From Candidatus Omnitrophota bacterium (GTDB lineage: Bacteria > Omnitrophota > Gorgyraeia > Pluralincolimonadales > Pluralincolimonadaceae): a DNA stretch of 64,000 nucleotides. The notes beneath the pieces were generated by a model. It worked only from the letters and a program-made list of their open reading frames with translations, was not told the DNA's origin and did not search any database. Position numbers and translations under genes: made by a program. The DNA lies in contig PLNR01000002.1 of the NCBI GenBank assembly GCA_003141835.1, positions 78,026 through 142,025 on the forward strand. The letters run 5' to 3'. Every line of letters begins with the position of its first letter. Within the stretch, counting starts at the first letter, position 1. This document shows positions 1-64,000 of this stretch, piece after piece.

Positions 1-948
1 GCCGGTCGCCTTGGACGCCAGGGCAGACGATCTCGATACCCTCGGGTTCATCTCGATTATTACCTGCCTTCCCGTGTCCGGATCTACGCCGAATTGTATA
101 TTAGAGCCCCCGGTCTCGACGCCTATCTCGCGTATGACCTTTATCGCCGAGTCCCTCATCACCTGGTATTCCCTGTCGGTCAAGGTCTGGGCGGGAGCCA
201 CTGTAATGGAATCGCCCGTGTGTATCCCCATCGGGTCGAAGTTCTCGATCGAGCATATTATTACGACGTTGTCCTTAAGGTCGCGCATGACCTCGAGCTC
301 GTACTCTTTCCATCCGACGACGGATTCCTCTATGAGGACCTCGCCTATCATACTTAAGGAGAGGCCTCTCCGCGCGATCTCCTCGAATTCTTTCCAGTCC
401 TCCGCTGTCCCGCCGCCTGTGCCGCCGAGCGTGAACGACGGCCTTATGACGAGCGGGAAGCCTATCTTTTCGGCGATCTCTTTCGCCTGCTTAATGTTGT
501 AGGCGAGGTCGCTCTTAGGCATGTCGAGCCCTATCTTGGTCATCGCCTCTTTAAAAAGTTTCCTGTCCTCGGCTTTTTTTATCGCCTCGGCTTTCGCTCC
601 TATCATCTCGACCCCGAATTTCTTCAGGATCCCCATATCGTGCAGTTGTATGGCGCAGTTTAAGCCCGTCTGCCCGCCGAGTGTAGGCAATAAGGCGTCA
701 GGCCTCTCTCTTTCTATTATCTTCGCTATCATCTCCGGAGTTATTGGTTCGATGTAAGTAACATCGGCCGTCTCCGGGTCTGTCATGATAGTGGCCGGGT
801 TGGAGTTGACGAGGATGACTTTGAACCCTTCTTCGCGCAGCGCTTTGCACGCCTGGGTACCGGAATAATCGAATTCGCAGGCCTGGCCTATCACTATCGG
901 GCCTGATCCTATTATCAATATCTTGTTTATGTTTGTCCTTTTAGGCAT
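1..948 (-). CDS. carB: Carbamoyl-phosphate synthase large subunit, N-terminal part; the gene runs off the window edge.
   Basis: Reverse-strand translation from ATG at 946-948 gives [33 protein letters not shown]..., the conserved CarB N-terminus. The start overlaps the carA stop by 8 nt (ATGCCTAA). The plus-strand ORF 11..502 is its shadow. Confidence 0.9.
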
Positions 949-2035
949 TTTTCCATTTGCTCATCAATGTTGCAAATTTATCGAAGAGGTGTTCCGCGTC
1001 GTGCGGGCCGGGGCACGCCTCAGGATGGTACTGCACGGAAAATAGCGGCAGCTTCTTGTGCTCCATCCCCTCTACCGTCTTGTCGTAAAGGTTTATATGC
1101 GTCAATACGACATCTTTATCCGGGATTGAATCTATATCCACCGCAAACCCGTGGTTCTGCGACGTGATATCGACTTTTCTCGTCCTCAGGTCCATCACAG
1201 GGTGGTTTCCGCCGTGGTGCCCGAATTTAAGCTTGTAGGTCTTTCCGCCGAGCGCCAGGCCAAGTATCTGGTGGCCGAGGCATATCCCGAATATCGGGAG
1301 CTTCCCGATCAGTTTTCTCACGGCTTCGATATGGTACGGCACGCCTTCGGGATCGCCGGGACCGTTCGAGAGGAATAGCCCGTCCGGCTTCAGCGCGAGT
1401 ACGTCTTCAGCCGTGGCCGAGGCAGGCAGGACCTTTACCTTGCAGCCTATCCTGCTCAAATTCCTGAATATGTTCAGCTTCGTCCCGCAATCTATCGCGA
1501 CGACGGTGAACCGCGCCTTGCCGCCTTTATCTTCCCAATCGAATGGCTTTTTGCATGTAACTTCTTTGACAAGGTCTCTTCCTAAGAGGCCGGGCGAGGC
1601 CTTTACTTTGTTAAGGAGGCCATTTCCATCCGAGTCCTCAGTCGAGATGGCGCATCTCATCGCGCCCTTGGTCCTTAATTTTCTCGTGATGGCCCTCGTA
1701 TCGACGCCTTGTATGCCGACTATCTTGTATTTTTTCATATAATCATCGAGCGTGGCTTTTTTCCGGTAATTCGACGCTATGCCGCTTAATTCTTTTATTA
1801 CGAAGCCCTCGGCCCACGGCCTGCATGATTCCGCATCCTCATCGTTTACGCCGTAATTGCCTATCAACGGGTAGGTCATCGTCACTATCTGGCCTTTATA
1901 CGACGGGTCTGTCAGGATCTCCTGGTATCCGAACATCGAGGTATTGAACACCAGCTCACCGAACGACTCGCCCTGCGCGCCGAACGACTCGCCCTTAAAC
2001 GTGCTTCCGTCTTCCAGTACAAGGTATGCTTTCAT
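941..2035 (-). CDS. carA: Carbamoyl-phosphate synthase small subunit, glutamine amidotransferase.
   Basis: ORF 941..2224 contains [19 protein letters not shown]... and the class I GATase motifs GICLGHQ and HPE. The true start is taken at M64 (ATG 2033-2035), because the upstream extension overlaps the lipoprotein gene. Confidence 0.88.
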
Positions 2036-2061
2036 CCTTAGCTTTTCATTCTCCGCTGAAT

Positions 2062-2376
2062 TTATAAGATCGGTTCCAGGGCCTCTTTCCCTTTCCCAAC
2101 GGCCTTGCCGATAAGGGACCTTTGGTAATTGACATAACCGAGGTTTTCTTTCGCCTTCTTGCCGTAATAGCTGTCCGGATATTTTTTTACCAGGAGGTCG
2201 TAATAATACTGGGAGGTGTCCCAATCCTTGATCTTGTATGCGAGATCTCCGGCGCTAAGCCAATCCTTCGCTTCAAGCTTTTCTTGGCCTTTAAGATACG
2301 GCGCCGGACTGGCGCACCCCAGAACAAAAACCAACGCCATCGCAAAAGCGAAGACCATCATCATCCTGCGGCCCAT
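2062..2376 (-). CDS. Small lipoprotein with a single TPR-like repeat, inserted inside the pyr/car operon.
   Basis: Signal peptide with lipobox (VFVLGC, then ASPAP). A Tyr- and Lys-rich TPR-like segment (YYYDLLVKKYPDSYYGKKAKENLGY). Which of the N-terminal Met codons is the start is uncertain. Confidence 0.55.
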   Translation of the reverse strand: MGRRMMMVFAFAMALVFVLGCASPAPYLKGQEKLEAKDWLSAGDLAYKIKDWDTSQYYYDLLVKKYPDSYYGKKAKENLGYVNYQRSLIGKAVGKGKEALEPIL

Positions 2377-2389
2377 AATACCCTCCTTT

Positions 2390-3679
2390 TTAATCGAATC
2401 TCCCGTTTTCGTATTTTATCTTTCCGCCCACTATAGTAATAAGAACCGCCCCGCCCATCTTCCTGCCGGCCAGCGGCGTGTTCTTCGATTTGGATTCTAT
2501 GCGTTTCTCGTCGACTACCCATTCCGCGGAAGGGTCGAATACCGTGACGTCGGCATCGCTTCCCGCGGCAAGCGAGCCCTTCCCGGTAAGGCCTAATATT
2601 TTTGAAGGGTTGACCGACATCTTCATTGCCAGGCCGCTCCAGTCGAGGACTTTGTTCTTTACCAGCTCGGTATTCGCAAGCGACAGGGCGAATTCGAGGC
2701 CTATCATCCCTGACGCGGCAAAATCAAACTCAAGGTCTTTCTCTTCCGCGGAATGCGGCGCGTGGTCAGTGGCTATAGCGTCTATGGTGCCGTCGGACAA
2801 TCCTTTTTTGACGGCCGCGATATCCTCTTTCGTCTTCAGCGGCGGATTCACCTTCGCCTTTGTATTAAAACCCAGCACCGCCTCTTCGGTGAGCGTGAAA
2901 TAATGCGGGCACGTCTCGCAAGTCACCTTGATGCCCCTCTTTTTCGCTTCCCTGACCGCTTCCACGCTTTCTTTTGCGGATAAATGGGCGATGTGCAGCT
3001 TCCCGCCGGTGAGCCCCGCTAATTCCATGTCCCTCATGACCATGACGGTCTCCGAGGCGCGCGGTATGCCTTTGAGCCCGAGCTTCGTGGAAACGAATCC
3101 TTCATTCATGACCCCGTTCCCGGACAAGTTTATATCCTCGCAGTGCGATATTATCGGAAGGCCGGACATCTTGGCGTATTCAAGCGCCCGTCTCAATATC
3201 TCGGCATTCATGACCGGCTTTCCGTCGTCGGAAAGGGCCTTTGCCCCAGCTTCGGCGATCTGGCCTATCTCGGTAAGTTCTTTCCCTTCGAGGCCTTTTG
3301 TTACCGCCGCGGCCGTGTAGACATTTATAAGCCCGGCCCTCGAGGCTTCTGCGTGGATGTACTCCACGACGCCTTTATTGTCTATGGCCGGGTTTGTATT
3401 CGCCATGCACAGCACCGAGGTAAACCCCCCTTTGAGCGCCGCCCTTGAACCGGTAAGGATCGTCTCCTCATCCTCCCTCCCTGGCTGCCTCAGGTGGGTA
3501 TGCATATCTATGAGGCCGGGGAAGACCAGTTTTCCTTTGCAATCTATCGTCTTGGCGCCGTTCGCCTTGATGTTCTTCCCGACCTGCGCTATCTTATCGC
3601 CTTTTATCAGGACGTCGGCTTCCGAGTCTACATTATTTGCGGGATCGACTACGTGTCCGCCCTTCAGGATGATATCCAT
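2390..3679 (-). CDS. pyrC: Dihydroorotase.
   Basis: 429 aa. Metal-binding HxH (DMHTHLRQPG), ...ATDHAPH..., and the amidohydrolase fold pattern typical of multimeric-type DHOase. Confidence 0.85.
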   Translation of the reverse strand: MDIILKGGHVVDPANNVDSEADVLIKGDKIAQVGKNIKANGAKTIDCKGKLVFPGLIDMHTHLRQPGREDEETILTGSRAALKGGFTSVLCMANTNPAIDNKGVVEYIHAEASRAGLINVYTAAAVTKGLEGKELTEIGQIAEAGAKALSDDGKPVMNAEILRRALEYAKMSGLPIISHCEDINLSGNGVMNEGFVSTKLGLKGIPRASETVMVMRDMELAGLTGGKLHIAHLSAKESVEAVREAKKRGIKVTCETCPHYFTLTEEAVLGFNTKAKVNPPLKTKEDIAAVKKGLSDGTIDAIATDHAPHSAEEKDLEFDFAASGMIGLEFALSLANTELVKNKVLDWSGLAMKMSVNPSKILGLTGKGSLAAGSDADVTVFDPSAEWVVDEKRIESKSKNTPLAGRKMGGAVLITIVGGKIKYENGRFD

Positions 3680-3680
3680 C

Positions 3681-4619
3681 TCATTCGATCCTCTCTTTTA
3701 CGCCTGACACCAGGTACAGAACCGCCATCCTCACCGCTATGCCGTTCGTCACCTGCTCAAGTATCACGGAATACGGCCCGTCGGCAACCTCAGGGGTGAT
3801 CTCGACCCCGCGGTTGATCGGCCCGGGATGCATTATAAGGACGTCTTTCTTCGCATATTTCATCTTTTCTGCGTCCAGCCCGAACTTCATGGCATACTCC
3901 CTGATTGACGGGAAGAGGCTCTGCCCCTGGCGCTCCAGCTGTATCCGCAGCATATTTATGACATCTGCGCCCTCGATCGCCTCTTTGATATCGTACGTCA
4001 CTTTTACGCCGAGTTTTTCTATCTCCGGAGGCATGAGCGTCGCCGGCCCGCAGACCGTGACTTTCGCGCCCATCTTTGTCAGCCCCCAGATATTGGACCT
4101 CGCCACCCTCGAGTGCGCGATGTCGCCTATTATTGAGACGTTAAGGCCGGCTATCTTTTTTTTGTGCTCTTTTATCGTGAAGATGTCGAGCAGGCCCTGC
4201 GTCGGGTGTTCGTGCGAACCGTCGCCGGCATTTATTATCGACGGTGAGACCGATTCGGCCAGGAGTTGCGGCGCGCCGGAGCATGAATGGCGCATTATTA
4301 TTATGTTCACTTTCATCGCTTCTATATTTTTTGCGGTATCCTTGAGCGTCTCCCCTTTCGTCAGGCTCGAGGCGTTTGTCTGTATATTCACCATGTCGGC
4401 GCTCATGCGTTTCGCGGCCAACTCGAACGAGGTGCGCGTCCTGGTCGACGGCTCGAAGAAGAAGAGGACGACGGTCTGGCCGCGGAGCGTCGGCACTTTC
4501 TTTATCGGCCTCTGCGAAATCTCCTTGAACGAGTCGGCGGTCTCGAGGATGAGCCCTATCTCATCCGCCGAGAGGGTCTCAAGACCCAGAAGGTCTTTTT
4601 TCGTCCACTTGACGGCCAT
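3681..4619 (-). CDS. pyrB: Aspartate carbamoyltransferase catalytic subunit.
   Basis: STRTR motif ([13 protein letters not shown]), HPxQ ([10 protein letters not shown]) and the C-terminal HPGP/LP motif ([12 protein letters not shown]). Confidence 0.9.
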
Positions 4620-4621
4620 CT

Positions 4622-5170
4622 CTATTCCTCCATTTCGGCGACTATCACACCGTCTTCGCCGTCGGCTTCTTTTATCTTGACCTGAACGGTCTCTTTCTGG
4701 GACGTAGGTATATTCTTACCGGCGTAATCGGCCCTTATCGGCAGCTCGCGATGGCCCCTGTCGACCAGCACGGCCAGCTGTATGCTCTTCGGCCTGCCGA
4801 AGTCTATGAGAGCGTCGAGCGCGCATCTTATCGTCCTGCCGGTATAGAGGACGTCATCCACCAGGATTATAACCTTATCGTGTATGTCAAAATCTATCTC
4901 GGTCTTGTGGACGACCGGTTGTTCCGCGACGTCGGTAAGGTCGTCCCTGTACAGGGTGATGTCCAGGGCGCCCACCGGGATCTCCCTGTTGGCTATAGCC
5001 CCCATCTTCGCGGCGAGGCGGTCGGCCAGCAATGCGCCCCTCGTCCTGATCCCGACTATCGCGAGCCCGTCTACGGATTTGTTATTCTCGATTATCTCAT
5101 GCGCGATCCGCACCAGGGCGCTCTCGATCTGTCCGGCATCCATCACTTTTGCCTTCTCGCGAAGTTTCAT
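4622..5170 (-). CDS. pyrR: Bifunctional pyrimidine operon regulator and uracil phosphoribosyltransferase PyrR.
   Basis: 182 aa. PRTase motif [13 protein letters not shown]. Sits at the head of the pyrB-pyrC-carAB operon. Its own SD is GGAGGG, 4 nt before the ATG. Confidence 0.85.
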
Positions 5171-5256
5171 GAAACCCTCCGGGCAACAAAATTGCCTGTC
5201 CCCGGCTCTTTGCCGAAAACAGGCAGAATATACTTTTTCTTATGGTTACAGCTCAT
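5167..5256 (-). CDS. Putative 29-aa pyr leader peptide (upstream ORF), translationally coupled to pyrR.
   Basis: Strong SD AAAAGGAGAGGAAG directly before ATG (5254-5256). Translation is [29 protein letters not shown]. The TGA stop overlaps the pyrR ATG (ATGA). The ORF encloses the terminator hairpin listed next. Confidence 0.4.
   Translation of the reverse strand: MSCNHKKKYILPVFGKEPGTGNFVARRVS
5185..5225 (-). terminator. Intrinsic terminator or attenuator hairpin in the pyrR leader.
   Basis: mRNA UGCCUGUUUUCGGC-AAAGA-GCCGGGGACAGGCA forms a 14-bp stem (7 bp + 3 G.U + 4 bp) with a 5-nt loop. AUUUUGUU follows immediately. It ends about 10 nt before the pyrR SD. Confidence 0.45.
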
Positions 5257-5361
5257 CTTCCTCTCCTTTTCCGGCCTCACTGGGCCAGATTAAAAGGTTA
5301 CTAAAAGTAAAATATATCATGCGGCCGCCTTATTGTCAAGGGCTAATTTCAGGCGGGGCGC

Positions 5362-7461
5362 CTACGGAGCATACCCTAACGAATCCGTAGGTATCGAATT
5401 AAAGAACTTCGAGACGACCTCGAACCCGGGCTTTGGCCTCCTGTCCCATGTCAGGATCCCCCAATACTCTTCGATATTCGGGTCCTGGACCGAGGGGTTG
5501 CCGCCCTTCCACCATTCATCCGTCCATTCAAATATCACTATGCCGGCCAGGTCCGTGCCGATGCTCTCTATCTGGGCCTTCAGGGCCTTGTCCTGGGTCT
5601 CTTTCTTGACGAAAGTGCTGTATCCGGTCTCGGTTATTAAAATGGGCTTATTGTATTTCTTTGATATCCCATTCATCTCTTTCACGGTGCCTATCGCGTC
5701 GTTTTTACCGCGCCAGTTGAAGCCGTGGCCGCCGATATAGGCGTTGCAGCCGATAACGTCGAGGAAATCGAACCCGAGGTCGAATCCCTTTACCTTGAGT
5801 ATGTTCGCTGCGGTCACCGGATGGCTTTTGTCCGCGGCCTTTACCGCGAGATATATATCTTTCATGAAATTATTTACCTTGTCGAAACCGTAGCGCGGCA
5901 CCGGGTTCCCCGGCTCGTCGTAACAGAACGGCGCGTCATTCCAGATGCTCCACATGAGTATGCAGCGCCTGTTCCTGTGTCTTTTCACGACGTCCAAGGC
6001 CATCTTCTTAAGGGCTTTGAGCTCGACATCGGACGAATAATCCGTGTAGGCGGAGGGATATATGACCTGCTCTATTATCTTTAAATTATACTTCTCTGCC
6101 AGGTCAAGCAGGGCATCGGGAAGGGGCTCGTAGGTCCTTATCGTGTTTACCCCGGCCTCCTTCATCATCCTGAAATCATTCTCGAAGACCGATAGGGGTA
6201 TTTTAGAGAAGCAACCGTCGACTCCCGGAGGCAACCCCGGGGCGCTTATCCCGTAGGCCACGCCCTTTATGAAAAATAACGTACCGTCGGCGTATATCCT
6301 GTTGCCCTTCACCACCACGCCGCGTTCCGGTATCTTCCTTGACACAAGGACTTCGGGCTCACCCGGCCTCTTTTCGACTATCACCTTCCCGGCTTTCTCC
6401 CTTTCGGCGGCCCGCTGCCTTTCCACTTCTTTCTGCTTTTCCACCTCTTTGGCGCGCTCTTCGAGGCGGATGCGCTCTTTCGCGAGCTCTGCGATCTCCT
6501 CGTCTGAAGGCGTCTCCATGGAAGATATCTGGGGACGCTTAAGCGTTATGACGCCTGTGGGCACCTCTACCCTCACTGAATCCGCCGTCTCGAGGATGAC
6601 TTTACCTACGACAACACCGCCGGCCGCGAGGGTGACCTTTACCGGCTTGGAAGCCCTTATCTCGGCCAGGACCTGAAGCTGCCCTTCGAGCGCTTTCTTG
6701 CCTTTGGCGACCTTCGAGAGCTCCTTATTGAGCTCTTCGGACCTGCCCTTCGCCGCAGCCAGCTCGGCTTCCAGTTTCGCTATCTCCTCGGGTTTAGCCT
6801 GGGCCTCGGCTTTCGCCGCCTCAAGCTTCTTCTCCAGGTCGGCCCTGTTTTGTTCGAATTCCTTGAATTTTATCTCGAGCTCGTCGCGGCTGGCCCTGAG
6901 CTCTTCGAGCGATGCGCTCAATTTCGAGCGTTCGGCCTCTATGATCGCGATCTTCTTCTCCGCTTCCTTCCGCAGCGCCTCTTTCTTTACCACCTCGACC
7001 CCGGTCACGGCGATAGTTGCTACCAAAATAATCATAACAGCAACTGCGATGACCGGCCTGAGCTGCAGCAGGTTGGCGTAATTTACTATGCTCTTTCTTT
7101 CTTTTTCGGATATCCGTTCGTAATAAATACCGATAAGGTATTTATTGGGGCGGCCTTCTACCGTCTTCTTGAGCCACGCAGCCTCAGCGACCGCGGCGAT
7201 CGGTTTGGCGGAGAACGGCATGTTGATCTGCAGGCGGAGTTTGGCGGATTTTTTGTTCAGTTTTTCGGCGAGGTCGTCTTTGAGGTTGTTGACCTCGAGG
7301 CACATGCCGCCTTCGCTGACGTCCCTTGTGAAGGCCTGGTGGAACTCGGAGTATATCTCTTTTTCGTCGAGGCTGACTATCTCGAACTCGACGGGGAAGA
7401 CTGTGCTAAGCCTTATATATCTTCTGCGCTCGATTCCGCCACTGTTTTGCGGTGTTTGCAT
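5362..7461 (-). CDS. PilZ-domain / transmembrane / coiled-coil / glycoside hydrolase (GH-A clan TIM barrel) fusion protein.
   Basis: N-terminal RxxxR (RRRYIRL) and DxSxGG (DVSEGGMCL) PilZ motifs. One TM helix (PVIAVAVMIILVATIAVTGV). About 200 aa of A/E/K-rich heptad coiled coil. C-terminal TIM-barrel hydrolase signatures (GVNTIRTY, MWSIWNDAPF, ILITETGY nucleophile-Glu context). Confidence 0.7.
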   Translation of the reverse strand: MQTPQNSGGIERRRYIRLSTVFPVEFEIVSLDEKEIYSEFHQAFTRDVSEGGMCLEVNNLKDDLAEKLNKKSAKLRLQINMPFSAKPIAAVAEAAWLKKTVEGRPNKYLIGIYYERISEKERKSIVNYANLLQLRPVIAVAVMIILVATIAVTGVEVVKKEALRKEAEKKIAIIEAERSKLSASLEELRASRDELEIKFKEFEQNRADLEKKLEAAKAEAQAKPEEIAKLEAELAAAKGRSEELNKELSKVAKGKKALEGQLQVLAEIRASKPVKVTLAAGGVVVGKVILETADSVRVEVPTGVITLKRPQISSMETPSDEEIAELAKERIRLEERAKEVEKQKEVERQRAAEREKAGKVIVEKRPGEPEVLVSRKIPERGVVVKGNRIYADGTLFFIKGVAYGISAPGLPPGVDGCFSKIPLSVFENDFRMMKEAGVNTIRTYEPLPDALLDLAEKYNLKIIEQVIYPSAYTDYSSDVELKALKKMALDVVKRHRNRRCILMWSIWNDAPFCYDEPGNPVPRYGFDKVNNFMKDIYLAVKAADKSHPVTAANILKVKGFDLGFDFLDVIGCNAYIGGHGFNWRGKNDAIGTVKEMNGISKKYNKPILITETGYSTFVKKETQDKALKAQIESIGTDLAGIVIFEWTDEWWKGGNPSVQDPNIEEYWGILTWDRRPKPGFEVVSKFFNSIPTDSLGYAP

Positions 7462-8228
7462 ATCCCTCTTTCCGATCGCTTGACGAATTCGACCATGTGC
7501 GCGGCTTCAGGCGCCAATTTCTCAAATTTGGATATTTCGGCCAACGCCTGCGAGACGTTAAGGCCGGAGCGGTAAAGCAGCCTGTATATCTTCTTGATCT
7601 GCGCCTTAGCGTCTTCGCCTAAAGTCGAGCGTTTCAGGCCGACGACATTCAACGAGCATGCTTCGGAATCGCCTTCGATAAGCGTGTAAGGCACGACGTC
7701 CTTGTTCACGCGCGCCAGCCCGCCTATCATTGCGAGCGTCCCGATCCTGACGAACTGGTGCAGTGTGACGTTACCGGAGATAAAAGCCGAGTCCTCGACC
7801 TCTATGTGCCCGGCGACGAGCGCGCCGTTGCATAATACTATATTATTCCCTATACGGCAGTCATGCGCGACGTGCGAGAACCCCATGAAGAAATTATCGT
7901 TCCCTATAACGGTCGCCGAGCCTTCCTCCAGCCCGCGGTGTATGCTCGTGTATTCCCTGAATATGTTCCTGTCGCCTATCTTAAGGAAGCTCTTGCCGCC
8001 TTTGAAATGCAGGTGCTGCGGCACATGGCCGATCACCGCGCCCATATGCACTTCGCAGTCCTTTCCGATCGTCGTCCCGGAACAGATATACGCGTGCGCG
8101 AGCACTATTGTGCCGCTGCCTATCGAGGCGCCGTCCTCGATAATAGCGTACGGCCCGACCTCAACTTCACCCAATTCGGCCTTTTTCCCCACGATAGCCG
8201 TGGGATGTATCTTAGCCACTCTCGCCAC
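7413..8228 (-). CDS. lpxA: UDP-N-acetylglucosamine O-acyltransferase.
   Basis: Left-handed beta-helix hexapeptide repeats throughout. An LpxA-like C-terminal helical domain. 271 aa. The stop lies 49 nt inside the start of the upstream PilZ-GH ORF. Confidence 0.8.
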   Translation of the reverse strand: MARVAKIHPTAIVGKKAELGEVEVGPYAIIEDGASIGSGTIVLAHAYICSGTTIGKDCEVHMGAVIGHVPQHLHFKGGKSFLKIGDRNIFREYTSIHRGLEEGSATVIGNDNFFMGFSHVAHDCRIGNNIVLCNGALVAGHIEVEDSAFISGNVTLHQFVRIGTLAMIGGLARVNKDVVPYTLIEGDSEACSLNVVGLKRSTLGEDAKAQIKKIYRLLYRSGLNVSQALAEISKFEKLAPEAAHMVEFVKRSERGICKHRKTVAESSAEDI

Positions 8229-8904
8229 CTCTTTTGGGATTAAGCACGACCAGGAATTCGCCCTTCGGTTTCGACTTTTCGAAGCGCACGGCTATCTCGC
8301 TCACCTTCCCGCGCAATACCTCCTCGAATTTCTTCGTCAATTCCCGCATGACGCAGATCCTGATATCGCCGAATACCTCAAGTATATCATATAAAGCCCT
8401 CAAAATCCTGTGCGGGGACTCATAAAATACGACGGTCCGTTTCTCGTCCTTGAATTCCGACAATTTATTCTTCCGCGCACCTGACTTGTTCGGCAGGAAT
8501 CCCTCAAAAATAAAACGGTCCGTAGGCATGCCCGATGTTATGAGGCCGAGGATGATAGCGGCCGGGCCGGGTATCCCGACGACGGTTATCCCCTCTTTTA
8601 TCGCGAGCGCTATTATGTGCGCCCCTGGGTCGGATATGCCCGGAGTCCCGGCGTCCGAGACGAGGGCTATATTCTTCCCTTCCTTCAGTAGCTTTATAAG
8701 GTGATCGCCTTTTGTTATCCTGTTGTGTTCGAAATAGCTGGTGAGCGGGACTTTAATGCCGTAGTGTTCAGTGAGTATCTTTGTGTGGCGGGTATCTTCG
8801 GCGGCGATGAGGTCGGCTTCCTTTAATATCTCGACCGCCCGGATAGTTATATCCTTAAGGTTGCCTATAGGCGTGGCGACTACATAGAGCGTTCCGGATG
8901 GCAT
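8212..8904 (-). CDS. rsmI: 16S rRNA (cytidine1402-2'-O)-methyltransferase.
   Basis: MPSGTLYVVATPIGNLKDIT...AEDTR... is the canonical RsmI tetrapyrrole-methylase-fold N-terminus. 230 aa. Confidence 0.85.
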   Translation of the reverse strand: MPSGTLYVVATPIGNLKDITIRAVEILKEADLIAAEDTRHTKILTEHYGIKVPLTSYFEHNRITKGDHLIKLLKEGKNIALVSDAGTPGISDPGAHIIALAIKEGITVVGIPGPAAIILGLITSGMPTDRFIFEGFLPNKSGARKNKLSEFKDEKRTVVFYESPHRILRALYDILEVFGDIRICVMRELTKKFEEVLRGKVSEIAVRFEKSKPKGEFLVVLNPKRGGESG

Positions 8905-8906
8905 TT

Positions 8907-10736
8907 TTATTCGACCGTAACTGACTTTGCAAGGTTCCTGGGCTGGTCCACGTCCCTTCCCTTCAAAACGGCGATATAATAGGCCAGCAGCTGGAGCGGC
9001 ACGACCGTCAAAAGGACCGAGAGCATCTCTTCGGTCTCGGGTACATACAAGACCGAGCTGACGTGTTTCTTTATCGAGACGTCACCCTCAGTGGCTATGG
9101 CGATTATCGCGCCGTGCCGCGCGCGGATCTCCTGTATATTGGATATCATCTTGTCGTAAGTGAGCGACCGCGGCGTGATGGCCACGACCGCCATGTTCCT
9201 GTCGATAAGAGCTATCGGCCCGTGCTTCATCTCGCCGGCGGCGTAACCCTCGGCGTGGATATACGATATCTCTTTAAGCTTCAGCGCCCCCTCGAAAGCG
9301 TTGGGATAATTCACCCCGCGGCCGATATACATAAAGCAGGGGAGCTTGTAATACTTTTTCGCGCAAGCCTTGATCGCCTCGGCCCCGTCGAGTATCCCGT
9401 CCATGTGTTCGGGGATCATTTCAAAGCTGTTCAGCACCGCCTTCAGCCGCTTTTTCGTCAACGCGCCGTTTATCCTGCCGAGATACAGCGCCAGCAGGAT
9501 AAAAGTCGCTATCTGCGCCGTATAGGCCTTGGTCGAGGCGACCCCGATCTCCGGGCCGGCGTGCGTATAGATGATGCCGTCGGATTCCCTGGCGATCGTC
9601 GAGCCGACCACGTTGCATATCGATATTACTTTTATGCCGTTCTTCTTCGCTTCGCGCAGCGCCGCGAGCGTATCCGCGGTCTCGCCGGATTGGCTCACCG
9701 CAATGAACAAACTCTTCTTCCCGTATACGGGGTCCCTGTACCTTAACTCGCTGGAGACGTCCACCCCTACCGGGATCCCGGCGAATTTCTCGATCAGGTA
9801 CTCGCCGACAAGGCCGGCATGATAAGCGGTCCCGCACGCCGAGATGACTATATTGTCGATATTCCGCAACTCGGAGACAGCAAGGTTTATACCGTCCATC
9901 TTTATCCGGCCTGCCGGGATATCGGCACGGCTTGACAATATCTTGTGGATGACCCGCGGCTGCTCGTAGATCTCCTTCAGCATGAAGTGCGCGTATCCGC
10001 CCTTTTCAGCCTGCGAGATGTCCCATTCGATATTGGTGGTCTTTTTATTTATCTTTTTCCCGTTAAGGTCGGTTATGGCGACCTTATCCCTCGTCAGGGT
10101 TATGACCTCCTGGTCGTCGACAAAGATCACCTTCCTGGTCCTGTCCATTATGGCCGGGCAGTCGGATGCGAGGAAATTCTCGCCGTCGCCCACCCCTACG
10201 ATGAGCGGGCTGCCGCACCGGGCCCCGACAAGCTTTTCAGGTTCATCCTTGTGTATCACCGCTATCGCGTATGAGCCTTTTGCGTCTTTCAGCGCGCGGC
10301 GGACCGCGTCCTCGAGGGTCCCTTTGTAATATTTTTCGATGAGATGGGGGAGTACTTCGGTGTCTGTATCCGAGATGAATTTATGGCCTTCTTTTTTGAG
10401 CTGGGCCTTGAGCTCTTCGCAGTTCTCTATTATCCCGTTGTGGACAAGCGCTATCGCCTTGCGGCAATCATAGTGGGGGTGGGCATTGATGTAGTTAGGG
10501 ACCCCGTGCGTCGCCCAACGCGTATGGGCGACCCCGGTAGTGCCGCTCAAGCGGGTCTTCTTGAGGCCCTCGTAGAGTTCTTTTATCTTGCCGGGCATCT
10601 TCAGGGTCTTTATCCTGCCCCGTTCAAGGACGGCGATGCCGGCCGAGTCATAGCCCCTGTACTCGAGCCTGGCCAGCCCTTTTATTAAAATAGGGGCGGC
10701 CTCATCCTTCCCTATATATCCGGTTATCCCGCACAT
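8907..10736 (-). CDS. glmS: Glutamine--fructose-6-phosphate aminotransferase (isomerising).
   Basis: N-terminal MCGITGYIG, where Cys2 is the Ntn glutaminase nucleophile. Two SIS domains. 609 aa, ending ...VTVE. Confidence 0.92.
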   Translation of the reverse strand: MCGITGYIGKDEAAPILIKGLARLEYRGYDSAGIAVLERGRIKTLKMPGKIKELYEGLKKTRLSGTTGVAHTRWATHGVPNYINAHPHYDCRKAIALVHNGIIENCEELKAQLKKEGHKFISDTDTEVLPHLIEKYYKGTLEDAVRRALKDAKGSYAIAVIHKDEPEKLVGARCGSPLIVGVGDGENFLASDCPAIMDRTRKVIFVDDQEVITLTRDKVAITDLNGKKINKKTTNIEWDISQAEKGGYAHFMLKEIYEQPRVIHKILSSRADIPAGRIKMDGINLAVSELRNIDNIVISACGTAYHAGLVGEYLIEKFAGIPVGVDVSSELRYRDPVYGKKSLFIAVSQSGETADTLAALREAKKNGIKVISICNVVGSTIARESDGIIYTHAGPEIGVASTKAYTAQIATFILLALYLGRINGALTKKRLKAVLNSFEMIPEHMDGILDGAEAIKACAKKYYKLPCFMYIGRGVNYPNAFEGALKLKEISYIHAEGYAAGEMKHGPIALIDRNMAVVAITPRSLTYDKMISNIQEIRARHGAIIAIATEGDVSIKKHVSSVLYVPETEEMLSVLLTVVPLQLLAYYIAVLKGRDVDQPRNLAKSVTVE

Positions 10737-10739
10737 ATC

Positions 10740-11348
10740 TTAGTCGGTAGTGAGCCTTATCTCGTCCATATATAAAACGCCTTCTTTTGCATCTACGGTC
10801 ATGTCGTCAAAGGTGACGTCCAATTCCACGATATTGCTAAGATTTCCCATCGTCCCGGTCGCCAGGAATTTCTTCACAGGGATGGAGATCTTCTGCCAGT
10901 TATCGGTTATGCCTGTTACCCGGCAGGTCGCTCGCTGGCCGCTTGAGCTTGTCAGTGTTACGCTGAATTTCGTCGTAAAACCCTTGTCAGGGTCGCCCTT
11001 AATCAGGAAGGTCAGGTTTTTGTACGGCGCAAGATTCATCTTGTTGAGCATTATATAAATCCCGTTTAAGGCCGGCCCGTTCGTAGCTACGTCATATGTT
11101 ATCTTCGCGACATGCGTCGACCCCGTCCTCCCCATCACGCCGTAGACATCGATCGTTTCCATCGTGGTGCCTTGGCTGGAATCGAGGGGGTTGGAGGTCC
11201 ATGTCCCCATCTCAGTGCCCAAGTCGCTCTTCGTAGCGCTTTCGAAACTGGTTAAGAGAAGGTCGTCGGCAAAAACTTGAGCGTTGAAAATTAACGATAC
11301 CGACAGAAAAAGAAGTGCGGATAAGATCCTGGCTGTTCTGTTTCCCAT
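10740..11348 (-). CDS. Secreted hypothetical protein, predicted beta-sandwich and possibly CIA30/CBM11-like carbohydrate-binding.
   Basis: Start reassigned to MGNRTARILSALLFLSVSLIFNAQVFA (ATG 11346-11348, AGGAGG 8 nt upstream). The longer ORF would overlap tRNA-Glu. Signal peptide. The fold call comes from sequence composition only. Confidence 0.5.
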   Translation of the reverse strand: MGNRTARILSALLFLSVSLIFNAQVFADDLLLTSFESATKSDLGTEMGTWTSNPLDSSQGTTMETIDVYGVMGRTGSTHVAKITYDVATNGPALNGIYIMLNKMNLAPYKNLTFLIKGDPDKGFTTKFSVTLTSSSGQRATCRVTGITDNWQKISIPVKKFLATGTMGNLSNIVELDVTFDDMTVDAKEGVLYMDEIRLTTD

Positions 11349-11370
11349 TACAGGCCTCCTTTTTTTATTT

Positions 11371-11447
11371 TGGCGTCCCCACGGGGATTTGAACCCCGGT
11401 CGCAAGCTTGAAAAGCTCGTGTCCTGACCAGGCTAGACGATGGGGAC
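11371..11447 (-). tRNA. tRNA-Glu (anticodon UUC).
   Basis: Reverse complement is GTCCCCATCGTCTAGCCTGGTCAGGACACGAGCTTTTCAAGCTTGCGACCGGGGTTCAAATCCCCGTGGGGACGCCA. It has a cloverleaf with a 7-bp acceptor stem, a TTC anticodon in a 7-nt loop and an encoded CCA. The 3' end closely matches E. coli tRNA-Glu (GGGGACGCCA). Confidence 0.9.
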
Positions 11448-11461
11448 GCTGTATTTTTCCG

Positions 11462-13915
11462 TTATTTCTTCTCCGCTTCGCCTTCGGCCTCTTCCACTTC
11501 CGCGACCGAGGCGATGGAGGATACCCTGTCTTTATCGTCGAGCTTTATGATCCTCACGCCCTGCGCGGCGCGTCCGGTCGACCGGATGTCCTTGACCGGG
11601 CAACGGACTATTACGCCCTTGCCGGTCATGATCATTATCTCGTCTTTTTCCGAAACGGTCTTGAGGGCGACGGCCTCGCCGTTCTTCGCGGTGACCCTGA
11701 TGTTTATGATGCCTTTGCCGCCGCGGCTCTGCGTCCTGTATTCCTTGAACTGCGACCTCTTGCCGAAACCTAACGAAGTGACGGTAAGTATCGTAGCTTC
11801 CGGGTCGGCGACAGACATCGCGATGACCTCGTCCTTTTTAGCGAGACTTATGCCTTTGACGCCTTTTGCCGAGCGCCCCATATCCCTGACCTGCGATTCC
11901 GGGAACCTTATCGCCTTGCCTTCCCTTGTGGCGAGCAGTATCTCTTTCTTCCCGTCGGTCATTTCGACGCCTATGAGCTCGTCGCCTTTTTCAAGCGTTA
12001 TCCCTATTATCCCGCCTTTGCGCGGGTGGCTATAGGCTTCCAGCGTGGTCTTCTTTATTATACCCTGCTTCGTCGCCATGACCAGGAAATTGCCTTCTTT
12101 ATATTCTTTTACCGGGATGAAGGCGCTCATCTTCTCGCCCTGCTGCATCTCGAGGAGATTGATGATGGCTTTCCCTCTCGCCTGGCGCCCGGCCTGCGGT
12201 ATATCGTAGACCTTAAGCCACAGGACGCGCCCCTGGTTGGAGAAGAATAATATGTGCTCGTGCGTGGTCGCAATGAAGAGGTGTTCGACGAAATCTTCCT
12301 CTTTCACGTCCGCTCCGGTCACGCCGTGGCCGCCGCGGCGCTGTTTCCTGTACGCCGAGACCGGCAGGCGCTTGATATACCCCGTATTGCTCACGGTTAT
12401 CACGACATCCTCTTCGGCAATAAGGTCCTCGACCTCGAGGTCCTCGACCTCGCCGACGACATCGGTCATCCTCTCGTCGCCGTATTTCTCTTTTATCTTC
12501 AGGACCTCTTCTTTTACTATCTGGTATACCTTCTTCTCGCTCTTTAATATGGACTCGTACAATTCTATCTTTTTTATGAGTTCGAGATATTCCGCCTCGA
12601 GCTTATCGCGTTCCAGGGCCGTCAACCTGCGCAGCTGCATCTCGAGTATCGCCTGGGCTTGGACGTCGCTGAAATCGAATTTCTTGATGAGGGCTTCTTT
12701 CGCCTCGGCCTCTGATTTGGATTTCTTTATGAGCTCTATTATCTTGTCGAGGTTCGCGAGCGCCTTCTTCAGGCCTTCGAGTATGTGCGCCCTCTCCTTG
12801 GCCCTTGCCAGGTCGAATTTAGTCCTGCGTATTACTATCTCTTTCCTGTGCGCTATGTAGCACTCAAGCATCTGCTTGAGGTTCAACACCTTCGGCCTGT
12901 TCTCCACAAGCGCCAGCATTATTATGCCGAACGATACCTCAAGCTGGGTGTGCTTATAGAGCTGGTTCAGTATCACCTGGGCGTTCGCGTCGCGCTTCAG
13001 CTCGATGACTACCCTCAGGCCGTCCTTATCCGACTCGTCGCGTATATCGGATATCCCCTCTATCTTCTTGTCGGTGACAAGCTGGGCGACCGCCTCTATC
13101 ATGTTCGCCTTGTTCACCTGGTATGGTATCTCGGTAATGATTATGGATTCTTTCCCTGATTTCTGCTCCTCTATCCCGGCCCTCGCGCGGATCTTTATCA
13201 GGCCCCGGCCCGTGGTATAGGCCTGTTTTATCCCCTCGCGGCCGCAGATTATGCCGCCCGTCGGGAAGTCAGGCGCCTTTATTATCTTCATCAGGTCTTT
13301 GATGGAGATCTCCGGGTCGTCTATCACAGCCGTGACGCCCTGCGATACTTCTGTAAGGTTATGCGGGGGAATATTCGTGGCCATGCCGACCGCGATACCC
13401 GACGACCCATTTATCAAAAGGTTCGGAAGCGTCGCCGGCAGCACAGTCGGTTCCTTGAGCGAGGCATCAAAGTTTGGTACGAATTCAACAGTATCTTTTT
13501 CGAGATCGGAAAGCATCTCCTCGGTTATGGCTGCCATGCGCGCCTCGGTGTATCTCATGGCCGCCGGCGAGTCGCCGTCCACGGAACCAAAGTTGCCCTG
13601 GCCTTCGGCCAGCGGGTACCTTAACGAGAAATCCTGGACCATCCTAACGAGCGAATCATAGACAGCCACGTCGCCGTGCGGATGGTATTTACCGAGGACC
13701 TCACCGACGATCCTCGCCGACTTCTTATAGGGCTTAGTATGCTCGAGCCCGAGTTCTTTCATCCCGTAGAGTATCCTGCGGTGTACCGGTTTAAGGCCGT
13801 CGCGCACGTCGGGCAGGGCGCGGCCTACGATAACGCTCATCGCGTATGAGATATAAGAATCTTTCATCTCGTCTTCGATATATACAGGGACTATCTTCTC
13901 ATTGCGCGCGTACAT
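11462..13915 (-). CDS. gyrA: DNA gyrase subunit A.
   Basis: 817 aa. Active-site region AAMRYTE, N-terminal ...[12 protein letters not shown]..., and C-terminal beta-pinwheel repeats. Confidence 0.95.
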
Positions 13916-13938
13916 ATTAGACCTATAATCCTCCTATC

Positions 13939-16395
<2,457 letters not shown>

Positions 16396-16695
16396 CTATA
16401 TCTCCCCTATCCTGAGTTTTATATCTTTGACCGGGCCCTCTCCCAGTTCGCTCTTTATTTTCGCCAGGATCCCGGCCTTCTCCATCGTCAATTTATGGAG
16501 CCAACTCGACGAGTCCACATGGACCACAAGGACCCCTTCTTTTATATCCACGGGCTTCGCGTGCTTTACCGAAGCTTCGCCCGCCGCTCTAGCCCACACT
16601 TCGCCGAGCATCCCAGCTTGCGAAACTTTCCCGCCGCCCAGGTTCTTCAGTATCCCGTCCAACACATCTTTAATGACGACGGGCCTATTCTTCAT
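16396..16695 (-). CDS. DUF721 (DciA-like) protein.
   Basis: 99 aa. Conserved W..A.G...A...P.....G.L.V.V.SS.W..L pattern. Canonical position between dnaN and gyrB. Confidence 0.6.
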   Translation of the reverse strand: MKNRPVVIKDVLDGILKNLGGGKVSQAGMLGEVWARAAGEASVKHAKPVDIKEGVLVVHVDSSSWLHKLTMEKAGILAKIKSELGEGPVKDIKLRIGEI

Positions 16696-16698
16696 CTG

Positions 16699-17799
16699 TT
16701 ATTCGGTGCGCACCGGCAGGACTATGTACACATAATCTCCGCCTTCCGCCCTTATCACGCCGCGCCTGTCCTGGCCGGCAAATTCAAAATCCACTTCCTC
16801 TTCGGATATGTTCTTAAGCGCGTCCATGAGGTAATTCGGGTTGAAGCCGATGGTGAATTCATCTCCGGAATATTCGCAATCAACCTCTTCGCGCGACTCG
16901 CTGCCGTCCTGCGACGCCTTGGATATTATGGCCCTGTTCTTCAGCAGGTCCAGTTTGATCGACTGTGAATCCGGTGTCGCGAGCAAACTCGCCCTTTTTA
17001 CCGCCGCATAAAAATTATCCCTGTTAACCTTCATCTTATCCTGGCCCTGCTTCGGGATAACCTGTTCATAATTGGGGTATTCGCCTTCTATTAACCTTGT
17101 TATGAGCTGCGAATCGTCCAGCTCGAAGGCAACCTGGTTCTCGCTAAACAATATCTTTACGTCGCCGTCGTCCTTTAATATCCTCTGCAGCTCGTTGACC
17201 GCCTTAGACGGGACGATGATCCTTTTTGTGAACCCGGGAGGTTTCGGCGTCTCTTTCTCTACCATCGCGAGCCTTCTCCCGTCGGTAGCTACGACGCGCA
17301 ATTTCTTGTCTGATAGGACGAACAGGACCCCGTTAAGGATGTACCTGGTCTCGTCCTTGGATATCGCGAATGCCGTAGAATTTAAGATAGACTTTAACTG
17401 CCTTTGCGGCATGGCCAGTGTGTCTTTATCTGACAGCTCGGGGACCTTCGGGAACTCGTCTTTCGGCAGCCCCATTATTTTAAATATCGATTTATCGCAT
17501 TTTATCGTGACCTGGTTATTCTTTTTGGCGGAAAGGCTTATTTCTTTATTTGGGAGCTCTTTCACTATATCGCTTATTTTTTTCGCTGGGATGGATATCG
17601 AACCTTCCTCCTGGACGTCGACCCCGCTTATTTTTGATATCACCCCTATTTCAAGATCCGTGGCTATGAGCCTCATTTTGTCTTTCGACGCTTCGAACAA
17701 TATATTAGATAAGATGGGCAATCCGCTTTTTTGCGATACCGCGTTTTGCACAGTCTGTATCCCTCTCTGTAGTATCTCCCGGGTCAACTTAACTTCCAT
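16699..17799 (-). CDS. dnaN: DNA polymerase III beta sliding clamp.
   Basis: 366 aa, three-domain clamp. N-terminus MEVKLTREILQRGIQTVQNAVSQKS... Confidence 0.9.
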   Translation of the reverse strand: MEVKLTREILQRGIQTVQNAVSQKSGLPILSNILFEASKDKMRLIATDLEIGVISKISGVDVQEEGSISIPAKKISDIVKELPNKEISLSAKKNNQVTIKCDKSIFKIMGLPKDEFPKVPELSDKDTLAMPQRQLKSILNSTAFAISKDETRYILNGVLFVLSDKKLRVVATDGRRLAMVEKETPKPPGFTKRIIVPSKAVNELQRILKDDGDVKILFSENQVAFELDDSQLITRLIEGEYPNYEQVIPKQGQDKMKVNRDNFYAAVKRASLLATPDSQSIKLDLLKNRAIISKASQDGSESREEVDCEYSGDEFTIGFNPNYLMDALKNISEEEVDFEFAGQDRRGVIRAEGGDYVYIVLPVRTE

Positions 17800-17839
17800 C
17801 TCTTCTCCTTCTTCTTATTTATTAATTAAAAATAGTAGT

Positions 17840-18050
17840 AGAAGTAGTAACGCCTGTTCATTTGTGAACAACAACACAACACCTTAACCAACGGCTAATT
17901 ATAGAAAAATCTCACCTAAAAGTTATGCACAGGTTGCTAACACAAAGCAGCGTTTCTTTTGAAATCCCGGCTCTAAGCCTGAGTTATGCACAATTACGAA
18001 CAGGTTATCCACAACAAAAGCAAAGCTAGTCAACAGGTTATTCACCCCTT
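17840..18050. promoter_or_regulatory. Probable oriC core: AT-rich unwinding element plus four co-oriented DnaA boxes.
   Basis: TTATGCACA at 17923-17931 and 17984-17992. Perfect TTATCCACA at 18005-18013. TTATTCACC at 18038-18046. AT-rich run ttattaattaaaaatagtagtagaagtag at 17815-17850. Palindrome TGTTCATTTGTGAACA at 17855-17870. Genes diverge from this point. Confidence 0.6.
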
Positions 18051-19399
18051 ATCTGGGTCATAAGCTTGTTTACCAGCTCTTTTATTTTAGCGTCTTTTTT
18101 CATGTCCGACTCTATGCTCTCGCAGGCGTGTAAAATAGTAGTGTGGTCCCTGTCCCCGCATAACTCACCTATTTCAGGCAGTGAGTGGTCGGTCAGTTTC
18201 CTTATGAGGTACATAGAGATCTGCCGCGGCACGACCATCTGCTTCGTCCTCCGCCTGCCTTTTATATCCGATACGCGCACGTTGAAATAACTCGCAACTT
18301 CCTCGAATATCGACTCTGCGAGTATCCGCGATTCCTTCTCTTTTACCATATCCTTCAGGACCGAGCGGGCCAGCTCAAGCGTGACGCTCTGCTTAAGGAG
18401 GACGGCGTTCGCGACGACTCGTTTCAACGCGCCTTCGAGCTCGCGTATATTGGACTTTATCTTTTCCCCTATATAGAAGATGACATCATCAGGGACGGCT
18501 ATGCTCTCCCTCTTTAATTTCTGGCGTAATATAGCTATCCTCGTCTCGAAATCCGGCTGGGATATTGAGACGATCAGGCCCCACTCAAACCTCGAGACGA
18601 GCCTCTCCTCAAGCCTGTCGATCTCCTTGGGCGGCTTGTCGCTGGAAAGGACTATCTGCTTATGCGCGTCGTGCAGGGTGTTAAAGGTGTGGAAGAACTC
18701 TTCCTGCGTCGACTCTTTCCCGGCGATGAAATGGACATCGTCTATTAGAAGGACGTCTACGGTCCTGTATCTTGCCCTGAACCTGTCCGTCGACCGGTTT
18801 TGTATGGATTGTATCAGCTGGTTCGTGAACTGCTCACTCGTTATGTAAACCACTTTCATGCCCGGGTTTTTCGCCGCGACGCAATGCCCGATGGCATTCA
18901 TCAGATGCGTCTTCCCCATACCCGCCTTCCCGTATATGAAGAGCGGGTTGTAGGCCTTTGCCGGGGATTCGGCGACGGCCATCGCGGCGGCATGCGCCAT
19001 CTTGTTGCTCGAGCCGATGACGAAATCATCGAAAGTGTAAGCCGGGTTAAGCCCGATATTATTCTGGGCTTCCTGCTTTTTCGGTGAATCCGCGGATCTT
19101 ACGGCGGCGCTGGCAGCGGCAGGCGGGACATAATCCGGCTCCCTGGCCGAATAACGGAAATCCAGCGCCAGGTTATCGCCGGCGACATCCTTGAGGGTGG
19201 ACCTGATCAAATCCAGGTGATGCTCAAGCAGCCAATCCTTAAAGAAGCTGTTAGGGACCTCGAGGACAAGACACCCTTTCGAGATCTCCAGCCCCTTTGT
19301 GGGCTTAAACCATGTCTCAAAAGTCTGGGGGTTTACCTTGGATTTAATGAGGTCCTTGGCTTTTTCCCAGACCTCGATGATATTCTTTATATTTTCCAT
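18038..19399 (-). CDS. dnaA: Chromosomal replication initiator protein DnaA.
   Basis: 453 aa. Walker [11 protein letters not shown], an AAA+ core and a C-terminal DNA-binding helix-turn-helix. Confidence 0.95.
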
Positions 19400-19416
19400 A
19401 AAAAGGCCGCAAAAAG

Positions 19417-19436
19417 TTATTCACAATTTATTCACA
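19417..19436. promoter_or_regulatory. Tandem DnaA boxes upstream of dnaA (autoregulation or second oriC module).
   Basis: TTATTCACA at 19417-19425 and again at 19428-19436 (TTATNCACA consensus). They are direct repeats 11 bp apart and sit 18-37 nt upstream of the dnaA start. Confidence 0.55.
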
Positions 19437-19512
19437 GGCCGCAACCGGGGCGGGCCGTGCCAAACCTTGATAAATTATAGCAAAGAGACCGTCCGGTTGC
19501 AAGAACTTTTTC

Positions 19513-19540
19513 TTGACTAAGCCGGCAATCGTGCTATAAT
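19513..19540 (+). promoter_or_regulatory. Sigma70-type promoter for the rpmH-rnpA-yidD-yidC operon.
   Basis: TTGACT (19513-19518), a 16-nt spacer, then TATAAT (19535-19540). It is 29 nt upstream of the rpmH ATG, which has SD AAAAGGAGAGG. Confidence 0.6.
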
Positions 19541-19568
19541 CGTCCTTTAACTTTAAAAGGAGAGGACA

Positions 19569-19706
19569 ATGAAGAAGAACATTACCCTAAAATCCAATTT
19601 AAAGAGGGTGCGCGCCCACGGGTTCAGGAAAAGGATGTCAACCGCGGACGGCAGAGCGATCTTAAGGAGAAGGCGCCAAAAAGGCAGAAAGCGCCTTATC
19701 CCCTAA
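19569..19706 (+). CDS. rpmH: 50S ribosomal protein L34.
   Basis: Not in the ORF track because it is under 60 aa. Translation [45 protein letters not shown] (45 aa) matches the L34 consensus ...KR.R.HGFR.RM.T..GR.VL.RRR.KGRK.L. Confidence 0.9.
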
Positions 19707-19720
19707 CCCTTCGGTTCCCC

Positions 19721-20077
19721 ATGAAGAGGTTCTCCCTTTCGCGTTCCGAGAGGATAACCAAGACAACTGATTTTAAGCGGATATTCAAAACCGCCCAATT
19801 TTATAACGGGAAAGCCTTAAAACTCGGCGTCTCGCGCAACGACCTCGGCGTCTCGAGGATAGGCGTTTCGCTGCGCAAGCACGTATTCAAGCTTGCCGTT
19901 TCCCGCAATAGGCTTCGCAGGTGCGTCAAGGAGATCTTCAGGTTAAGCAAAGAAAAACTGGTAAAAGGCTGCGATCTCATAGTTATCCCGAGGGCCGCGG
20001 CCGCTGGTTTAAAATACGAAGAATTGAGTTCAGGGTTCCTGGCATTAGCAAAGAAAGCAGGCGTCACCAAGGATTAA
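19721..20077 (+). CDS. rnpA: Ribonuclease P protein component.
   Basis: 118 aa, basic. RNR-like motif region (KLAVSRNRLRRCVKEIFR). Immediately downstream of rpmH. Confidence 0.85.
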   Translation: MKRFSLSRSERITKTTDFKRIFKTAQFYNGKALKLGVSRNDLGVSRIGVSLRKHVFKLAVSRNRLRRCVKEIFRLSKEKLVKGCDLIVIPRAAAAGLKYEELSSGFLALAKKAGVTKD

Positions 20078-20290
20078 ATGGCCAAAAATTTTTTAGTATC
20101 CCTGATTAAATTTTATCGTAACTTCTTGTCTGGGTATAAGTTACAATGTTGCAGATATTATCCCTCCTGTTCGGAATACGCGGCTGAAGCGATAGAAAAG
20201 AAGGGCATCTTCAAAGGCATCCTTCTTTCATCTTTCAGGATATTAAGGTGCAACCCATTATCTAAAGGCGGATACGATCCGGTAAAATAA
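20078..20290 (+). CDS. yidD: Membrane protein insertion efficiency factor YidD.
   Basis: 70 aa with CxxxC...C...GG.DP ([20 protein letters not shown]...GGYDPV). Adjacent to yidC. Confidence 0.85.
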
Positions 20291-20291
20291 T

Positions 20292-21956
20292 ATGAATATG
20301 GAAAAACGCGCGTTATTGGCTATCGTCATATCAATGGCAATACTGTTGTTGTCCCAGCCGCTCATGGTCAAATACTTCCCACAGAAGAAAACAGTGGTTG
20401 CGACATCCGCCGCAACCACTAAAACGGTCCAAGGCCCGGCAGTGGTTGCGAATACTGCCACAACCGCCACTTCGCAAACGCAAAAGGCAGGATCGCCGGC
20501 CCAGGCAGTCAAGCTAGCCGACGAAAAAGACATTATTTTCGAGAACGAAGAGTATCGCGCAGTCCTTTCGAACGCAGGCGGCGTCATTAAAAAGGCCTTT
20601 CTCAAAAAGCACCCCGGTTCAGACGGCAAGCCGATGGTATTATTTGACGAATCGAACCCGTCCGACGCCACATTTGCAGTGTCCGGGCTCGAACCCGCCA
20701 TCGACAACGCCGTATTTTCTTACTCGACGCGCCCGAACGGGATTCTCTTTACCGCTAAGTCGCCCGACGGGATAAGCATAGAGAAAGAGATAACCTTCCG
20801 GCCGGGAAGCTACGCTATAAACCTGCGGCAGACGCTTACTAACTATTCCGGCCAGTCTCGGAACCTTAAATATTCGATCGTCAACGGAGCCGGCTTGACG
20901 AACCTTTCGCCGCAGGACGAGACATACGATGAGCTCGTCAAGGAGATCGACGGCAAGATAACCAACGTGAACAAGAGGTCGCTCAAAAAACCGGCTACAT
21001 GGGACGGCATGCAGGTTAATTGGGTCTCGCTGAAAGCCAAATATTTTTCCTTAATAACAAAACCCCCGGTCTCTTTCAAAATAGTTTCTTCTAACACATT
21101 GCAAGACAAGAACTTACAATCAAAAATAAGCTCGGATAGTTTCACCGTAGCCCCTAATTCCTCGGTGACCCATGAATTCGTCTTATACGCCGGGCCGAAC
21201 GAATATAAGAAAATCAGCAGCCTGAAACTGGATTTTGAGGATTCCCTCTACCTGGGCTTTACAGGAAGCATAGGCCGCATATTATTCGTTATTTTGGAAC
21301 ATATCCAAAAGTTGGCAAAAAACTGGGGCCTTTCAATAATATTGCTTACAGTTTTTATAAATATATTGCTCTTCCCGCTCACGTTCAAAGGCATAAAATC
21401 GATGAAGCAGATGCAGGCGCTCCAGCCGAAGATGGAGGCGTTGCGCAAGGCGCATAAAAAGGATCCCCAGAAGCTCAACAAAGAGATAATGGAGCTATAT
21501 AAGAAATATAAGGTAAACCCGGTGAGCGGCTGCCTGCCCATGATATTGCAGATGCCGGTATTCTTCGCCTTATACCAGGTCCTTATGAGGTCGATAGAGC
21601 TAAGAGGCGCATCGTTCCTATGGATAAAAGACCTTTCGCAGCCGGATAGATTGATCGTGTTTAAAACTCCTATCTTATTGATAGGAAACGAGTTCAACAT
21701 TTTACCCATCTTAATGGCGATCGGAATGTTCTTCCAGCAGAAGATGTCTACACCCACCCATTCAGGGGCTGACGACCAGATGGTCCAACAGCAGAAGATG
21801 ATGATGATCATGATGCCCATCCTTTTCGGGTTCATGTTCTATCACCTCCCCTCCGGCCTCGTAATGTATTGGCTTACCAATACGGTCTTGACCGTAGCCG
21901 AGCAGGAGATATTCCTCAAAAAGCAATTGTTCCACGTGGAACAATCGGAGAGTTAG
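20292..21956 (+). CDS. yidC: Membrane protein insertase YidC.
   Basis: 554 aa. N-terminal TM anchor, large periplasmic P1 domain, and the C-terminal 5-TM 60 kDa IMP domain (GCLPMILQMPVFFALYQVL). Confidence 0.9.
   Translation: MNMEKRALLAIVISMAILLLSQPLMVKYFPQKKTVVATSAATTKTVQGPAVVANTATTATSQTQKAGSPAQAVKLADEKDIIFENEEYRAVLSNAGGVIKKAFLKKHPGSDGKPMVLFDESNPSDATFAVSGLEPAIDNAVFSYSTRPNGILFTAKSPDGISIEKEITFRPGSYAINLRQTLTNYSGQSRNLKYSIVNGAGLTNLSPQDETYDELVKEIDGKITNVNKRSLKKPATWDGMQVNWVSLKAKYFSLITKPPVSFKIVSSNTLQDKNLQSKISSDSFTVAPNSSVTHEFVLYAGPNEYKKISSLKLDFEDSLYLGFTGSIGRILFVILEHIQKLAKNWGLSIILLTVFINILLFPLTFKGIKSMKQMQALQPKMEALRKAHKKDPQKLNKEIMELYKKYKVNPVSGCLPMILQMPVFFALYQVLMRSIELRGASFLWIKDLSQPDRLIVFKTPILLIGNEFNILPILMAIGMFFQQKMSTPTHSGADDQMVQQQKMMMIMMPILFGFMFYHLPSGLVMYWLTNTVLTVAEQEIFLKKQLFHVEQSES
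21928..21943. promoter_or_regulatory. parS centromere-like site 1.
   Basis: TGTTCCACGTGGAACA is a perfect 16-bp palindrome and a variant of the parS consensus tGTTNCACGTGAAACa. The palindrome extends to 20 bp (ATTGTTCCACGTGGAACAAT). It lies in the last codons of yidC. Confidence 0.7.
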
Positions 21957-21963
21957 AAGGTTT

Positions 21964-22167
21964 ATGAAGTCCATAGAAGCTGAAGGAAAGACCACGAAAG
22001 AAGCTATCCACCTGGCGCTGCAAAAGCTGGGGGTTGCCCGGGACAAGGTCCAGGTCAAGATCCTGTCCGAAGGCCATCGCGGCCTCTTTGGCATGGAAGG
22101 CCTGAAAATGGCCAAAGTCAAGGTAACCTTAAAGGAAGAAACTCACCAGGCACACCGCAAAGCTTAA
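21964..22167 (+). CDS. Jag/KhpB N-terminal-domain-only protein.
   Basis: 67 aa with the Jag_N signature ([34 protein letters not shown]). It lacks the KH and R3H domains of full-length Jag. Confidence 0.6.
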
Positions 22168-22183
22168 TCCGGAAGTACCCAAA

Positions 22184-23944
22184 ATGCCCGAAATTCCTTA
22201 TTCTAACGACTATGATGTCATTGTGGTAGGCGGAGGCCACGCCGGCTGCGAAGCTGCCCTCTGCACGGCCAGGATGGGCTTAAAATGCCTGCTTCTGACC
22301 ATGGACCCTGCTACGATAGCCCAGATGTCCTGCAACCCGGCCATAGGCGGGCTTGCCAAGGGCCACATAGTCCGGGAGATCGATGCTCTTGGCGGCGAGA
22401 TGGCAAAAGTGACCGATAAGACCGGGATCCAGTTCCGGCTCCTTAATACTAAAAAAGGCCCGGCTGTCCAGGCGCCCCGCGCACAAGCAGACAAGAAGCT
22501 TTATCAGTCCGCCATGAGGAAAGTCATCGAAGCCCAGGATGGCCTTGACCTGAAGCAGGAAGTTGCTGAGGAGATCATTACTGAAAACGGGAAAGCCGCA
22601 GGCGTTCTCTGCCAGTCAGGCGCGCGGTATGGCGCCAAAGCCGTTATCATTACGACAGGCACATTCCTGAACGGGTTGATACACATCGGCATGACGACTT
22701 TCCCGGCAGGCAGAATCGGGGAACCGCCGGCGGTCAAATTATCGTACTCTTTACGCTCGTTAGGCTTTGAAATAAAAAGGCTTAAGACCGGAACCCCGGC
22801 CAGGCTAAAGAAAGGATCTATAGACTTCACAAAGACAGAGATCCAGGACGGCGATCCGGAGCCGACGCCCTTCTCGTTCTCAACCGAAAAAATAGAGCAG
22901 CAGCAGGTCCCTTGCTATATCACTTATACAAATAAAGAAACCCATAAATATATCCTGGATAACCTTGACCGCTCGCCGCTTTACAGCGGAAAGATCAAAG
23001 GGATCGGTCCGCGTTATTGCCCGTCAATTGAAGACAAGGTCGTAAGATTTAAGGACAAAGAGCGCCACCAGATCTTTCTTGAGCCTGAAGGGCTTGGTTC
23101 CGATGAGATATATCCTAACGGAGTGTCTACGAGCCTTCCAGAGGATGTCCAATTATATATGTTAAGGACTATCAAAGGATTAGAACATTGTGAAGTTTCC
23201 CGATTTGGCTATGCCATCGAATACGACTTCTGCCCGCCAACCCAGCTTAAACCAACGCTTGAGACAAAGCTCGTGGGAGGCCTTTATTTTGCCGGCCAGA
23301 TCAACGGAACTTCCGGTTACGAAGAAGCCGCCGGCCAGGGCCTAGCCGCCGGGATAAACGCCGCATTGAAGATCAAAGGCAATGAGCCTTTTATCCTTAA
23401 ACGGTCGGAGGCGTATATAGGTGTTTTAATTGATGACCTGGTGACCAAGGGAACAAACGAGCCGTACCGGATGTTCACTTCCCGCGCCGAATACAGGCTC
23501 CTGTTAAGGCACGACAACGCAGACTTAAGGCTTATGGGATATGGCCATGAGTTGGGCCTTATCCCGGAAGCGCAATATAACGCCCTGATCGAGAAGAAGA
23601 AAATGATCGAAACCGGAGTCACCGCCTTAAAACGTAAACGCCCGGATGAGATATCCTCGTATCCGGCGGAGGCCAGGAAACAGGCCGAGATCGAGGTCAA
23701 ATACGAAGGATATATCCAGCGGCAGGTCCGGGAGGCCGAAAAGTTAAAGAAGTTGGAGCAGGTCACGATCCCGCCGACTATAGATTTCAAGGATGTCAGG
23801 GGCCTGCGGATAGAAGCACGGGAAAAGCTCGACAAGATAAAGCCCAACTCTGTCGGCCAGGCCTCGAGGATATCAGGCATTTCTCCGTGCGACATATCAC
23901 TTCTTTACGTCTACATAGAAGCCCTTCATAAAAGAAAATCTTGA
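22184..23944 (+). CDS. mnmG: tRNA uridine-5-carboxymethylaminomethyl modification enzyme MnmG/GidA.
   Basis: 586 aa. FAD-binding [10 protein letters not shown] at the N-terminus and MnmG family blocks throughout. Confidence 0.9.
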
Positions 23945-23967
23945 CAAAAAATCCGTCTCTGTTAGAA

Positions 23968-23983
23968 TGTTCCACGTGGAACA
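23968..23983. promoter_or_regulatory. parS centromere-like site 2.
   Basis: Identical TGTTCCACGTGGAACA, directly abutting the parA start codon at 23984. Confidence 0.7.
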
Positions 23984-24817
23984 ATGGCAAAGATAATCTC
24001 TGTCTGCAATCAGAAGGGCGGCGTCGGTAAAACTACCACAGCCATAAACCTCGCTTCATTCATCGCGTTGGCAGGGCGTAATGTCCTGGTCGTCGACTGC
24101 GATCCCCAAGCCAATGCCACCTCCGGCCTAGGCATCGATAAAAAACAAGTCAAAGAATCGATCTACGACGTCCTAATCAATGGAAAAGAAATCTCACAAG
24201 TAATTGTAAGTACTAAACTTACAAATTTATACGTCATCCCGTCGAATGTCCATCTTACAGGGATGGAGATCGAGCTTGTCAATTCAGAAAGCCGCGAGTT
24301 CCATTTAAAACAAGCGCTTGAACATATAAGGCCCTCGTTCGATTATATAATCCTCGATGCCCCGCCGAGCCTCGGGCTTTTGACGATAAACGCGCTGACC
24401 GCTTCCAAATCCGCGCTGATACCGCTGCAATGCGAATACTACGCGCTCGAGGGTTTATCCCAATTGCTGAGCACTATCAACCTCGTCAGGCAGAACCTGA
24501 ACCCGTCGCTCGAGATAGAGGGCATACTCCTCACGATGGCCGACTTCAGGACCAAGCTTACCGACGAGGTCATAAAAGAAGCGAGAAGTTATTTCGGCGA
24601 AAAGGTATATAAGACGGTCATACCGCGTTCCGTGAAATTAGGGGAGGCGCCGGGCTTCGGCGTGCCGATCGTGATGTATGACAAGCATTCCCAGGGCGCG
24701 CGCAGTTATTACGAATTTGCGAAAGAATTCCTGAAAATAGATTTTCCGCTCGAACTGAACACCAAGCCAGAAAAGGAGATCCCGGATGGAGAAGAGAGTA
24801 TTAGGCAAGGGGCTTAA
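23984..24817 (+). CDS. parA: Chromosome partitioning ATPase ParA/Soj.
   Basis: Deviant Walker A KGGVGKTTTA. 277 aa. Confidence 0.9.
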   Translation: MAKIISVCNQKGGVGKTTTAINLASFIALAGRNVLVVDCDPQANATSGLGIDKKQVKESIYDVLINGKEISQVIVSTKLTNLYVIPSNVHLTGMEIELVNSESREFHLKQALEHIRPSFDYIILDAPPSLGLLTINALTASKSALIPLQCEYYALEGLSQLLSTINLVRQNLNPSLEIEGILLTMADFRTKLTDEVIKEARSYFGEKVYKTVIPRSVKLGEAPGFGVPIVMYDKHSQGARSYYEFAKEFLKIDFPLELNTKPEKEIPDGEESIRQGA

Positions 24818-25643
24818 GGCCTTAATTCCCGACGACGTCCCGCAAAAGTCCGAAAGCAGGGGAGCGATACAATTAAAGATCAGCGAGATAATACCAGGCA
24901 GGTTCCAGCCCAGGGAGGTCTTCGACCCGGATAAGCTTAAGGAATTGGTACTCTCGATAAAAGAGAAGGGGGTCATACAGCCGGTCATAGTGCGGCCGAA
25001 AGGCGACGGCTATGAATTGATCGCCGGCGAAAGGCGGTTGAGGGCCGCGAAGGCGCTGGGGATCACCCAGGTCCCGGCGATAATAAAGGACGTCAAGGAC
25101 GATGAGGCGCTCGAGATCGCGCTTATAGAGAACATACAGCGCGATAATCTCAACCCGATCGAGGAAGCGAAGGCTTATCAGAGGCTGTCTGAGGAGTTTT
25201 CGATGACGCAGGAACAGATATCGGAGAAAGTGGGAAGGGATAGGGCTTCGATCTCGAATATGATGAGGCTATTGAGGCTCCCCGATAAGATAAAAGAAGA
25301 GATATACCTGGGCAGGGTTTCGATGGGCCACGCTAAAGCGATACTCATGCTTGATTCCGAGCAGTCGCAGTTGGAACTTTGCTTAAAGATAATAAGGCGC
25401 GGCCTCTCGGTCAGGGAAGCGGAATATTTCGTTAAACGGAAGATCGTCGGGAAAGCGCGCCCGGCGAGGCCGAGGAAACATTCTACCGAGGTACGCGCGG
25501 TCGAGGAAGAATTACAGAGGATCCTCGGCACGAAGGTGACGCTCCTGCATAATAATAAGCGGGGCAAGATCCTTATCGAGTATTATTCCAACGAGGACCT
25601 GGAGAGGCTGCTGAATTTATTACGCGGACGGCACAGGTCGTAA
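24786..25643 (+). CDS. parB: Chromosome partitioning protein ParB/Spo0J.
   Basis: ParB box GERRLRAAK, HTH (QEQISEKVGRDRASISNMMRLL). 285 aa. Overlaps parA by 32 nt. Confidence 0.9.
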   Translation: MEKRVLGKGLKALIPDDVPQKSESRGAIQLKISEIIPGRFQPREVFDPDKLKELVLSIKEKGVIQPVIVRPKGDGYELIAGERRLRAAKALGITQVPAIIKDVKDDEALEIALIENIQRDNLNPIEEAKAYQRLSEEFSMTQEQISEKVGRDRASISNMMRLLRLPDKIKEEIYLGRVSMGHAKAILMLDSEQSQLELCLKIIRRGLSVREAEYFVKRKIVGKARPARPRKHSTEVRAVEEELQRILGTKVTLLHNNKRGKILIEYYSNEDLERLLNLLRGRHRS

Positions 25644-27187
25644 AGGATCACGAGGAAGGCGCAGCATAATATTGAAAGCGCGGCCCGCGTCCCGAGGACC
25701 GGCTTTACAGGCGCAGATTTAAAAGACCCGTCCCGTATAAGTATCTTCGCTTTATCGGTCTCCGCTATCAGCCTGAATTTATATTTGTCCGACGCTATCT
25801 TTAACGCGGCCATATCGTAATTCCCGTCGAGCTCCCTCAACCAAATGGCCAGTTTTGATGAACCGAATTCATTGATCGGGACCTCAGGCCTTTTTATTTC
25901 GTAGAACGTCTGGGCGGCGTTCGGCCGTCCGGAGATCGCCGAAAGCATCCCCCCGATATAGGCCCAGTTAGAGCATATTATATCGTCGTGCGCCGTGTTC
26001 TTTTCTATCAGCCTCGCCCATTCCTTAGCCTCAAGATCGACCAGGTTTATCTCAAAAGGCCTGACATGTTTATTGTAATACGGCATAAGGTTATAGGCCG
26101 AAGAGTCCCGGAGAAAGAAAAACAGCTCTTTTTGGTTTTTTGCCGGGTCCTTATACAGCGAGATGCTCGGCGAAATGACATTGATGATAACAAAAAAGGA
26201 TACCAGATAAAATACGGCGAAACGCGCCCCGGTTATTCTTGCAGCCAGGAACTTTTCCAGCGCGTCATAGGTTTTTTCTATCCCCAGCCCGGCGAAGAAA
26301 AGGACGGGCAGGAGCCCTTCTCCGCTTAAGAACCTGTACCTGTAATTAAATGCCAGGGGCAGGAAAGCCAGGAAGAGCGCGGCGAAGAAAATGGCGCGGG
26401 AACCGCGCCATTCGGCCTTAAACTTATAAAGGCCTAATATTGCGAAGATACATATGAACGGGTAAAGCTCAAAAAGTTCGTTTTCGCCTACTCTTATCCC
26501 TAGCGGATTTTCAAACTTGTTTATATTCACCAGGACGTGTATTATTACCGGCGCGGCCAGCAATAAAGAGAAGAAGGCGGCCTTCAGCGCTTTCTTCAAT
26601 ACAGCCTTTTTCATCAATCCGTAAATAATGAACGCCAGCAGTCCTATCCACGGCATGGCCAGATGGGTATAGAACGCGCAGGCGATAAGCATCGGGCAGG
26701 CGAGCTTCCTCTTCTCCTCGAACGCATAGAACGCGAGGAGGATGAAAACCAGCGACAGGCTTACGGGTATAGTGATCGTCAGCTTCAGGAAGAACGCATA
26801 AGGGATCACCGTTGCGGCGGCTACGAAGAACCCTGTTTTCGGGGAAAATAGCCTGTTTACGACGAAGGAGAGCGTTGCCAGCAGGGCCAGGAACGATAAG
26901 ACCGAGAACAACCTGGATATGGAGAGTATGTCGAGCCCGAGTTTATACGGGACCAGCAGGAGCAGGTGGAAGAGGGGAGGGTAGAGATGGATATTCCCGG
27001 CCGGCGCCAATTCCCAGAAGGCATGGTTGACTATCCCGCCGGCAGCGTCGAAACCGCGCATCACGTTGATATGGTAATATATGTCGAGGAAGAACGGGAA
27101 CTTTTGCCAGTTAAAAAAAGAAAGGGCCGCGAAGAACGCTATTACAGCAGCTGTCAGGATGCCCCATCTTGGCTTACCGGAGACCAT
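25583..27187 (-). CDS. Polytopic membrane protein, putative GT-C-fold glycosyltransferase (ArnT/PMT-like). Divergent from the large operon.
   Basis: 534 aa. About 11 predicted TM helices in the first 300 residues, then a soluble C-terminal domain. No definitive family motif recognised. The 3' end overlaps parB convergently by 61 nt. Confidence 0.4.
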   Translation of the reverse strand: MVSGKPRWGILTAAVIAFFAALSFFNWQKFPFFLDIYYHINVMRGFDAAGGIVNHAFWELAPAGNIHLYPPLFHLLLLVPYKLGLDILSISRLFSVLSFLALLATLSFVVNRLFSPKTGFFVAAATVIPYAFFLKLTITIPVSLSLVFILLAFYAFEEKRKLACPMLIACAFYTHLAMPWIGLLAFIIYGLMKKAVLKKALKAAFFSLLLAAPVIIHVLVNINKFENPLGIRVGENELFELYPFICIFAILGLYKFKAEWRGSRAIFFAALFLAFLPLAFNYRYRFLSGEGLLPVLFFAGLGIEKTYDALEKFLAARITGARFAVFYLVSFFVIINVISPSISLYKDPAKNQKELFFFLRDSSAYNLMPYYNKHVRPFEINLVDLEAKEWARLIEKNTAHDDIICSNWAYIGGMLSAISGRPNAAQTFYEIKRPEVPINEFGSSKLAIWLRELDGNYDMAALKIASDKYKFRLIAETDKAKILIRDGSFKSAPVKPVLGTRAALSILCCAFLVILYDLCRPRNKFSSLSRSSLE

Positions 27188-27244
27188 TCTTATGTTGCCC
27201 GCTTTCTTAAAGTATTAAAGCTACCCACCCACCCGGGAATAGTG

Positions 27245-27250
27245 TATAAT
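27245..27250 (+). promoter_or_regulatory. Candidate -10 element for the large plus-strand operon.
   Basis: Perfect TATAAT 10 nt upstream of the ATG at 27261. No convincing -35 and no SD, so the transcript is possibly leaderless or has a very short leader. Weak call. Confidence 0.3.
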
Positions 27251-27260
27251 ATTATAACAC

Positions 27261-28721
27261 ATGATCTTAATAAATCCAAAATCAACGAGGTTCGGGATAT
27301 TTGAGAGATACGTCCCGCTCAGCGTCCCTATCGGCGTAGGTTGTCTCGCAGGTTATCTTTTGCAGCACGGCAGAAAAGCTGAGATAATAGACGAGCATAT
27401 CGAACCCCTGTCTAAAGAACTGTTGGATAAAGCGCTAGAGGGGGTCTCTCCGCCGTATATTTTTGGCATATCGACTTTAACTGCCTGCGCTCAAAGAAGT
27501 TATAGTATCTCAAGAGAAATAAAAAACCGGTATCCGGATTCAAAGGTCGTTTTGGGCGGGATACATCCTACGGTCCTTCCTGACGAAGTCCTGGGGGTAG
27601 ATACTGTCGATTTTGCCGTAAGGGGCGAAGCAGAGAAGATCCTCCTGGAGCTGTATGACGCCATAAAAAATAATAAGGACTATTCAAAGATAAAAGGGCT
27701 GTCATATAAGAACGGCGGCAAGCTTGCCCATAACCCGCCCGCGGAACTGCCGGCCCTGGACGATTTCCCCCCGTTCCCCTACCATCTTTTCAAGAATGAC
27801 CGCGGAAAATACAATTTCGGTTTCATAGCCAGCTCAAGAGGGTGCCCTTATGACTGCATTTTTTGCAGCCAGAGGGTAATATCCGGGCAGAAATTCCGCT
27901 ATGTTCCCGAAGAGATGGTGATCGGCGAGATAGATGAGCTCATTAATAAGCACGGGCAGACGCACATCAATTTCGTCGACGACAACTTTACCGCGAACAA
28001 GCAAAGGATATTCCGACTGTGCGAACTGATGATAAAGAACGGATTTCACGAGAAGGCGACCTTCGATTGCCAGACGAGGGCTGACGCGGTCAACGACGAG
28101 ATCCTGGCGCTGTTGAAAAAAGCAGGCTTCAGGGTCATCAATTACGGCCTCGAGACAGCCTCAGAACGGCTTATGGTGATGTTAAATAAGAAAGAGACCG
28201 TAGCCGACAATATCGCCGCGGTGAAACTGGCGAAGAAACATGGCTTAAGGGTCTCGGGGACTTTTATCTTCGGACTTCCCACGGAAACAAAGGAAGAGAG
28301 GCGGCAGGCTTACGAGTTGGCCAAGAAGCTGGACCTTGATTATGTCAGGTTTAATAACGCGACCCCTTATCCGGGCACGAGGTTATACGAAATGGCGAAA
28401 GAAGAGGGGCGCCTCTTCGTAGATGATGGATGGGCCAACCTTAATGCATGCGCGTCGCTGGTCCAGGACTCGATAACAGAGTCGAGGTTGCCTTATGTGC
28501 CCAAAGGTTGCGACGAGAAAGAGCTGAAAAAAGATATCATCAGGGCCAACCTGCTTTTTTCGCTCAGGCCCAAAAGGGTGCTTCGCCTGCTCACCAAAAG
28601 GATCGGGCCTGCCGGCTGGTTCTATCTCCCTCCACGGTGGTATTTAAGCTCTGAAGAATGGCGTTGTCTTATAAAACTGGGATGTAATTTATTTAAGTCG
28701 TTGGTGAAAGCATATAGCTAA
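27261..28721 (+). CDS. B12-binding (class B) radical SAM enzyme, number 1.
   Basis: N-terminal cobalamin-binding domain pattern. CxxxCxxC cluster CPYDCIFC. 486 aa. Confidence 0.8.
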   Translation: MILINPKSTRFGIFERYVPLSVPIGVGCLAGYLLQHGRKAEIIDEHIEPLSKELLDKALEGVSPPYIFGISTLTACAQRSYSISREIKNRYPDSKVVLGGIHPTVLPDEVLGVDTVDFAVRGEAEKILLELYDAIKNNKDYSKIKGLSYKNGGKLAHNPPAELPALDDFPPFPYHLFKNDRGKYNFGFIASSRGCPYDCIFCSQRVISGQKFRYVPEEMVIGEIDELINKHGQTHINFVDDNFTANKQRIFRLCELMIKNGFHEKATFDCQTRADAVNDEILALLKKAGFRVINYGLETASERLMVMLNKKETVADNIAAVKLAKKHGLRVSGTFIFGLPTETKEERRQAYELAKKLDLDYVRFNNATPYPGTRLYEMAKEEGRLFVDDGWANLNACASLVQDSITESRLPYVPKGCDEKELKKDIIRANLLFSLRPKRVLRLLTKRIGPAGWFYLPPRWYLSSEEWRCLIKLGCNLFKSLVKAYS

Positions 28722-28722
28722 A

Positions 28723-29421
28723 ATGCCATTACTTACGGTGATAATACCCGTTTATAATGAAGTAAACACATTAAAAAGCATCTTAGAAAAAGTAAATTCC
28801 GTGGATTTAGATAAGGAGATCATCGTGGTCGATGATGGCTCTTCCGACGGTACGAGAAAACTGCTGGGTGAGATCAAAAGCGATAGTATGAAGATAATCT
28901 ACCATGCCAAAAACAAGGGGAAAGGCGCTTCTTTTTTGACGGGCCTTGCAAATGCCAAGGGTGAATTTGTCATACCGCAGGACGCCGACTTAGAGTACGA
29001 TCCGCAAGATCACGTGGCTTTAGTCGATTACGCCCTGAAAAACAACTTAGCAGCGGTGTACGGGTCCCGTTTTCTAAAAACATGGAGATGCACTTATCTC
29101 TGGCACTATCTTGTAAATAGATTCCTTACGATTTTTACGAATATCCTTTTCGGGTCTTCCTTAACCGACATGGAAACCTGCTATAAGCTTATAAGGCTGG
29201 ACCTGGTAAGGGGGTTGGACCTTCAATCCAGCGGGTTTGAAATAGAGGCGGAGATAACCGGTAAGCTCCTCAAAAAAGGCCATAAAATAGCCGAGATCCC
29301 CATATCTTATAAGCCCCGTTTTGGCGATCAAGGCAAAAAAATTGGCTGGAAAGACGGCGTAAGCACCCTATTATGCCTTATTAAATTACGATTAAAAAAT
29401 GACCAGAACCATAAACCCTAA
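28723..29421 (+). CDS. GT2 glycosyltransferase, polyprenol-phosphate sugar synthase (DPM1/ArnC)-like.
   Basis: VIIPVYNE...VVDDGSSDGT...DADL (DxD). 232 aa, soluble. Confidence 0.75.
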   Translation: MPLLTVIIPVYNEVNTLKSILEKVNSVDLDKEIIVVDDGSSDGTRKLLGEIKSDSMKIIYHAKNKGKGASFLTGLANAKGEFVIPQDADLEYDPQDHVALVDYALKNNLAAVYGSRFLKTWRCTYLWHYLVNRFLTIFTNILFGSSLTDMETCYKLIRLDLVRGLDLQSSGFEIEAEITGKLLKKGHKIAEIPISYKPRFGDQGKKIGWKDGVSTLLCLIKLRLKNDQNHKP

Positions 29422-30454
29422 GCTTTTTACAAGATTCTGCGTTAATTTCAGGTATGCCGTTAGGCTTAACAAGCCCCTCCTGACGGCCCGCCTGATCAAA
29501 ACGTATTTAGCGGTCCTGTTATTTAAAAAAAGGCCGCTTAGGTACGTAGATTTTGCGATAGGATACGATTGTAATCTTAAGTGCGAACACTGCTTTGCAA
29601 CCGCCCTGCGAAACGATTCCCGGAGACGGCTAACCCTTTCGGAGCACAAGAGGGTAGTAAAAGAAGCCATGAGACTGGGCGCGGTCAACTTTTCATTTCA
29701 AGGCGGAGAACCAATCTTATACACGGAGTTGCACGATTACATCAAGAATACTTACCCCTCGCAAAACCTCATTTCGGTAACAACTAACGCCACCCTGCTG
29801 AATGAACGGAATATACGTGAATTAAAACGCTGCGGAGTGGATATATTGACGATAAGCCTGGACAGCGCCATCGCGGAAGAACACGACGGATTTCGCGGTG
29901 TCCAGGGAACTTTTGACAAGGTCATGAATAGTGTTAAGCTTGCTTTAAAAAATGGGATGAACGTTACGCTTGGAGGCGTCGCCTCGCACAAAAATATTCG
30001 GAGCAAAGGGCTTATTGATTTAATAGAACTGGCCCACCGTTTAAATGTCATTATATTTCTAGCGCTTGCGGTACCGATCGGGAGGTGGGCAGACTACAGG
30101 GAGATACTGCTCACGGATGAAGACCGGGAATATCTTTATGCCCTTGTCAGGGAATACCCGCTTTTGAGGACCGATTTTGAGGCAAATTATGTTCATTACG
30201 GATGCGGCGCCGTAAAAGAGATACTTTATCTTACGCCATACGGCGATGTGCTGGCCTGCCCGTTTATACACGTTTCACTCGGCAATATATCTGAGGAAAG
30301 CCTGGAAAGCATCAGAGAAAAAGCGCTTCGCGATCCCTATTTCGGGAATTATCACAAATTATGCCTGGCTGCGGAAGACGCCGGATTCATGGAAAAATAT
30401 TCAGGAAGCTTTTATGGTCGTGACGGGAAGGCACGCGCGTTTGGGGAGTCATGA
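29399..30454 (+). CDS. Radical SAM enzyme with a C-terminal SPASM/twitch-type auxiliary cluster domain, number 1.
   Basis: CNLKCEHC. C-terminal Cys-rich segment (HYGCGAVKEILYLTPYGDVLACPF). 351 aa. Confidence 0.7.
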   Translation: MTRTINPKLFTRFCVNFRYAVRLNKPLLTARLIKTYLAVLLFKKRPLRYVDFAIGYDCNLKCEHCFATALRNDSRRRLTLSEHKRVVKEAMRLGAVNFSFQGGEPILYTELHDYIKNTYPSQNLISVTTNATLLNERNIRELKRCGVDILTISLDSAIAEEHDGFRGVQGTFDKVMNSVKLALKNGMNVTLGGVASHKNIRSKGLIDLIELAHRLNVIIFLALAVPIGRWADYREILLTDEDREYLYALVREYPLLRTDFEANYVHYGCGAVKEILYLTPYGDVLACPFIHVSLGNISEESLESIREKALRDPYFGNYHKLCLAAEDAGFMEKYSGSFYGRDGKARAFGES

Positions 30455-31440
30455 AAAGACGCATATTTATAACAGGCGCTGGCGGATTTATTGGTTCGGC
30501 TTTAGCAAGGCGATTATCGGCCGAGGGGCATGATCTCGTTTTATTTCTGCGCGCGAATGAACGCTATCTGGGCCTTGACGGCATCCAGGCGGCTAAAGAA
30601 TACGGCGACGTTTCAGATGGCCATGGTAAAATCATGGATGCCATGAAAGGTTGCGATCTCGTATATCATTGCGCCTCTAAGATATCGTTTAACAGGTTCA
30701 ATTATGCCGAATCATATCGCATAAATGTTTTGGGCACAAGAAATGTTTTAGATGCCGCTTACCGAAATGGCATAAAAAAGTTCGCTTATATCAGCGCCTG
30801 TGCCGTTTTTGGATTCGCGAAACAGAAAGATATTATCGATGAGCGCTCCCGCTACGCGGTCAAAAAGATAAATACATATGCGTATACGAAAAAACTGGCC
30901 GAGGAAGAAGTCAGGAACTATTGCTCCAAGGGCCTGGATGCGGTTATCGTAAACCCATGCACTGTATATGGGCAGGGGGACAGGAAGCTTAATTCCGGCG
31001 CCATCATAAAAACTGTTTATCATAATAAACTTAGGTTCGCCCCACCCGGGGGGACCACCGTCATATCAATTGATGACGCGGTTGAGGGATTGATCACGGC
31101 GCTTGATAAGGGACGTAAAGGAGAAAATTATATACTCGCAAGCGAGCATATGGAATATATAGACCTTTTAAATATTATTGCGAAGATTACGGGGGCACGG
31201 CGTATTTCCGGGAAGATCCCCTCATTCTTTTATTATCCCGCCGTATTCGGAGCGGCGCTGATAGAGCTTTTTGATAGGAGGTCCGATTTCATAACGCCTC
31301 AGATAGTGAAAGAGCTGTTCGGATACAAATATTACAGCTCTTCCAAGGCAACCGCTGAACTGGGCTGGAGGCCGAAAGTTAAAATTGGCGAGGCGATACA
31401 AAAGGCCTTTATCTTTTATAGGGACCAGGGGTTGCTATGA
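30451..31440 (+). CDS. NAD-dependent sugar epimerase/dehydratase (extended SDR).
   Basis: GAGGFIGSALARRL Rossmann motif and YxxxK catalytic dyad (YAYTKKL). 329 aa. Confidence 0.8.
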   Translation: MKRRIFITGAGGFIGSALARRLSAEGHDLVLFLRANERYLGLDGIQAAKEYGDVSDGHGKIMDAMKGCDLVYHCASKISFNRFNYAESYRINVLGTRNVLDAAYRNGIKKFAYISACAVFGFAKQKDIIDERSRYAVKKINTYAYTKKLAEEEVRNYCSKGLDAVIVNPCTVYGQGDRKLNSGAIIKTVYHNKLRFAPPGGTTVISIDDAVEGLITALDKGRKGENYILASEHMEYIDLLNIIAKITGARRISGKIPSFFYYPAVFGAALIELFDRRSDFITPQIVKELFGYKYYSSSKATAELGWRPKVKIGEAIQKAFIFYRDQGLL

Positions 31441-31483
31441 ACGCAGGGCCGGGACGTAAATAACAAGGAAAAAGAGGGTAAGC

Positions 31484-32677
31484 ATGTTCACGACCACATC
31501 GGTTTATTTTTTACTTTTATTTCTTATTTTCTGGAACTACTGCGGTTATCTTATCCTGCTCTGTGTCGTATATTTCCTGAACAAAAAGGGGCCCGCGCAA
31601 AATAATGCCGGGGACGATTCTTTAAAAGTAGCGGTTCTCGTTCCTTGCTACAATGAGGAAGGGTACGCGTCGCAGAAGGCCGAAAACACCAAAGCCCTTA
31701 ATTACAACAGTGAAAGGCTGGAGGTGTTCTTTCTTAACGGGCTTTCCACGGATAATACGGGCGCAGAGATCAAAAAAGCAATAGAAGGACGCCCGAATTT
31801 CCACATCATAGAAACGGGATGCGTAGGTAAGATCAACCAGCTTAATGTGGGGCTTTCCGGCATAAAAAACGACGTGGATATCGTCGTATGCACCGATATG
31901 GATACCTTACTTGCCCCGGATTGCCTGCTTCAGTTAGGCGCTGTCTTCAAGTCAGACGCCAGGGTCGCGGCGGCAGGCGCGAACATAACCCCTGAAAAGG
32001 CGATCGATATAGAAGAGATGCACTGGAGCGACCAGAATTTTTTCCGGATACTTGAAAGCGTTGCCCTTACTTCTTCCATAGTAGTTGCGCCATGTTACGC
32101 CTTCAGGAGAGGCACGATAGACAGGTTTCCCGACGATTGCGTCGCCGACGATATTTATATCGCCTTCAAGGCGAACACGGATGGCCACATAGTTAAATAC
32201 GTGGAATCGGCGGCAGGCCGTGAACTGAGAGTACCCCGCACGTTCTCCGAATATTTCTCCCACAAGTTCCGCAAGGGGAACGCGTACATGATAGAGCTTT
32301 TGCGTTTTTTCTACCGCATGCCGCATATGTCCGGCTGGTGGAAGATGATCTACATAACAAAATTTCTGCAAGTGGTAATAATGCCGTGGCTGATCCCATA
32401 CTTCCTGCTGTCATCGCTCTCCTTGCTTCTAAGCGGATGGGGGTTGGCGCAGATCCCCGTGATGGGAATAATATTTTTGTTCATCTCCCTGGTAGCGACT
32501 TCGTCAATAATAAGGACGGAAGGAAGCAAGTTCTATAAGAATAAACGCCTCAAGATAGGGCTGAGGCCCCTGGTCTTCCTGATCAATAATTTTATACTGA
32601 TAGTAATAGGCTTGAGCTACCCATTTTACAAACAGGACAGCGCGTATTCAAAACTGGGGAAGGACAGGGGCTTATGA
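31484..32677 (+). CDS. Membrane-bound GT2 glycosyltransferase.
   Basis: N-terminal TM segment. GT2 core (VLVPCYNEE, DMD, the conserved D's). Four C-terminal TM helices. 397 aa. Confidence 0.7.
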   Translation: MFTTTSVYFLLLFLIFWNYCGYLILLCVVYFLNKKGPAQNNAGDDSLKVAVLVPCYNEEGYASQKAENTKALNYNSERLEVFFLNGLSTDNTGAEIKKAIEGRPNFHIIETGCVGKINQLNVGLSGIKNDVDIVVCTDMDTLLAPDCLLQLGAVFKSDARVAAAGANITPEKAIDIEEMHWSDQNFFRILESVALTSSIVVAPCYAFRRGTIDRFPDDCVADDIYIAFKANTDGHIVKYVESAAGRELRVPRTFSEYFSHKFRKGNAYMIELLRFFYRMPHMSGWWKMIYITKFLQVVIMPWLIPYFLLSSLSLLLSGWGLAQIPVMGIIFLFISLVATSSIIRTEGSKFYKNKRLKIGLRPLVFLINNFILIVIGLSYPFYKQDSAYSKLGKDRGL

Positions 32678-34074
32678 GTAAGATACTTCTGCTGAGCCCT
32701 CCGTACCTGCCGGAGTATATGCGCAACGCAAGGTGCGACTTCGTCTCCTTATCGGCAACGCAGTGGTACCCGATCTTATTGGGTTATTGCGGCGCATATT
32801 TGGAAGGCAAAGGTCACGAAGTTAAACTTATTGATGCACCAAGCCAGCGCCTCAACCATGAGCAGGCGCGCAAGATCGCAACAGATTACAGGCCGGATTT
32901 GCTGGTTTTATATACCGGCTTAATGAGCGAGAAGAATGACCTGGAATTTACCGATTCCCTGCTGGAAAAATTAAAATGCGACGCGGTCATCGTTGGGCCA
33001 TACGCTTCTATCGATCCCGAAGGGACGCTTGGCCGTGCGCGGTCCATTAATAAGTTAGTCGCGGGTGAGTTTGAATATCCGGTCGGCGAGGTGGCCGCAA
33101 GGGGAAAAGCGCAGGGAATAAGGAACCTGTTATATAAGGAGAACGGAAAGGTGGTCCGCAATCCCGCGCGGCCGTATCTCGGCACTAAAGAACTTGACGC
33201 AATGCCTTTTGTCTCGCGTTTTTTCCGCGGCCACATTGATATTTACCGATATAAGACCCCGTCCGAACCGTACCCTTTTATGGATATCATGACCGGGCGC
33301 GGGTGTAAATGGGGATTATGCACTTATTGCCTTTGGGTGCATACTTTCGTAAAGGGGAGCTGCTATAATTTACGCAGTATCGCAAATGTCATGGATGAGC
33401 TCCATTTTATTGAGCGCGATATGCCAGCGGTGCGCTCCGTAATGATCCAGGATGACACTTTCACGCAGGAACGGGCGGCTGAATTTTGCGAAGCCAAAAT
33501 AAGGGAGGGCATCAAGATCCCCTGGTCCTGCTATACCAGGGCCGACCTGGACCGCGAAGTATTAAAACTAATGAAAAGGTCCGGATGCCGTAATCTGCAC
33601 GTAGGTTATGAATCCGCCTCAGAGCGGGTGCTCACATTGATAAAAAAGGGATTGACCGTAGAGAGGATGACAAAATTCACCGAAGACGCGAAGCACTCGG
33701 GTTTGCGTATCCACGGTGATTTTGCCTTGGGTTTTCCCGAAGAGACCGTTGAGGATGCCGAAAAGACCATCGAATGGGCTTACAGGCTCAATCCCGATAC
33801 CGCGCAGTTCCAGCTCATGATCCCTTACCCGGGGACGCCTTTTTACGAGCTTATGGTGAAGAACAAATGGTTGAATGCCTGCGGTCAGCCGGATATGCCA
33901 AAATTCAGCAATGAACAGATACGTATGATGGCCAAGAAGGCTTACCGCCGGTTTTACCTGAGCCCGCGGTATATTTGCAAATGCCTAAGGCACCCGAGGG
34001 ACCATTTTTTTAACAGGCTAAAGACAATAAGAAGGGCCGTTCCGGCCATGTTTTGGAAGAAATGGGAGGTTTGA
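32674..34074 (+). CDS. B12-binding radical SAM enzyme, number 2.
   Basis: B12-domain N-terminus (MSKILLLSPPYLP...). Variant cluster motif CKWGLCTYC. 466 aa. Confidence 0.75.
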   Translation: MSKILLLSPPYLPEYMRNARCDFVSLSATQWYPILLGYCGAYLEGKGHEVKLIDAPSQRLNHEQARKIATDYRPDLLVLYTGLMSEKNDLEFTDSLLEKLKCDAVIVGPYASIDPEGTLGRARSINKLVAGEFEYPVGEVAARGKAQGIRNLLYKENGKVVRNPARPYLGTKELDAMPFVSRFFRGHIDIYRYKTPSEPYPFMDIMTGRGCKWGLCTYCLWVHTFVKGSCYNLRSIANVMDELHFIERDMPAVRSVMIQDDTFTQERAAEFCEAKIREGIKIPWSCYTRADLDREVLKLMKRSGCRNLHVGYESASERVLTLIKKGLTVERMTKFTEDAKHSGLRIHGDFALGFPEETVEDAEKTIEWAYRLNPDTAQFQLMIPYPGTPFYELMVKNKWLNACGQPDMPKFSNEQIRMMAKKAYRRFYLSPRYICKCLRHPRDHFFNRLKTIRRAVPAMFWKKWEV

Positions 34075-36095
34075 TGAAAAAGGCGGTCTCTCCTTTCATA
34101 TTAGTGGGCTATATCTCTATTTTAGTTTTTCTTGTTTATTGGGGATATAACCATTCGTTCTGGACGCAATGCGATCCCACCCTTGTGCCTCAGAATGAAC
34201 AAGCCAGTTATGACGCCTTCGGCCTCTATACTTATGCCAAAGTGGTACACAGGGAACACATCCATCCCCAAAGGGTCTTTTCTACATTATGGGGAGAACT
34301 GCCGTTTTACGTTTACTCCATGGGTATCGGCGTATTCGGCGAACGGTTTTCCAGCATCAGGGAAGTCTTTGCCTTATTCAGCGGATTATGGGGGGCGGTA
34401 ATATTTTTGATCGTTTGGCTAGCGACAAAAAGACCGACGCTTTCTTTTTTTGTAGCTTTGATCTTTATCCCGTTTTCCGGGCATGTGAATTTCCACGCTA
34501 ACCGGGGTTACGCCCATTTTTATACTTTTATATTCCAGGCGCTGTCGTTGTATTTTATGCTGCTTTATTCCAAAAGGAAAAGAAGATGGTTGTTAGCGGC
34601 CGTCGGCCTGATACAGGGGATCTCTTTCGGGTTTAAGTATGAACTGTCGTTACTCGGATTATCGGCGGCGCTGATGGTGCTGTATGCCCTCGAGACCGTC
34701 GAAGCATATAATTACGTAATAACGGAAAGCGGGCATATCGGCTGCGGGCTAAAATACCGGGCATTGAGGATAGCCAAGTTTTTGTCCCTGTTCCTCGTTT
34801 TTGTAGCCAGTTTTTACTTTGTCCGTTTAGGGTTTTTATCCTACCTTTTACTTGTTTTTTGGATAGGTTGTTTTGCGATGTTGCTCTTTGAATTAAGATT
34901 GATGCGGGCTATCCGGCAGCAACCGGACAAACCCGGAGCGCCAGGCAGGCCGTATAACGGCATCTCCGGCCTGGGGAAGGATATTTTCGCTTTAGTAGCG
35001 CCGTTTGCGTTGGTCATCGTGTTGTTATTTGTACATATGTGGCAGGCGACCAACTTTGAAGTGGCAAGGAATTATTTTATCCAATTAACGAATACCTCAA
35101 GCCAAATTGCCCAGATGAATCTTTCCTCTTTGGCTAATCAGGCTGATTACAACTTAATGTATTTTTTATCCAGCCATCCATTTACGCTTCCGCAGATCGT
35201 TACCTGGTTTTTTGGGGCGTTCCTGGCTTATTGGGTGCTGTTTTTCATTAAAGATATGATCAGCAGGGGGATCTTAATAGGATTCTCGCTATTCGCCGTT
35301 TTTGCCGTATTAAAGATCGACCAGATCTATATCCTTTCAATGTTCTATTTTATATCCGCGGTCAGTTTATTATTATGGGCGTATTTTTTGGACCTGGTTC
35401 GCAGGTCGGAAATAAAGCGCCTGCCTCCGGAACTTATCGTTTATCTCTGTTTTATGGCTGTCGGGTCTTTAAGCCTTTTGAGGGAATCGGCAAGTTTCGA
35501 CCTTAATATATGGTCCATGCTCCCCGCGTTGATCGGGAGCCTTGCTTTTGTCGTATATTCGCCGTCCATCGGCAGTAATAAATCCACTTATCTTAAGACG
35601 ATGTGCCTGGCAGCCGTATTTTATTTTGCGGCGGTAGCGTGGTTCCAGATAGAAGCGGTAAACATGGTTTTCTACAGGTTCATGCCACAAGGAAGGCTTA
35701 TGGCCATAGACCGCGAATTCGATCTTTTGATCCCAAAGGAAACAGCCGTCCCCCTCAGGGAAATGAAAGAATACTTCCAGGCCAATCTCGGTAAGGATGA
35801 GTACATTTTTATTTTCAGCGACCACATTTACCCTTATATCTTCACGCCGGGCGGGCTTCCTTGCGAGTACCTTGCGAGCTTCCAGGTTCCCGACAAGAAG
35901 AGGGAGGACAGGATGCTTTTATTATTAAGGACTAAAAAAATAAAATACGTCTTATTCTCATGCGGGATGGCGGCCTATAATTCAGAATTGGCAGCCAGGA
36001 ATTATCCGAAGCTTTACGATTTTATTTCCAAAAATTACGTAAAAACAGACAAGCAATTCCTGAATTTCGTCGTATATAGGAATACTAACACATAA
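34053..36095 (+). CDS. Large polytopic membrane protein of unknown function. GT-C-like glycosyltransferase or polymerase is possible.
   Basis: 680 aa, at least 14 hydrophobic segments, no recognisable soluble domain. Confidence 0.4.
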   Translation: MEEMGGLMKKAVSPFILVGYISILVFLVYWGYNHSFWTQCDPTLVPQNEQASYDAFGLYTYAKVVHREHIHPQRVFSTLWGELPFYVYSMGIGVFGERFSSIREVFALFSGLWGAVIFLIVWLATKRPTLSFFVALIFIPFSGHVNFHANRGYAHFYTFIFQALSLYFMLLYSKRKRRWLLAAVGLIQGISFGFKYELSLLGLSAALMVLYALETVEAYNYVITESGHIGCGLKYRALRIAKFLSLFLVFVASFYFVRLGFLSYLLLVFWIGCFAMLLFELRLMRAIRQQPDKPGAPGRPYNGISGLGKDIFALVAPFALVIVLLFVHMWQATNFEVARNYFIQLTNTSSQIAQMNLSSLANQADYNLMYFLSSHPFTLPQIVTWFFGAFLAYWVLFFIKDMISRGILIGFSLFAVFAVLKIDQIYILSMFYFISAVSLLLWAYFLDLVRRSEIKRLPPELIVYLCFMAVGSLSLLRESASFDLNIWSMLPALIGSLAFVVYSPSIGSNKSTYLKTMCLAAVFYFAAVAWFQIEAVNMVFYRFMPQGRLMAIDREFDLLIPKETAVPLREMKEYFQANLGKDEYIFIFSDHIYPYIFTPGGLPCEYLASFQVPDKKREDRMLLLLRTKKIKYVLFSCGMAAYNSELAARNYPKLYDFISKNYVKTDKQFLNFVVYRNTNT

Positions 36096-38278
36096 TGTTC
36101 AAGATATTATTGGTCAATCCGCCGCGGGAACATGTGGTTAAACCCGATCTTCCGGGGACTATCAATGTTGATCTGGGCGAAATATCTTCGTTCCCCCCGA
36201 TGGGGCTGATGTATCTGGCCCAAGCGGTGCGCCAGCATGACCGAAATTTCAGTGTAAAGATATTAGATGCGGTACCGGATAAGATCTCTTATGGCCGGAT
36301 CGCGGAAATAGCCTTTGACTATTCCCCGCAGGTCATAGGGATCACGGCCCATACGTATACTTTTTATGACGTTTGGAAAACGGCATCCGAGCTGAAGAAG
36401 CGCTTACCCGGGGTGCCTATCGTCATCGGAGGATCGCACATGTATATCTTCCCCCGGGAAACCATGACACACAACTGTTTTGACTTCGGTGTCAGCGGGG
36501 ACGGAGAGGATGTTTTTTCGGGTTTATGCGGATCTTTATATAAGAACATCGAGATAAGGTCATCACCGGGATTATTTATAAGGAAAGGCGATGAGGTTAC
36601 TGGGTCCGGCACGGCCCTGGTCAGCGACCTCGACCTGGTCAAATTACCGGCAATAGACCTTATAGACCACGACAAGTATTACAGTACGATAGGTCAGCAA
36701 AAAGCTGTCGGAACGATCTGTTCATCAAGGGGATGCCCTTTCCGGTGCACGTTTTGCCAGGTCCCGAAAGTCCCGTTCAGGACCCGGTCTATTAAAAATG
36801 TCATACTTGAGATCAAGGAATACGGCAAGGCCGGCGTAGATGATTTTTTCTTTTTTGATGACCTTTTTAACATGACCAAAGGCCGCGTCGTTGAATTTTG
36901 CAATGAAGTACTGGATAATAAGTTAAAGATCGGTTTTATGTTCAGGGGGCGGATAGACCAGATAGACGATGAGATGCTGGAGCTCGCGCGCAAAGCGGGT
37001 TGCCACAGCATTTCTGTCGGGATAGAAGATGCCACGGATGAAGGCCTTAAGGCCATAAAGAAGAACATCACGATAAAGCAGGCTTTTGATTGCGTACGCC
37101 TTATACGTAAATACGGGATACGTTGTTCAACGAATTGGATCATCGGTTTTCCGCACCATAAAACAGCAGGCGATCTTGAACATTTATTGAATACGGCAAT
37201 AAAGATGGATTCCGACTATGCGCAGTTCAGCGTATTACAATGCCTGCCGGGCAGCGAGATCTACGAGCAGGCGGTCAGGGAGAAAGGAATAGACCCGGAA
37301 GCATGGCGTTCGTATGTATTAAATCCCGTGGATAAATTCGAACCATTAATATGGGAAAAGCATTTTACCAAAGCAGAGCTTTTTAAATTCTACGAGCACT
37401 GTTATAAAAAGTATTATTTCAGGCTTAAAGTATTTGCTCGGGAGATGCTTAATCTCAAGAGCGCAGACGAGTTTTTGCTCAAAGTCCGTGCGTTTAAGAC
37501 GGTATTTTTCAAGAAGAGGGAAGAGATAACGAGGGAGAGGGTCACTGAGGCCAACCGCATCTTTTACGACGCAGTCGCCGAAGATTATGAAAAGATAGAC
37601 GGGAGGCGGAACGCAGGGCTTATGAGGTGGCTCAGGTCAAACCTCGAGGGCATCCGTAAGATCTCTCCTGGAGGCAGGTTATTGGATATCGGGTCCGGCA
37701 GCGGTTTGGTTGGCCGCTGCGCAGAAGGGATATTTGAATACAGGGCCGGCATCGACGTGTCAAAGGCGATAGTAGACGCCAACCGTAATTCGTACGATTT
37801 TGTAATAGAAGGCGATCTTAATAAGTTGCCGTTTGAATCGGAAAGCTTCGACGTTATAACATGTTTTGCGGTCCTGCACCATTTACATGGTTTTGAATCG
37901 CTGGTCTCAGAGGTATCCAGGGTCCTGAAGCCGGGGGGAGTGTTTTATGCCGACCACGATATGGATAAAAAATTTAGCGAGAATTTCTACCTACCGCTCG
38001 CGATTTACAGAAGACTGAAAAATGCAAAAGGCCAATACGGTAAAATAGCGGGCAAGGCCGCCTATGACACGTATGATTATGCCGAATGGCAGGCGGACGG
38101 CATAAAATCCGGGGAGATCGTGAAATTGTTCCGGGAGAAAGGGTTTTCCGTCTCCGTCAAATATCACTGGTATGGGCTCTCTTTTTTCACTGACATTGTT
38201 TTTTCCAAAATGCCGTATCCACGAGGATTCGCGCCGGTATTCTCGATACAGGCGGTTAAAACAGGTAAGCGGCCATGA
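36095..38278 (+). CDS. B12-binding radical SAM enzyme (number 3) fused to a C-terminal class I SAM-dependent methyltransferase domain.
   Basis: CPFRCTFC in the rSAM core. The C-terminal roughly 230 aa carry the Rossmann MTase motif I LLDIGSGSGLVG and the post-I acidic residue. 727 aa. Confidence 0.75.
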   Translation: MFKILLVNPPREHVVKPDLPGTINVDLGEISSFPPMGLMYLAQAVRQHDRNFSVKILDAVPDKISYGRIAEIAFDYSPQVIGITAHTYTFYDVWKTASELKKRLPGVPIVIGGSHMYIFPRETMTHNCFDFGVSGDGEDVFSGLCGSLYKNIEIRSSPGLFIRKGDEVTGSGTALVSDLDLVKLPAIDLIDHDKYYSTIGQQKAVGTICSSRGCPFRCTFCQVPKVPFRTRSIKNVILEIKEYGKAGVDDFFFFDDLFNMTKGRVVEFCNEVLDNKLKIGFMFRGRIDQIDDEMLELARKAGCHSISVGIEDATDEGLKAIKKNITIKQAFDCVRLIRKYGIRCSTNWIIGFPHHKTAGDLEHLLNTAIKMDSDYAQFSVLQCLPGSEIYEQAVREKGIDPEAWRSYVLNPVDKFEPLIWEKHFTKAELFKFYEHCYKKYYFRLKVFAREMLNLKSADEFLLKVRAFKTVFFKKREEITRERVTEANRIFYDAVAEDYEKIDGRRNAGLMRWLRSNLEGIRKISPGGRLLDIGSGSGLVGRCAEGIFEYRAGIDVSKAIVDANRNSYDFVIEGDLNKLPFESESFDVITCFAVLHHLHGFESLVSEVSRVLKPGGVFYADHDMDKKFSENFYLPLAIYRRLKNAKGQYGKIAGKAAYDTYDYAEWQADGIKSGEIVKLFREKGFSVSVKYHWYGLSFFTDIVFSKMPYPRGFAPVFSIQAVKTGKRP

Positions 38279-39309
38279 TGAGTGCCATGAAAACGGTAAA
38301 ATTCGGATGTCGACTTCTGAAGGCGAAGATCTTGCGCAGGAATATCCCGTTCGTAGTGCAATTTTCGGTAACTAACAGATGCAACTATAAATGCAGGTAT
38401 TGCTACGCGAAATATTACGAACGGAAGACTGCCGAATTAGACTTAAGGCAGATATTTAAGATGGTAGATGACTTGTGCCGGATAGGGACAGTCAGGATCA
38501 ACCTTGTCGGAGGCGAGCCGTTGTTAAGAAAGGATATAGGAGAAATAATAGATTACATCACGGGTAAGGGGATTGAGTGCGCGATGACAAGCAACGGTTC
38601 TTTAGTCAGGGAAAAGATAAACGATATAAGGAAGCTGGACCTGCTATGCCTGAGCCTGGACGGCGATAAAGCGGCGAATGATTATAACAGGCATGCCGGG
38701 TCATATGATAAGGTCATGGAAGCGATCGACAGCGCGCTTGAGCGAGGCATAAAGGTCCAGATCGCCACGGTATTGACAAAAGAGAGCATTCCATCAATAG
38801 ATTTCCTGGTAAATTTAGCAAATAAGAAGAAGATCAAGATTGCGTTTACAACCCCGATCACGCAGGCATCCGAAGGCGGAAGCAAAGCCATCTCAAATAT
38901 CCCTTCGGACAGAGATCTGAAGGCCGCCATCAAGAAAATAATCAGCCTAAAGAGGATGAAAAACCCAATACTCTTCTCGTACAAACCTTACAAGTTCGCT
39001 TTAGATTGGCCTATCGGATACGATATCGATAAGATCATAGGCAAAAAACCGGGTTTTAAGTTCCCGAAATGCTATGCCGGGAAATATTGGGGGATCATAG
39101 ATGTCAACGGTGATGTCTATCCATGCCCCGCCCTGGTAGGGGTAGTGAAACCGCATAACTGCATAGAAAAGGGATTTAAAGAGGCATGGCGGGAAGTCTC
39201 AAAACACGCATGTTTCACGTGCCATCTCCCGTGCAATAACGAGTTCAATTACCTGTTCGCGTTAGATCCGGAGACCATAATAGACACATGCAGGCACAAC
39301 GGGAAGTAA
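38275..39309 (+). CDS. Radical SAM/SPASM enzyme, number 2.
   Basis: CNYKCRYC. C-terminal 7-Cys SPASM-like segment (CYAGKYW...CPALVG...CIEK...CFTCHLPC). 344 aa. Confidence 0.75.
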   Translation: MMSAMKTVKFGCRLLKAKILRRNIPFVVQFSVTNRCNYKCRYCYAKYYERKTAELDLRQIFKMVDDLCRIGTVRINLVGGEPLLRKDIGEIIDYITGKGIECAMTSNGSLVREKINDIRKLDLLCLSLDGDKAANDYNRHAGSYDKVMEAIDSALERGIKVQIATVLTKESIPSIDFLVNLANKKKIKIAFTTPITQASEGGSKAISNIPSDRDLKAAIKKIISLKRMKNPILFSYKPYKFALDWPIGYDIDKIIGKKPGFKFPKCYAGKYWGIIDVNGDVYPCPALVGVVKPHNCIEKGFKEAWREVSKHACFTCHLPCNNEFNYLFALDPETIIDTCRHNGK

Positions 39310-40817
39310 AGGCGATGAAGGTGTTGCTGATAAAGCCTTACCTTACCATAAATTCCGAAGATTGCGAAACGTACGGGTTATTCCCGCCGATGGGCCTTGC
39401 TTATCTGGCAAGCGTGTTAGAAAGGGACGGATTTGATGTGAGGATCCTGGATTGCCAGATAACAAAATCCGGAAAGAGCAATGCAGGATTAGGCGATTCT
39501 GTAAGAATGGGGATATCAGATAGCGAAATAAGGAAATATATAAACGATTTCAAGCCGAGTATAATTGGCATCTCCAGCAATTTTACCAGTTTTTATTTGG
39601 ACCCCATCAATGTTGCAAAGCTGTCAAAAGGTGCCTGCCCTACGGCCAAGATCGTGCTGGGCGGTGCGCATGCTACGGTTGCTTACAGGGATACGTTGAA
39701 TGTAAAAGAGGTGGATATCGTCGTCAAGGGCGATGGGGAGATGCCTTTCCTGGAGTTGCTTCAGAAGATCCGGGAAGGAAGACATTATCACGATACCTGG
39801 AATATTGCGGCGAAGGACGAGACCGGGAATATAATCGACAATCCCCTGAGAGAGCCGATGACGAAGCTGGACGATCTGCCGTTCCCGGCTTATCATTTGC
39901 TGGACATGGACCGATATATACACCAGCACGGCAAGAACTTCGCTTTTTATTACGCTTCCCCGGCCGGTTTTATCATGACTCAAAGGGGATGCCCCTATAA
40001 TTGCATATTTTGTTCCACGTCGAAGTTCTTTAAAAAATACAGGGAAAGAAGCCCCAAGAACGTGGTGGACGAGATAGAATTCCTGGTCAAGGAATATAAA
40101 ATACGCGAGATCCATATATTAGACGACTGTTTTAACGCCAATGCCGGACGGGTAAAAGAGATCTGCAGGGGCATGATCGACAGGGACCTAAAGATCTCAT
40201 GGCAAGTTGGGCAGGGTATGAGCATAACAAACCTTGACCGGGATTCCTTGAAGTTAATGGTAGAAAGCGGCCTGTACAGGATAGGTTTTTCGATAGAATC
40301 CGGCTCGCGCAAGACCCTTAAGTACATCAGGAAGGCCATGGACCTGGAACGGTCGCTGCAAATAATAGAACAGTGTAATTCCGTGGGGCTTTATACGCAC
40401 GGGAATTTTGTTATAGGCTTCCCCTATGAGACTGTAGAAGATGTCGGGGAAACCGTTGCGTTCATAATGAAGTCGAAACTGGATTTTATCAAACTTACCA
40501 TTTGCCAGCCCTTATCAGGAGCGGACATTTACCAGTCTTTTATCGACGCGGGGATCTTTGACGGCACTCCCAGGGACGGGAGCCATTACCTCCACACCCT
40601 GTACGACACCAAATTCTTAACTGCCTCGCAGCTGAATAATATCCGGACAGGGACCGTCAGGAAATTTTTTATCAATAAGATATTATGCGTATTCAGTGTC
40701 AACGGCCTCAGGTATTCGATCTGGCCGAAAGTCGGGTCGCCCGGGAAATTACGGTATTTTCTTAAAGTGAGTTTTAATATCCTGCGCTTGATAGTCTTAA
40801 GAAGGAATATCGCATAA
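39288..40817 (+). CDS. B12-binding radical SAM enzyme, number 4.
   Basis: MKVLLIKPYL... B12 domain. CPYNCIFC. 509 aa. Confidence 0.8.
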   Translation: MQAQREVKAMKVLLIKPYLTINSEDCETYGLFPPMGLAYLASVLERDGFDVRILDCQITKSGKSNAGLGDSVRMGISDSEIRKYINDFKPSIIGISSNFTSFYLDPINVAKLSKGACPTAKIVLGGAHATVAYRDTLNVKEVDIVVKGDGEMPFLELLQKIREGRHYHDTWNIAAKDETGNIIDNPLREPMTKLDDLPFPAYHLLDMDRYIHQHGKNFAFYYASPAGFIMTQRGCPYNCIFCSTSKFFKKYRERSPKNVVDEIEFLVKEYKIREIHILDDCFNANAGRVKEICRGMIDRDLKISWQVGQGMSITNLDRDSLKLMVESGLYRIGFSIESGSRKTLKYIRKAMDLERSLQIIEQCNSVGLYTHGNFVIGFPYETVEDVGETVAFIMKSKLDFIKLTICQPLSGADIYQSFIDAGIFDGTPRDGSHYLHTLYDTKFLTASQLNNIRTGTVRKFFINKILCVFSVNGLRYSIWPKVGSPGKLRYFLKVSFNILRLIVLRRNIA

Positions 40818-40818
40818 C

Positions 40819-41817
40819 ATGAAGAACCTGGATAAGAGGCTGTATTTGGCCTCACGTTATCTGTTGAGGAAAACCGACTGCAATATGCCTCCACTCAGGA
40901 TGGGCGTAGAGCTTACAAATAACTGTAACCTGGAATGTATCATGTGCCCCAGGGGTGGGATGAGCCGGAAGATAGGGAACATGGATATTGCCGCCTTCAA
41001 GAGGGTAATAGACCAGGGGAAACAGGGCCTGGAGATGGTTTCCCTGCAGGACGCCGGAGAGTCGACATTGAACCCGGGCCTGGCCGAAATGATACGATAT
41101 TGCAAAAAGAACGGAGTCCGGACATTATTATCGACGAATGCTACGCTTTTGCGCGGGAAACTGGCTGAGGACCTGGTCTCGTCCGGTCTTGATTACATCA
41201 TTTTCGCCTTAGACGGGGCCACAAAAGAAACATATGAAAAAATAAGGATAGGGGCAGATTACGATGCCGTAGTGTCAAATATAAAAAATTTTATTACTGA
41301 AAAGAAACGGCGGAACGTCAGGCTATTTTGCACTTTGCAGTGTATCTATATGGATGATACGGAGAAGGAGATCAGGCAGTTCGTGCGCATGTGGAATATA
41401 CCGGGCGTTGACGCGGTAAGGATCCGCCAGATCACGCACGGCGTCGACACCGGCGACCCGAAGCAAAATAAATATTCCAATATCGATTACAAACTGCCTT
41501 GTTATTGGTTATGGAGCGACCCGTATGTTAAGTGGGACGGCACAGTGGTCCCGTGCTGCCAGGACGTTAACGCAGATTACGTCCTCGGGAATATCATAGA
41601 CAAACCGATGAGCGAAATATGGAACTGCCAAAAGATGCAGGATCTGCGCAATATGCACCTGAAAGGCGGGATCGGCCTGGTGCCCTTATGTAAAAATTGC
41701 AATATGTATAAGCCTAAATGGCCTTTTATTTTAGGCAGTTCATTTGTCGGCATAATGCAATTGCAAAAGTTAGTCCCGTTTATTGAAAGTGTAATATGCA
41801 AGAGAAGGTACTCGTGA
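40819..41817 (+). CDS. Radical SAM/SPASM enzyme, number 3.
   Basis: CNLECIMC. C-terminal Cys-rich SPASM (LPCYW...PCCQD...CQK...CKNC). 332 aa. Confidence 0.75.
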   Translation: MKNLDKRLYLASRYLLRKTDCNMPPLRMGVELTNNCNLECIMCPRGGMSRKIGNMDIAAFKRVIDQGKQGLEMVSLQDAGESTLNPGLAEMIRYCKKNGVRTLLSTNATLLRGKLAEDLVSSGLDYIIFALDGATKETYEKIRIGADYDAVVSNIKNFITEKKRRNVRLFCTLQCIYMDDTEKEIRQFVRMWNIPGVDAVRIRQITHGVDTGDPKQNKYSNIDYKLPCYWLWSDPYVKWDGTVVPCCQDVNADYVLGNIIDKPMSEIWNCQKMQDLRNMHLKGGIGLVPLCKNCNMYKPKWPFILGSSFVGIMQLQKLVPFIESVICKRRYS

Positions 41818-43199
41818 AATTCTTACTTGTCACGGCGCTTGACAAAAAATTCGTCAAACTTTGGGCTTGCCAGGAGACTTCGCATATAGGGAGCATGCTT
41901 CCCCCGTCTGACCTGTGCAGCATCGCCTCGAACATCCGGTCAAACGGCCACGATGCCGCCATTTTAGATCTGCGCCTGTTCGCGGATCCCGTCGGTACAT
42001 ACGTCCGTAAATTAAAAGAATACGGCCCGGATGCCGTTATCCTGAATATATCGACAACTACGGCAAACGATGATTTTAGGATCGTCTCTTTGACCCCTGA
42101 TCCGGTAAAAAAAATAGCTTTTGGGACCCATGCCATAGCCGAACCCGGCGATTGTTTTCAACACGGAGTAGATTTCATCCTGGCCGGAGACCCGGAAAAG
42201 TGTATCATGGAACTGGCTGATCACGGCCTCGCGCCGGATAAAACCAGGGGTGTTATTTCAAAAGATACGGTTATTGAAGGGTTTAAGCCCCTTTACGAAG
42301 AAGACCTGGACCATTTCCCGTTGCCTGCCCTTGACCTGGTCGACCTGGACAGGTATCATACCCTTTTCGTAAAGAACAGGAGATTTTCCGTCATACTCGG
42401 CAGCCGGGGCTGCCATTTCGAGTGCAACTTTTGCCTTATGCCGTGTTTATTCGGGGCGAAAATAAGGCAAAGAAGCGCGAAAAATATCATAGATGAAATG
42501 AAGCGCGATTTCGAGATGTTCAAGGTAAGGGATTTTGTTTTTTTGGACGCCACATTCAACAGCAGCGAGTCGCGGGTGTTCGACATCTGCGAAGAGATCG
42601 ACAGGAATAAGATGAATTTCGTAAGATGGTCATGCAACATGCGCGTTTCTCCCGTATCTGGAGCTTTATTAAAAGCAATGAAAAGATCGGGATGCCAAAG
42701 GATATTCTATGGAGTGGAAGATGCCGGCTTATTGAACGAGATAAATAAGAATATAACCTTCGAGCAGATAAAAAAGGCATTCTATCTCACCAGGAAACAC
42801 AGGATAGAAGCAGGAGCTTTTTTGATGCTATTCCCGAACGGGGCCGTGAGCGAAGCAGATTACACCGCGAAGATAGTACGATTGATTAAAGAGATAAAGG
42901 CGGACATGTTCCAGTGTAATGTTGCAATACCGTTCCCCGGTACGGCGATGTATAAGAAAATGAAAAATGATCTGTCAGGCAACTGGTCTCTTTACGACCC
43001 CAACGGGACATGCCTTCCCTATAGTTCACCGGTAGACCTCGTATCAGTAAAGAACAGCGTGTATTTAAAAATAGCATTATCCAGCCCGCGTATAGTATTA
43101 AGGACATTATTAACCGCGAACAGGGAAGACCTTATTTATGTCATTAAGAAATTTATCGCCATGATCAGGAAGGGCAAGAAGGGAAGATGGAAAAAATAG
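41796..43199 (+). CDS. B12-binding radical SAM enzyme, number 5.
   Basis: B12-domain N-terminus. CHFECNFC. 467 aa. Confidence 0.75.
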   Translation: MQEKVLVKFLLVTALDKKFVKLWACQETSHIGSMLPPSDLCSIASNIRSNGHDAAILDLRLFADPVGTYVRKLKEYGPDAVILNISTTTANDDFRIVSLTPDPVKKIAFGTHAIAEPGDCFQHGVDFILAGDPEKCIMELADHGLAPDKTRGVISKDTVIEGFKPLYEEDLDHFPLPALDLVDLDRYHTLFVKNRRFSVILGSRGCHFECNFCLMPCLFGAKIRQRSAKNIIDEMKRDFEMFKVRDFVFLDATFNSSESRVFDICEEIDRNKMNFVRWSCNMRVSPVSGALLKAMKRSGCQRIFYGVEDAGLLNEINKNITFEQIKKAFYLTRKHRIEAGAFLMLFPNGAVSEADYTAKIVRLIKEIKADMFQCNVAIPFPGTAMYKKMKNDLSGNWSLYDPNGTCLPYSSPVDLVSVKNSVYLKIALSSPRIVLRTLLTANREDLIYVIKKFIAMIRKGKKGRWKK

Positions 43200-45052
43200 A
43201 CCTATTCTTCGAAAAATATGCGGATCACCTGATCTGGGTGCTTATTTCAGCGTATATCCTAATTTTCGGGTATATATGTTTCTTAAAATACCAATATTTT
43301 GGTTATTACGACTTTGACTTGGCCAGCGACGCGGTCGTTTTTTGGAATAGCGTTCACGGCAAACTGCTGTATTTTCCTTTTTTGGAAGAGATAATTTTCG
43401 GGGCCCATTTGTATCTGATAATGTTCCTGATCATGCCGATATACGCGGTTTTCCAGAGCCCGTTGACGATCTTATTCCTGCAGAGCGCGTTCCTGGGATT
43501 GGCGGCATACCCGCTGTATTTGTTGGCAAAGACCAAGCTGAACAAAACTTTTTCTTTGGCCGTAGTCCTGGCCTACCTGTTATATCCCGCGCTGGGATTC
43601 GGCAATCTTTTTGAAACGCATTTTGATATGTACGAGATCTTTTTTCTTTTCTTTACATTGTATTATTTTGAAAAGGGCTATTTTAAAAAGTTCCTCGTTT
43701 TTATATTCTTGACACTGTTCTGCAAAGAGAACGCGAGCCTGGTCGTATTCATGATGGGCATATACGCGATGGCGCGAAGGAGGCCGGCAAAGTGGGTCCT
43801 GGTGCCTTTGTTTGCCGGCGCTGCCTGGTTTTTAGTATCGGTGAAGGTCGTGATCCCCTTCTTTGCGAAGGACGCGAAATTATATCCCGAAGGTTTTATA
43901 TTCGGCTCCCATTACAGGCACCTAGGGAACAGCCTCTCTGAAATGGTCAAGACGATAATCCTGCATCCGGTACAGGTCGCGGCTTACGCGCTTACCCCCA
44001 GGAAAATACTGTACCTGTTCCACCTATTTTTGCCGGTCGGCTTTATAGGTTTATTAAGCCCGTTGCCCTTGTTGATCATCATCCCGATCTTGATGCAGAA
44101 TTTGCTGGCTTGGTCGGAAACCACCTCATCGATCTATTTCCACTACGTTGCGATAATGATCCCCTTCATATTCTTTTCGGTCATATGCGGGCTCGATAAG
44201 CTGATGCGCTATGAAGCCGTCTCCAGGCACCGGGCGAGGTTATTGTTTTGTTTTTTAGGGTTTGTCGTTATTTCAGGCATATATTTACAGGCGCCGCAAT
44301 TTACCTTCGCGCGGCACATATCCCAGTATCAAGCCGGAGATAATACGCGGGAAAGAGATAAACTGATCGAAGCAATACCGAAAGATTCTTCCGTAATAGC
44401 GACTTTTCAGTTTTTACCCAAGTTATCCAACAGGCACGATCTTTATTCCATGCATTTTGTATCGACCGGGAACAAGATGTATACGAACGTGAAATATGAA
44501 CCGCCAAAGGACCTTCAATATGCGCTCATAGATTTCAACGAGCCTTTAATGATCAATGCCTTCTTCCCGCCATCCGCCCCGGACAACATCCGCTCTTTCC
44601 TTGAAGCGGGGGACTGGAGGGTCGCAAGGGCCTTTAATGACACCGTCCTGTTCAGGAAGGGCTATGTTAAAGGCCCAAAGCTCTGCGAGATGGTCGTTGA
44701 TCCCAAGATACAATACCCGATGAGCGTGGACTTGAATAAAGAGATCCTCTTTTTGGGCTATGATATCGTCGATGATAGCGCGCCGGACAGCAGGATATTA
44801 CATCTGGCCTATTACTGGAAGAGGATAAAAGGCAATAGCAGGCCGACAAGCTTTTTCATCCAATTCTCGGATGCGGAAGGCAACGCCAGGTTAAGGGTCG
44901 AGCACGCGTTCGGCTACAGGGTGTACATGCAGGACGAATGGAAAGAAGGGCAGGTTGTAAAGGAGCACCATTACATCCTAGTCCCTTCCGGTACGAGTAA
45001 GGGCGATTATAATATCAGCTTCGGCCCATTTATTTTCGTTAAAACAGATTAG
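43187..45052 (+). CDS. Polytopic membrane protein with a C-terminal extracytoplasmic domain (DUF2079-like, putative GT-C). Paralog A.
   Basis: 621 aa. About 12 TM helices, then a roughly 200-aa soluble domain. Same architecture as the next gene. Confidence 0.5.
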   Translation: MEKIDLFFEKYADHLIWVLISAYILIFGYICFLKYQYFGYYDFDLASDAVVFWNSVHGKLLYFPFLEEIIFGAHLYLIMFLIMPIYAVFQSPLTILFLQSAFLGLAAYPLYLLAKTKLNKTFSLAVVLAYLLYPALGFGNLFETHFDMYEIFFLFFTLYYFEKGYFKKFLVFIFLTLFCKENASLVVFMMGIYAMARRRPAKWVLVPLFAGAAWFLVSVKVVIPFFAKDAKLYPEGFIFGSHYRHLGNSLSEMVKTIILHPVQVAAYALTPRKILYLFHLFLPVGFIGLLSPLPLLIIIPILMQNLLAWSETTSSIYFHYVAIMIPFIFFSVICGLDKLMRYEAVSRHRARLLFCFLGFVVISGIYLQAPQFTFARHISQYQAGDNTRERDKLIEAIPKDSSVIATFQFLPKLSNRHDLYSMHFVSTGNKMYTNVKYEPPKDLQYALIDFNEPLMINAFFPPSAPDNIRSFLEAGDWRVARAFNDTVLFRKGYVKGPKLCEMVVDPKIQYPMSVDLNKEILFLGYDIVDDSAPDSRILHLAYYWKRIKGNSRPTSFFIQFSDAEGNARLRVEHAFGYRVYMQDEWKEGQVVKEHHYILVPSGTSKGDYNISFGPFIFVKTD

Positions 45053-45058
45053 GAAGAT

Positions 45059-46924
45059 ATGAAAAAAATAGAAGAATTTTGCCAGAAATACGCAGATCGC
45101 CTGGTCTGGGTATTTATTTCAGCGTATGTTATTATTTTCACTTGTTTATGTTTCATGAAATACAGGTCATTCCACTATTATGACTGGGACCTGGCAAGCG
45201 ATGCGGTCGTCTACTGGAACAGCATCCACGGCAAGATGCTGTATTATCCGTTTCTCGGCGGTAACATATTCGGCGCGCACATTTATCTGATCGCCTTCCT
45301 GGTCATGCCGCTATACGCCGTCTTCCAGACGCCGCTCTTGCTCCTATTCCTCCAGAGCCTTTTTTTAGGAACGGCCGCCTACCCGCTTTATCTTATCGCG
45401 AGGTCCAGGCTCGGTAAAAGTTTCGCTTTAGCTATAGCGGCAGCATACCTTCTTTATCCGCCGTTGGGCAACACCAACCTTTTCGAGACGCATTTTGACG
45501 CATACGCCGTTTTCTTCCTGTTTTTTACGCTGTATTTTTTTGAGGTAGAAAAATTTTGGAAGTTCCTTGTATTTGCTTTGCTGGCGATATCATGTAAGGA
45601 GAATATCGGAGCCGCGATATTTATGATAGGTGTTTACGGCCTCGTCAGGAGAAGAAGCGCGAGATGGACGTTTTTGCCCATGGCGTTGGGAGCGGCATGG
45701 TTTATTATTTCCATCGGAGTACTGGTGCCCATGCTCTCAAAAAGCATGAAAGTGCAATTAAACAGCGATAACTACATGTTCATGGAACTTTACAGGCACT
45801 TCGGAAAAGGAATTTTCGGGATAGCAAAGGGAATGTTATCGGAACCGTTTGATACGATAAGATTTGCTTTTACTCCCGGGAAATTATCATATCTTGCCCA
45901 GATATTCGCTCCGCTTGCTTTCACGCCTTTACTGGCGCCTTCCGCGCTAATGATGGCAATACCGCTGTTCCTGCAGAACCTGCTGGCAGGTAAGTGGACG
46001 TTCACATCCATACATTATCACTACACGGCGCTGCTTATTCCTTTTATATTTTTCGCTTCCGTCGTCGGGATAGAGAGGATCTCAAAGTCCGCGGCGCCTT
46101 TCCTTAAAAAGAGTAATTTAAAAGTTTATTTTCTTGTTGCGGCAGTAGCGTCTTCCATCTTCCTCGAGGCTCCGCAGATGGAGCTATATAAGATTTTTAG
46201 ATTGTACCGGATAGACGAATACTCTAAAGAGAAAGAAAAGGTCCTGGATCGGATACCTAAAGATGCTTCCGTGATCGCTACATTCCAGTTCTTGCCAAGG
46301 CTTGCGAACAGGCATGATGTTTATCCGTTAAATTGGTTATTGGTGCGCGATAAGGTGCACGCGTCCTGCGGATACGAACCGCCCGCAAACCTCGAATACA
46401 CACTGATAGATTTCAACGAACCCCTCATGACCAGGGGGGCTTTCTTCCCGCCCTCCGCCCCGGGCAACATCCGTTCTTTCCTTGAAGCGGGGGACTGGAG
46501 GGTCGCAATGGCTTTTAATGACATCGTCCTGTTCAGGAAGGGCTATGATAAAGGCCCAAAGCTCTGCGAGGCGGTCCTTAATCCCAGGATACGGTACCCC
46601 ATGAACGTGGACCTGAATAAAGAGATCCTCTTTTTGGGCTATGATATCATCGATGATAGCGCGCCGGACAGCAGGCTATTGCATATGGTATATTACTGGA
46701 AGATGATAAAAGGCAATAGCAGGCCGACAAGCTTTTTCGTGCAGTTCTTGGACGCCAAAGGCAACTTCAAGTTCCAAAATCAGCATGTTTTCGGTTACAG
46801 GGTATATTTACGGGACGAATGGAAAGAAGGGCAGGTTGTAAAGGAGCACAATTATATCCTGATCCCTTCCGGCGCGGATGAAGGCGACTACAGCATTAGC
46901 TTCGGCCCGTTTATTTTCGATTAA
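45059..46924 (+). CDS. Polytopic membrane protein (DUF2079-like, putative GT-C). Paralog B.
   Basis: 621 aa, co-linear with paralog A. The C-terminal domain DNA is nearly identical to paralog A (compare 44560-44690 with 46440-46570). Confidence 0.5.
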   Translation: MKKIEEFCQKYADRLVWVFISAYVIIFTCLCFMKYRSFHYYDWDLASDAVVYWNSIHGKMLYYPFLGGNIFGAHIYLIAFLVMPLYAVFQTPLLLLFLQSLFLGTAAYPLYLIARSRLGKSFALAIAAAYLLYPPLGNTNLFETHFDAYAVFFLFFTLYFFEVEKFWKFLVFALLAISCKENIGAAIFMIGVYGLVRRRSARWTFLPMALGAAWFIISIGVLVPMLSKSMKVQLNSDNYMFMELYRHFGKGIFGIAKGMLSEPFDTIRFAFTPGKLSYLAQIFAPLAFTPLLAPSALMMAIPLFLQNLLAGKWTFTSIHYHYTALLIPFIFFASVVGIERISKSAAPFLKKSNLKVYFLVAAVASSIFLEAPQMELYKIFRLYRIDEYSKEKEKVLDRIPKDASVIATFQFLPRLANRHDVYPLNWLLVRDKVHASCGYEPPANLEYTLIDFNEPLMTRGAFFPPSAPGNIRSFLEAGDWRVAMAFNDIVLFRKGYDKGPKLCEAVLNPRIRYPMNVDLNKEILFLGYDIIDDSAPDSRLLHMVYYWKMIKGNSRPTSFFVQFLDAKGNFKFQNQHVFGYRVYLRDEWKEGQVVKEHNYILIPSGADEGDYSISFGPFIFD

Positions 46925-46949
46925 AGGCTTAATTAGAAGGAAAAGGCGC

Positions 46950-47891
46950 ATGCCGGCTAAAATATTGATAATAAAATTGGGGTATTCAGAGACCCTTGAC
47001 AAGGAAATAGGGACTACCACGAGTTTGGGGGACGTCCTGCGGACGACCGTCATCTTGAATTATTTTAAAGATGACGACGTCACCTGGCTTGTGGACGAGA
47101 AAGCCTACCCGCTGCTCAAGGGGAACCCTTTTATAAGGCGCGTCCTCGTCTTCGGGCCGGGATCGGTGAAACAATTGCAGCGCGAGCGGTTCGATACAGT
47201 GATCAATCTCGAAAAAGGCCCGGAGATCTGCGCTTTTTCGGATTCGGTGAAAGCGCGGAGGAGGTTCGGGTTCAGGCTCGACCCGGGAACCGGTGCCGCG
47301 CAGGCATACGGCGGCGCGGAGATGGTATTAAGCCTTTGCCTTGACCTGGAGAAGAAAAAGGAGAATATGAAATTTTGGCAGGACGCGCTCGCTTCCATGA
47401 TAGGCAAAAGATGGTCGGCGCGCGAAGAATATATACTTGGTTACAAGCCGCGTTCTAAGGTAAAATATGATATAGGCTTTAATTGGGTCGTGGGAGACAA
47501 ATGGCCTAACAAGGCGTGGCCCAAAAAGAATTGGCAAAAGCTCGAAAGGTCGTTAAAGGGCAGATACAACGTATCCTGGCAAAAGGGCCTCCGTGACCTT
47601 GACGACTACATGGATTGGATAAACTCCTGCCGGCTCATCGTGACCAATGACAGCCTGGGGATGCACCTGGCGATCGCCTTAAGGAAAAAGATAATCGCGC
47701 TTTTCGGGCCAAGTTCCTCGAAAGAGGTCTATCTTTACAAGAGAGGCGTAAAGCTTCTGCCGAAGACGCGGTATAAATGTGTGCCGTGCCTCGATCCCGT
47801 CTGCGCCCAAAAGGTCAATTGCATGGAATATATCACTCCGGAAGCGGTAAGAGAAGAGATCGTAAAGATGCTTCCGGCCAAGAGGAGATAG
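46950..47891 (+). CDS. GT9 family glycosyltransferase (ADP-heptose:LPS heptosyltransferase-like).
   Basis: Start reassigned to MPAKILIIKLGY (ATG 46950, SD GAAGGAAAAGG). GT9 C-terminal motif region (IVTNDSLGMHLAIAL...ALFGPS). Confidence 0.7.
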   Translation: MPAKILIIKLGYSETLDKEIGTTTSLGDVLRTTVILNYFKDDDVTWLVDEKAYPLLKGNPFIRRVLVFGPGSVKQLQRERFDTVINLEKGPEICAFSDSVKARRRFGFRLDPGTGAAQAYGGAEMVLSLCLDLEKKKENMKFWQDALASMIGKRWSAREEYILGYKPRSKVKYDIGFNWVVGDKWPNKAWPKKNWQKLERSLKGRYNVSWQKGLRDLDDYMDWINSCRLIVTNDSLGMHLAIALRKKIIALFGPSSSKEVYLYKRGVKLLPKTRYKCVPCLDPVCAQKVNCMEYITPEAVREEIVKMLPAKRR

Positions 47892-48959
47892 ATGGAAGAC
47901 CATTTCAGGATAGACAGCCACAAGCTTATCTTCCACGTCGAGAGAGTGAATGACTGGCTTAAGGGCAAGCAGATAAGCCCGATATATCTCGAGATCGCCC
48001 CGTCAGGCGGATGCAACCACAGGTGTGTCTTTTGCGCGGTCGATTACCTGAAGTATAAAGGCGTGCTCTTAGATACGGACGTCCTTAAGAGAACGGTCAA
48101 AGAGGCGGGCGCGCTCGGCGTAAAAAGCATAATGTTTGCAGGTGAAGGCGAACCCCTGCTGCATAAGGGTATATGCGAGATAATAAGATACACGAAACGC
48201 AGAGGCATAGACGTCGCGGTCACGACCAACGGGGTCCTTCTTAAAAAAGAGGTCTCGCGGAAGATCCTGAAATACTTAAGCTGGATCAGGATAAGCCTTA
48301 ACGCGGGCACTGCCGGGACTTATTGCAAGATACACCGCACAAAGAAAGAAGATTTTTACAAGGTGATGGAGAACCTGCGCGAAGCGGTGAAGATAAAAAA
48401 GTCAGGGAAATTAAAGACGACGATCGGCGTCCAGTTATTGCTGATTCCCGGCAACGTCAAAGAGGTCGTTACCCTTGCGCGGATATTAAAAAAGACCGGC
48501 GTCGATTATCTGGCTGTCAAGCCGTATTCGCAGCATCCCTTGAGCGGGTCGCGCATAAACCCGGGATTTGACTATAGGGACCATATCTCAATGTATAAAA
48601 AACTGCGCGGCCTTGAGGATGGCAGGTTCAAGATAGCTTTCAGGGACGATACGATGAAAAGATTGGGTTCGGAAAAGGAGTACGGGCGCTGTTTGGGGCT
48701 GCCGTTCTGGGCTTATATCGACGCGAACGGTGAAGTATACGCCTGCAGCGCTTTCCTCGGGAAGAAGGAATACAGTTTCGGCAATATTTATAAGAATAAT
48801 TTTAAGGATATAATAAAAAGCAAGCGCAGGAGATTGGTGATGGCCGGGATAAGCTCAAAGATGGATGTGGAGAAATGCCGCAGGGCCTGCCGGCTGGATA
48901 AGATCAACAGCTACCTCTGGGAGTTGAGCAACCCGGGGCCGCACGTTAATTTCATTTAA
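47892..48959 (+). CDS. Radical SAM enzyme with a SPASM/twitch-like C-terminus, paralog 1 (ends ...PHVNFI).
   Basis: CNHRCVFC. C-terminal Cys cluster. 355 aa. Paralog of 51770..52873. Confidence 0.7.
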   Translation: MEDHFRIDSHKLIFHVERVNDWLKGKQISPIYLEIAPSGGCNHRCVFCAVDYLKYKGVLLDTDVLKRTVKEAGALGVKSIMFAGEGEPLLHKGICEIIRYTKRRGIDVAVTTNGVLLKKEVSRKILKYLSWIRISLNAGTAGTYCKIHRTKKEDFYKVMENLREAVKIKKSGKLKTTIGVQLLLIPGNVKEVVTLARILKKTGVDYLAVKPYSQHPLSGSRINPGFDYRDHISMYKKLRGLEDGRFKIAFRDDTMKRLGSEKEYGRCLGLPFWAYIDANGEVYACSAFLGKKEYSFGNIYKNNFKDIIKSKRRRLVMAGISSKMDVEKCRRACRLDKINSYLWELSNPGPHVNFI

Positions 48960-48960
48960 G

Positions 48961-49947
48961 GTGAAGATGCCAAAACAGGACAGGGGCCGCGATCTTATAC
49001 GGATATACGAGATGATGCTGAAGATCCGCCTTTTCGAGGAACGGGTCATCAGTTTGTATCCTAAGGAAGAAATGAAGACGCCGGTCCATCTATGCGTCGG
49101 CCAGGAGGCTATCGCGGCAGGAGTTTGCCGCAACCTCACCGATAAAGATTATGTTTTTACGAACCACCGCTGCCACGGCCATTGCCTGGCGAAGGGGATG
49201 AGCATGTCTTCCATCATGGCCGAGCTTTACGGGAAGAGGGCCGGCTGCTGCAAGGGGAAAAGCGGTTCCATGCATCTCTCCGACCCGGATAAAGGCATCC
49301 TCGCAACATCGGCCATAGTCGCGGGGAACATCCCCATAGCCGTTGGGGCGGCGCTGAGCCTGAAACTCAGGAGGAGAGGGGGTATCGCGGCCGTCTTTTT
49401 CGGGGACGGGGCTGCAGACGAAGGCGCGTTCTACGAAAGCCTTAATTTTGCCTCGCTGAAAAAACTGCCGGTCTTATTTATCTGCGAGAATAATTTTTAC
49501 GCCACGAATTCCAGGCAGGAAACAAGACAGCCGTTGGATAACATATTTAAAAGGGGCGGGATCTTCGGGATAAAGGGGTTCCGCTGCGACGGCAACGACG
49601 CCGTGAAAGTATTCGACCTCTCAAGAGGCCTGGTCGAAAAGATAAGGAAAGGTTCGGGGCCGTATCTTATGGAATGCCGGACTTACCGCTGGAAGGGACA
49701 CGTCGGGCCGGATTGCGATTTTGAAAAAGGCTGCCGGCCGAAATATGAGCATGATGCCTGGGTAAAAAGATGTCCGGTAAGGAAGCTCGAAGGCATATTA
49801 TTGAAGAAGGGTGCGCTGACCGGCAAAGGGATCGAAAACATGCGCCGCCGCATTACAAGAGAAATAACGAAAGCGGAGAAATTCGCAAAGAAAAGCCGTT
49901 TCCCCGCAAGCAGTGAACTTTACGACGATGTATACTGGAAGGAATAA
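48961..49947 (+). CDS. TPP-dependent dehydrogenase E1 component, alpha subunit.
   Basis: TPP-binding GDG(X)n N motif (FFGDGAADEGAFYESLNFA...ICENN). 328 aa. Confidence 0.8.
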   Translation: MKMPKQDRGRDLIRIYEMMLKIRLFEERVISLYPKEEMKTPVHLCVGQEAIAAGVCRNLTDKDYVFTNHRCHGHCLAKGMSMSSIMAELYGKRAGCCKGKSGSMHLSDPDKGILATSAIVAGNIPIAVGAALSLKLRRRGGIAAVFFGDGAADEGAFYESLNFASLKKLPVLFICENNFYATNSRQETRQPLDNIFKRGGIFGIKGFRCDGNDAVKVFDLSRGLVEKIRKGSGPYLMECRTYRWKGHVGPDCDFEKGCRPKYEHDAWVKRCPVRKLEGILLKKGALTGKGIENMRRRITREITKAEKFAKKSRFPASSELYDDVYWKE

Positions 49948-49949
49948 GC

Positions 49950-51002
49950 ATGCCTTGGACTAATGTTGCGGTAGGCAGGGCGTTAAAGGGCAGATATTCC
50001 GCGGATAAGCCCGCGTCAGGCCGGACTTTAAACTATAGGGAGGCATTGAGAGAAGCCCTCTATCAGGCCCTCAAGAGGGACTCCAGGGTTTTTATCCTGG
50101 GGGAGGGCGTAGACGATTCCGCCGGGGTTTTCGGCTCTACGGTAGGGTTGCATAAAGATTTTCCCGGAAGGGTCTTCGATACGCCGATCGCCGAAAACGG
50201 ACTGACCGGTTTCGCTGTAGGAGCGGCCCTGGCCGGGATGAGGCCGGTACTGGTCCATATGAGGATGGATTTCCTCCCGCTCTCTTTCGACCAGATATTG
50301 AACCACGCCGCGAAATTATGTTATATGTCGGGCGGGATGAGCAATGTCCCGCTGGTAATACGGGCGGTTATAGGCAGGGGATGGGGCTCTGCGGCGCAGC
50401 ATTCGCAAAGCCTGCAGGCGATGTTCATGCATATGCCGGGCATAAAAGTCGTCGCGCCAAGTTCCGCGTATGACGCCAAGGGATTACTGCTATCAAGCAT
50501 AGCCGACGGGAACCCGGTCATTTTTATCGAACACCGCTGGCTTTACGATATGAAAGGCGGCGTCCCGGAAAAGGAATATTTTGTACCCATCGGGAAAGGC
50601 GTTATCAGGCGGCCGGGGAAAGACGCGACCGTAGTCGCTGTTTCCCTGATGGTGAACGAAGCCGCTAAGGCCGCGAAGGAGCTTAAGGACGGCGGCATAG
50701 ATATAGAAATAATAGACCCGAGGTCCCTCGTCCCTTTTGACGAAAAGATAGTCGTGGATTCAGTGAAAAAGACAGGCAGGCTCGTCATCGCGGATATGGG
50801 GTGGCGCTCCGGAGGCGCGGCCGAGATAATTTTAGGGCGGATCCACGGCAAGATAAGGAGATACCTTAAAGCAGACGTGCAGATAGTGGCGCTTCCGGAC
50901 ACTCCGACACCAGCGTGCCCCCGGCTGGAAAAAGCGTTCTACAAGGGTTCCGGGGACATAGTAAAGGCGGTAAGAAAGGCCTATGGATTACGAAAAAAAT
51001 AA
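49950..51002 (+). CDS. TPP-dependent dehydrogenase E1 component, beta subunit (transketolase-like).
   Basis: Transketolase Pyr and C-terminal domains (FDTPIAENGLTGFAVGAALAGMRP). 350 aa. Sits next to and co-directional with the alpha subunit. Confidence 0.8.
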   Translation: MPWTNVAVGRALKGRYSADKPASGRTLNYREALREALYQALKRDSRVFILGEGVDDSAGVFGSTVGLHKDFPGRVFDTPIAENGLTGFAVGAALAGMRPVLVHMRMDFLPLSFDQILNHAAKLCYMSGGMSNVPLVIRAVIGRGWGSAAQHSQSLQAMFMHMPGIKVVAPSSAYDAKGLLLSSIADGNPVIFIEHRWLYDMKGGVPEKEYFVPIGKGVIRRPGKDATVVAVSLMVNEAAKAAKELKDGGIDIEIIDPRSLVPFDEKIVVDSVKKTGRLVIADMGWRSGGAAEIILGRIHGKIRRYLKADVQIVALPDTPTPACPRLEKAFYKGSGDIVKAVRKAYGLRKK

Positions 51003-51750
51003 ACTTAGCATCATAATGCCGGCTTTGAACGAAGAGGCCAATATACGCGATGCCGTCTCAAGTACGCTTAAGGCGCTTGGCCTTTTTAATATCAACGGAG
51101 AGATCGTAATAGTCAACGACGGCAGCACCGACCGGACCGGGGCGCTGGCCGAAGAAATATCCAGGGAATATCCGGGCCGCGTCAGCGTAATAAATCATGA
51201 CAAGCCGAAAGGCATAGGCGCATCGTTCTGGGAAGGCGTGGACTCGGCTAAAGGCGATGCCATCGTCATGGTACCGGGGGACAACGAGAACGACCCGCAA
51301 GAGGTATTCCGTTATTATAAGCTGCTTGAGCAGGTGGATATCGTGATCCCCTTCATTTTCAACAGGGAGGCGAGGCCTTTATTCAGGAACGTCCTCTCGC
51401 TCCTCTACCGTTTTATAATCAATACGACCTTCCTCGTCAATTTCAATTACACGAACGGTACCATCCTTTACAGGAGGTCTATTTTATGGGGGATAGACGA
51501 ACGCTCCGGCGGCTTCTTCTTCCAGACCGATATATTGATCAGGGCCGTGAAAAATGGCTATCTCTTCGCCGAGGTCCCCTATAAGGTAGGCTCGAGGAAG
51601 AACGGTTCCTCCAAGGCAATAAGCTTCCCGTCCCTGTTCAAGGTCATCGAAGGTTACCTGAAACTGGTAAAAGATTTTTATTTCAGTAAAGATAAAAAAC
51701 GGCAGCAGGAGTACTCGAGCGATTCGCAGACAGCCGCCCGCAAGAAATAA
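50983..51750 (+). CDS. GT2 glycosyltransferase, polyprenol-phosphate sugar synthase-like.
   Basis: LSIIMPALNEE...IVNDGSTDRT...PGDNE. 255 aa. Confidence 0.75.
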   Translation: MDYEKNKLSIIMPALNEEANIRDAVSSTLKALGLFNINGEIVIVNDGSTDRTGALAEEISREYPGRVSVINHDKPKGIGASFWEGVDSAKGDAIVMVPGDNENDPQEVFRYYKLLEQVDIVIPFIFNREARPLFRNVLSLLYRFIINTTFLVNFNYTNGTILYRRSILWGIDERSGGFFFQTDILIRAVKNGYLFAEVPYKVGSRKNGSSKAISFPSLFKVIEGYLKLVKDFYFSKDKKRQQEYSSDSQTAARKK

Positions 51751-51769
51751 CCGGCAGCAAAATTTAAAT

Positions 51770-52873
51770 ATGGACAAATTGATACTGGACGGCCAAAAAT
51801 TGATATGGCACCAGGAGCGCCTCAAGGCCTGGCTCAAGGACGAGAGGATCGCGCCTATAACCATCGACTGCTCATTGACCAGGAGATGCACTTACAGGTG
51901 CGCCTATTGTTACGGCGCGCTGCAGGCCAACGACGAAAAGAAGATGACCAAAGACGTGATATTCAGGTTCCTGGATGACGCGGCCGAGATAGGCGTCAAG
52001 GCGGTGAGCTTTGTTAGCGATGGTGAAAGCACTTGTTCGCCGCATTTTTACGATGCTGTCCTGAGAGGGAAGGCGAATGGGCTCGACATGGCCGTCGGGA
52101 CGAACGGCTACCTGCTTAAGGAAGAGCGCCTCGAAGAAATATTGCCCGCCCTGACTTATATAAGGTTTAACATATCCGCCGCTGACCCGAAAAGGTACGC
52201 GCAGATACACGGTTGCGGCGAGAAGTGTTTTGAAAAGGTCTGCCGGACCATCCGCGAATGCGTAAGGATAAAAAAGGCGAAGGGGCTGGATGTCACGATC
52301 GGTCTGCAGATGGTCCTTTTGCCGGATTTTATAGACCAGGTGAAACCGCTTGCCAAGCTCGGGAAAGACCTCGGGGTTGATTACACTATTTTTAAACACT
52401 GCAGCGATGATGAGAAGGGGAGCCTTGGCGTCGATTATTCGAAATACAAAAAGTACATCGACGTGCTAAAGGAAGCCGAGAAACTCTCGACGGAAGACTA
52501 TAAGGTTGCCGTCAAGTGGTCGAAGATATTAAGCGATGGAAAGAGGGACTACTGCCGTTGTTACGGCCCGCCTTTCATCATGCAGTTTTCCGGCTCGGGC
52601 CTTGTTGCTCCATGCGGGATGTTATTTAACGAAAAATATTCAAAATACCATATCGGGAACATAGCGGAAAAATCGTTTAAAGAGATATGGCGGAGCGAAC
52701 GCTATTGGGAGGTCATACGCCTGGTCTCCTCGGATAAGTTTGACGCCCGGACGATGTGCGGTACCTTATGCTTACAGCATAAGGTAAACGAATTTTTGTG
52801 GGACCTCAAGAACGGGAAGACCTCCCCTGAAAAACCCGAGGGGAAACCCCCGGCGCATATCAATTTCATATGA
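51770..52873 (+). CDS. Radical SAM enzyme with a SPASM/twitch-like C-terminus, paralog 2 (ends ...PAHINFI).
   Basis: CTYRCAYC. 367 aa. Co-linear with 47892..48959. Confidence 0.7.
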   Translation: MDKLILDGQKLIWHQERLKAWLKDERIAPITIDCSLTRRCTYRCAYCYGALQANDEKKMTKDVIFRFLDDAAEIGVKAVSFVSDGESTCSPHFYDAVLRGKANGLDMAVGTNGYLLKEERLEEILPALTYIRFNISAADPKRYAQIHGCGEKCFEKVCRTIRECVRIKKAKGLDVTIGLQMVLLPDFIDQVKPLAKLGKDLGVDYTIFKHCSDDEKGSLGVDYSKYKKYIDVLKEAEKLSTEDYKVAVKWSKILSDGKRDYCRCYGPPFIMQFSGSGLVAPCGMLFNEKYSKYHIGNIAEKSFKEIWRSERYWEVIRLVSSDKFDARTMCGTLCLQHKVNEFLWDLKNGKTSPEKPEGKPPAHINFI

Positions 52874-53349
52874 ACGCCATATCTCACGCCTTACTGACGT
52901 TTTTTGTCGCCATGCTGGTCCACTTGGCTATCTGGAGGATCCGCTTGCCGAAGAAGAACAGGGCCATCGTCCTGTTGAATGTTTTTTTCTGGACGCTGGT
53001 TTTAGGAGTTATCCTGCTGGAGGGTATTTCAAGCTATACGGATTACATAGTCCTGTATTGCTGCCTGGCCGCTGCTTATATCGTTTCTTACCCGGCTATG
53101 GAGGCCGACAGCCCGTCGCTTGAAATAGTGCGTAACATTGCCAAAGCCGGCGCGTCCGGGCTGGAGAAAGGGGAGCTCTACAGTACAATGACCGACGAGA
53201 AACTGGTAGTCGCAAGGGTCGAAGACCTTTTAAATGACGGCCTGGCCAGGTTGGATTCCGGTAAATATATGCTGACCCCGAAAGGGCGTTTCCTGGCGGG
53301 CGTATTTGTATGGTTTCGCGGGCTCTTGAACGCCCCGAAGGGCGGCTAA
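52870..53349 (+). CDS. Small membrane protein with a possible C-terminal winged-helix-like domain. Paralog A.
   Basis: 159 aa. Three N-terminal TM helices and a soluble C-terminus. Confidence 0.45.
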   Translation: MNAISHALLTFFVAMLVHLAIWRIRLPKKNRAIVLLNVFFWTLVLGVILLEGISSYTDYIVLYCCLAAAYIVSYPAMEADSPSLEIVRNIAKAGASGLEKGELYSTMTDEKLVVARVEDLLNDGLARLDSGKYMLTPKGRFLAGVFVWFRGLLNAPKGG

Positions 53350-53834
53350 GCGGGATGGGCGATAACGGCATGCATATTTTTATTCCTTTTATCGGTTTAG
53401 CGGCGAACAGTCTTGCCCAGGTCGCTGTTTTCAGGTTTTTTCCGAGGATAGGATTGCTGAGGTCCGTGTTTTTCGGGTTTGCGTGCGGATTCATCGCGTC
53501 ATTACTGGTAACACCCGGCGCTATGTCAGCGAGTAATTTCGCGATATACGTCTTGCTTGGTTATTGTTATTTTCATTTTGTCAACATGGGCGAGACCGCC
53601 CGCAGGATACGCATCCTGACGGAATTAGCGGATGCCGGAAACGGCCTTTCGCTGGGAGAGATACTGGGGCGCTATAACTCCAAGGATATCATAGACCGGC
53701 GCCTCACCAGGCTCATCAACAGCGGACAGATAAGATGCGAAAATGGGAGATGCTATACCGGAAACGTAACCGTGCTGGCGATGGCCGGTTTTTTGGCGGC
53801 CGCGAAAAGGATCATTTTTGGTGAAATGCGATGA
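53310..53834 (+). CDS. Small membrane protein. Paralog B of the preceding gene.
   Basis: Same architecture. The true start is probably internal (MGDNGMHIF at about 53355), which would remove the overlap with the preceding gene. Confidence 0.4.
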   Translation: MVSRALERPEGRLSGMGDNGMHIFIPFIGLAANSLAQVAVFRFFPRIGLLRSVFFGFACGFIASLLVTPGAMSASNFAIYVLLGYCYFHFVNMGETARRIRILTELADAGNGLSLGEILGRYNSKDIIDRRLTRLINSGQIRCENGRCYTGNVTVLAMAGFLAAAKRIIFGEMR

Positions 53835-54682
53835 AGCCGATCAAAGTACCCGGTAACTACAATTATATAGCCGTTTTTTTGACGTTCGCCTGCAACCTGA
53901 AATGCAGCTACTGCATAAATAATTTCGAGCAGAAACTGATAAAGAGGAGAGTCGTCCCGGGAAAGGATCTCGTCATCGGGTTGAACAGGATCGTCTCAAG
54001 GGAGGACCTCCCGGTGACCCTTCAAGGCGGAGAGCCCACCTTGCATCCGGATTTTTACTATATCGTCAACAACCTGAAGCCGGAACTTAACATTGATCTC
54101 CTCACGAACCTGCAGTTCGACGCGGACGAGTTCATCGCGAATGTCGATCCGGGCAGGATCAAGAGGGACTCTCCGTACGCGTCGATAAGGGTCAGCTATC
54201 ATCCGGAACAGATGAAACTCGACGATCTCATAAAAAAGACGCTTAAGCTGAAAGACGCGAAATTCAGTGTGGGGATATGGGGAGTTTTGCATCCGGCCTC
54301 GGAGAAGGTCATCCTCGAGGCGATGGAGAGATGCAAAAAACTGGGCATCGATTTCCGCACCAAGGAGTTTTTGGGCGGGCACGAGGGGCGCTTATACGGG
54401 ACGTACAAGTATCCGGGCGCCTTCGACGGGAAGTCCAGGAAGAAAGTGAAATGCAGGACGACAGAATTCCTGATAGACAGCGAGGGCAGCGTTTTCCGGT
54501 GCCACGCAGACCTTTATGCGGGCAAGAACAGGATCGGCAGCATCCTTGACGCGGGGTTTGAGATAGAAAACAAATTCAGGGATTGCGCCGACTTCGGGCA
54601 CTGCAACCCGTGCGACGTAAAGGTCAAGACCAATAGGTTCCAGGAATACGGCCATACCTCCGTAGAAATAGAGATCCCATGA
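53831..54682 (+). CDS. Small radical SAM enzyme with a twitch-like Cys cluster.
   Basis: CNLKCSYC at residues 21-28. C-terminal CRTT...CHAD...C..FGHCNPC. 283 aa. Confidence 0.7.
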   Translation: MKPIKVPGNYNYIAVFLTFACNLKCSYCINNFEQKLIKRRVVPGKDLVIGLNRIVSREDLPVTLQGGEPTLHPDFYYIVNNLKPELNIDLLTNLQFDADEFIANVDPGRIKRDSPYASIRVSYHPEQMKLDDLIKKTLKLKDAKFSVGIWGVLHPASEKVILEAMERCKKLGIDFRTKEFLGGHEGRLYGTYKYPGAFDGKSRKKVKCRTTEFLIDSEGSVFRCHADLYAGKNRIGSILDAGFEIENKFRDCADFGHCNPCDVKVKTNRFQEYGHTSVEIEIP

Positions 54683-56574
54683 TGGCATTACTCCTTCCCG
54701 CGGTCATCGTCATTTCGGGCGCGATTGCGTACCTGAATTCGCTGTTAAATCCTTTTATCTGGGATGATGCATTCCTGATCGCCGCGAACCTGCACATAAG
54801 GTCCCTCGGGTTTATCCCAAGGCTTTTTCTCGAGAACGTCTATCATCAGGATATGGTAGGCAGGTTCTACCGGCCCGTGCTGATGACCAGTTTCGCGTTA
54901 GATTATCATCAATGGGGGCTGGACCCGTTCGGTTACCATATAACTAATATCCTGATACATCTGGGCAACGCGCTGCTCGTGTTCGGTATTATCCGCCTGG
55001 TCTTCCGGAGGAAGCTCCTTGCTTTTTTGACGGCCATGCTGTTTGTATTACACCCTGTCCAGGTCGAGTCAGTGACATATATCTCCGGAAGGGCGGATCT
55101 GCTCGCGGCATTTTTCTGTCTCCTGACCCTTTATTTCTTTATAAGATATGCCGACTTTGGCGGTTACAGGAGAAAGCTTTATTTCGGGGCCTCCGTATTA
55201 TCTTTTTTGTCGGCCCTTTTTTCAAAGGAGTCGGCCGTGGTCTTTCCCTTAATACTCATCTTCTATGAAACTTGTTTTAGGAAAGACGGGATTAAGGGTA
55301 ATAAGTCCTTGAAATACGCATTCTACGCCGCGGCCTTGCTGGTCTTCGGCATCATAAGGCATCTGGTCCTGCTTAATGTTAAAGGCACTTTGACCGCGAG
55401 CGGTTCTTTGCCCCTGTCGGACCGTTTTTGTCTCATCCCGTCCATTATCTTTACGTACATAAAGCTGCTCCTGTTCCCGAAAGGATTGCACATGGAACGA
55501 AGCGACTTTCTGTTCGAGAGGCCGCACTATTTTTTTGACCACCGCGTTATCATCGCCATTTTTGCCCTGATCGCGGTCGCAATATTTGTATGGCTGGTGA
55601 GAAAGCGCCGCAGGGAAGCGCTCTTCGGCTTCGGATGGTTCATCCTCCTGCTCATACCCGTCTTAAACATCATCCCCATAAACGCTTTCATAGCGGAACA
55701 TTGGCTTTACCTCCCTTCCGCCGGTTTTTTCCTTTTATGTTCGTCTGCGCTCATCGGTCTTTTCCGTTTCGAATCGATAAAGCTTTGCATAGCGAGCTTC
55801 ATGGTCGTCATTTTAGTCATGCTGTGCACGCTTACCATAAGGCAGAACTATATATGGAGGGACCCCGTATTCTTTTATAAATATACTTTAAAGTTCTCTC
55901 CCCTGAGCACCCGCCTGCGCACTAATTTAGGCGTCGAATACTTCAATCTTGGCTTATATAAGGATGCGGAGAGGGAATTAAGGCTCGCGCTCGCCGCCGA
56001 ACCGGCAGGCGTAAACGCGGTCAATGACTACATAAACCTCGGGGCCGCGCTTTATTGGCAGGGGAAGAAGAAGGAATCGATGGAGGCTTATGATAACGCC
56101 ATAAGGCTTAAACCGGATTCTCCCCTGGGGTACTGGTTCATGGCTAACATCCTTTTCCATGACAACCAGACGAAGAAAGCCATAGGGTTTTACAAGAAGG
56201 CCGCCGAATTAGTTCCATCCAACGCTTCCTATTGGCTTACGCTGGGCAATGCCTATCAGAAGGATAAGGATCTCAAGGAAGCTGAAGGGGCGTACAAAAA
56301 GGCCATCGCGGCATATCCGGCTTTCTTTGAGGCCAGGATAAACCTGGGCGCCGTTTATTACAGGCAAGGCCTCTTTAAAAAAGCATTCGGGGAATACGGG
56401 GACGCCATGAAGATCGACCCGGAAAGCCCCGAATCTTATTATGGCATCGGGAACATCAGCGCCGCGATCGGGAAGGCCCAAGAGGCCAGGGATTTCTGGG
56501 AAGAGGCGCTTAAAAAGGACCCGAACCATGCCGGCGCGAAAAAGAAACTCGAAAAAGCCGGAAAAAAGAAGTAA
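54679..56574 (+). CDS. TPR-repeat membrane glycosyltransferase, GT-C, TMTC/PMT-like O-mannosyltransferase family.
   Basis: N-terminal multi-TM domain with a DD motif in the first loop (NPFIWDDAFLIA). C-terminal roughly 200 aa of TPR repeats. 631 aa. Confidence 0.55.
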   Translation: MMALLLPAVIVISGAIAYLNSLLNPFIWDDAFLIAANLHIRSLGFIPRLFLENVYHQDMVGRFYRPVLMTSFALDYHQWGLDPFGYHITNILIHLGNALLVFGIIRLVFRRKLLAFLTAMLFVLHPVQVESVTYISGRADLLAAFFCLLTLYFFIRYADFGGYRRKLYFGASVLSFLSALFSKESAVVFPLILIFYETCFRKDGIKGNKSLKYAFYAAALLVFGIIRHLVLLNVKGTLTASGSLPLSDRFCLIPSIIFTYIKLLLFPKGLHMERSDFLFERPHYFFDHRVIIAIFALIAVAIFVWLVRKRRREALFGFGWFILLLIPVLNIIPINAFIAEHWLYLPSAGFFLLCSSALIGLFRFESIKLCIASFMVVILVMLCTLTIRQNYIWRDPVFFYKYTLKFSPLSTRLRTNLGVEYFNLGLYKDAERELRLALAAEPAGVNAVNDYINLGAALYWQGKKKESMEAYDNAIRLKPDSPLGYWFMANILFHDNQTKKAIGFYKKAAELVPSNASYWLTLGNAYQKDKDLKEAEGAYKKAIAAYPAFFEARINLGAVYYRQGLFKKAFGEYGDAMKIDPESPESYYGIGNISAAIGKAQEARDFWEEALKKDPNHAGAKKKLEKAGKKK

Positions 56575-56582
56575 CCATCTTG

Positions 56583-56611
56583 TTGACAAATGGGCCTATA
56601 TGTAATAAAAT
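56583..56611 (+). promoter_or_regulatory. Sigma70-type promoter for ndk.
   Basis: TTGACA (56583-56588), a 17-nt spacer, then TAAAAT (56606-56611). The SD AAGGA and the ATG at 56641 follow. Confidence 0.5.
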
Positions 56612-56640
56612 CTAGGTTTACATAAAAAGGAAAACCGAAT

Positions 56641-57144
56641 ATGGAACAGAAAACCTTGGTAGTGATCAAGCCCGACGGACTGAAGAAATCCCTGACCGGT
56701 AACATATTGACTCGGTTGTCGGAAACGAAGCTTGAGATCGTCTCGGCAAAGATAATACGGGTAAGCAGGGAACTGGCGGTAGAGCATTACAAGCATATGA
56801 AGGATAGGCCCTTCTTTGAGGAGCTCGTAAAATATATACAGGGCGAGCTACACGAGAGGCGTAAGGTCATGGCCATGGTCTATTGGGGTGATGACGCCAT
56901 AAGTAAAGTTAGGAAGCTTGCCGGTTCCACGAACCCCGAAGAGGCCGATCCTACGACCATCCGCGGTTCATACGGCCGCATCACCACGAAAGGGCTTTAC
57001 GAGAACGTGATACATACGTCCTCGAACGAAGAAGAGGCCGAGCGCGAGATAAAACTCTGGTTCGAGCCGGACGAAATAATAGTGGACCTTTATCCCACCA
57101 AATTCGTGACGCTTACCAACATAACAAAGAGAGTCTGGGAATAA
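56641..57144 (+). CDS. ndk: Nucleoside diphosphate kinase.
   Basis: VVIKPDGL, RPFF, GSTNP and the active-site His context NVIHTS, all aligned to the NDK family. 167 aa. Confidence 0.8.
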   Translation: MEQKTLVVIKPDGLKKSLTGNILTRLSETKLEIVSAKIIRVSRELAVEHYKHMKDRPFFEELVKYIQGELHERRKVMAMVYWGDDAISKVRKLAGSTNPEEADPTTIRGSYGRITTKGLYENVIHTSSNEEEAEREIKLWFEPDEIIVDLYPTKFVTLTNITKRVWE

Positions 57145-58919
57145 TGCTGATACGTTCCGAAGAGATCACCGCCAACAGTTTCCTCGATATCTTCAAGAAG
57201 TTAGTCAAGAAGAAAGAGGCAGCCGGCATAACCGCGGTCCAGAACAACCCCAAAGACCTTTTCGACAGGGCCAAATCTTACGGCATACATTACAAGAACG
57301 GCAGCTGGGGCTGGTCATCAAATATATGGAGCCGCAGTGCGGCCGGCAGCGTTGTCGTAGAGAAAGACGAAGACCTGCGAGCGGAGCATACCCAGCTCAT
57401 GCAGCGCGTACTCGAGCAGATCTTATGCAAGCCGATGGTCCAGGTCGACGCTAACCTCGGCCAGCCCGGCTCGAAGGCGGAGATGAGATGCAGGCTATTT
57501 ATAGATCCCCAATTCCCTGACATCGGTTACCGCTGGAAAGAATTGAATTTCGACGGCGACCCGTCGAAAGAGCCCGACGTGACGCTTTTTTGCATACCGC
57601 ATTATCTTGAAAATCCCAACGTTCCGGGCGGACACGAAATGCTGAGAGTGATCAGGTTCCCCAACCATTCATATTCCATCGTCACCACCAGTTCTTACCA
57701 GGGAGAAGTGAAGAAGGGCTTCCTTTCCCATTGGATATACTATGTTTACAAGAAGGGCGGGACCGGCGAACACGCCAGCCTGAAGGAGTTCACCGCGAAA
57801 CGCATAGACGGGAAAAACAAAAGGATCGTTATGGCCCTGTGGGGCCTTACAGGCAGCGGAAAGTCCACCCATGGCATGTATACCATAAACAGCCACACCG
57901 CCCCGGCCTTCAAAGAAAAATTTGGCATTGATATTTCAAAATATATAACCGAACAGGTGATAAAGAATGACGATATTATAGGCGTATTTGAGGATTGCGT
58001 GGTCAGCCCTGAAAGGGGAGCCTGGACCAAGACCGAGGATCTCGACGACAGCCAGGAAGCGATGTTCAAGGCCGTCTCCTCTCCCCGGGCCCTGCATGAG
58101 AACACCGAGTGGGACGAAAAGGGCGATGTAAGCTTCGACGGGAAACTCCTCCAGTACCACGGTAAGCCCAACCAGAACGCAAGGACCGTCCTTATGCTGG
58201 AGGATACCGGCTATTACGACGGCAGCGTCGATTCGACCGGCCCGCTTAACATGGCGGTCTTCATCAGCCCCGGCTATATATCAGATTACGCCTGGCTCAA
58301 GTTGAACGACCCGGCTTTTGCGGCAAAAGTGCTCGCCGACGGCCGCACGACAGGACATCCGGCGCAGAGCAGGAAAGGGATCGGCGAGGAGAAATACGAA
58401 TCGAGATACTGCCTTCCTTTCACTATGGGCGTCGGGAATGCCGCGCACGTAAAAAGATTCCACGATTTTATCAAGAAGAGGGAGAAGACCGATAACCCGC
58501 TCGAGGTATTCCAGATCAGCACCACAGGAAGAGTGGGCGCAAACTACGATTGGGTAGAAGTGCAGCTCGGTGACAAAAAAGTAAAATTACCGAAGACAAA
58601 GTTCGAGGAGATAGGCGGCAAAATAAGGCCGGTCGGGGGCACGGGGCCCACGATAGAAGAAACGGAATTGTTCCTGTTCCAGGCGGCAAGGGGCGCGGTC
58701 AAGTACGAGCCCCATCCCGTATGGCGCGATAAGGTCCTGGTGCCGGTAGAAGTCGAGGGGCTGTCAAAGGAACGGCTTAAGGAGTTGAACCCGTTCCATT
58801 ACAGGTCTGCCGCAGAGATGAAGCGCCTGCTGAAGGCCCAGATATTGACCAGCAAGTTCTACCTGGAACAGCAGTGCCCGGGCCTCTCCAAGAACATATC
58901 TAACGCGATGGATTTTTAA
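57144..58919 (+). CDS. Phosphoenolpyruvate carboxykinase (ATP)-like protein, divergent.
   Basis: The kinase-1a-like P-loop WGLTGSGKST is preceded by YQGEVKKGFLSHWIY, which resembles the PEPCK-specific YGGEMKKGMFS block. 591 aa. Confidence 0.5.
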   Translation: MLIRSEEITANSFLDIFKKLVKKKEAAGITAVQNNPKDLFDRAKSYGIHYKNGSWGWSSNIWSRSAAGSVVVEKDEDLRAEHTQLMQRVLEQILCKPMVQVDANLGQPGSKAEMRCRLFIDPQFPDIGYRWKELNFDGDPSKEPDVTLFCIPHYLENPNVPGGHEMLRVIRFPNHSYSIVTTSSYQGEVKKGFLSHWIYYVYKKGGTGEHASLKEFTAKRIDGKNKRIVMALWGLTGSGKSTHGMYTINSHTAPAFKEKFGIDISKYITEQVIKNDDIIGVFEDCVVSPERGAWTKTEDLDDSQEAMFKAVSSPRALHENTEWDEKGDVSFDGKLLQYHGKPNQNARTVLMLEDTGYYDGSVDSTGPLNMAVFISPGYISDYAWLKLNDPAFAAKVLADGRTTGHPAQSRKGIGEEKYESRYCLPFTMGVGNAAHVKRFHDFIKKREKTDNPLEVFQISTTGRVGANYDWVEVQLGDKKVKLPKTKFEEIGGKIRPVGGTGPTIEETELFLFQAARGAVKYEPHPVWRDKVLVPVEVEGLSKERLKELNPFHYRSAAEMKRLLKAQILTSKFYLEQQCPGLSKNISNAMDF

Positions 58920-58923
58920 TGAA

Positions 58924-59023
58924 GGCGCGACTTACGGAACGAAGGGAACGTAAGTCGCCGCCTGAATTAATACTTGATACGAAAGAGGCAACATCTTTTT
59001 ATAATAACTTTCGTATCAAGTAT
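58924..59023. repeat. Two consecutive inverted repeats in the pck-like/yicC intergenic region.
   Basis: IR1: GCGACTTACG (58927-58936) and CGTAAGTCGC (58949-58958). IR2: perfect 16-bp arms ATACTTGATACGAAAG (58970-58985) and CTTTCGTATCAAGTAT (59008-59023), with TATAAT (59000-59005) in the 22-nt spacer. Confidence 0.6.
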
Positions 59024-59042
59024 CCGATGAAGGAGGAATGCT

Positions 59043-59924
59043 TTGCTTAGGAGCATGACCGGTTTCGGCCGCGCCGAAACGGCCGCGAAAAACGGCAAGA
59101 TACAGGTAGAGATAAGGACCGTGAACCACAGGTTCTTCGAGGTATCGTCCCGCCTGCCGGAAAATTTCCAGATATTCGAAGACAAGCTGAGGACCGAGAT
59201 AGCGAAGAAAGTAAAGCGCGGGAAGATAAACCTGTCGGTAGTGTATGATAACCAACAGAAGTCAGGGCCGAAGCTCATCATAAACAAGGACCTCGCCCAT
59301 AAATACAAGAAGCTGCTGCTGGACCTGAAACATTCCCTGGGATCTAAAGACGAAATAAACTTTTCCCAGATAATCTCCTTCCCCGGCGTAATAAGCGTAG
59401 AAGAACAGCCCAGGGAAGAAACCAGGCTCTGGCCGCACATCAAGTCTGCCCTGGACAAGGCCCTCTCATCCCTGGTAAAGATGCGCGAAGATGAAGGAAA
59501 GAGGCTCGTTGCGGATATATTAAAGAGGAAGGCCCTGATCTCCAGGAGCCTTGCGGTGATAGAGCACCGCTCTAAACTGACCGTCAGGGAATACCGCGGC
59601 CATCTATTAAAGAAGATAAAAGAGCTCTCCTCCGGGAAGATAACCCTCGACAAGGGAAGGATAGAGCTCGAAGTGGCCCTATTCGCCAAGAATTCCGATA
59701 TCACCGAAGAGGTGACCAGGATAAGATCGCATCTTAAAGGCCTCGTGGAAGCGCTGTACCAGCAGGACGAAGTGGGCAGGAAACTGGATTTCATCGCCCA
59801 GGAATTGCACCGCGAGATAAATACGGTAGGCCAGAAGACGAACGATTACAAGATCGCCCAATTGGCCATCGCCGTAAAAGGCGAGATAGAAAAGATAAGG
59901 GAACAGATCCAGAACATAGAATAG
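59043..59924 (+). CDS. yicC: YicC/YloC family stress-induced protein.
   Basis: N-terminal MLRSMTGFGRAE plus IRTVNHRF. 293 aa. Confidence 0.85.
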   Translation: MLRSMTGFGRAETAAKNGKIQVEIRTVNHRFFEVSSRLPENFQIFEDKLRTEIAKKVKRGKINLSVVYDNQQKSGPKLIINKDLAHKYKKLLLDLKHSLGSKDEINFSQIISFPGVISVEEQPREETRLWPHIKSALDKALSSLVKMREDEGKRLVADILKRKALISRSLAVIEHRSKLTVREYRGHLLKKIKELSSGKITLDKGRIELEVALFAKNSDITEEVTRIRSHLKGLVEALYQQDEVGRKLDFIAQELHREINTVGQKTNDYKIAQLAIAVKGEIEKIREQIQNIE

Positions 59925-59929
59925 GGCCT

Positions 59930-60505
59930 ATGCCTGAGAGAAGGGGACACATTTTCGTCGTTTCAGCGCCGTCGGGAGGCGGCAAGACTTCGCTTGTGAA
60001 AGCCCTTTTGAAAGAAGACAAGGTCATTACCCATCCGGCTTCTTTCACCACGCGGCCCAGGCGCGTAGGCGAGAAAGAAGGCGTCGATTACCGCTTTATT
60101 TCAGAGGATGAATTCAAGCGCCGGCTTAAAAAGAAAGATTTTTTGGAATGGTCCCGCCCCTTCGGGCGGTATTACGCGACGTCAAAGAGCGCCATAACGG
60201 CCAATATCAGCAAGGGCAGGGACGTTATCCTCAGCCTGGATTGTAACGGCGCGAATTTCGTAAAGAAGAATTTCAAGGATTCGACCTCTATCTACATACT
60301 CCCGCCTTCGTTGAAGGCTTTAAGGCAGAGGCTTGTCGGCCGCATGACCGACCATTCCTCCGAGATAAATAAGAGGTTGAGCTGCGCGAAGGCCGATATC
60401 TGCAATATCAGGAAATATGACTACGTGGTAGTCAACGACAGTTTTTCGGAAGCCGTAAAGAAGATCAAATCAATCATCGTCGCGGAAAGACTTAGGGTGA
60501 GGTGA
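59930..60505 (+). CDS. gmk: Guanylate kinase.
   Basis: P-loop SAPSGGGKTS and the ...TTRPRR.GE.EG.DY.F... pattern. 191 aa. Confidence 0.9.
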   Translation: MPERRGHIFVVSAPSGGGKTSLVKALLKEDKVITHPASFTTRPRRVGEKEGVDYRFISEDEFKRRLKKKDFLEWSRPFGRYYATSKSAITANISKGRDVILSLDCNGANFVKKNFKDSTSIYILPPSLKALRQRLVGRMTDHSSEINKRLSCAKADICNIRKYDYVVVNDSFSEAVKKIKSIIVAERLRVR

Positions 60506-60509
60506 AAAA

Positions 60510-60719
60510 TTGAAGAAAAAGGGTATTATTTCGATGGAAAGCCTTCTCGACAAGACCGACAATTCGATCTACAAGCTTGTGATACTTGCTTCGAAGCGCG
60601 CCCTGGAACTGAACGAAGGGAGCCCGAAGCTGGTCGAGACCGAAAGCAAGAGGATATCGACCATAGCGCTTGAAGAGATCAAGGAAGGCAAGATCAGCAT
60701 GAAGGAAAAGAAAAAATGA
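60510..60719 (+). CDS. rpoZ: DNA-directed RNA polymerase subunit omega.
   Basis: 69 aa. ...DNSIYKLVILASKRALEL... The conserved yicC-gmk-rpoZ-coaBC order is present. Confidence 0.8.
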   Translation: MKKKGIISMESLLDKTDNSIYKLVILASKRALELNEGSPKLVETESKRISTIALEEIKEGKISMKEKKK

Positions 60720-61261
60720 TGGCGAAGAAAGAAGTGATCCTCGGGGTCAGCGGTTCCATCGCCGCTTACAGGGCGTGCGATATCGTCAATAACCTGAGGA
60801 AGACGGGGGCAAACGTCACTGTAATCATGACGAAGGAGGCGAAAGAGTTCGTCGCCCCGCTGACGTTCCAGACCCTCTCTCGCAACAAAGTCTATTCCGA
60901 GATGTTCGAATTGCCGGACGGATGGAGCCCGGTCCACACCTCACTGGCCGACATGGCCGACCTGATAATTATCGCCCCTGCCTGCGCAAACGTTATAGGC
61001 AAGATAGCCAACGGCATTTGCGACGACCTGCTGACCTGCGTGGTCCTGGCGTCAAAGGCGAAGGTCCTCATGGCTCCTGCCATGAACGAAAAGATGTACC
61101 TGAACCCGGCCGTGCAGGATAACATCAAAAAACTCAAAAGCAGGGGAATCAAATTTATAGGCCCCATCAAAGGCCCGCTGGCGTGCGGGCATGACTCCAT
61201 CGGGCACATAGCCGATACCGCGTCGATAATCCTGGAAGCGAAAAAATCACTCAAGGGTTGA
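60716..61261 (+). CDS. coaC: Phosphopantothenoylcysteine decarboxylase (flavoprotein), encoded separately from CoaB.
   Basis: ILGVSGSIAAYRACDIV..., PAMN and the flavoprotein fold. 181 aa. Confidence 0.8.
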   Translation: MMAKKEVILGVSGSIAAYRACDIVNNLRKTGANVTVIMTKEAKEFVAPLTFQTLSRNKVYSEMFELPDGWSPVHTSLADMADLIIIAPACANVIGKIANGICDDLLTCVVLASKAKVLMAPAMNEKMYLNPAVQDNIKKLKSRGIKFIGPIKGPLACGHDSIGHIADTASIILEAKKSLKG

Positions 61262-61914
61262 AGTTGCGAATACTCATAACCGCGGGTCCCACCAAAGAAT
61301 ATATAGATCCCGTCCGTTTCATCTCAAATTCCTCGACGGGTTTTTTCGGATACCAGATAGCGGCGGAAGCGGCCAGGCGCGGGCATAAAGTCACGCTCAT
61401 AAGCGGCCCGGTATGCCTGATTCCTCCCAAAAAGGCGAAATTCATCCCAGTCGTCTCCGCTCTTGAAATGAAAAAGGCCGTAGAGAAACATTTTCCCGGG
61501 TCAGATTGCCTTATAATGTCGGCTGCGGTCGCGGATTACAGGCCGGTTACGGTCTCCCCGCAGAAGATCAAAAAAGAAAAAGGCCCGCTTACATTAAAAT
61601 TAAAAAGGAATCCTGACATACTTTCGATTATTGCGCGAAAAAAGAAAAACAGGGTTGTGATAGGCTTTGCTTTAGAGACCGGCGGTCTAAAGAAGAACGC
61701 GGAGAAGAAATTAAAAGGGAAGAACCTCGACTATATAGTCGCCGTAGCCATAAATAACAAGAAATGCCCGTTTGGAGACCAAAAAATCCCAGTTACGATA
61801 ATATCGCGAACAGGCAAAATAGAAACTCTTGTTTCCGACAAAAAAAGCCTCTCAAGAATTATCCTTGACAAAGCAGAGGCGGCAAAGTATCATTATAACG
61901 CTAGTAAAATTTAA
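61258..61914 (+). CDS. coaB: Phosphopantothenate--cysteine ligase.
   Basis: ILITAGPT.E.IDPVR.ISN.S.G and the downstream MSAAVADYRP. 218 aa. Overlaps coaC by 4 nt. Confidence 0.8.
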   Translation: MKLRILITAGPTKEYIDPVRFISNSSTGFFGYQIAAEAARRGHKVTLISGPVCLIPPKKAKFIPVVSALEMKKAVEKHFPGSDCLIMSAAVADYRPVTVSPQKIKKEKGPLTLKLKRNPDILSIIARKKKNRVVIGFALETGGLKKNAEKKLKGKNLDYIVAVAINNKKCPFGDQKIPVTIISRTGKIETLVSDKKSLSRIILDKAEAAKYHYNASKI

Positions 61915-61935
61915 AAGAGAAAGGAGGCAAGCAAC

Positions 61936-62337
61936 ATGTTGAAGAGAAAAGGTTTTACCCTTATTGAGTTGTTGGTTGTCATGGCTATCATACTTATCCT
62001 CGCGGGTTTACTCACACCTGGACTATTTAAGGCCAAGACACAGGCCGGTAAGGTAAGCTGCGCCAATAACATGAAGCAGATAGGTACGGCGCTGGAATTG
62101 TATGCGGGCAAAAACAACGATAGCTATCCCTCCAGCCTAAGCGCGTTAAGCGTAGATAACGACATCGATGATATAGCTGTCATAAGTTGCCCTGTGTCCG
62201 CATCCGTGTACGGCAGTTTTACAACGCCTTCAAGCACAATGGCATCAAATTCCAAAGTTTTGGAGTGCACTGCAACTGGCCATGGTACGGGAGCCGCTAT
62301 AACTCTCTACAAGGGCGGTTACGTAAAGATCAAATAA
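61936..62337 (+). CDS. Type IV pilin / T2SS pseudopilin-like protein, copy 1.
   Basis: Class III signal KRKG|[20 protein letters not shown] (prepilin peptidase site with Glu+5). 133 aa. Ser/Thr-rich C-terminal segment. SD AAAGGAGG. Confidence 0.8.
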
Positions 62338-62363
62338 GAGTTTAGTTAATTAAAAACTTCAAA

Positions 62364-62402
62364 AAGGCACCCAAGAGGAATTCTTAGGTGCCTTTTATTT
62401 TG
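62364..62402 (+). terminator. Rho-independent terminator after pilin copy 1.
   Basis: AAGGCACC...GGTGCCTT is an 8-bp stem. The T-run TTTATTTT follows. Confidence 0.6.
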
Positions 62403-62457
62403 ACTTTTATATTTTTTTATGTTAAATTAAGTAACAAAGCTAAAGGAGGGGGTGGAG

Positions 62458-62871
62458 ATGTGGCTATATAGATGCAAGAGAAAAGGTTTTACCCTTATTG
62501 AGTTGTTGGTTGTCATGGCTATCATACTTATCCTCGCGGGTTTACTCACACCTGGACTATTTAAGGCCAAGACACAGGCCGGTAAGGTAAGCTGCGCCAA
62601 TAACATGAAGCAGATAGGTACGGCGCTGGAATTGTACGCTAGCAAAAACAGCGATAAATATCCCTCCAGCCTAAGCGCGCTGAGCGTGGATAACGACCTC
62701 GACGATATAGCTGTGATAAGCTGCCCTGCGAGCGGATCCGTGTACGGCAGTTTTACAACGCCTGCAAGCAGTATGGCATCAAATGCCAAAGTTTTGGAGT
62801 GCACTGCAGCTGGCCATGGTACAGGATCCGCTATAACTCTCTACAAGGGCGGTTACGTAAAGATCAAATAA
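62458..62871 (+). CDS. Type IV pilin / pseudopilin-like protein, copy 2.
   Basis: Start taken at ATG 62458 ([10 protein letters not shown]|FTLIELLVV...) behind SD AAGGAGGGGG. About 93% nucleotide identity to copy 1 across the gene. Own putative promoter TTGACT (62400-62405), 17-nt spacer, TAAATT. Confidence 0.75.
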
Positions 62872-62904
62872 TAATGGGTGAAATTTAGGGTATTTACAAA
62901 GAAA

Positions 62905-62940
62905 GGCACTTGAGCTACAATACTCAGGTGCTTTTTGTTT
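62905..62940 (+). terminator. Rho-independent terminator after pilin copy 2.
   Basis: GGCACTTGAG...CTCAGGTGCC forms a stem of about 10 bp (including G.U pairs) with an 8-nt loop. TTTTTGTTT follows. Confidence 0.55.
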
Positions 62941-62942
62941 AA

Positions 62943-63017
62943 GGCGACGTACCCAAGTGGTAAGGGAGCGGTCTGCAAAACCGCGATCCACCGGTTCGAT
63001 TCCGGTCGTCGCCTCCA
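62943..63017 (+). tRNA. tRNA-Cys (anticodon GCA).
   Basis: GGCGACGTACCCAAGTGGTAAGGGAGCGGTCTGCAAAACCGCGATCCACCGGTTCGATTCCGGTCGTCGCCTCCA. It has a 7-bp acceptor stem, U73 discriminator, a GCA anticodon and an encoded CCA. Confidence 0.9.
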
Positions 63018-63042
63018 AATTTACCTGTATAAGAGCCAAAAC

Positions 63043-63129
63043 GCCGGGATGGCGGAATTGGCAGACGCACGGGACTTAAAATCCCGCGACCGTAAGGTTA
63101 TGAGGGTTCGACCCCCTCTCCCGGCACCA
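63043..63129 (+). tRNA. tRNA-Leu (anticodon UAA), type II with a long variable arm.
   Basis: GCCGGGATGGCGGAATTGGCAGACGCACGGGACTTAAAATCCCGCGACCGTAAGGTTATGAGGGTTCGACCCCCTCTCCCGGCACCA. The anticodon loop CTTAAAA gives UAA. A73 discriminator. CCA is encoded. Confidence 0.9.
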
Positions 63130-63170
63130 CTCTAGTCAACAAATTACCACTAAAAAGCAAGATATTTTTC

Positions 63171-63262
63171 TTGACAAATATCTACGTTGGGTGTATTTTA
63201 TACCAAGCAATGTCGTAACATGAAAACCAAACCGGAGCCGGAAATTAGGCTCCTTTTTGTTT
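63171..63262 (+). promoter_or_regulatory. Putative promoter followed by an intrinsic terminator hairpin (leader, attenuator or small-RNA candidate) upstream of the response regulator.
   Basis: TTGACA (63171-63176), a 17-nt spacer, then TATTTT (63194-63199). At 63234-63262 the hairpin GGAGCC-ggaaatta-GGCTCC is followed by TTTTTGTTT. The hairpin ends 14 nt before the ATG at 63277. Confidence 0.4.
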
Positions 63263-63276
63263 GGTGAAAGCGGAGA

Positions 63277-64000
63277 ATGGAAAAGAAGAAAATAATAATA
63301 ATCGAAAACAACCCGGCAGCGGCCAGGGACATCTCTGAAGTATTTTCCGAAAGAGATTGCAACCCCATGGTGGCGGCCAACGGCCTGGACGGCATAGAGT
63401 TAGTCTGCCAGGAATCGCCGGACCTTATCCTGCTCGACCCTTGCATTACCGATATAAACGGAAGCTCCGTATACAAACTGCTCAAGGACGACCCTAAAAA
63501 CTCCGATATCCCCATCCTGATCTGCGTCACCAACGAAAGGGACCTGTTCAGGTTCTGCGGCATGAAACAGCAGCCCGAAGAAAATATAATAAGATTTACT
63601 ACGAAGCCCGATTTCAAAGAGAACGTAGACAAGGTCCTTAAGCTCCTGGAAAGCAGGATGTTGTCGAATAAATTCCAGCTCAACAGCGAGCAATTCAAGA
63701 AGATCCTGGTAAAACTCGTGAGCGCTTACCAGGAATATAACGGCCTGTCGTCGGAAGAGGTCAGGGGCATACTGAACGAAGTCCTCGAGAATATAACGAC
63801 GATGTTAAGCTCCGAGCTCGGGTCGGTGATGCTCGTCGATGAACCGGCGCAGGAGCTTGTGATCAGGGCTTCCAAGGGCCTAAGCGAAGACGTGATAAAC
63901 AAGACCCGCGTAAAGGTGGGCAAGGGGATATCAGGCTGGGTGGCGAAGGCAGGCAGCCCGCTCCTCATAAGGAATATCGAGACCGACGAGCGTTTTTCCC
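63277..64000 (+). CDS. Response regulator: receiver (REC) domain plus GAF domain. 3'-truncated by the window edge.
   Basis: Not in the ORF track because there is no stop inside the window. Translation MEKKKIIIIENNPAAARDI...DLILLDPCITDINGS...ILICVTNERD...TTKPDF matches a REC domain (phospho-Asp in LILLD, T and K present). A GAF-like segment follows (...SVMLVDEPAQELVIRASKGL...GKGISGWVAKAGSPLLIRNIETDERF). Confidence 0.65.
   Translation, partial: MEKKKIIIIENNPAAARDISEVFSERDCNPMVAANGLDGIELVCQESPDLILLDPCITDINGSSVYKLLKDDPKNSDIPILICVTNERDLFRFCGMKQQPEENIIRFTTKPDFKENVDKVLKLLESRMLSNKFQLNSEQFKKILVKLVSAYQEYNGLSSEEVRGILNEVLENITTMLSSELGSVMLVDEPAQELVIRASKGLSEDVINKTRVKVGKGISGWVAKAGSPLLIRNIETDERFS

Follow-up and report, generated by a model that had tools for sequence, protein, structure and literature searches.

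Partial gene conversion between paralogues is a textbook process, and the gene pair described here does not represent a new type of system. In babA and babB, homogenised gene ends flank a divergent middle. The GT-C paralogues EmbC-EmbA-EmbB of mycobacteria and Pmt1-Pmt2 of yeast are also adjacent or paired. They have carbohydrate-binding domains at the C-terminus or in the lumen and act as dimers, each on a single polymer or class of substrate. Concerted evolution is not known to have been reported for the soluble domains of Emb or Pmt proteins. Partial conversion between the Helicobacter pylori outer-membrane paralogues babA and babB has been reviewed (PMC3960876). For recurrent concerted evolution in prokaryotes, no more than 26 long-lasting cases were described, the majority of them genes of core pathways, together with the general pattern of homogenised ends and a divergent middle (PMC6053082). 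The tandem mammalian paralogues TLR1 and TLR6 are reported to undergo domain-restricted conversion, which limits the divergence of one region while another specialises (PMC2077338).

Here, we describe a tandem pair of genes in a 64,000-nucleotide stretch of DNA from Candidatus Omnitrophota bacterium (contig PLNR01000002.1), hereafter the window. Genes A (43187-45052) and B (45059-46924) are on the forward strand, separated by a 6-nt spacer, and each encodes a protein of 621 residues. Both ORFs are exactly where a sequence-only reading of the window had placed them. The two collinear membrane paralogues that it described are indeed present, and their alignment contains two small indels only. 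Both proteins belong to Pfam family DUF2079 (PF09852). They match most of the model, with scores of 193.3 bits for A (model positions 9-422 of 459) and 199.2 bits for B (positions 9-403), for a gathering cut-off of 28.2 bits. DUF2079 is a family without a characterised member. Our literature search found no mention of its name and a single paper containing “PF09852”, irrelevant to the topic, and no NCBIfam model matches A or B. The A-type gene is single copy in most related Omnitrophota genomes and is syntenic in L003 and L006-L019. The B-type is rare, with four protein clusters among 5.8 billion in a dedicated census. The B membrane core is at best about 50% identical to any A-type, and B retains every family-invariant residue. 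Annotated genes in the neighbourhood (about 27261-58919) encode three GT2 and one GT9 glycosyltransferases, a sugar epimerase/dehydratase, radical SAM proteins and E1 alpha/beta subunits. These tandem, co-transcribed paralogues lie in a large glycan-biosynthesis operon. Elsewhere in the window, a pair of 817-aa ORFs at 11462-16392 was considered as a second tandem paralogue pair and ruled out, the ORFs being unrelated.

The AlphaFold model of A (pLDDT 87, pTM 0.87) reveals a GT-C_A fold. The 16 best Foldseek matches in the PDB are all GT-C enzymes (STT3, AglB, PglB and ArnT; E-values 1e-6 to 9e-4), with moderate TM-scores of 0.35-0.43, and AftA comes next (E = 1.2e-2). The assignment is structural, without a sequence-level match, as a family-profile search of solved structures gave nothing at E<=1. 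GT-C_A enzymes comprise a conserved N-terminal TM module, a variable C-terminal TM module and a soluble outer domain, and their first extracytoplasmic loop carries the catalytic acidic residue in its first helix (PMC13503287). A and B share with this group (STT3/PglB/AglB, ArnT, PMT, ALG3/9/12) the polytopic fold, the module order and the acidic first-loop helix. They differ from it in that sequence comparison links them to none of the solved structures, and the periplasmic domain of PglB/STT3 is unrelated to their C-terminal beta-sandwich. The acidic residues belong to a D42-F-D44 motif (codons at 43310-43318 in A, 45182-45190 in B). D42 and D44 are invariant in an alignment of 30 sequences, B-types included. 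In the model of A, they mark the beginning of helix 43-56, which comes immediately after TM1. This first loop is acidic, and the positive-inside rule places it outside, with the C-terminal domain on the same side. D42 and D44 are therefore acidic residues of the first outer-loop helix, as in GT-C_A enzymes, and are candidates for the catalytic base and the metal site. A and B both keep these aspartates and the other family-invariant residues, and both are predicted to be active enzymes using a polyprenyl-phosphate-linked sugar donor at the periplasmic face; for the donor and the side of transfer, the GT2, GT9 and sugar-modifying genes of the operon provide the context. The divergence of the two proteins is greatest in the variable TM module (residues ~166-390), which contacts the acceptor in solved GT-C_A enzymes. 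Hence, A and B probably perform different transfer steps. ALG3/9/12, paralogues acting on one growing glycan, provide a functional analogy.

Comparison of the two genes reveals a mosaic. Third-codon-position identity is ~0.2-0.45 over residues ~150-440 (~0.3 in the core), reaches 0.93-0.97 over 44573-44840 of A, and is ~0.6-0.8 from there to the stop codon. Objective segmentation delimits a conversion tract at codons 459-557 of A (44561-44857), paired with 46442-46738 in B, where 273 of 297 nt (91.9%) are identical. In A, the tract encodes helix 464-474 and the first strands of the C-terminal beta-sandwich, and its left edge adjoins a one-codon A/B indel. dS calculated according to Nei-Gojobori is 0.15 in residues 460-558 and ranges from 1.1 to saturated elsewhere. 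When third-position differences were shuffled, none of 10,000 replicates reached the observed run or segment score for the window pair, and the observed mosaic was likewise reached by 0/10,000 when four A/B pairs were tested. The third-position profile, dS and the shuffles thus exclude uniform divergence, and the mosaic seen by the sequence-only reading holds on sliding-window identity.

The extent of the mosaic has to be redrawn. Near-identity had been claimed for the last ~450 nt. It is real over about 300 nt at 92%, but the last ~490 nt as a whole are only 86.4% identical, and only the distal soluble domain, from residue ~459, is homogenised rather than all of 371-621. Further downstream, a 37-nt exact match (44932-44968 in A, 46813-46849 in B) sits in a tail that is otherwise only moderately similar (third-position identity 0.6-0.75) and looks like a remnant of an older or partial conversion. 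The N-terminal halves had been considered clearly divergent. This is correct for residues ~166-390, with 23-57% protein identity only, but residues 1-165 are 57-73% identical. Moreover, synonymous identity in the first 45 codons (43187-43321 in A, 45059-45193 in B) is 0.64-0.70, compared with ~0.3. In relatives, these first ~45 codons are demonstrably another hotspot of conversion; in the window, the signal is only suggestive. The tract itself contains 8.5 synonymous and 17.5 non-synonymous changes. The resulting omega of 0.52, which rests on these 26 changes, is raised but below 1 and gives no sign of positive selection in the tract. Searches with tblastn and blastn found no further copies of the tail in the window.

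Two nearby near-identical stretches of ~100-300 nt, one of them at a gene 3’ end, with mostly non-synonymous mismatches, are reminiscent of the template and variable repeats (TR/VR) of a DGR. A DGR target/template pair was ruled out. The mismatches are mixed (A>G 8, T>C 5, C>T 5, G>A 4, others) and not adenine-specific, and both repeats are inside full-length homologous genes. No reverse transcriptase was found among the annotated neighbouring genes (~27261-58919).

The beta-sandwich module, delimited from phmmer matches, domain coordinates and the model, corresponds to residues ~502-615 of A (44690-45031) and to 46571-46912 in B (coordinates of A + 1881). A profile search of the C-terminal domain had been suggested as a check. 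For the module, phmmer found 1125 matches at E<=1e-3 among 1.84 billion representatives, and no Pfam model covers it in a Pfam scan. Scanning the matches with Pfam showed that the module is also carried by GT-C proteins of GT39/PMT_2 type, in 2-4 tandem copies. The domain is modelled with a pLDDT of 91. Structural searches for a specific fold gave weak generic beta-sandwich matches only (best E = 3.6e-3), to DUF3823, the Wzt C-terminal domain (2r5o), MD-1/NPC2 and GH accessory domains. From this distribution, we infer that GT-C enzymes share it as an accessory module, portable and periplasmic. A and B probably use it alike, either to hold the same glycan or carrier or to dock the same partner. 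Judged from sequence, the earlier proposal of a periplasmic module that has to stay the same in the two copies is plausible.

The A+B pair is also present in four other independent metagenome assemblies, with ~100% identical C-terminal tracts whose end-points are lineage-specific. In L002, a close relative, the tract is 327 nt, exact, at codons 458-566, with a dS of 0. In L039, it covers 272/273 nt at codons 511-601, and codons 449-510 are unconverted. L040 has two tracts, one of 146 nt, exact, at codons 1-49, and one of 412/461 nt at codons 436-589. All of the sequences come from short-read metagenome assemblies, and the exact tracts of L002 and L039 may have been partly sharpened by bubble merging. 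Closely related strains reveal events in both directions. The A genes of L040 and L038 differ at 11 of 1080 nt in the core and at 21 of 147 nt in codons 1-49, where L040 A differs from its own B copy at one of 147 positions, an instance of B to A transfer. This 5’ sequence of L040 A recurs in the independent assembly L037 (195/195). Conversely, in codons 436-589, L037 B differs from L040 B at 50 of 462 nt but from the A-type copy of L040 at only 2 of 462, which indicates A to B transfer; in principle, the L037 B tail could be a two-switch chimera. Overall, each of the five A+B lineages shows conversion, with up to ~30% divergence among their A genes. C-terminal homogenisation as a general trait of tandem DUF2079 pairs was ruled out, since other such pairs do not show it: the pattern is reversed in L014, and divergence is uniform in L034 and L026.

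Segment trees agree with this picture. In the membrane-domain tree, all B sequences form a single clade with 100% bootstrap support. In the C-terminal segment trees, A and B pair within genomes (99.5% for L002, 100% for L039), and A and B of L040 pair in the tree of the first 45 codons (99.5%). With outgroups included, B cores are deep and B tails are at the tips, next to their A partners. The N-domain of B is 45-52% identical to every A-type, while its C-domain tracks that of A. The C-domain is the fastest-evolving part between genomes (36% identity compared with 64% for the N-domain in P0046) and yet the most similar part within genomes. Saturated synonymous sites and the all-B core clade show that the A and B membrane cores are old paralogues. 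NJ trees put the B core, which is on a long branch, at the base of the A radiation. Given this long branch and the saturated dS, B may stem from an ancient duplication or be a later duplicate that evolved faster.

In the tract, the window pair forms a poorly supported clade (4.5-36% bootstrap), and the window tract may therefore not have arisen in situ. In addition, a segment at 44751-47450, spanning the A tail, the complete B gene and the 5’ half of GT9, is 75-89% identical to L002, whereas its flanks are 95-99% identical. Accordingly, dS between the window and L002 is 0.3-0.65 for the B orthologues and 0.06 for the A orthologues. This segment was replaced laterally between close relatives. 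It overlaps the conversion tract, and its edge falls inside the tract. Lateral replacement of B alleles between lineages is thus superimposed on conversion.

Concerted evolution of the C-terminal part through gene conversion is strongly supported. In the tract, similarity within genomes exceeds that between genomes and the reverse is true outside; synonymous sites are homogenised, and the events are recurrent and independent. The gene conversion or concerted evolution put forward by the sequence-only reading is supported by dS, discordant trees, differing end-points and strain-level tracts. Its restriction to the extracytoplasmic domain stands for the C-terminal tracts and fails for the exact 146-nt tract at codons 1-49 in L040/L037. 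As a whole, we consider it likely that the pair combines old, divergent GT-C cores with recurrent conversion of the C-terminal part. The last ~100-170 codons have been homogenised repeatedly within genomes by non-reciprocal homologous recombination, together with the first ~49 codons in the L040/L037 lineage. Tracts measure ~150-460 nt, run in both directions and end at points differing by lineage. The window tract (297 nt, 92%) is an older event, or came in with a B allele that was imported after its homogenisation in a close relative; the two window copies carry derived amino-acid changes acquired after homogenisation. Conversion would last at the gene ends, where identity is sufficient to initiate recombination and homogenisation is tolerated or favoured, and divergence would have put the core out of its reach.

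Explanations that dispense with recurrent conversion fit the data poorly. An assembly artefact, in which a copy or the tract would result from duplication, collapse or an assembler chimera, has to be considered with short-read metagenome data, and among the related contigs, L037, L038 and L041 are short and stop close to the repeats. We regard it as very improbable. The window copies differ at 24 of 297 positions in the tract and at ~50% elsewhere, and their longest exact match, 37 nt, is well below the k=141 of the contig name. In addition, the exact A protein is found on 4 contigs and the exact B protein (P0028) on 3, one of them an NCBI record, and the A+B arrangement is found again in four further samples and assemblers. 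The contigs with exact A and exact B also support indirectly that both copies lie on single DNA molecules, with their tracts as assembled. The assembly duplication that could have undone the earlier reading is thus not what the pair represents. Purifying selection alone, acting without recombination on the protein or on the nucleotides (embedded RNA, codon constraint), could account for the conserved protein motifs that the alignment shows in the C-terminal region. It is scarcely credible for homogenised synonymous sites, with a dS of 0.15 next to saturation. Between orthologues, third positions are not unusually alike in the tract (52-56% for A of the window and of L039), and the tract position varies by lineage. 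Rfam gave no match at E<=1 over 43000-47100, and no long ORF in another frame covers the tracts. A recent whole-gene tandem duplication, in which the tail would give the true age and the B membrane core would have diverged very fast by adaptation, agrees with the long branch of the B core. It is highly doubtful, as protein-level selection could not reach synonymous saturation of the core, the B core clade is common to lineages that share only ~70% identity in their A genes, and the tails of each genome pair with one another, with end-points that differ. Slightly less remote, yet still improbable, is a single ancient domain swap, or a chimeric horizontal acquisition of an A-type tail by B, with no later conversion. 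One event would be enough for the window pair alone, and B alleles do move between lineages. However, A=B identity is genome-specific, with different end-points in L002, L039 and L040/L037, and tract-sized, two-way differences distinguish ~99% identical strains.

The remaining question concerns what maintains conversion. It is possible, although we lean against it, that conversion is neutral and self-perpetuating: residual identity at the ends would permit RecA-type recombination, the core would have drifted past the identity threshold, the tail would have no special function, and import of B alleles would use the same homology as a crossover anchor. End-points that vary and ignore module boundaries (459-557 for the window tract, 502-615 for the module) are in favour of this model, as are the tract edge at an indel, the existence of a 5’ tract in TM1, the omega of 0.52 without a positive-selection signal, and the edge of the laterally replaced segment inside the tract. 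On the other hand, all five A+B lineages are converted, always at the same end, despite up to ~30% divergence of A, and a C-domain that is fastest between genomes but most alike within them is expected of a co-evolving module. Both points are only suggestive. Another reading is that the tail works as a cassette for specificity or docking, particular to each genome, in a cooperating GT-C pair, possibly a heterodimer like EmbA-EmbB or Pmt1-Pmt2. A tail imported within 44751-47450 would then be copied by conversion to the partner, both enzymes of the surface-glycan pathway switching specificity together. We consider this unlikely.

As in babA/babB, paralogues are closer within genomes than orthologues in a part of the gene, and the events are recurrent and lineage-specific. 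Those genes are dispersed and encode adhesins or porins, whereas A and B are tandem, co-transcribed enzymes of an uncultured Omnitrophota bacterium, with no sign of phase or antigenic variation. The TLR1/TLR6 pair consists of eukaryotic immune receptors, and A and B are predicted enzymes. The pair is an unusually well-resolved bacterial case of domain-restricted concerted evolution, with at least five tracts that have differing end-points and both directions, some of them polymorphic at ~99% identity. It also provides information on DUF2079, namely a predicted GT-C fold with invariant D42/D44 and a tail that is an autonomous non-Pfam module reused by GT39/PMT_2-type enzymes. The protein thus splits into a conserved, putatively catalytic module, a divergent variable TM module and an exchangeable tail. 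If the cassette hypothesis were true, the pair would represent recombination-based coordinated diversification of a surface glycan in Omnitrophota.

Genes A (43187..45052) and B (45059..46924) lie in tandem on the forward strand. Each is an ORF of 621 aa, and both products score well over the threshold of Pfam DUF2079 (PF09852). The spacer is 6 nt, and AGGAAG, a Shine-Dalgarno-like motif for B, overlaps the stop codon of A. A begins before the radical-SAM gene upstream of it has ended, so A and B are operonic. NCBIfam has no model for either protein, and a literature search found no paper naming DUF2079. The identical A protein is present on a 142-kb ENA metagenome contig, and the closest named relatives are Candidatus Omnitrophota/Omnitrophica MAGs. 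Most related genomes carry a single, syntenic A-type gene, with a B12-radical-SAM gene on one side and a GT9 gene on the other (loci L003 and L006-L019). The B-type membrane domain is rare: it is present in just four protein clusters out of 5.8 billion, and beyond these four identity falls from 79% to 51%. Against A-types, whether close or distant, this domain always shows 45-52% identity; the identities of the B C-terminal domain (C-domain) follow those of the A C-domain value for value. In a distant allele, P0046, the C-domain is 36% identical. A and B occur together in four more independent assemblies, represented by loci L002, L039, L040 and L037 (the last with L038/L041). The gene order is A-B in the window, L002 and L039, and B-A in the L040/L037 lineage (L040 844-4482; L037 133-2196; L038 2-1981).

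The A/B mosaic was examined by codon-aware alignment. Protein identity is 57-73% at residues 1-165, 23-57% at about 166-390 and 77-90% at about 450-550. Third-codon-position identity is about 0.2-0.45 in the core, the divergent membrane part, 0.93-0.97 over A 44573-44840, and 0.6-0.8 thence to the stop. Segmentation delimits a tract at A 44561-44857 / B 46442-46738 on the forward strand (273 of 297 nt identical) and, on the same strand, an exact match of 37 nt at A 44932-44968 / B 46813-46849. dS is 0.15 at residues 460-558 and from 1.1 to saturated elsewhere, and none of 10,000 shuffles reproduced the observed clustering of identity. The sequence-only reading had described the last 450 nt as almost identical. 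This is too strong, since the last ~490 nt are 86% identical, but the mosaic itself stands in the codon-aware alignment. Most of the 24 differences within the tract are non-synonymous (Sd 8.5, Nd 17.5, omega 0.52), and polarisation with orthologues reveals derived amino-acid changes in both A and B. A diversity-generating retroelement is ruled out because the differences are not adenine-specific. At A codons 537-541 (window 44795-44809), four clustered changes (ATA..CTG GCC) match the distant orthologue L019 and no close relative; they may reflect micro-import or chance.

In L002, L039, L040 and L037, the A/B pair is about 100% identical at synonymous positions within a C-terminal tract whose end-points vary. 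The tract covers codons 458-566 in L002 (327 nt exact), codons 511-601 in L039 (272/273 nt, with codons 449-510 unconverted) and codons 436-589 in L040 (412/461 nt). L040 has a second tract at the 5' end, codons 1-49 (146 nt exact). In the membrane-domain tree, one clade holds all B copies with 100% bootstrap. Trees of C-terminal segments pair the A and B copies of L002 (99.5%) and those of L039 (100%), and the tree of the first 45 codons pairs those of L040 (99.5%). The segment trees are thus mutually discordant with high support. When distant outgroups are included, the B membrane domain is found at the base of the A radiation and every B tail at the tips, beside an A partner.

Related strains could be compared directly. 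The A copies of L040 and L038 differ at 11 of 1080 nt in the core and at 21 of 147 nt in codons 1-49, a region where the L040 A copy matches its own B copy (1/147 difference). The 5' end of this A copy recurs in the independent assembly L037 (195/195). The B copies of L037 and L040 differ at 11 of 1077 nt in the core and at 50 of 462 nt in codons 436-589, where the L037 B copy matches the A-type copy of L040 (2/462 differences). This comparison is the most direct evidence for gene conversion, and it indicates that conversion is recent, recurrent and bidirectional. Elsewhere, a distant tandem DUF2079 pair (L014 2534-6399) has the reverse mosaic, with a membrane domain more similar than the tail, and in the pair at L047 7-2731 third-position identity rises locally to 92%, roughly between residues 380 and 430.

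Could purifying selection or an embedded nucleotide element keep the tails similar? This explanation is excluded: homogenisation extends to synonymous sites, the tract is not unusually similar between orthologues (third-position identity of 52-56% between the A copies of the window and L039), tract positions vary and no Rfam match was found. A recent duplication followed by rapid divergence of the core is likewise excluded by the saturated core dS. Genome-specific tracts with differing end-points are also more than one ancient swap could have produced. For the window, assembly duplication or collapse is excluded, as the two copies differ at 24 tract positions, their longest exact match is 37 nt and the exact proteins are found again on several contigs. 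In the other short-read assemblies, bubble merging could slightly sharpen the exact tracts, and the tail of the L037 B copy might conceivably be chimeric; the conversion pattern as a whole is independent of any one locus. As to what maintains gene conversion, a neutral, self-perpetuating process, as against selection for a shared module, appears possible though somewhat doubtful.

Comparison of the window with L002 shows 97-99% identity over 43251-44750 and 95-98% from ~47450 on. In between, at 44751-47450, identity drops to 75-89%; this segment takes in the A tail, the complete B gene and half of the GT9 gene, at its 5' end. Between these two loci, the A cores have diverged little (dS 0.06) and the B cores more (dS 0.3-0.65). 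With L039 the relation is reversed (A dS 1.4-1.8, B dS 0.4-0.65). These incongruent depths and the dip at 44751-47450 indicate that lineages exchange B alleles laterally, flanks included. On its left side the replaced segment has its crossover inside the shared tail, and the two window copies do not form a well-supported clade in tract trees. Two origins can therefore be envisaged for the 8% divergence of the window tract: either the tract was converted in situ at an earlier time, or the B allele was imported after being homogenised elsewhere with a closely related A. Single-copy genomes (L003 6001-7893, and L019) are nested among A+B genomes and have a clean A-GT9 junction. The C-terminal tail of their genes is extended and looks like that of the L002 B copy. 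Recombination between the direct repeats formed by the A and B tails would remove B, leaving a hybrid of this sort; loss by this route may be why B is so patchily distributed.

A was modelled confidently with AlphaFold (pLDDT 87, pTM 0.87). GT-C enzymes fill the first sixteen places among the PDB matches of the model (STT3, AglB, PglB, ArnT; E 1e-6 to 9e-4, TM 0.35-0.43), followed by AftA (E 1.2e-2). The family profile gave no sequence-level match to solved structures. D42 and D44 are invariant across A- and B-types and are located where the first helix following TM1 begins, the position of the catalytic base in GT-C_A enzymes (PMC13503287). The A/B difference is greatest at residues ~166-390, which correspond to the variable TM module that makes acceptor contacts in ALG3/9/12 (PMC13503287). 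The loop preceding the last TM helix is strongly positive, which places the C-terminal ~250 residues outside the cytoplasm. An extracytoplasmic C-terminal part is usual in other GT-C enzymes.

The C-domain model is also confident (pLDDT 91), and its structural matches are weak, generic beta-sandwiches (DUF3823, the Wzt carbohydrate-binding domain, MD-1/NPC2). A search with residues 459-621 against 1.84 billion representatives (E<=1e-3) matched 1125 proteins. Many are ~900-1,250 aa long and repeat the segment corresponding to A ~502-615 two to four times in tandem at their C-terminus, and these multi-copy proteins bear PMT_2/PMT or PTPS_related GT-C membrane domains. One module-bearing protein, from Chloroflexota, is annotated as glycosyltransferase family 39. 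The module, a beta-sandwich of ~113 aa for which Pfam has no model, is located at window 44690-45031 and 46571-46912 and also occurs in proteins P0131, P0132, P0141 and P0152. A few module-bearing proteins show faint ML-domain or Wzt_C matches. Its presence on other GT-C proteins places the homogenised region within a portable periplasmic GT-C accessory module.

The operon contains three GT2 genes, an NAD-dependent sugar epimerase/dehydratase and a GT9 heptosyltransferase-like gene, along with TPP-dependent E1 alpha/beta and many B12/SPASM radical-SAM genes. This content fits a cell-envelope glycan pathway. A 680-aa polytopic protein of the operon (34053-36095, ~12 hydrophobic segments) matches no Pfam family, has no sequence relationship to the YfhO-like protein upstream of the A-type gene in relatives, and may be another membrane enzyme of the glycan pathway. 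The ~14.5 kb directly upstream of the DUF2079 pair (28717-43186) has no nucleotide match in L002 or L003, and its flanks match them at 82-99%. It carries mostly radical-SAM/B12/SPASM, GT2, epimerase and methyltransferase genes. L002 and L003 have there instead a ~760-aa YfhO-like GT-C gene (in L003, plus one radical-SAM gene); this region is a variable island. Two 817-aa ORFs on the reverse strand (11462-13915 and 13939-16392), considered as a second tandem paralogue pair, are unrelated (BLASTP E 2.8); by their motifs they may be GyrA and GyrB.

A and B are old tandem paralogues that have undergone recurrent, bidirectional and partial gene conversion, together with lateral allele replacement. 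Gene conversion, as proposed from the window sequence, was essentially the right reading, and the finding is real. Both proteins would be active GT-C transferases that share one periplasmic beta-sandwich module; the divergence of their variable TM modules suggests that they carry out different steps. Surviving homology at the gene ends, where homogenisation is tolerated or favoured, may be what keeps conversion going there. The phenomenon is of a known kind, and the DUF2079 pair provides a well-documented case from an uncultured phylum, in a family of enzymes that is still uncharacterised.
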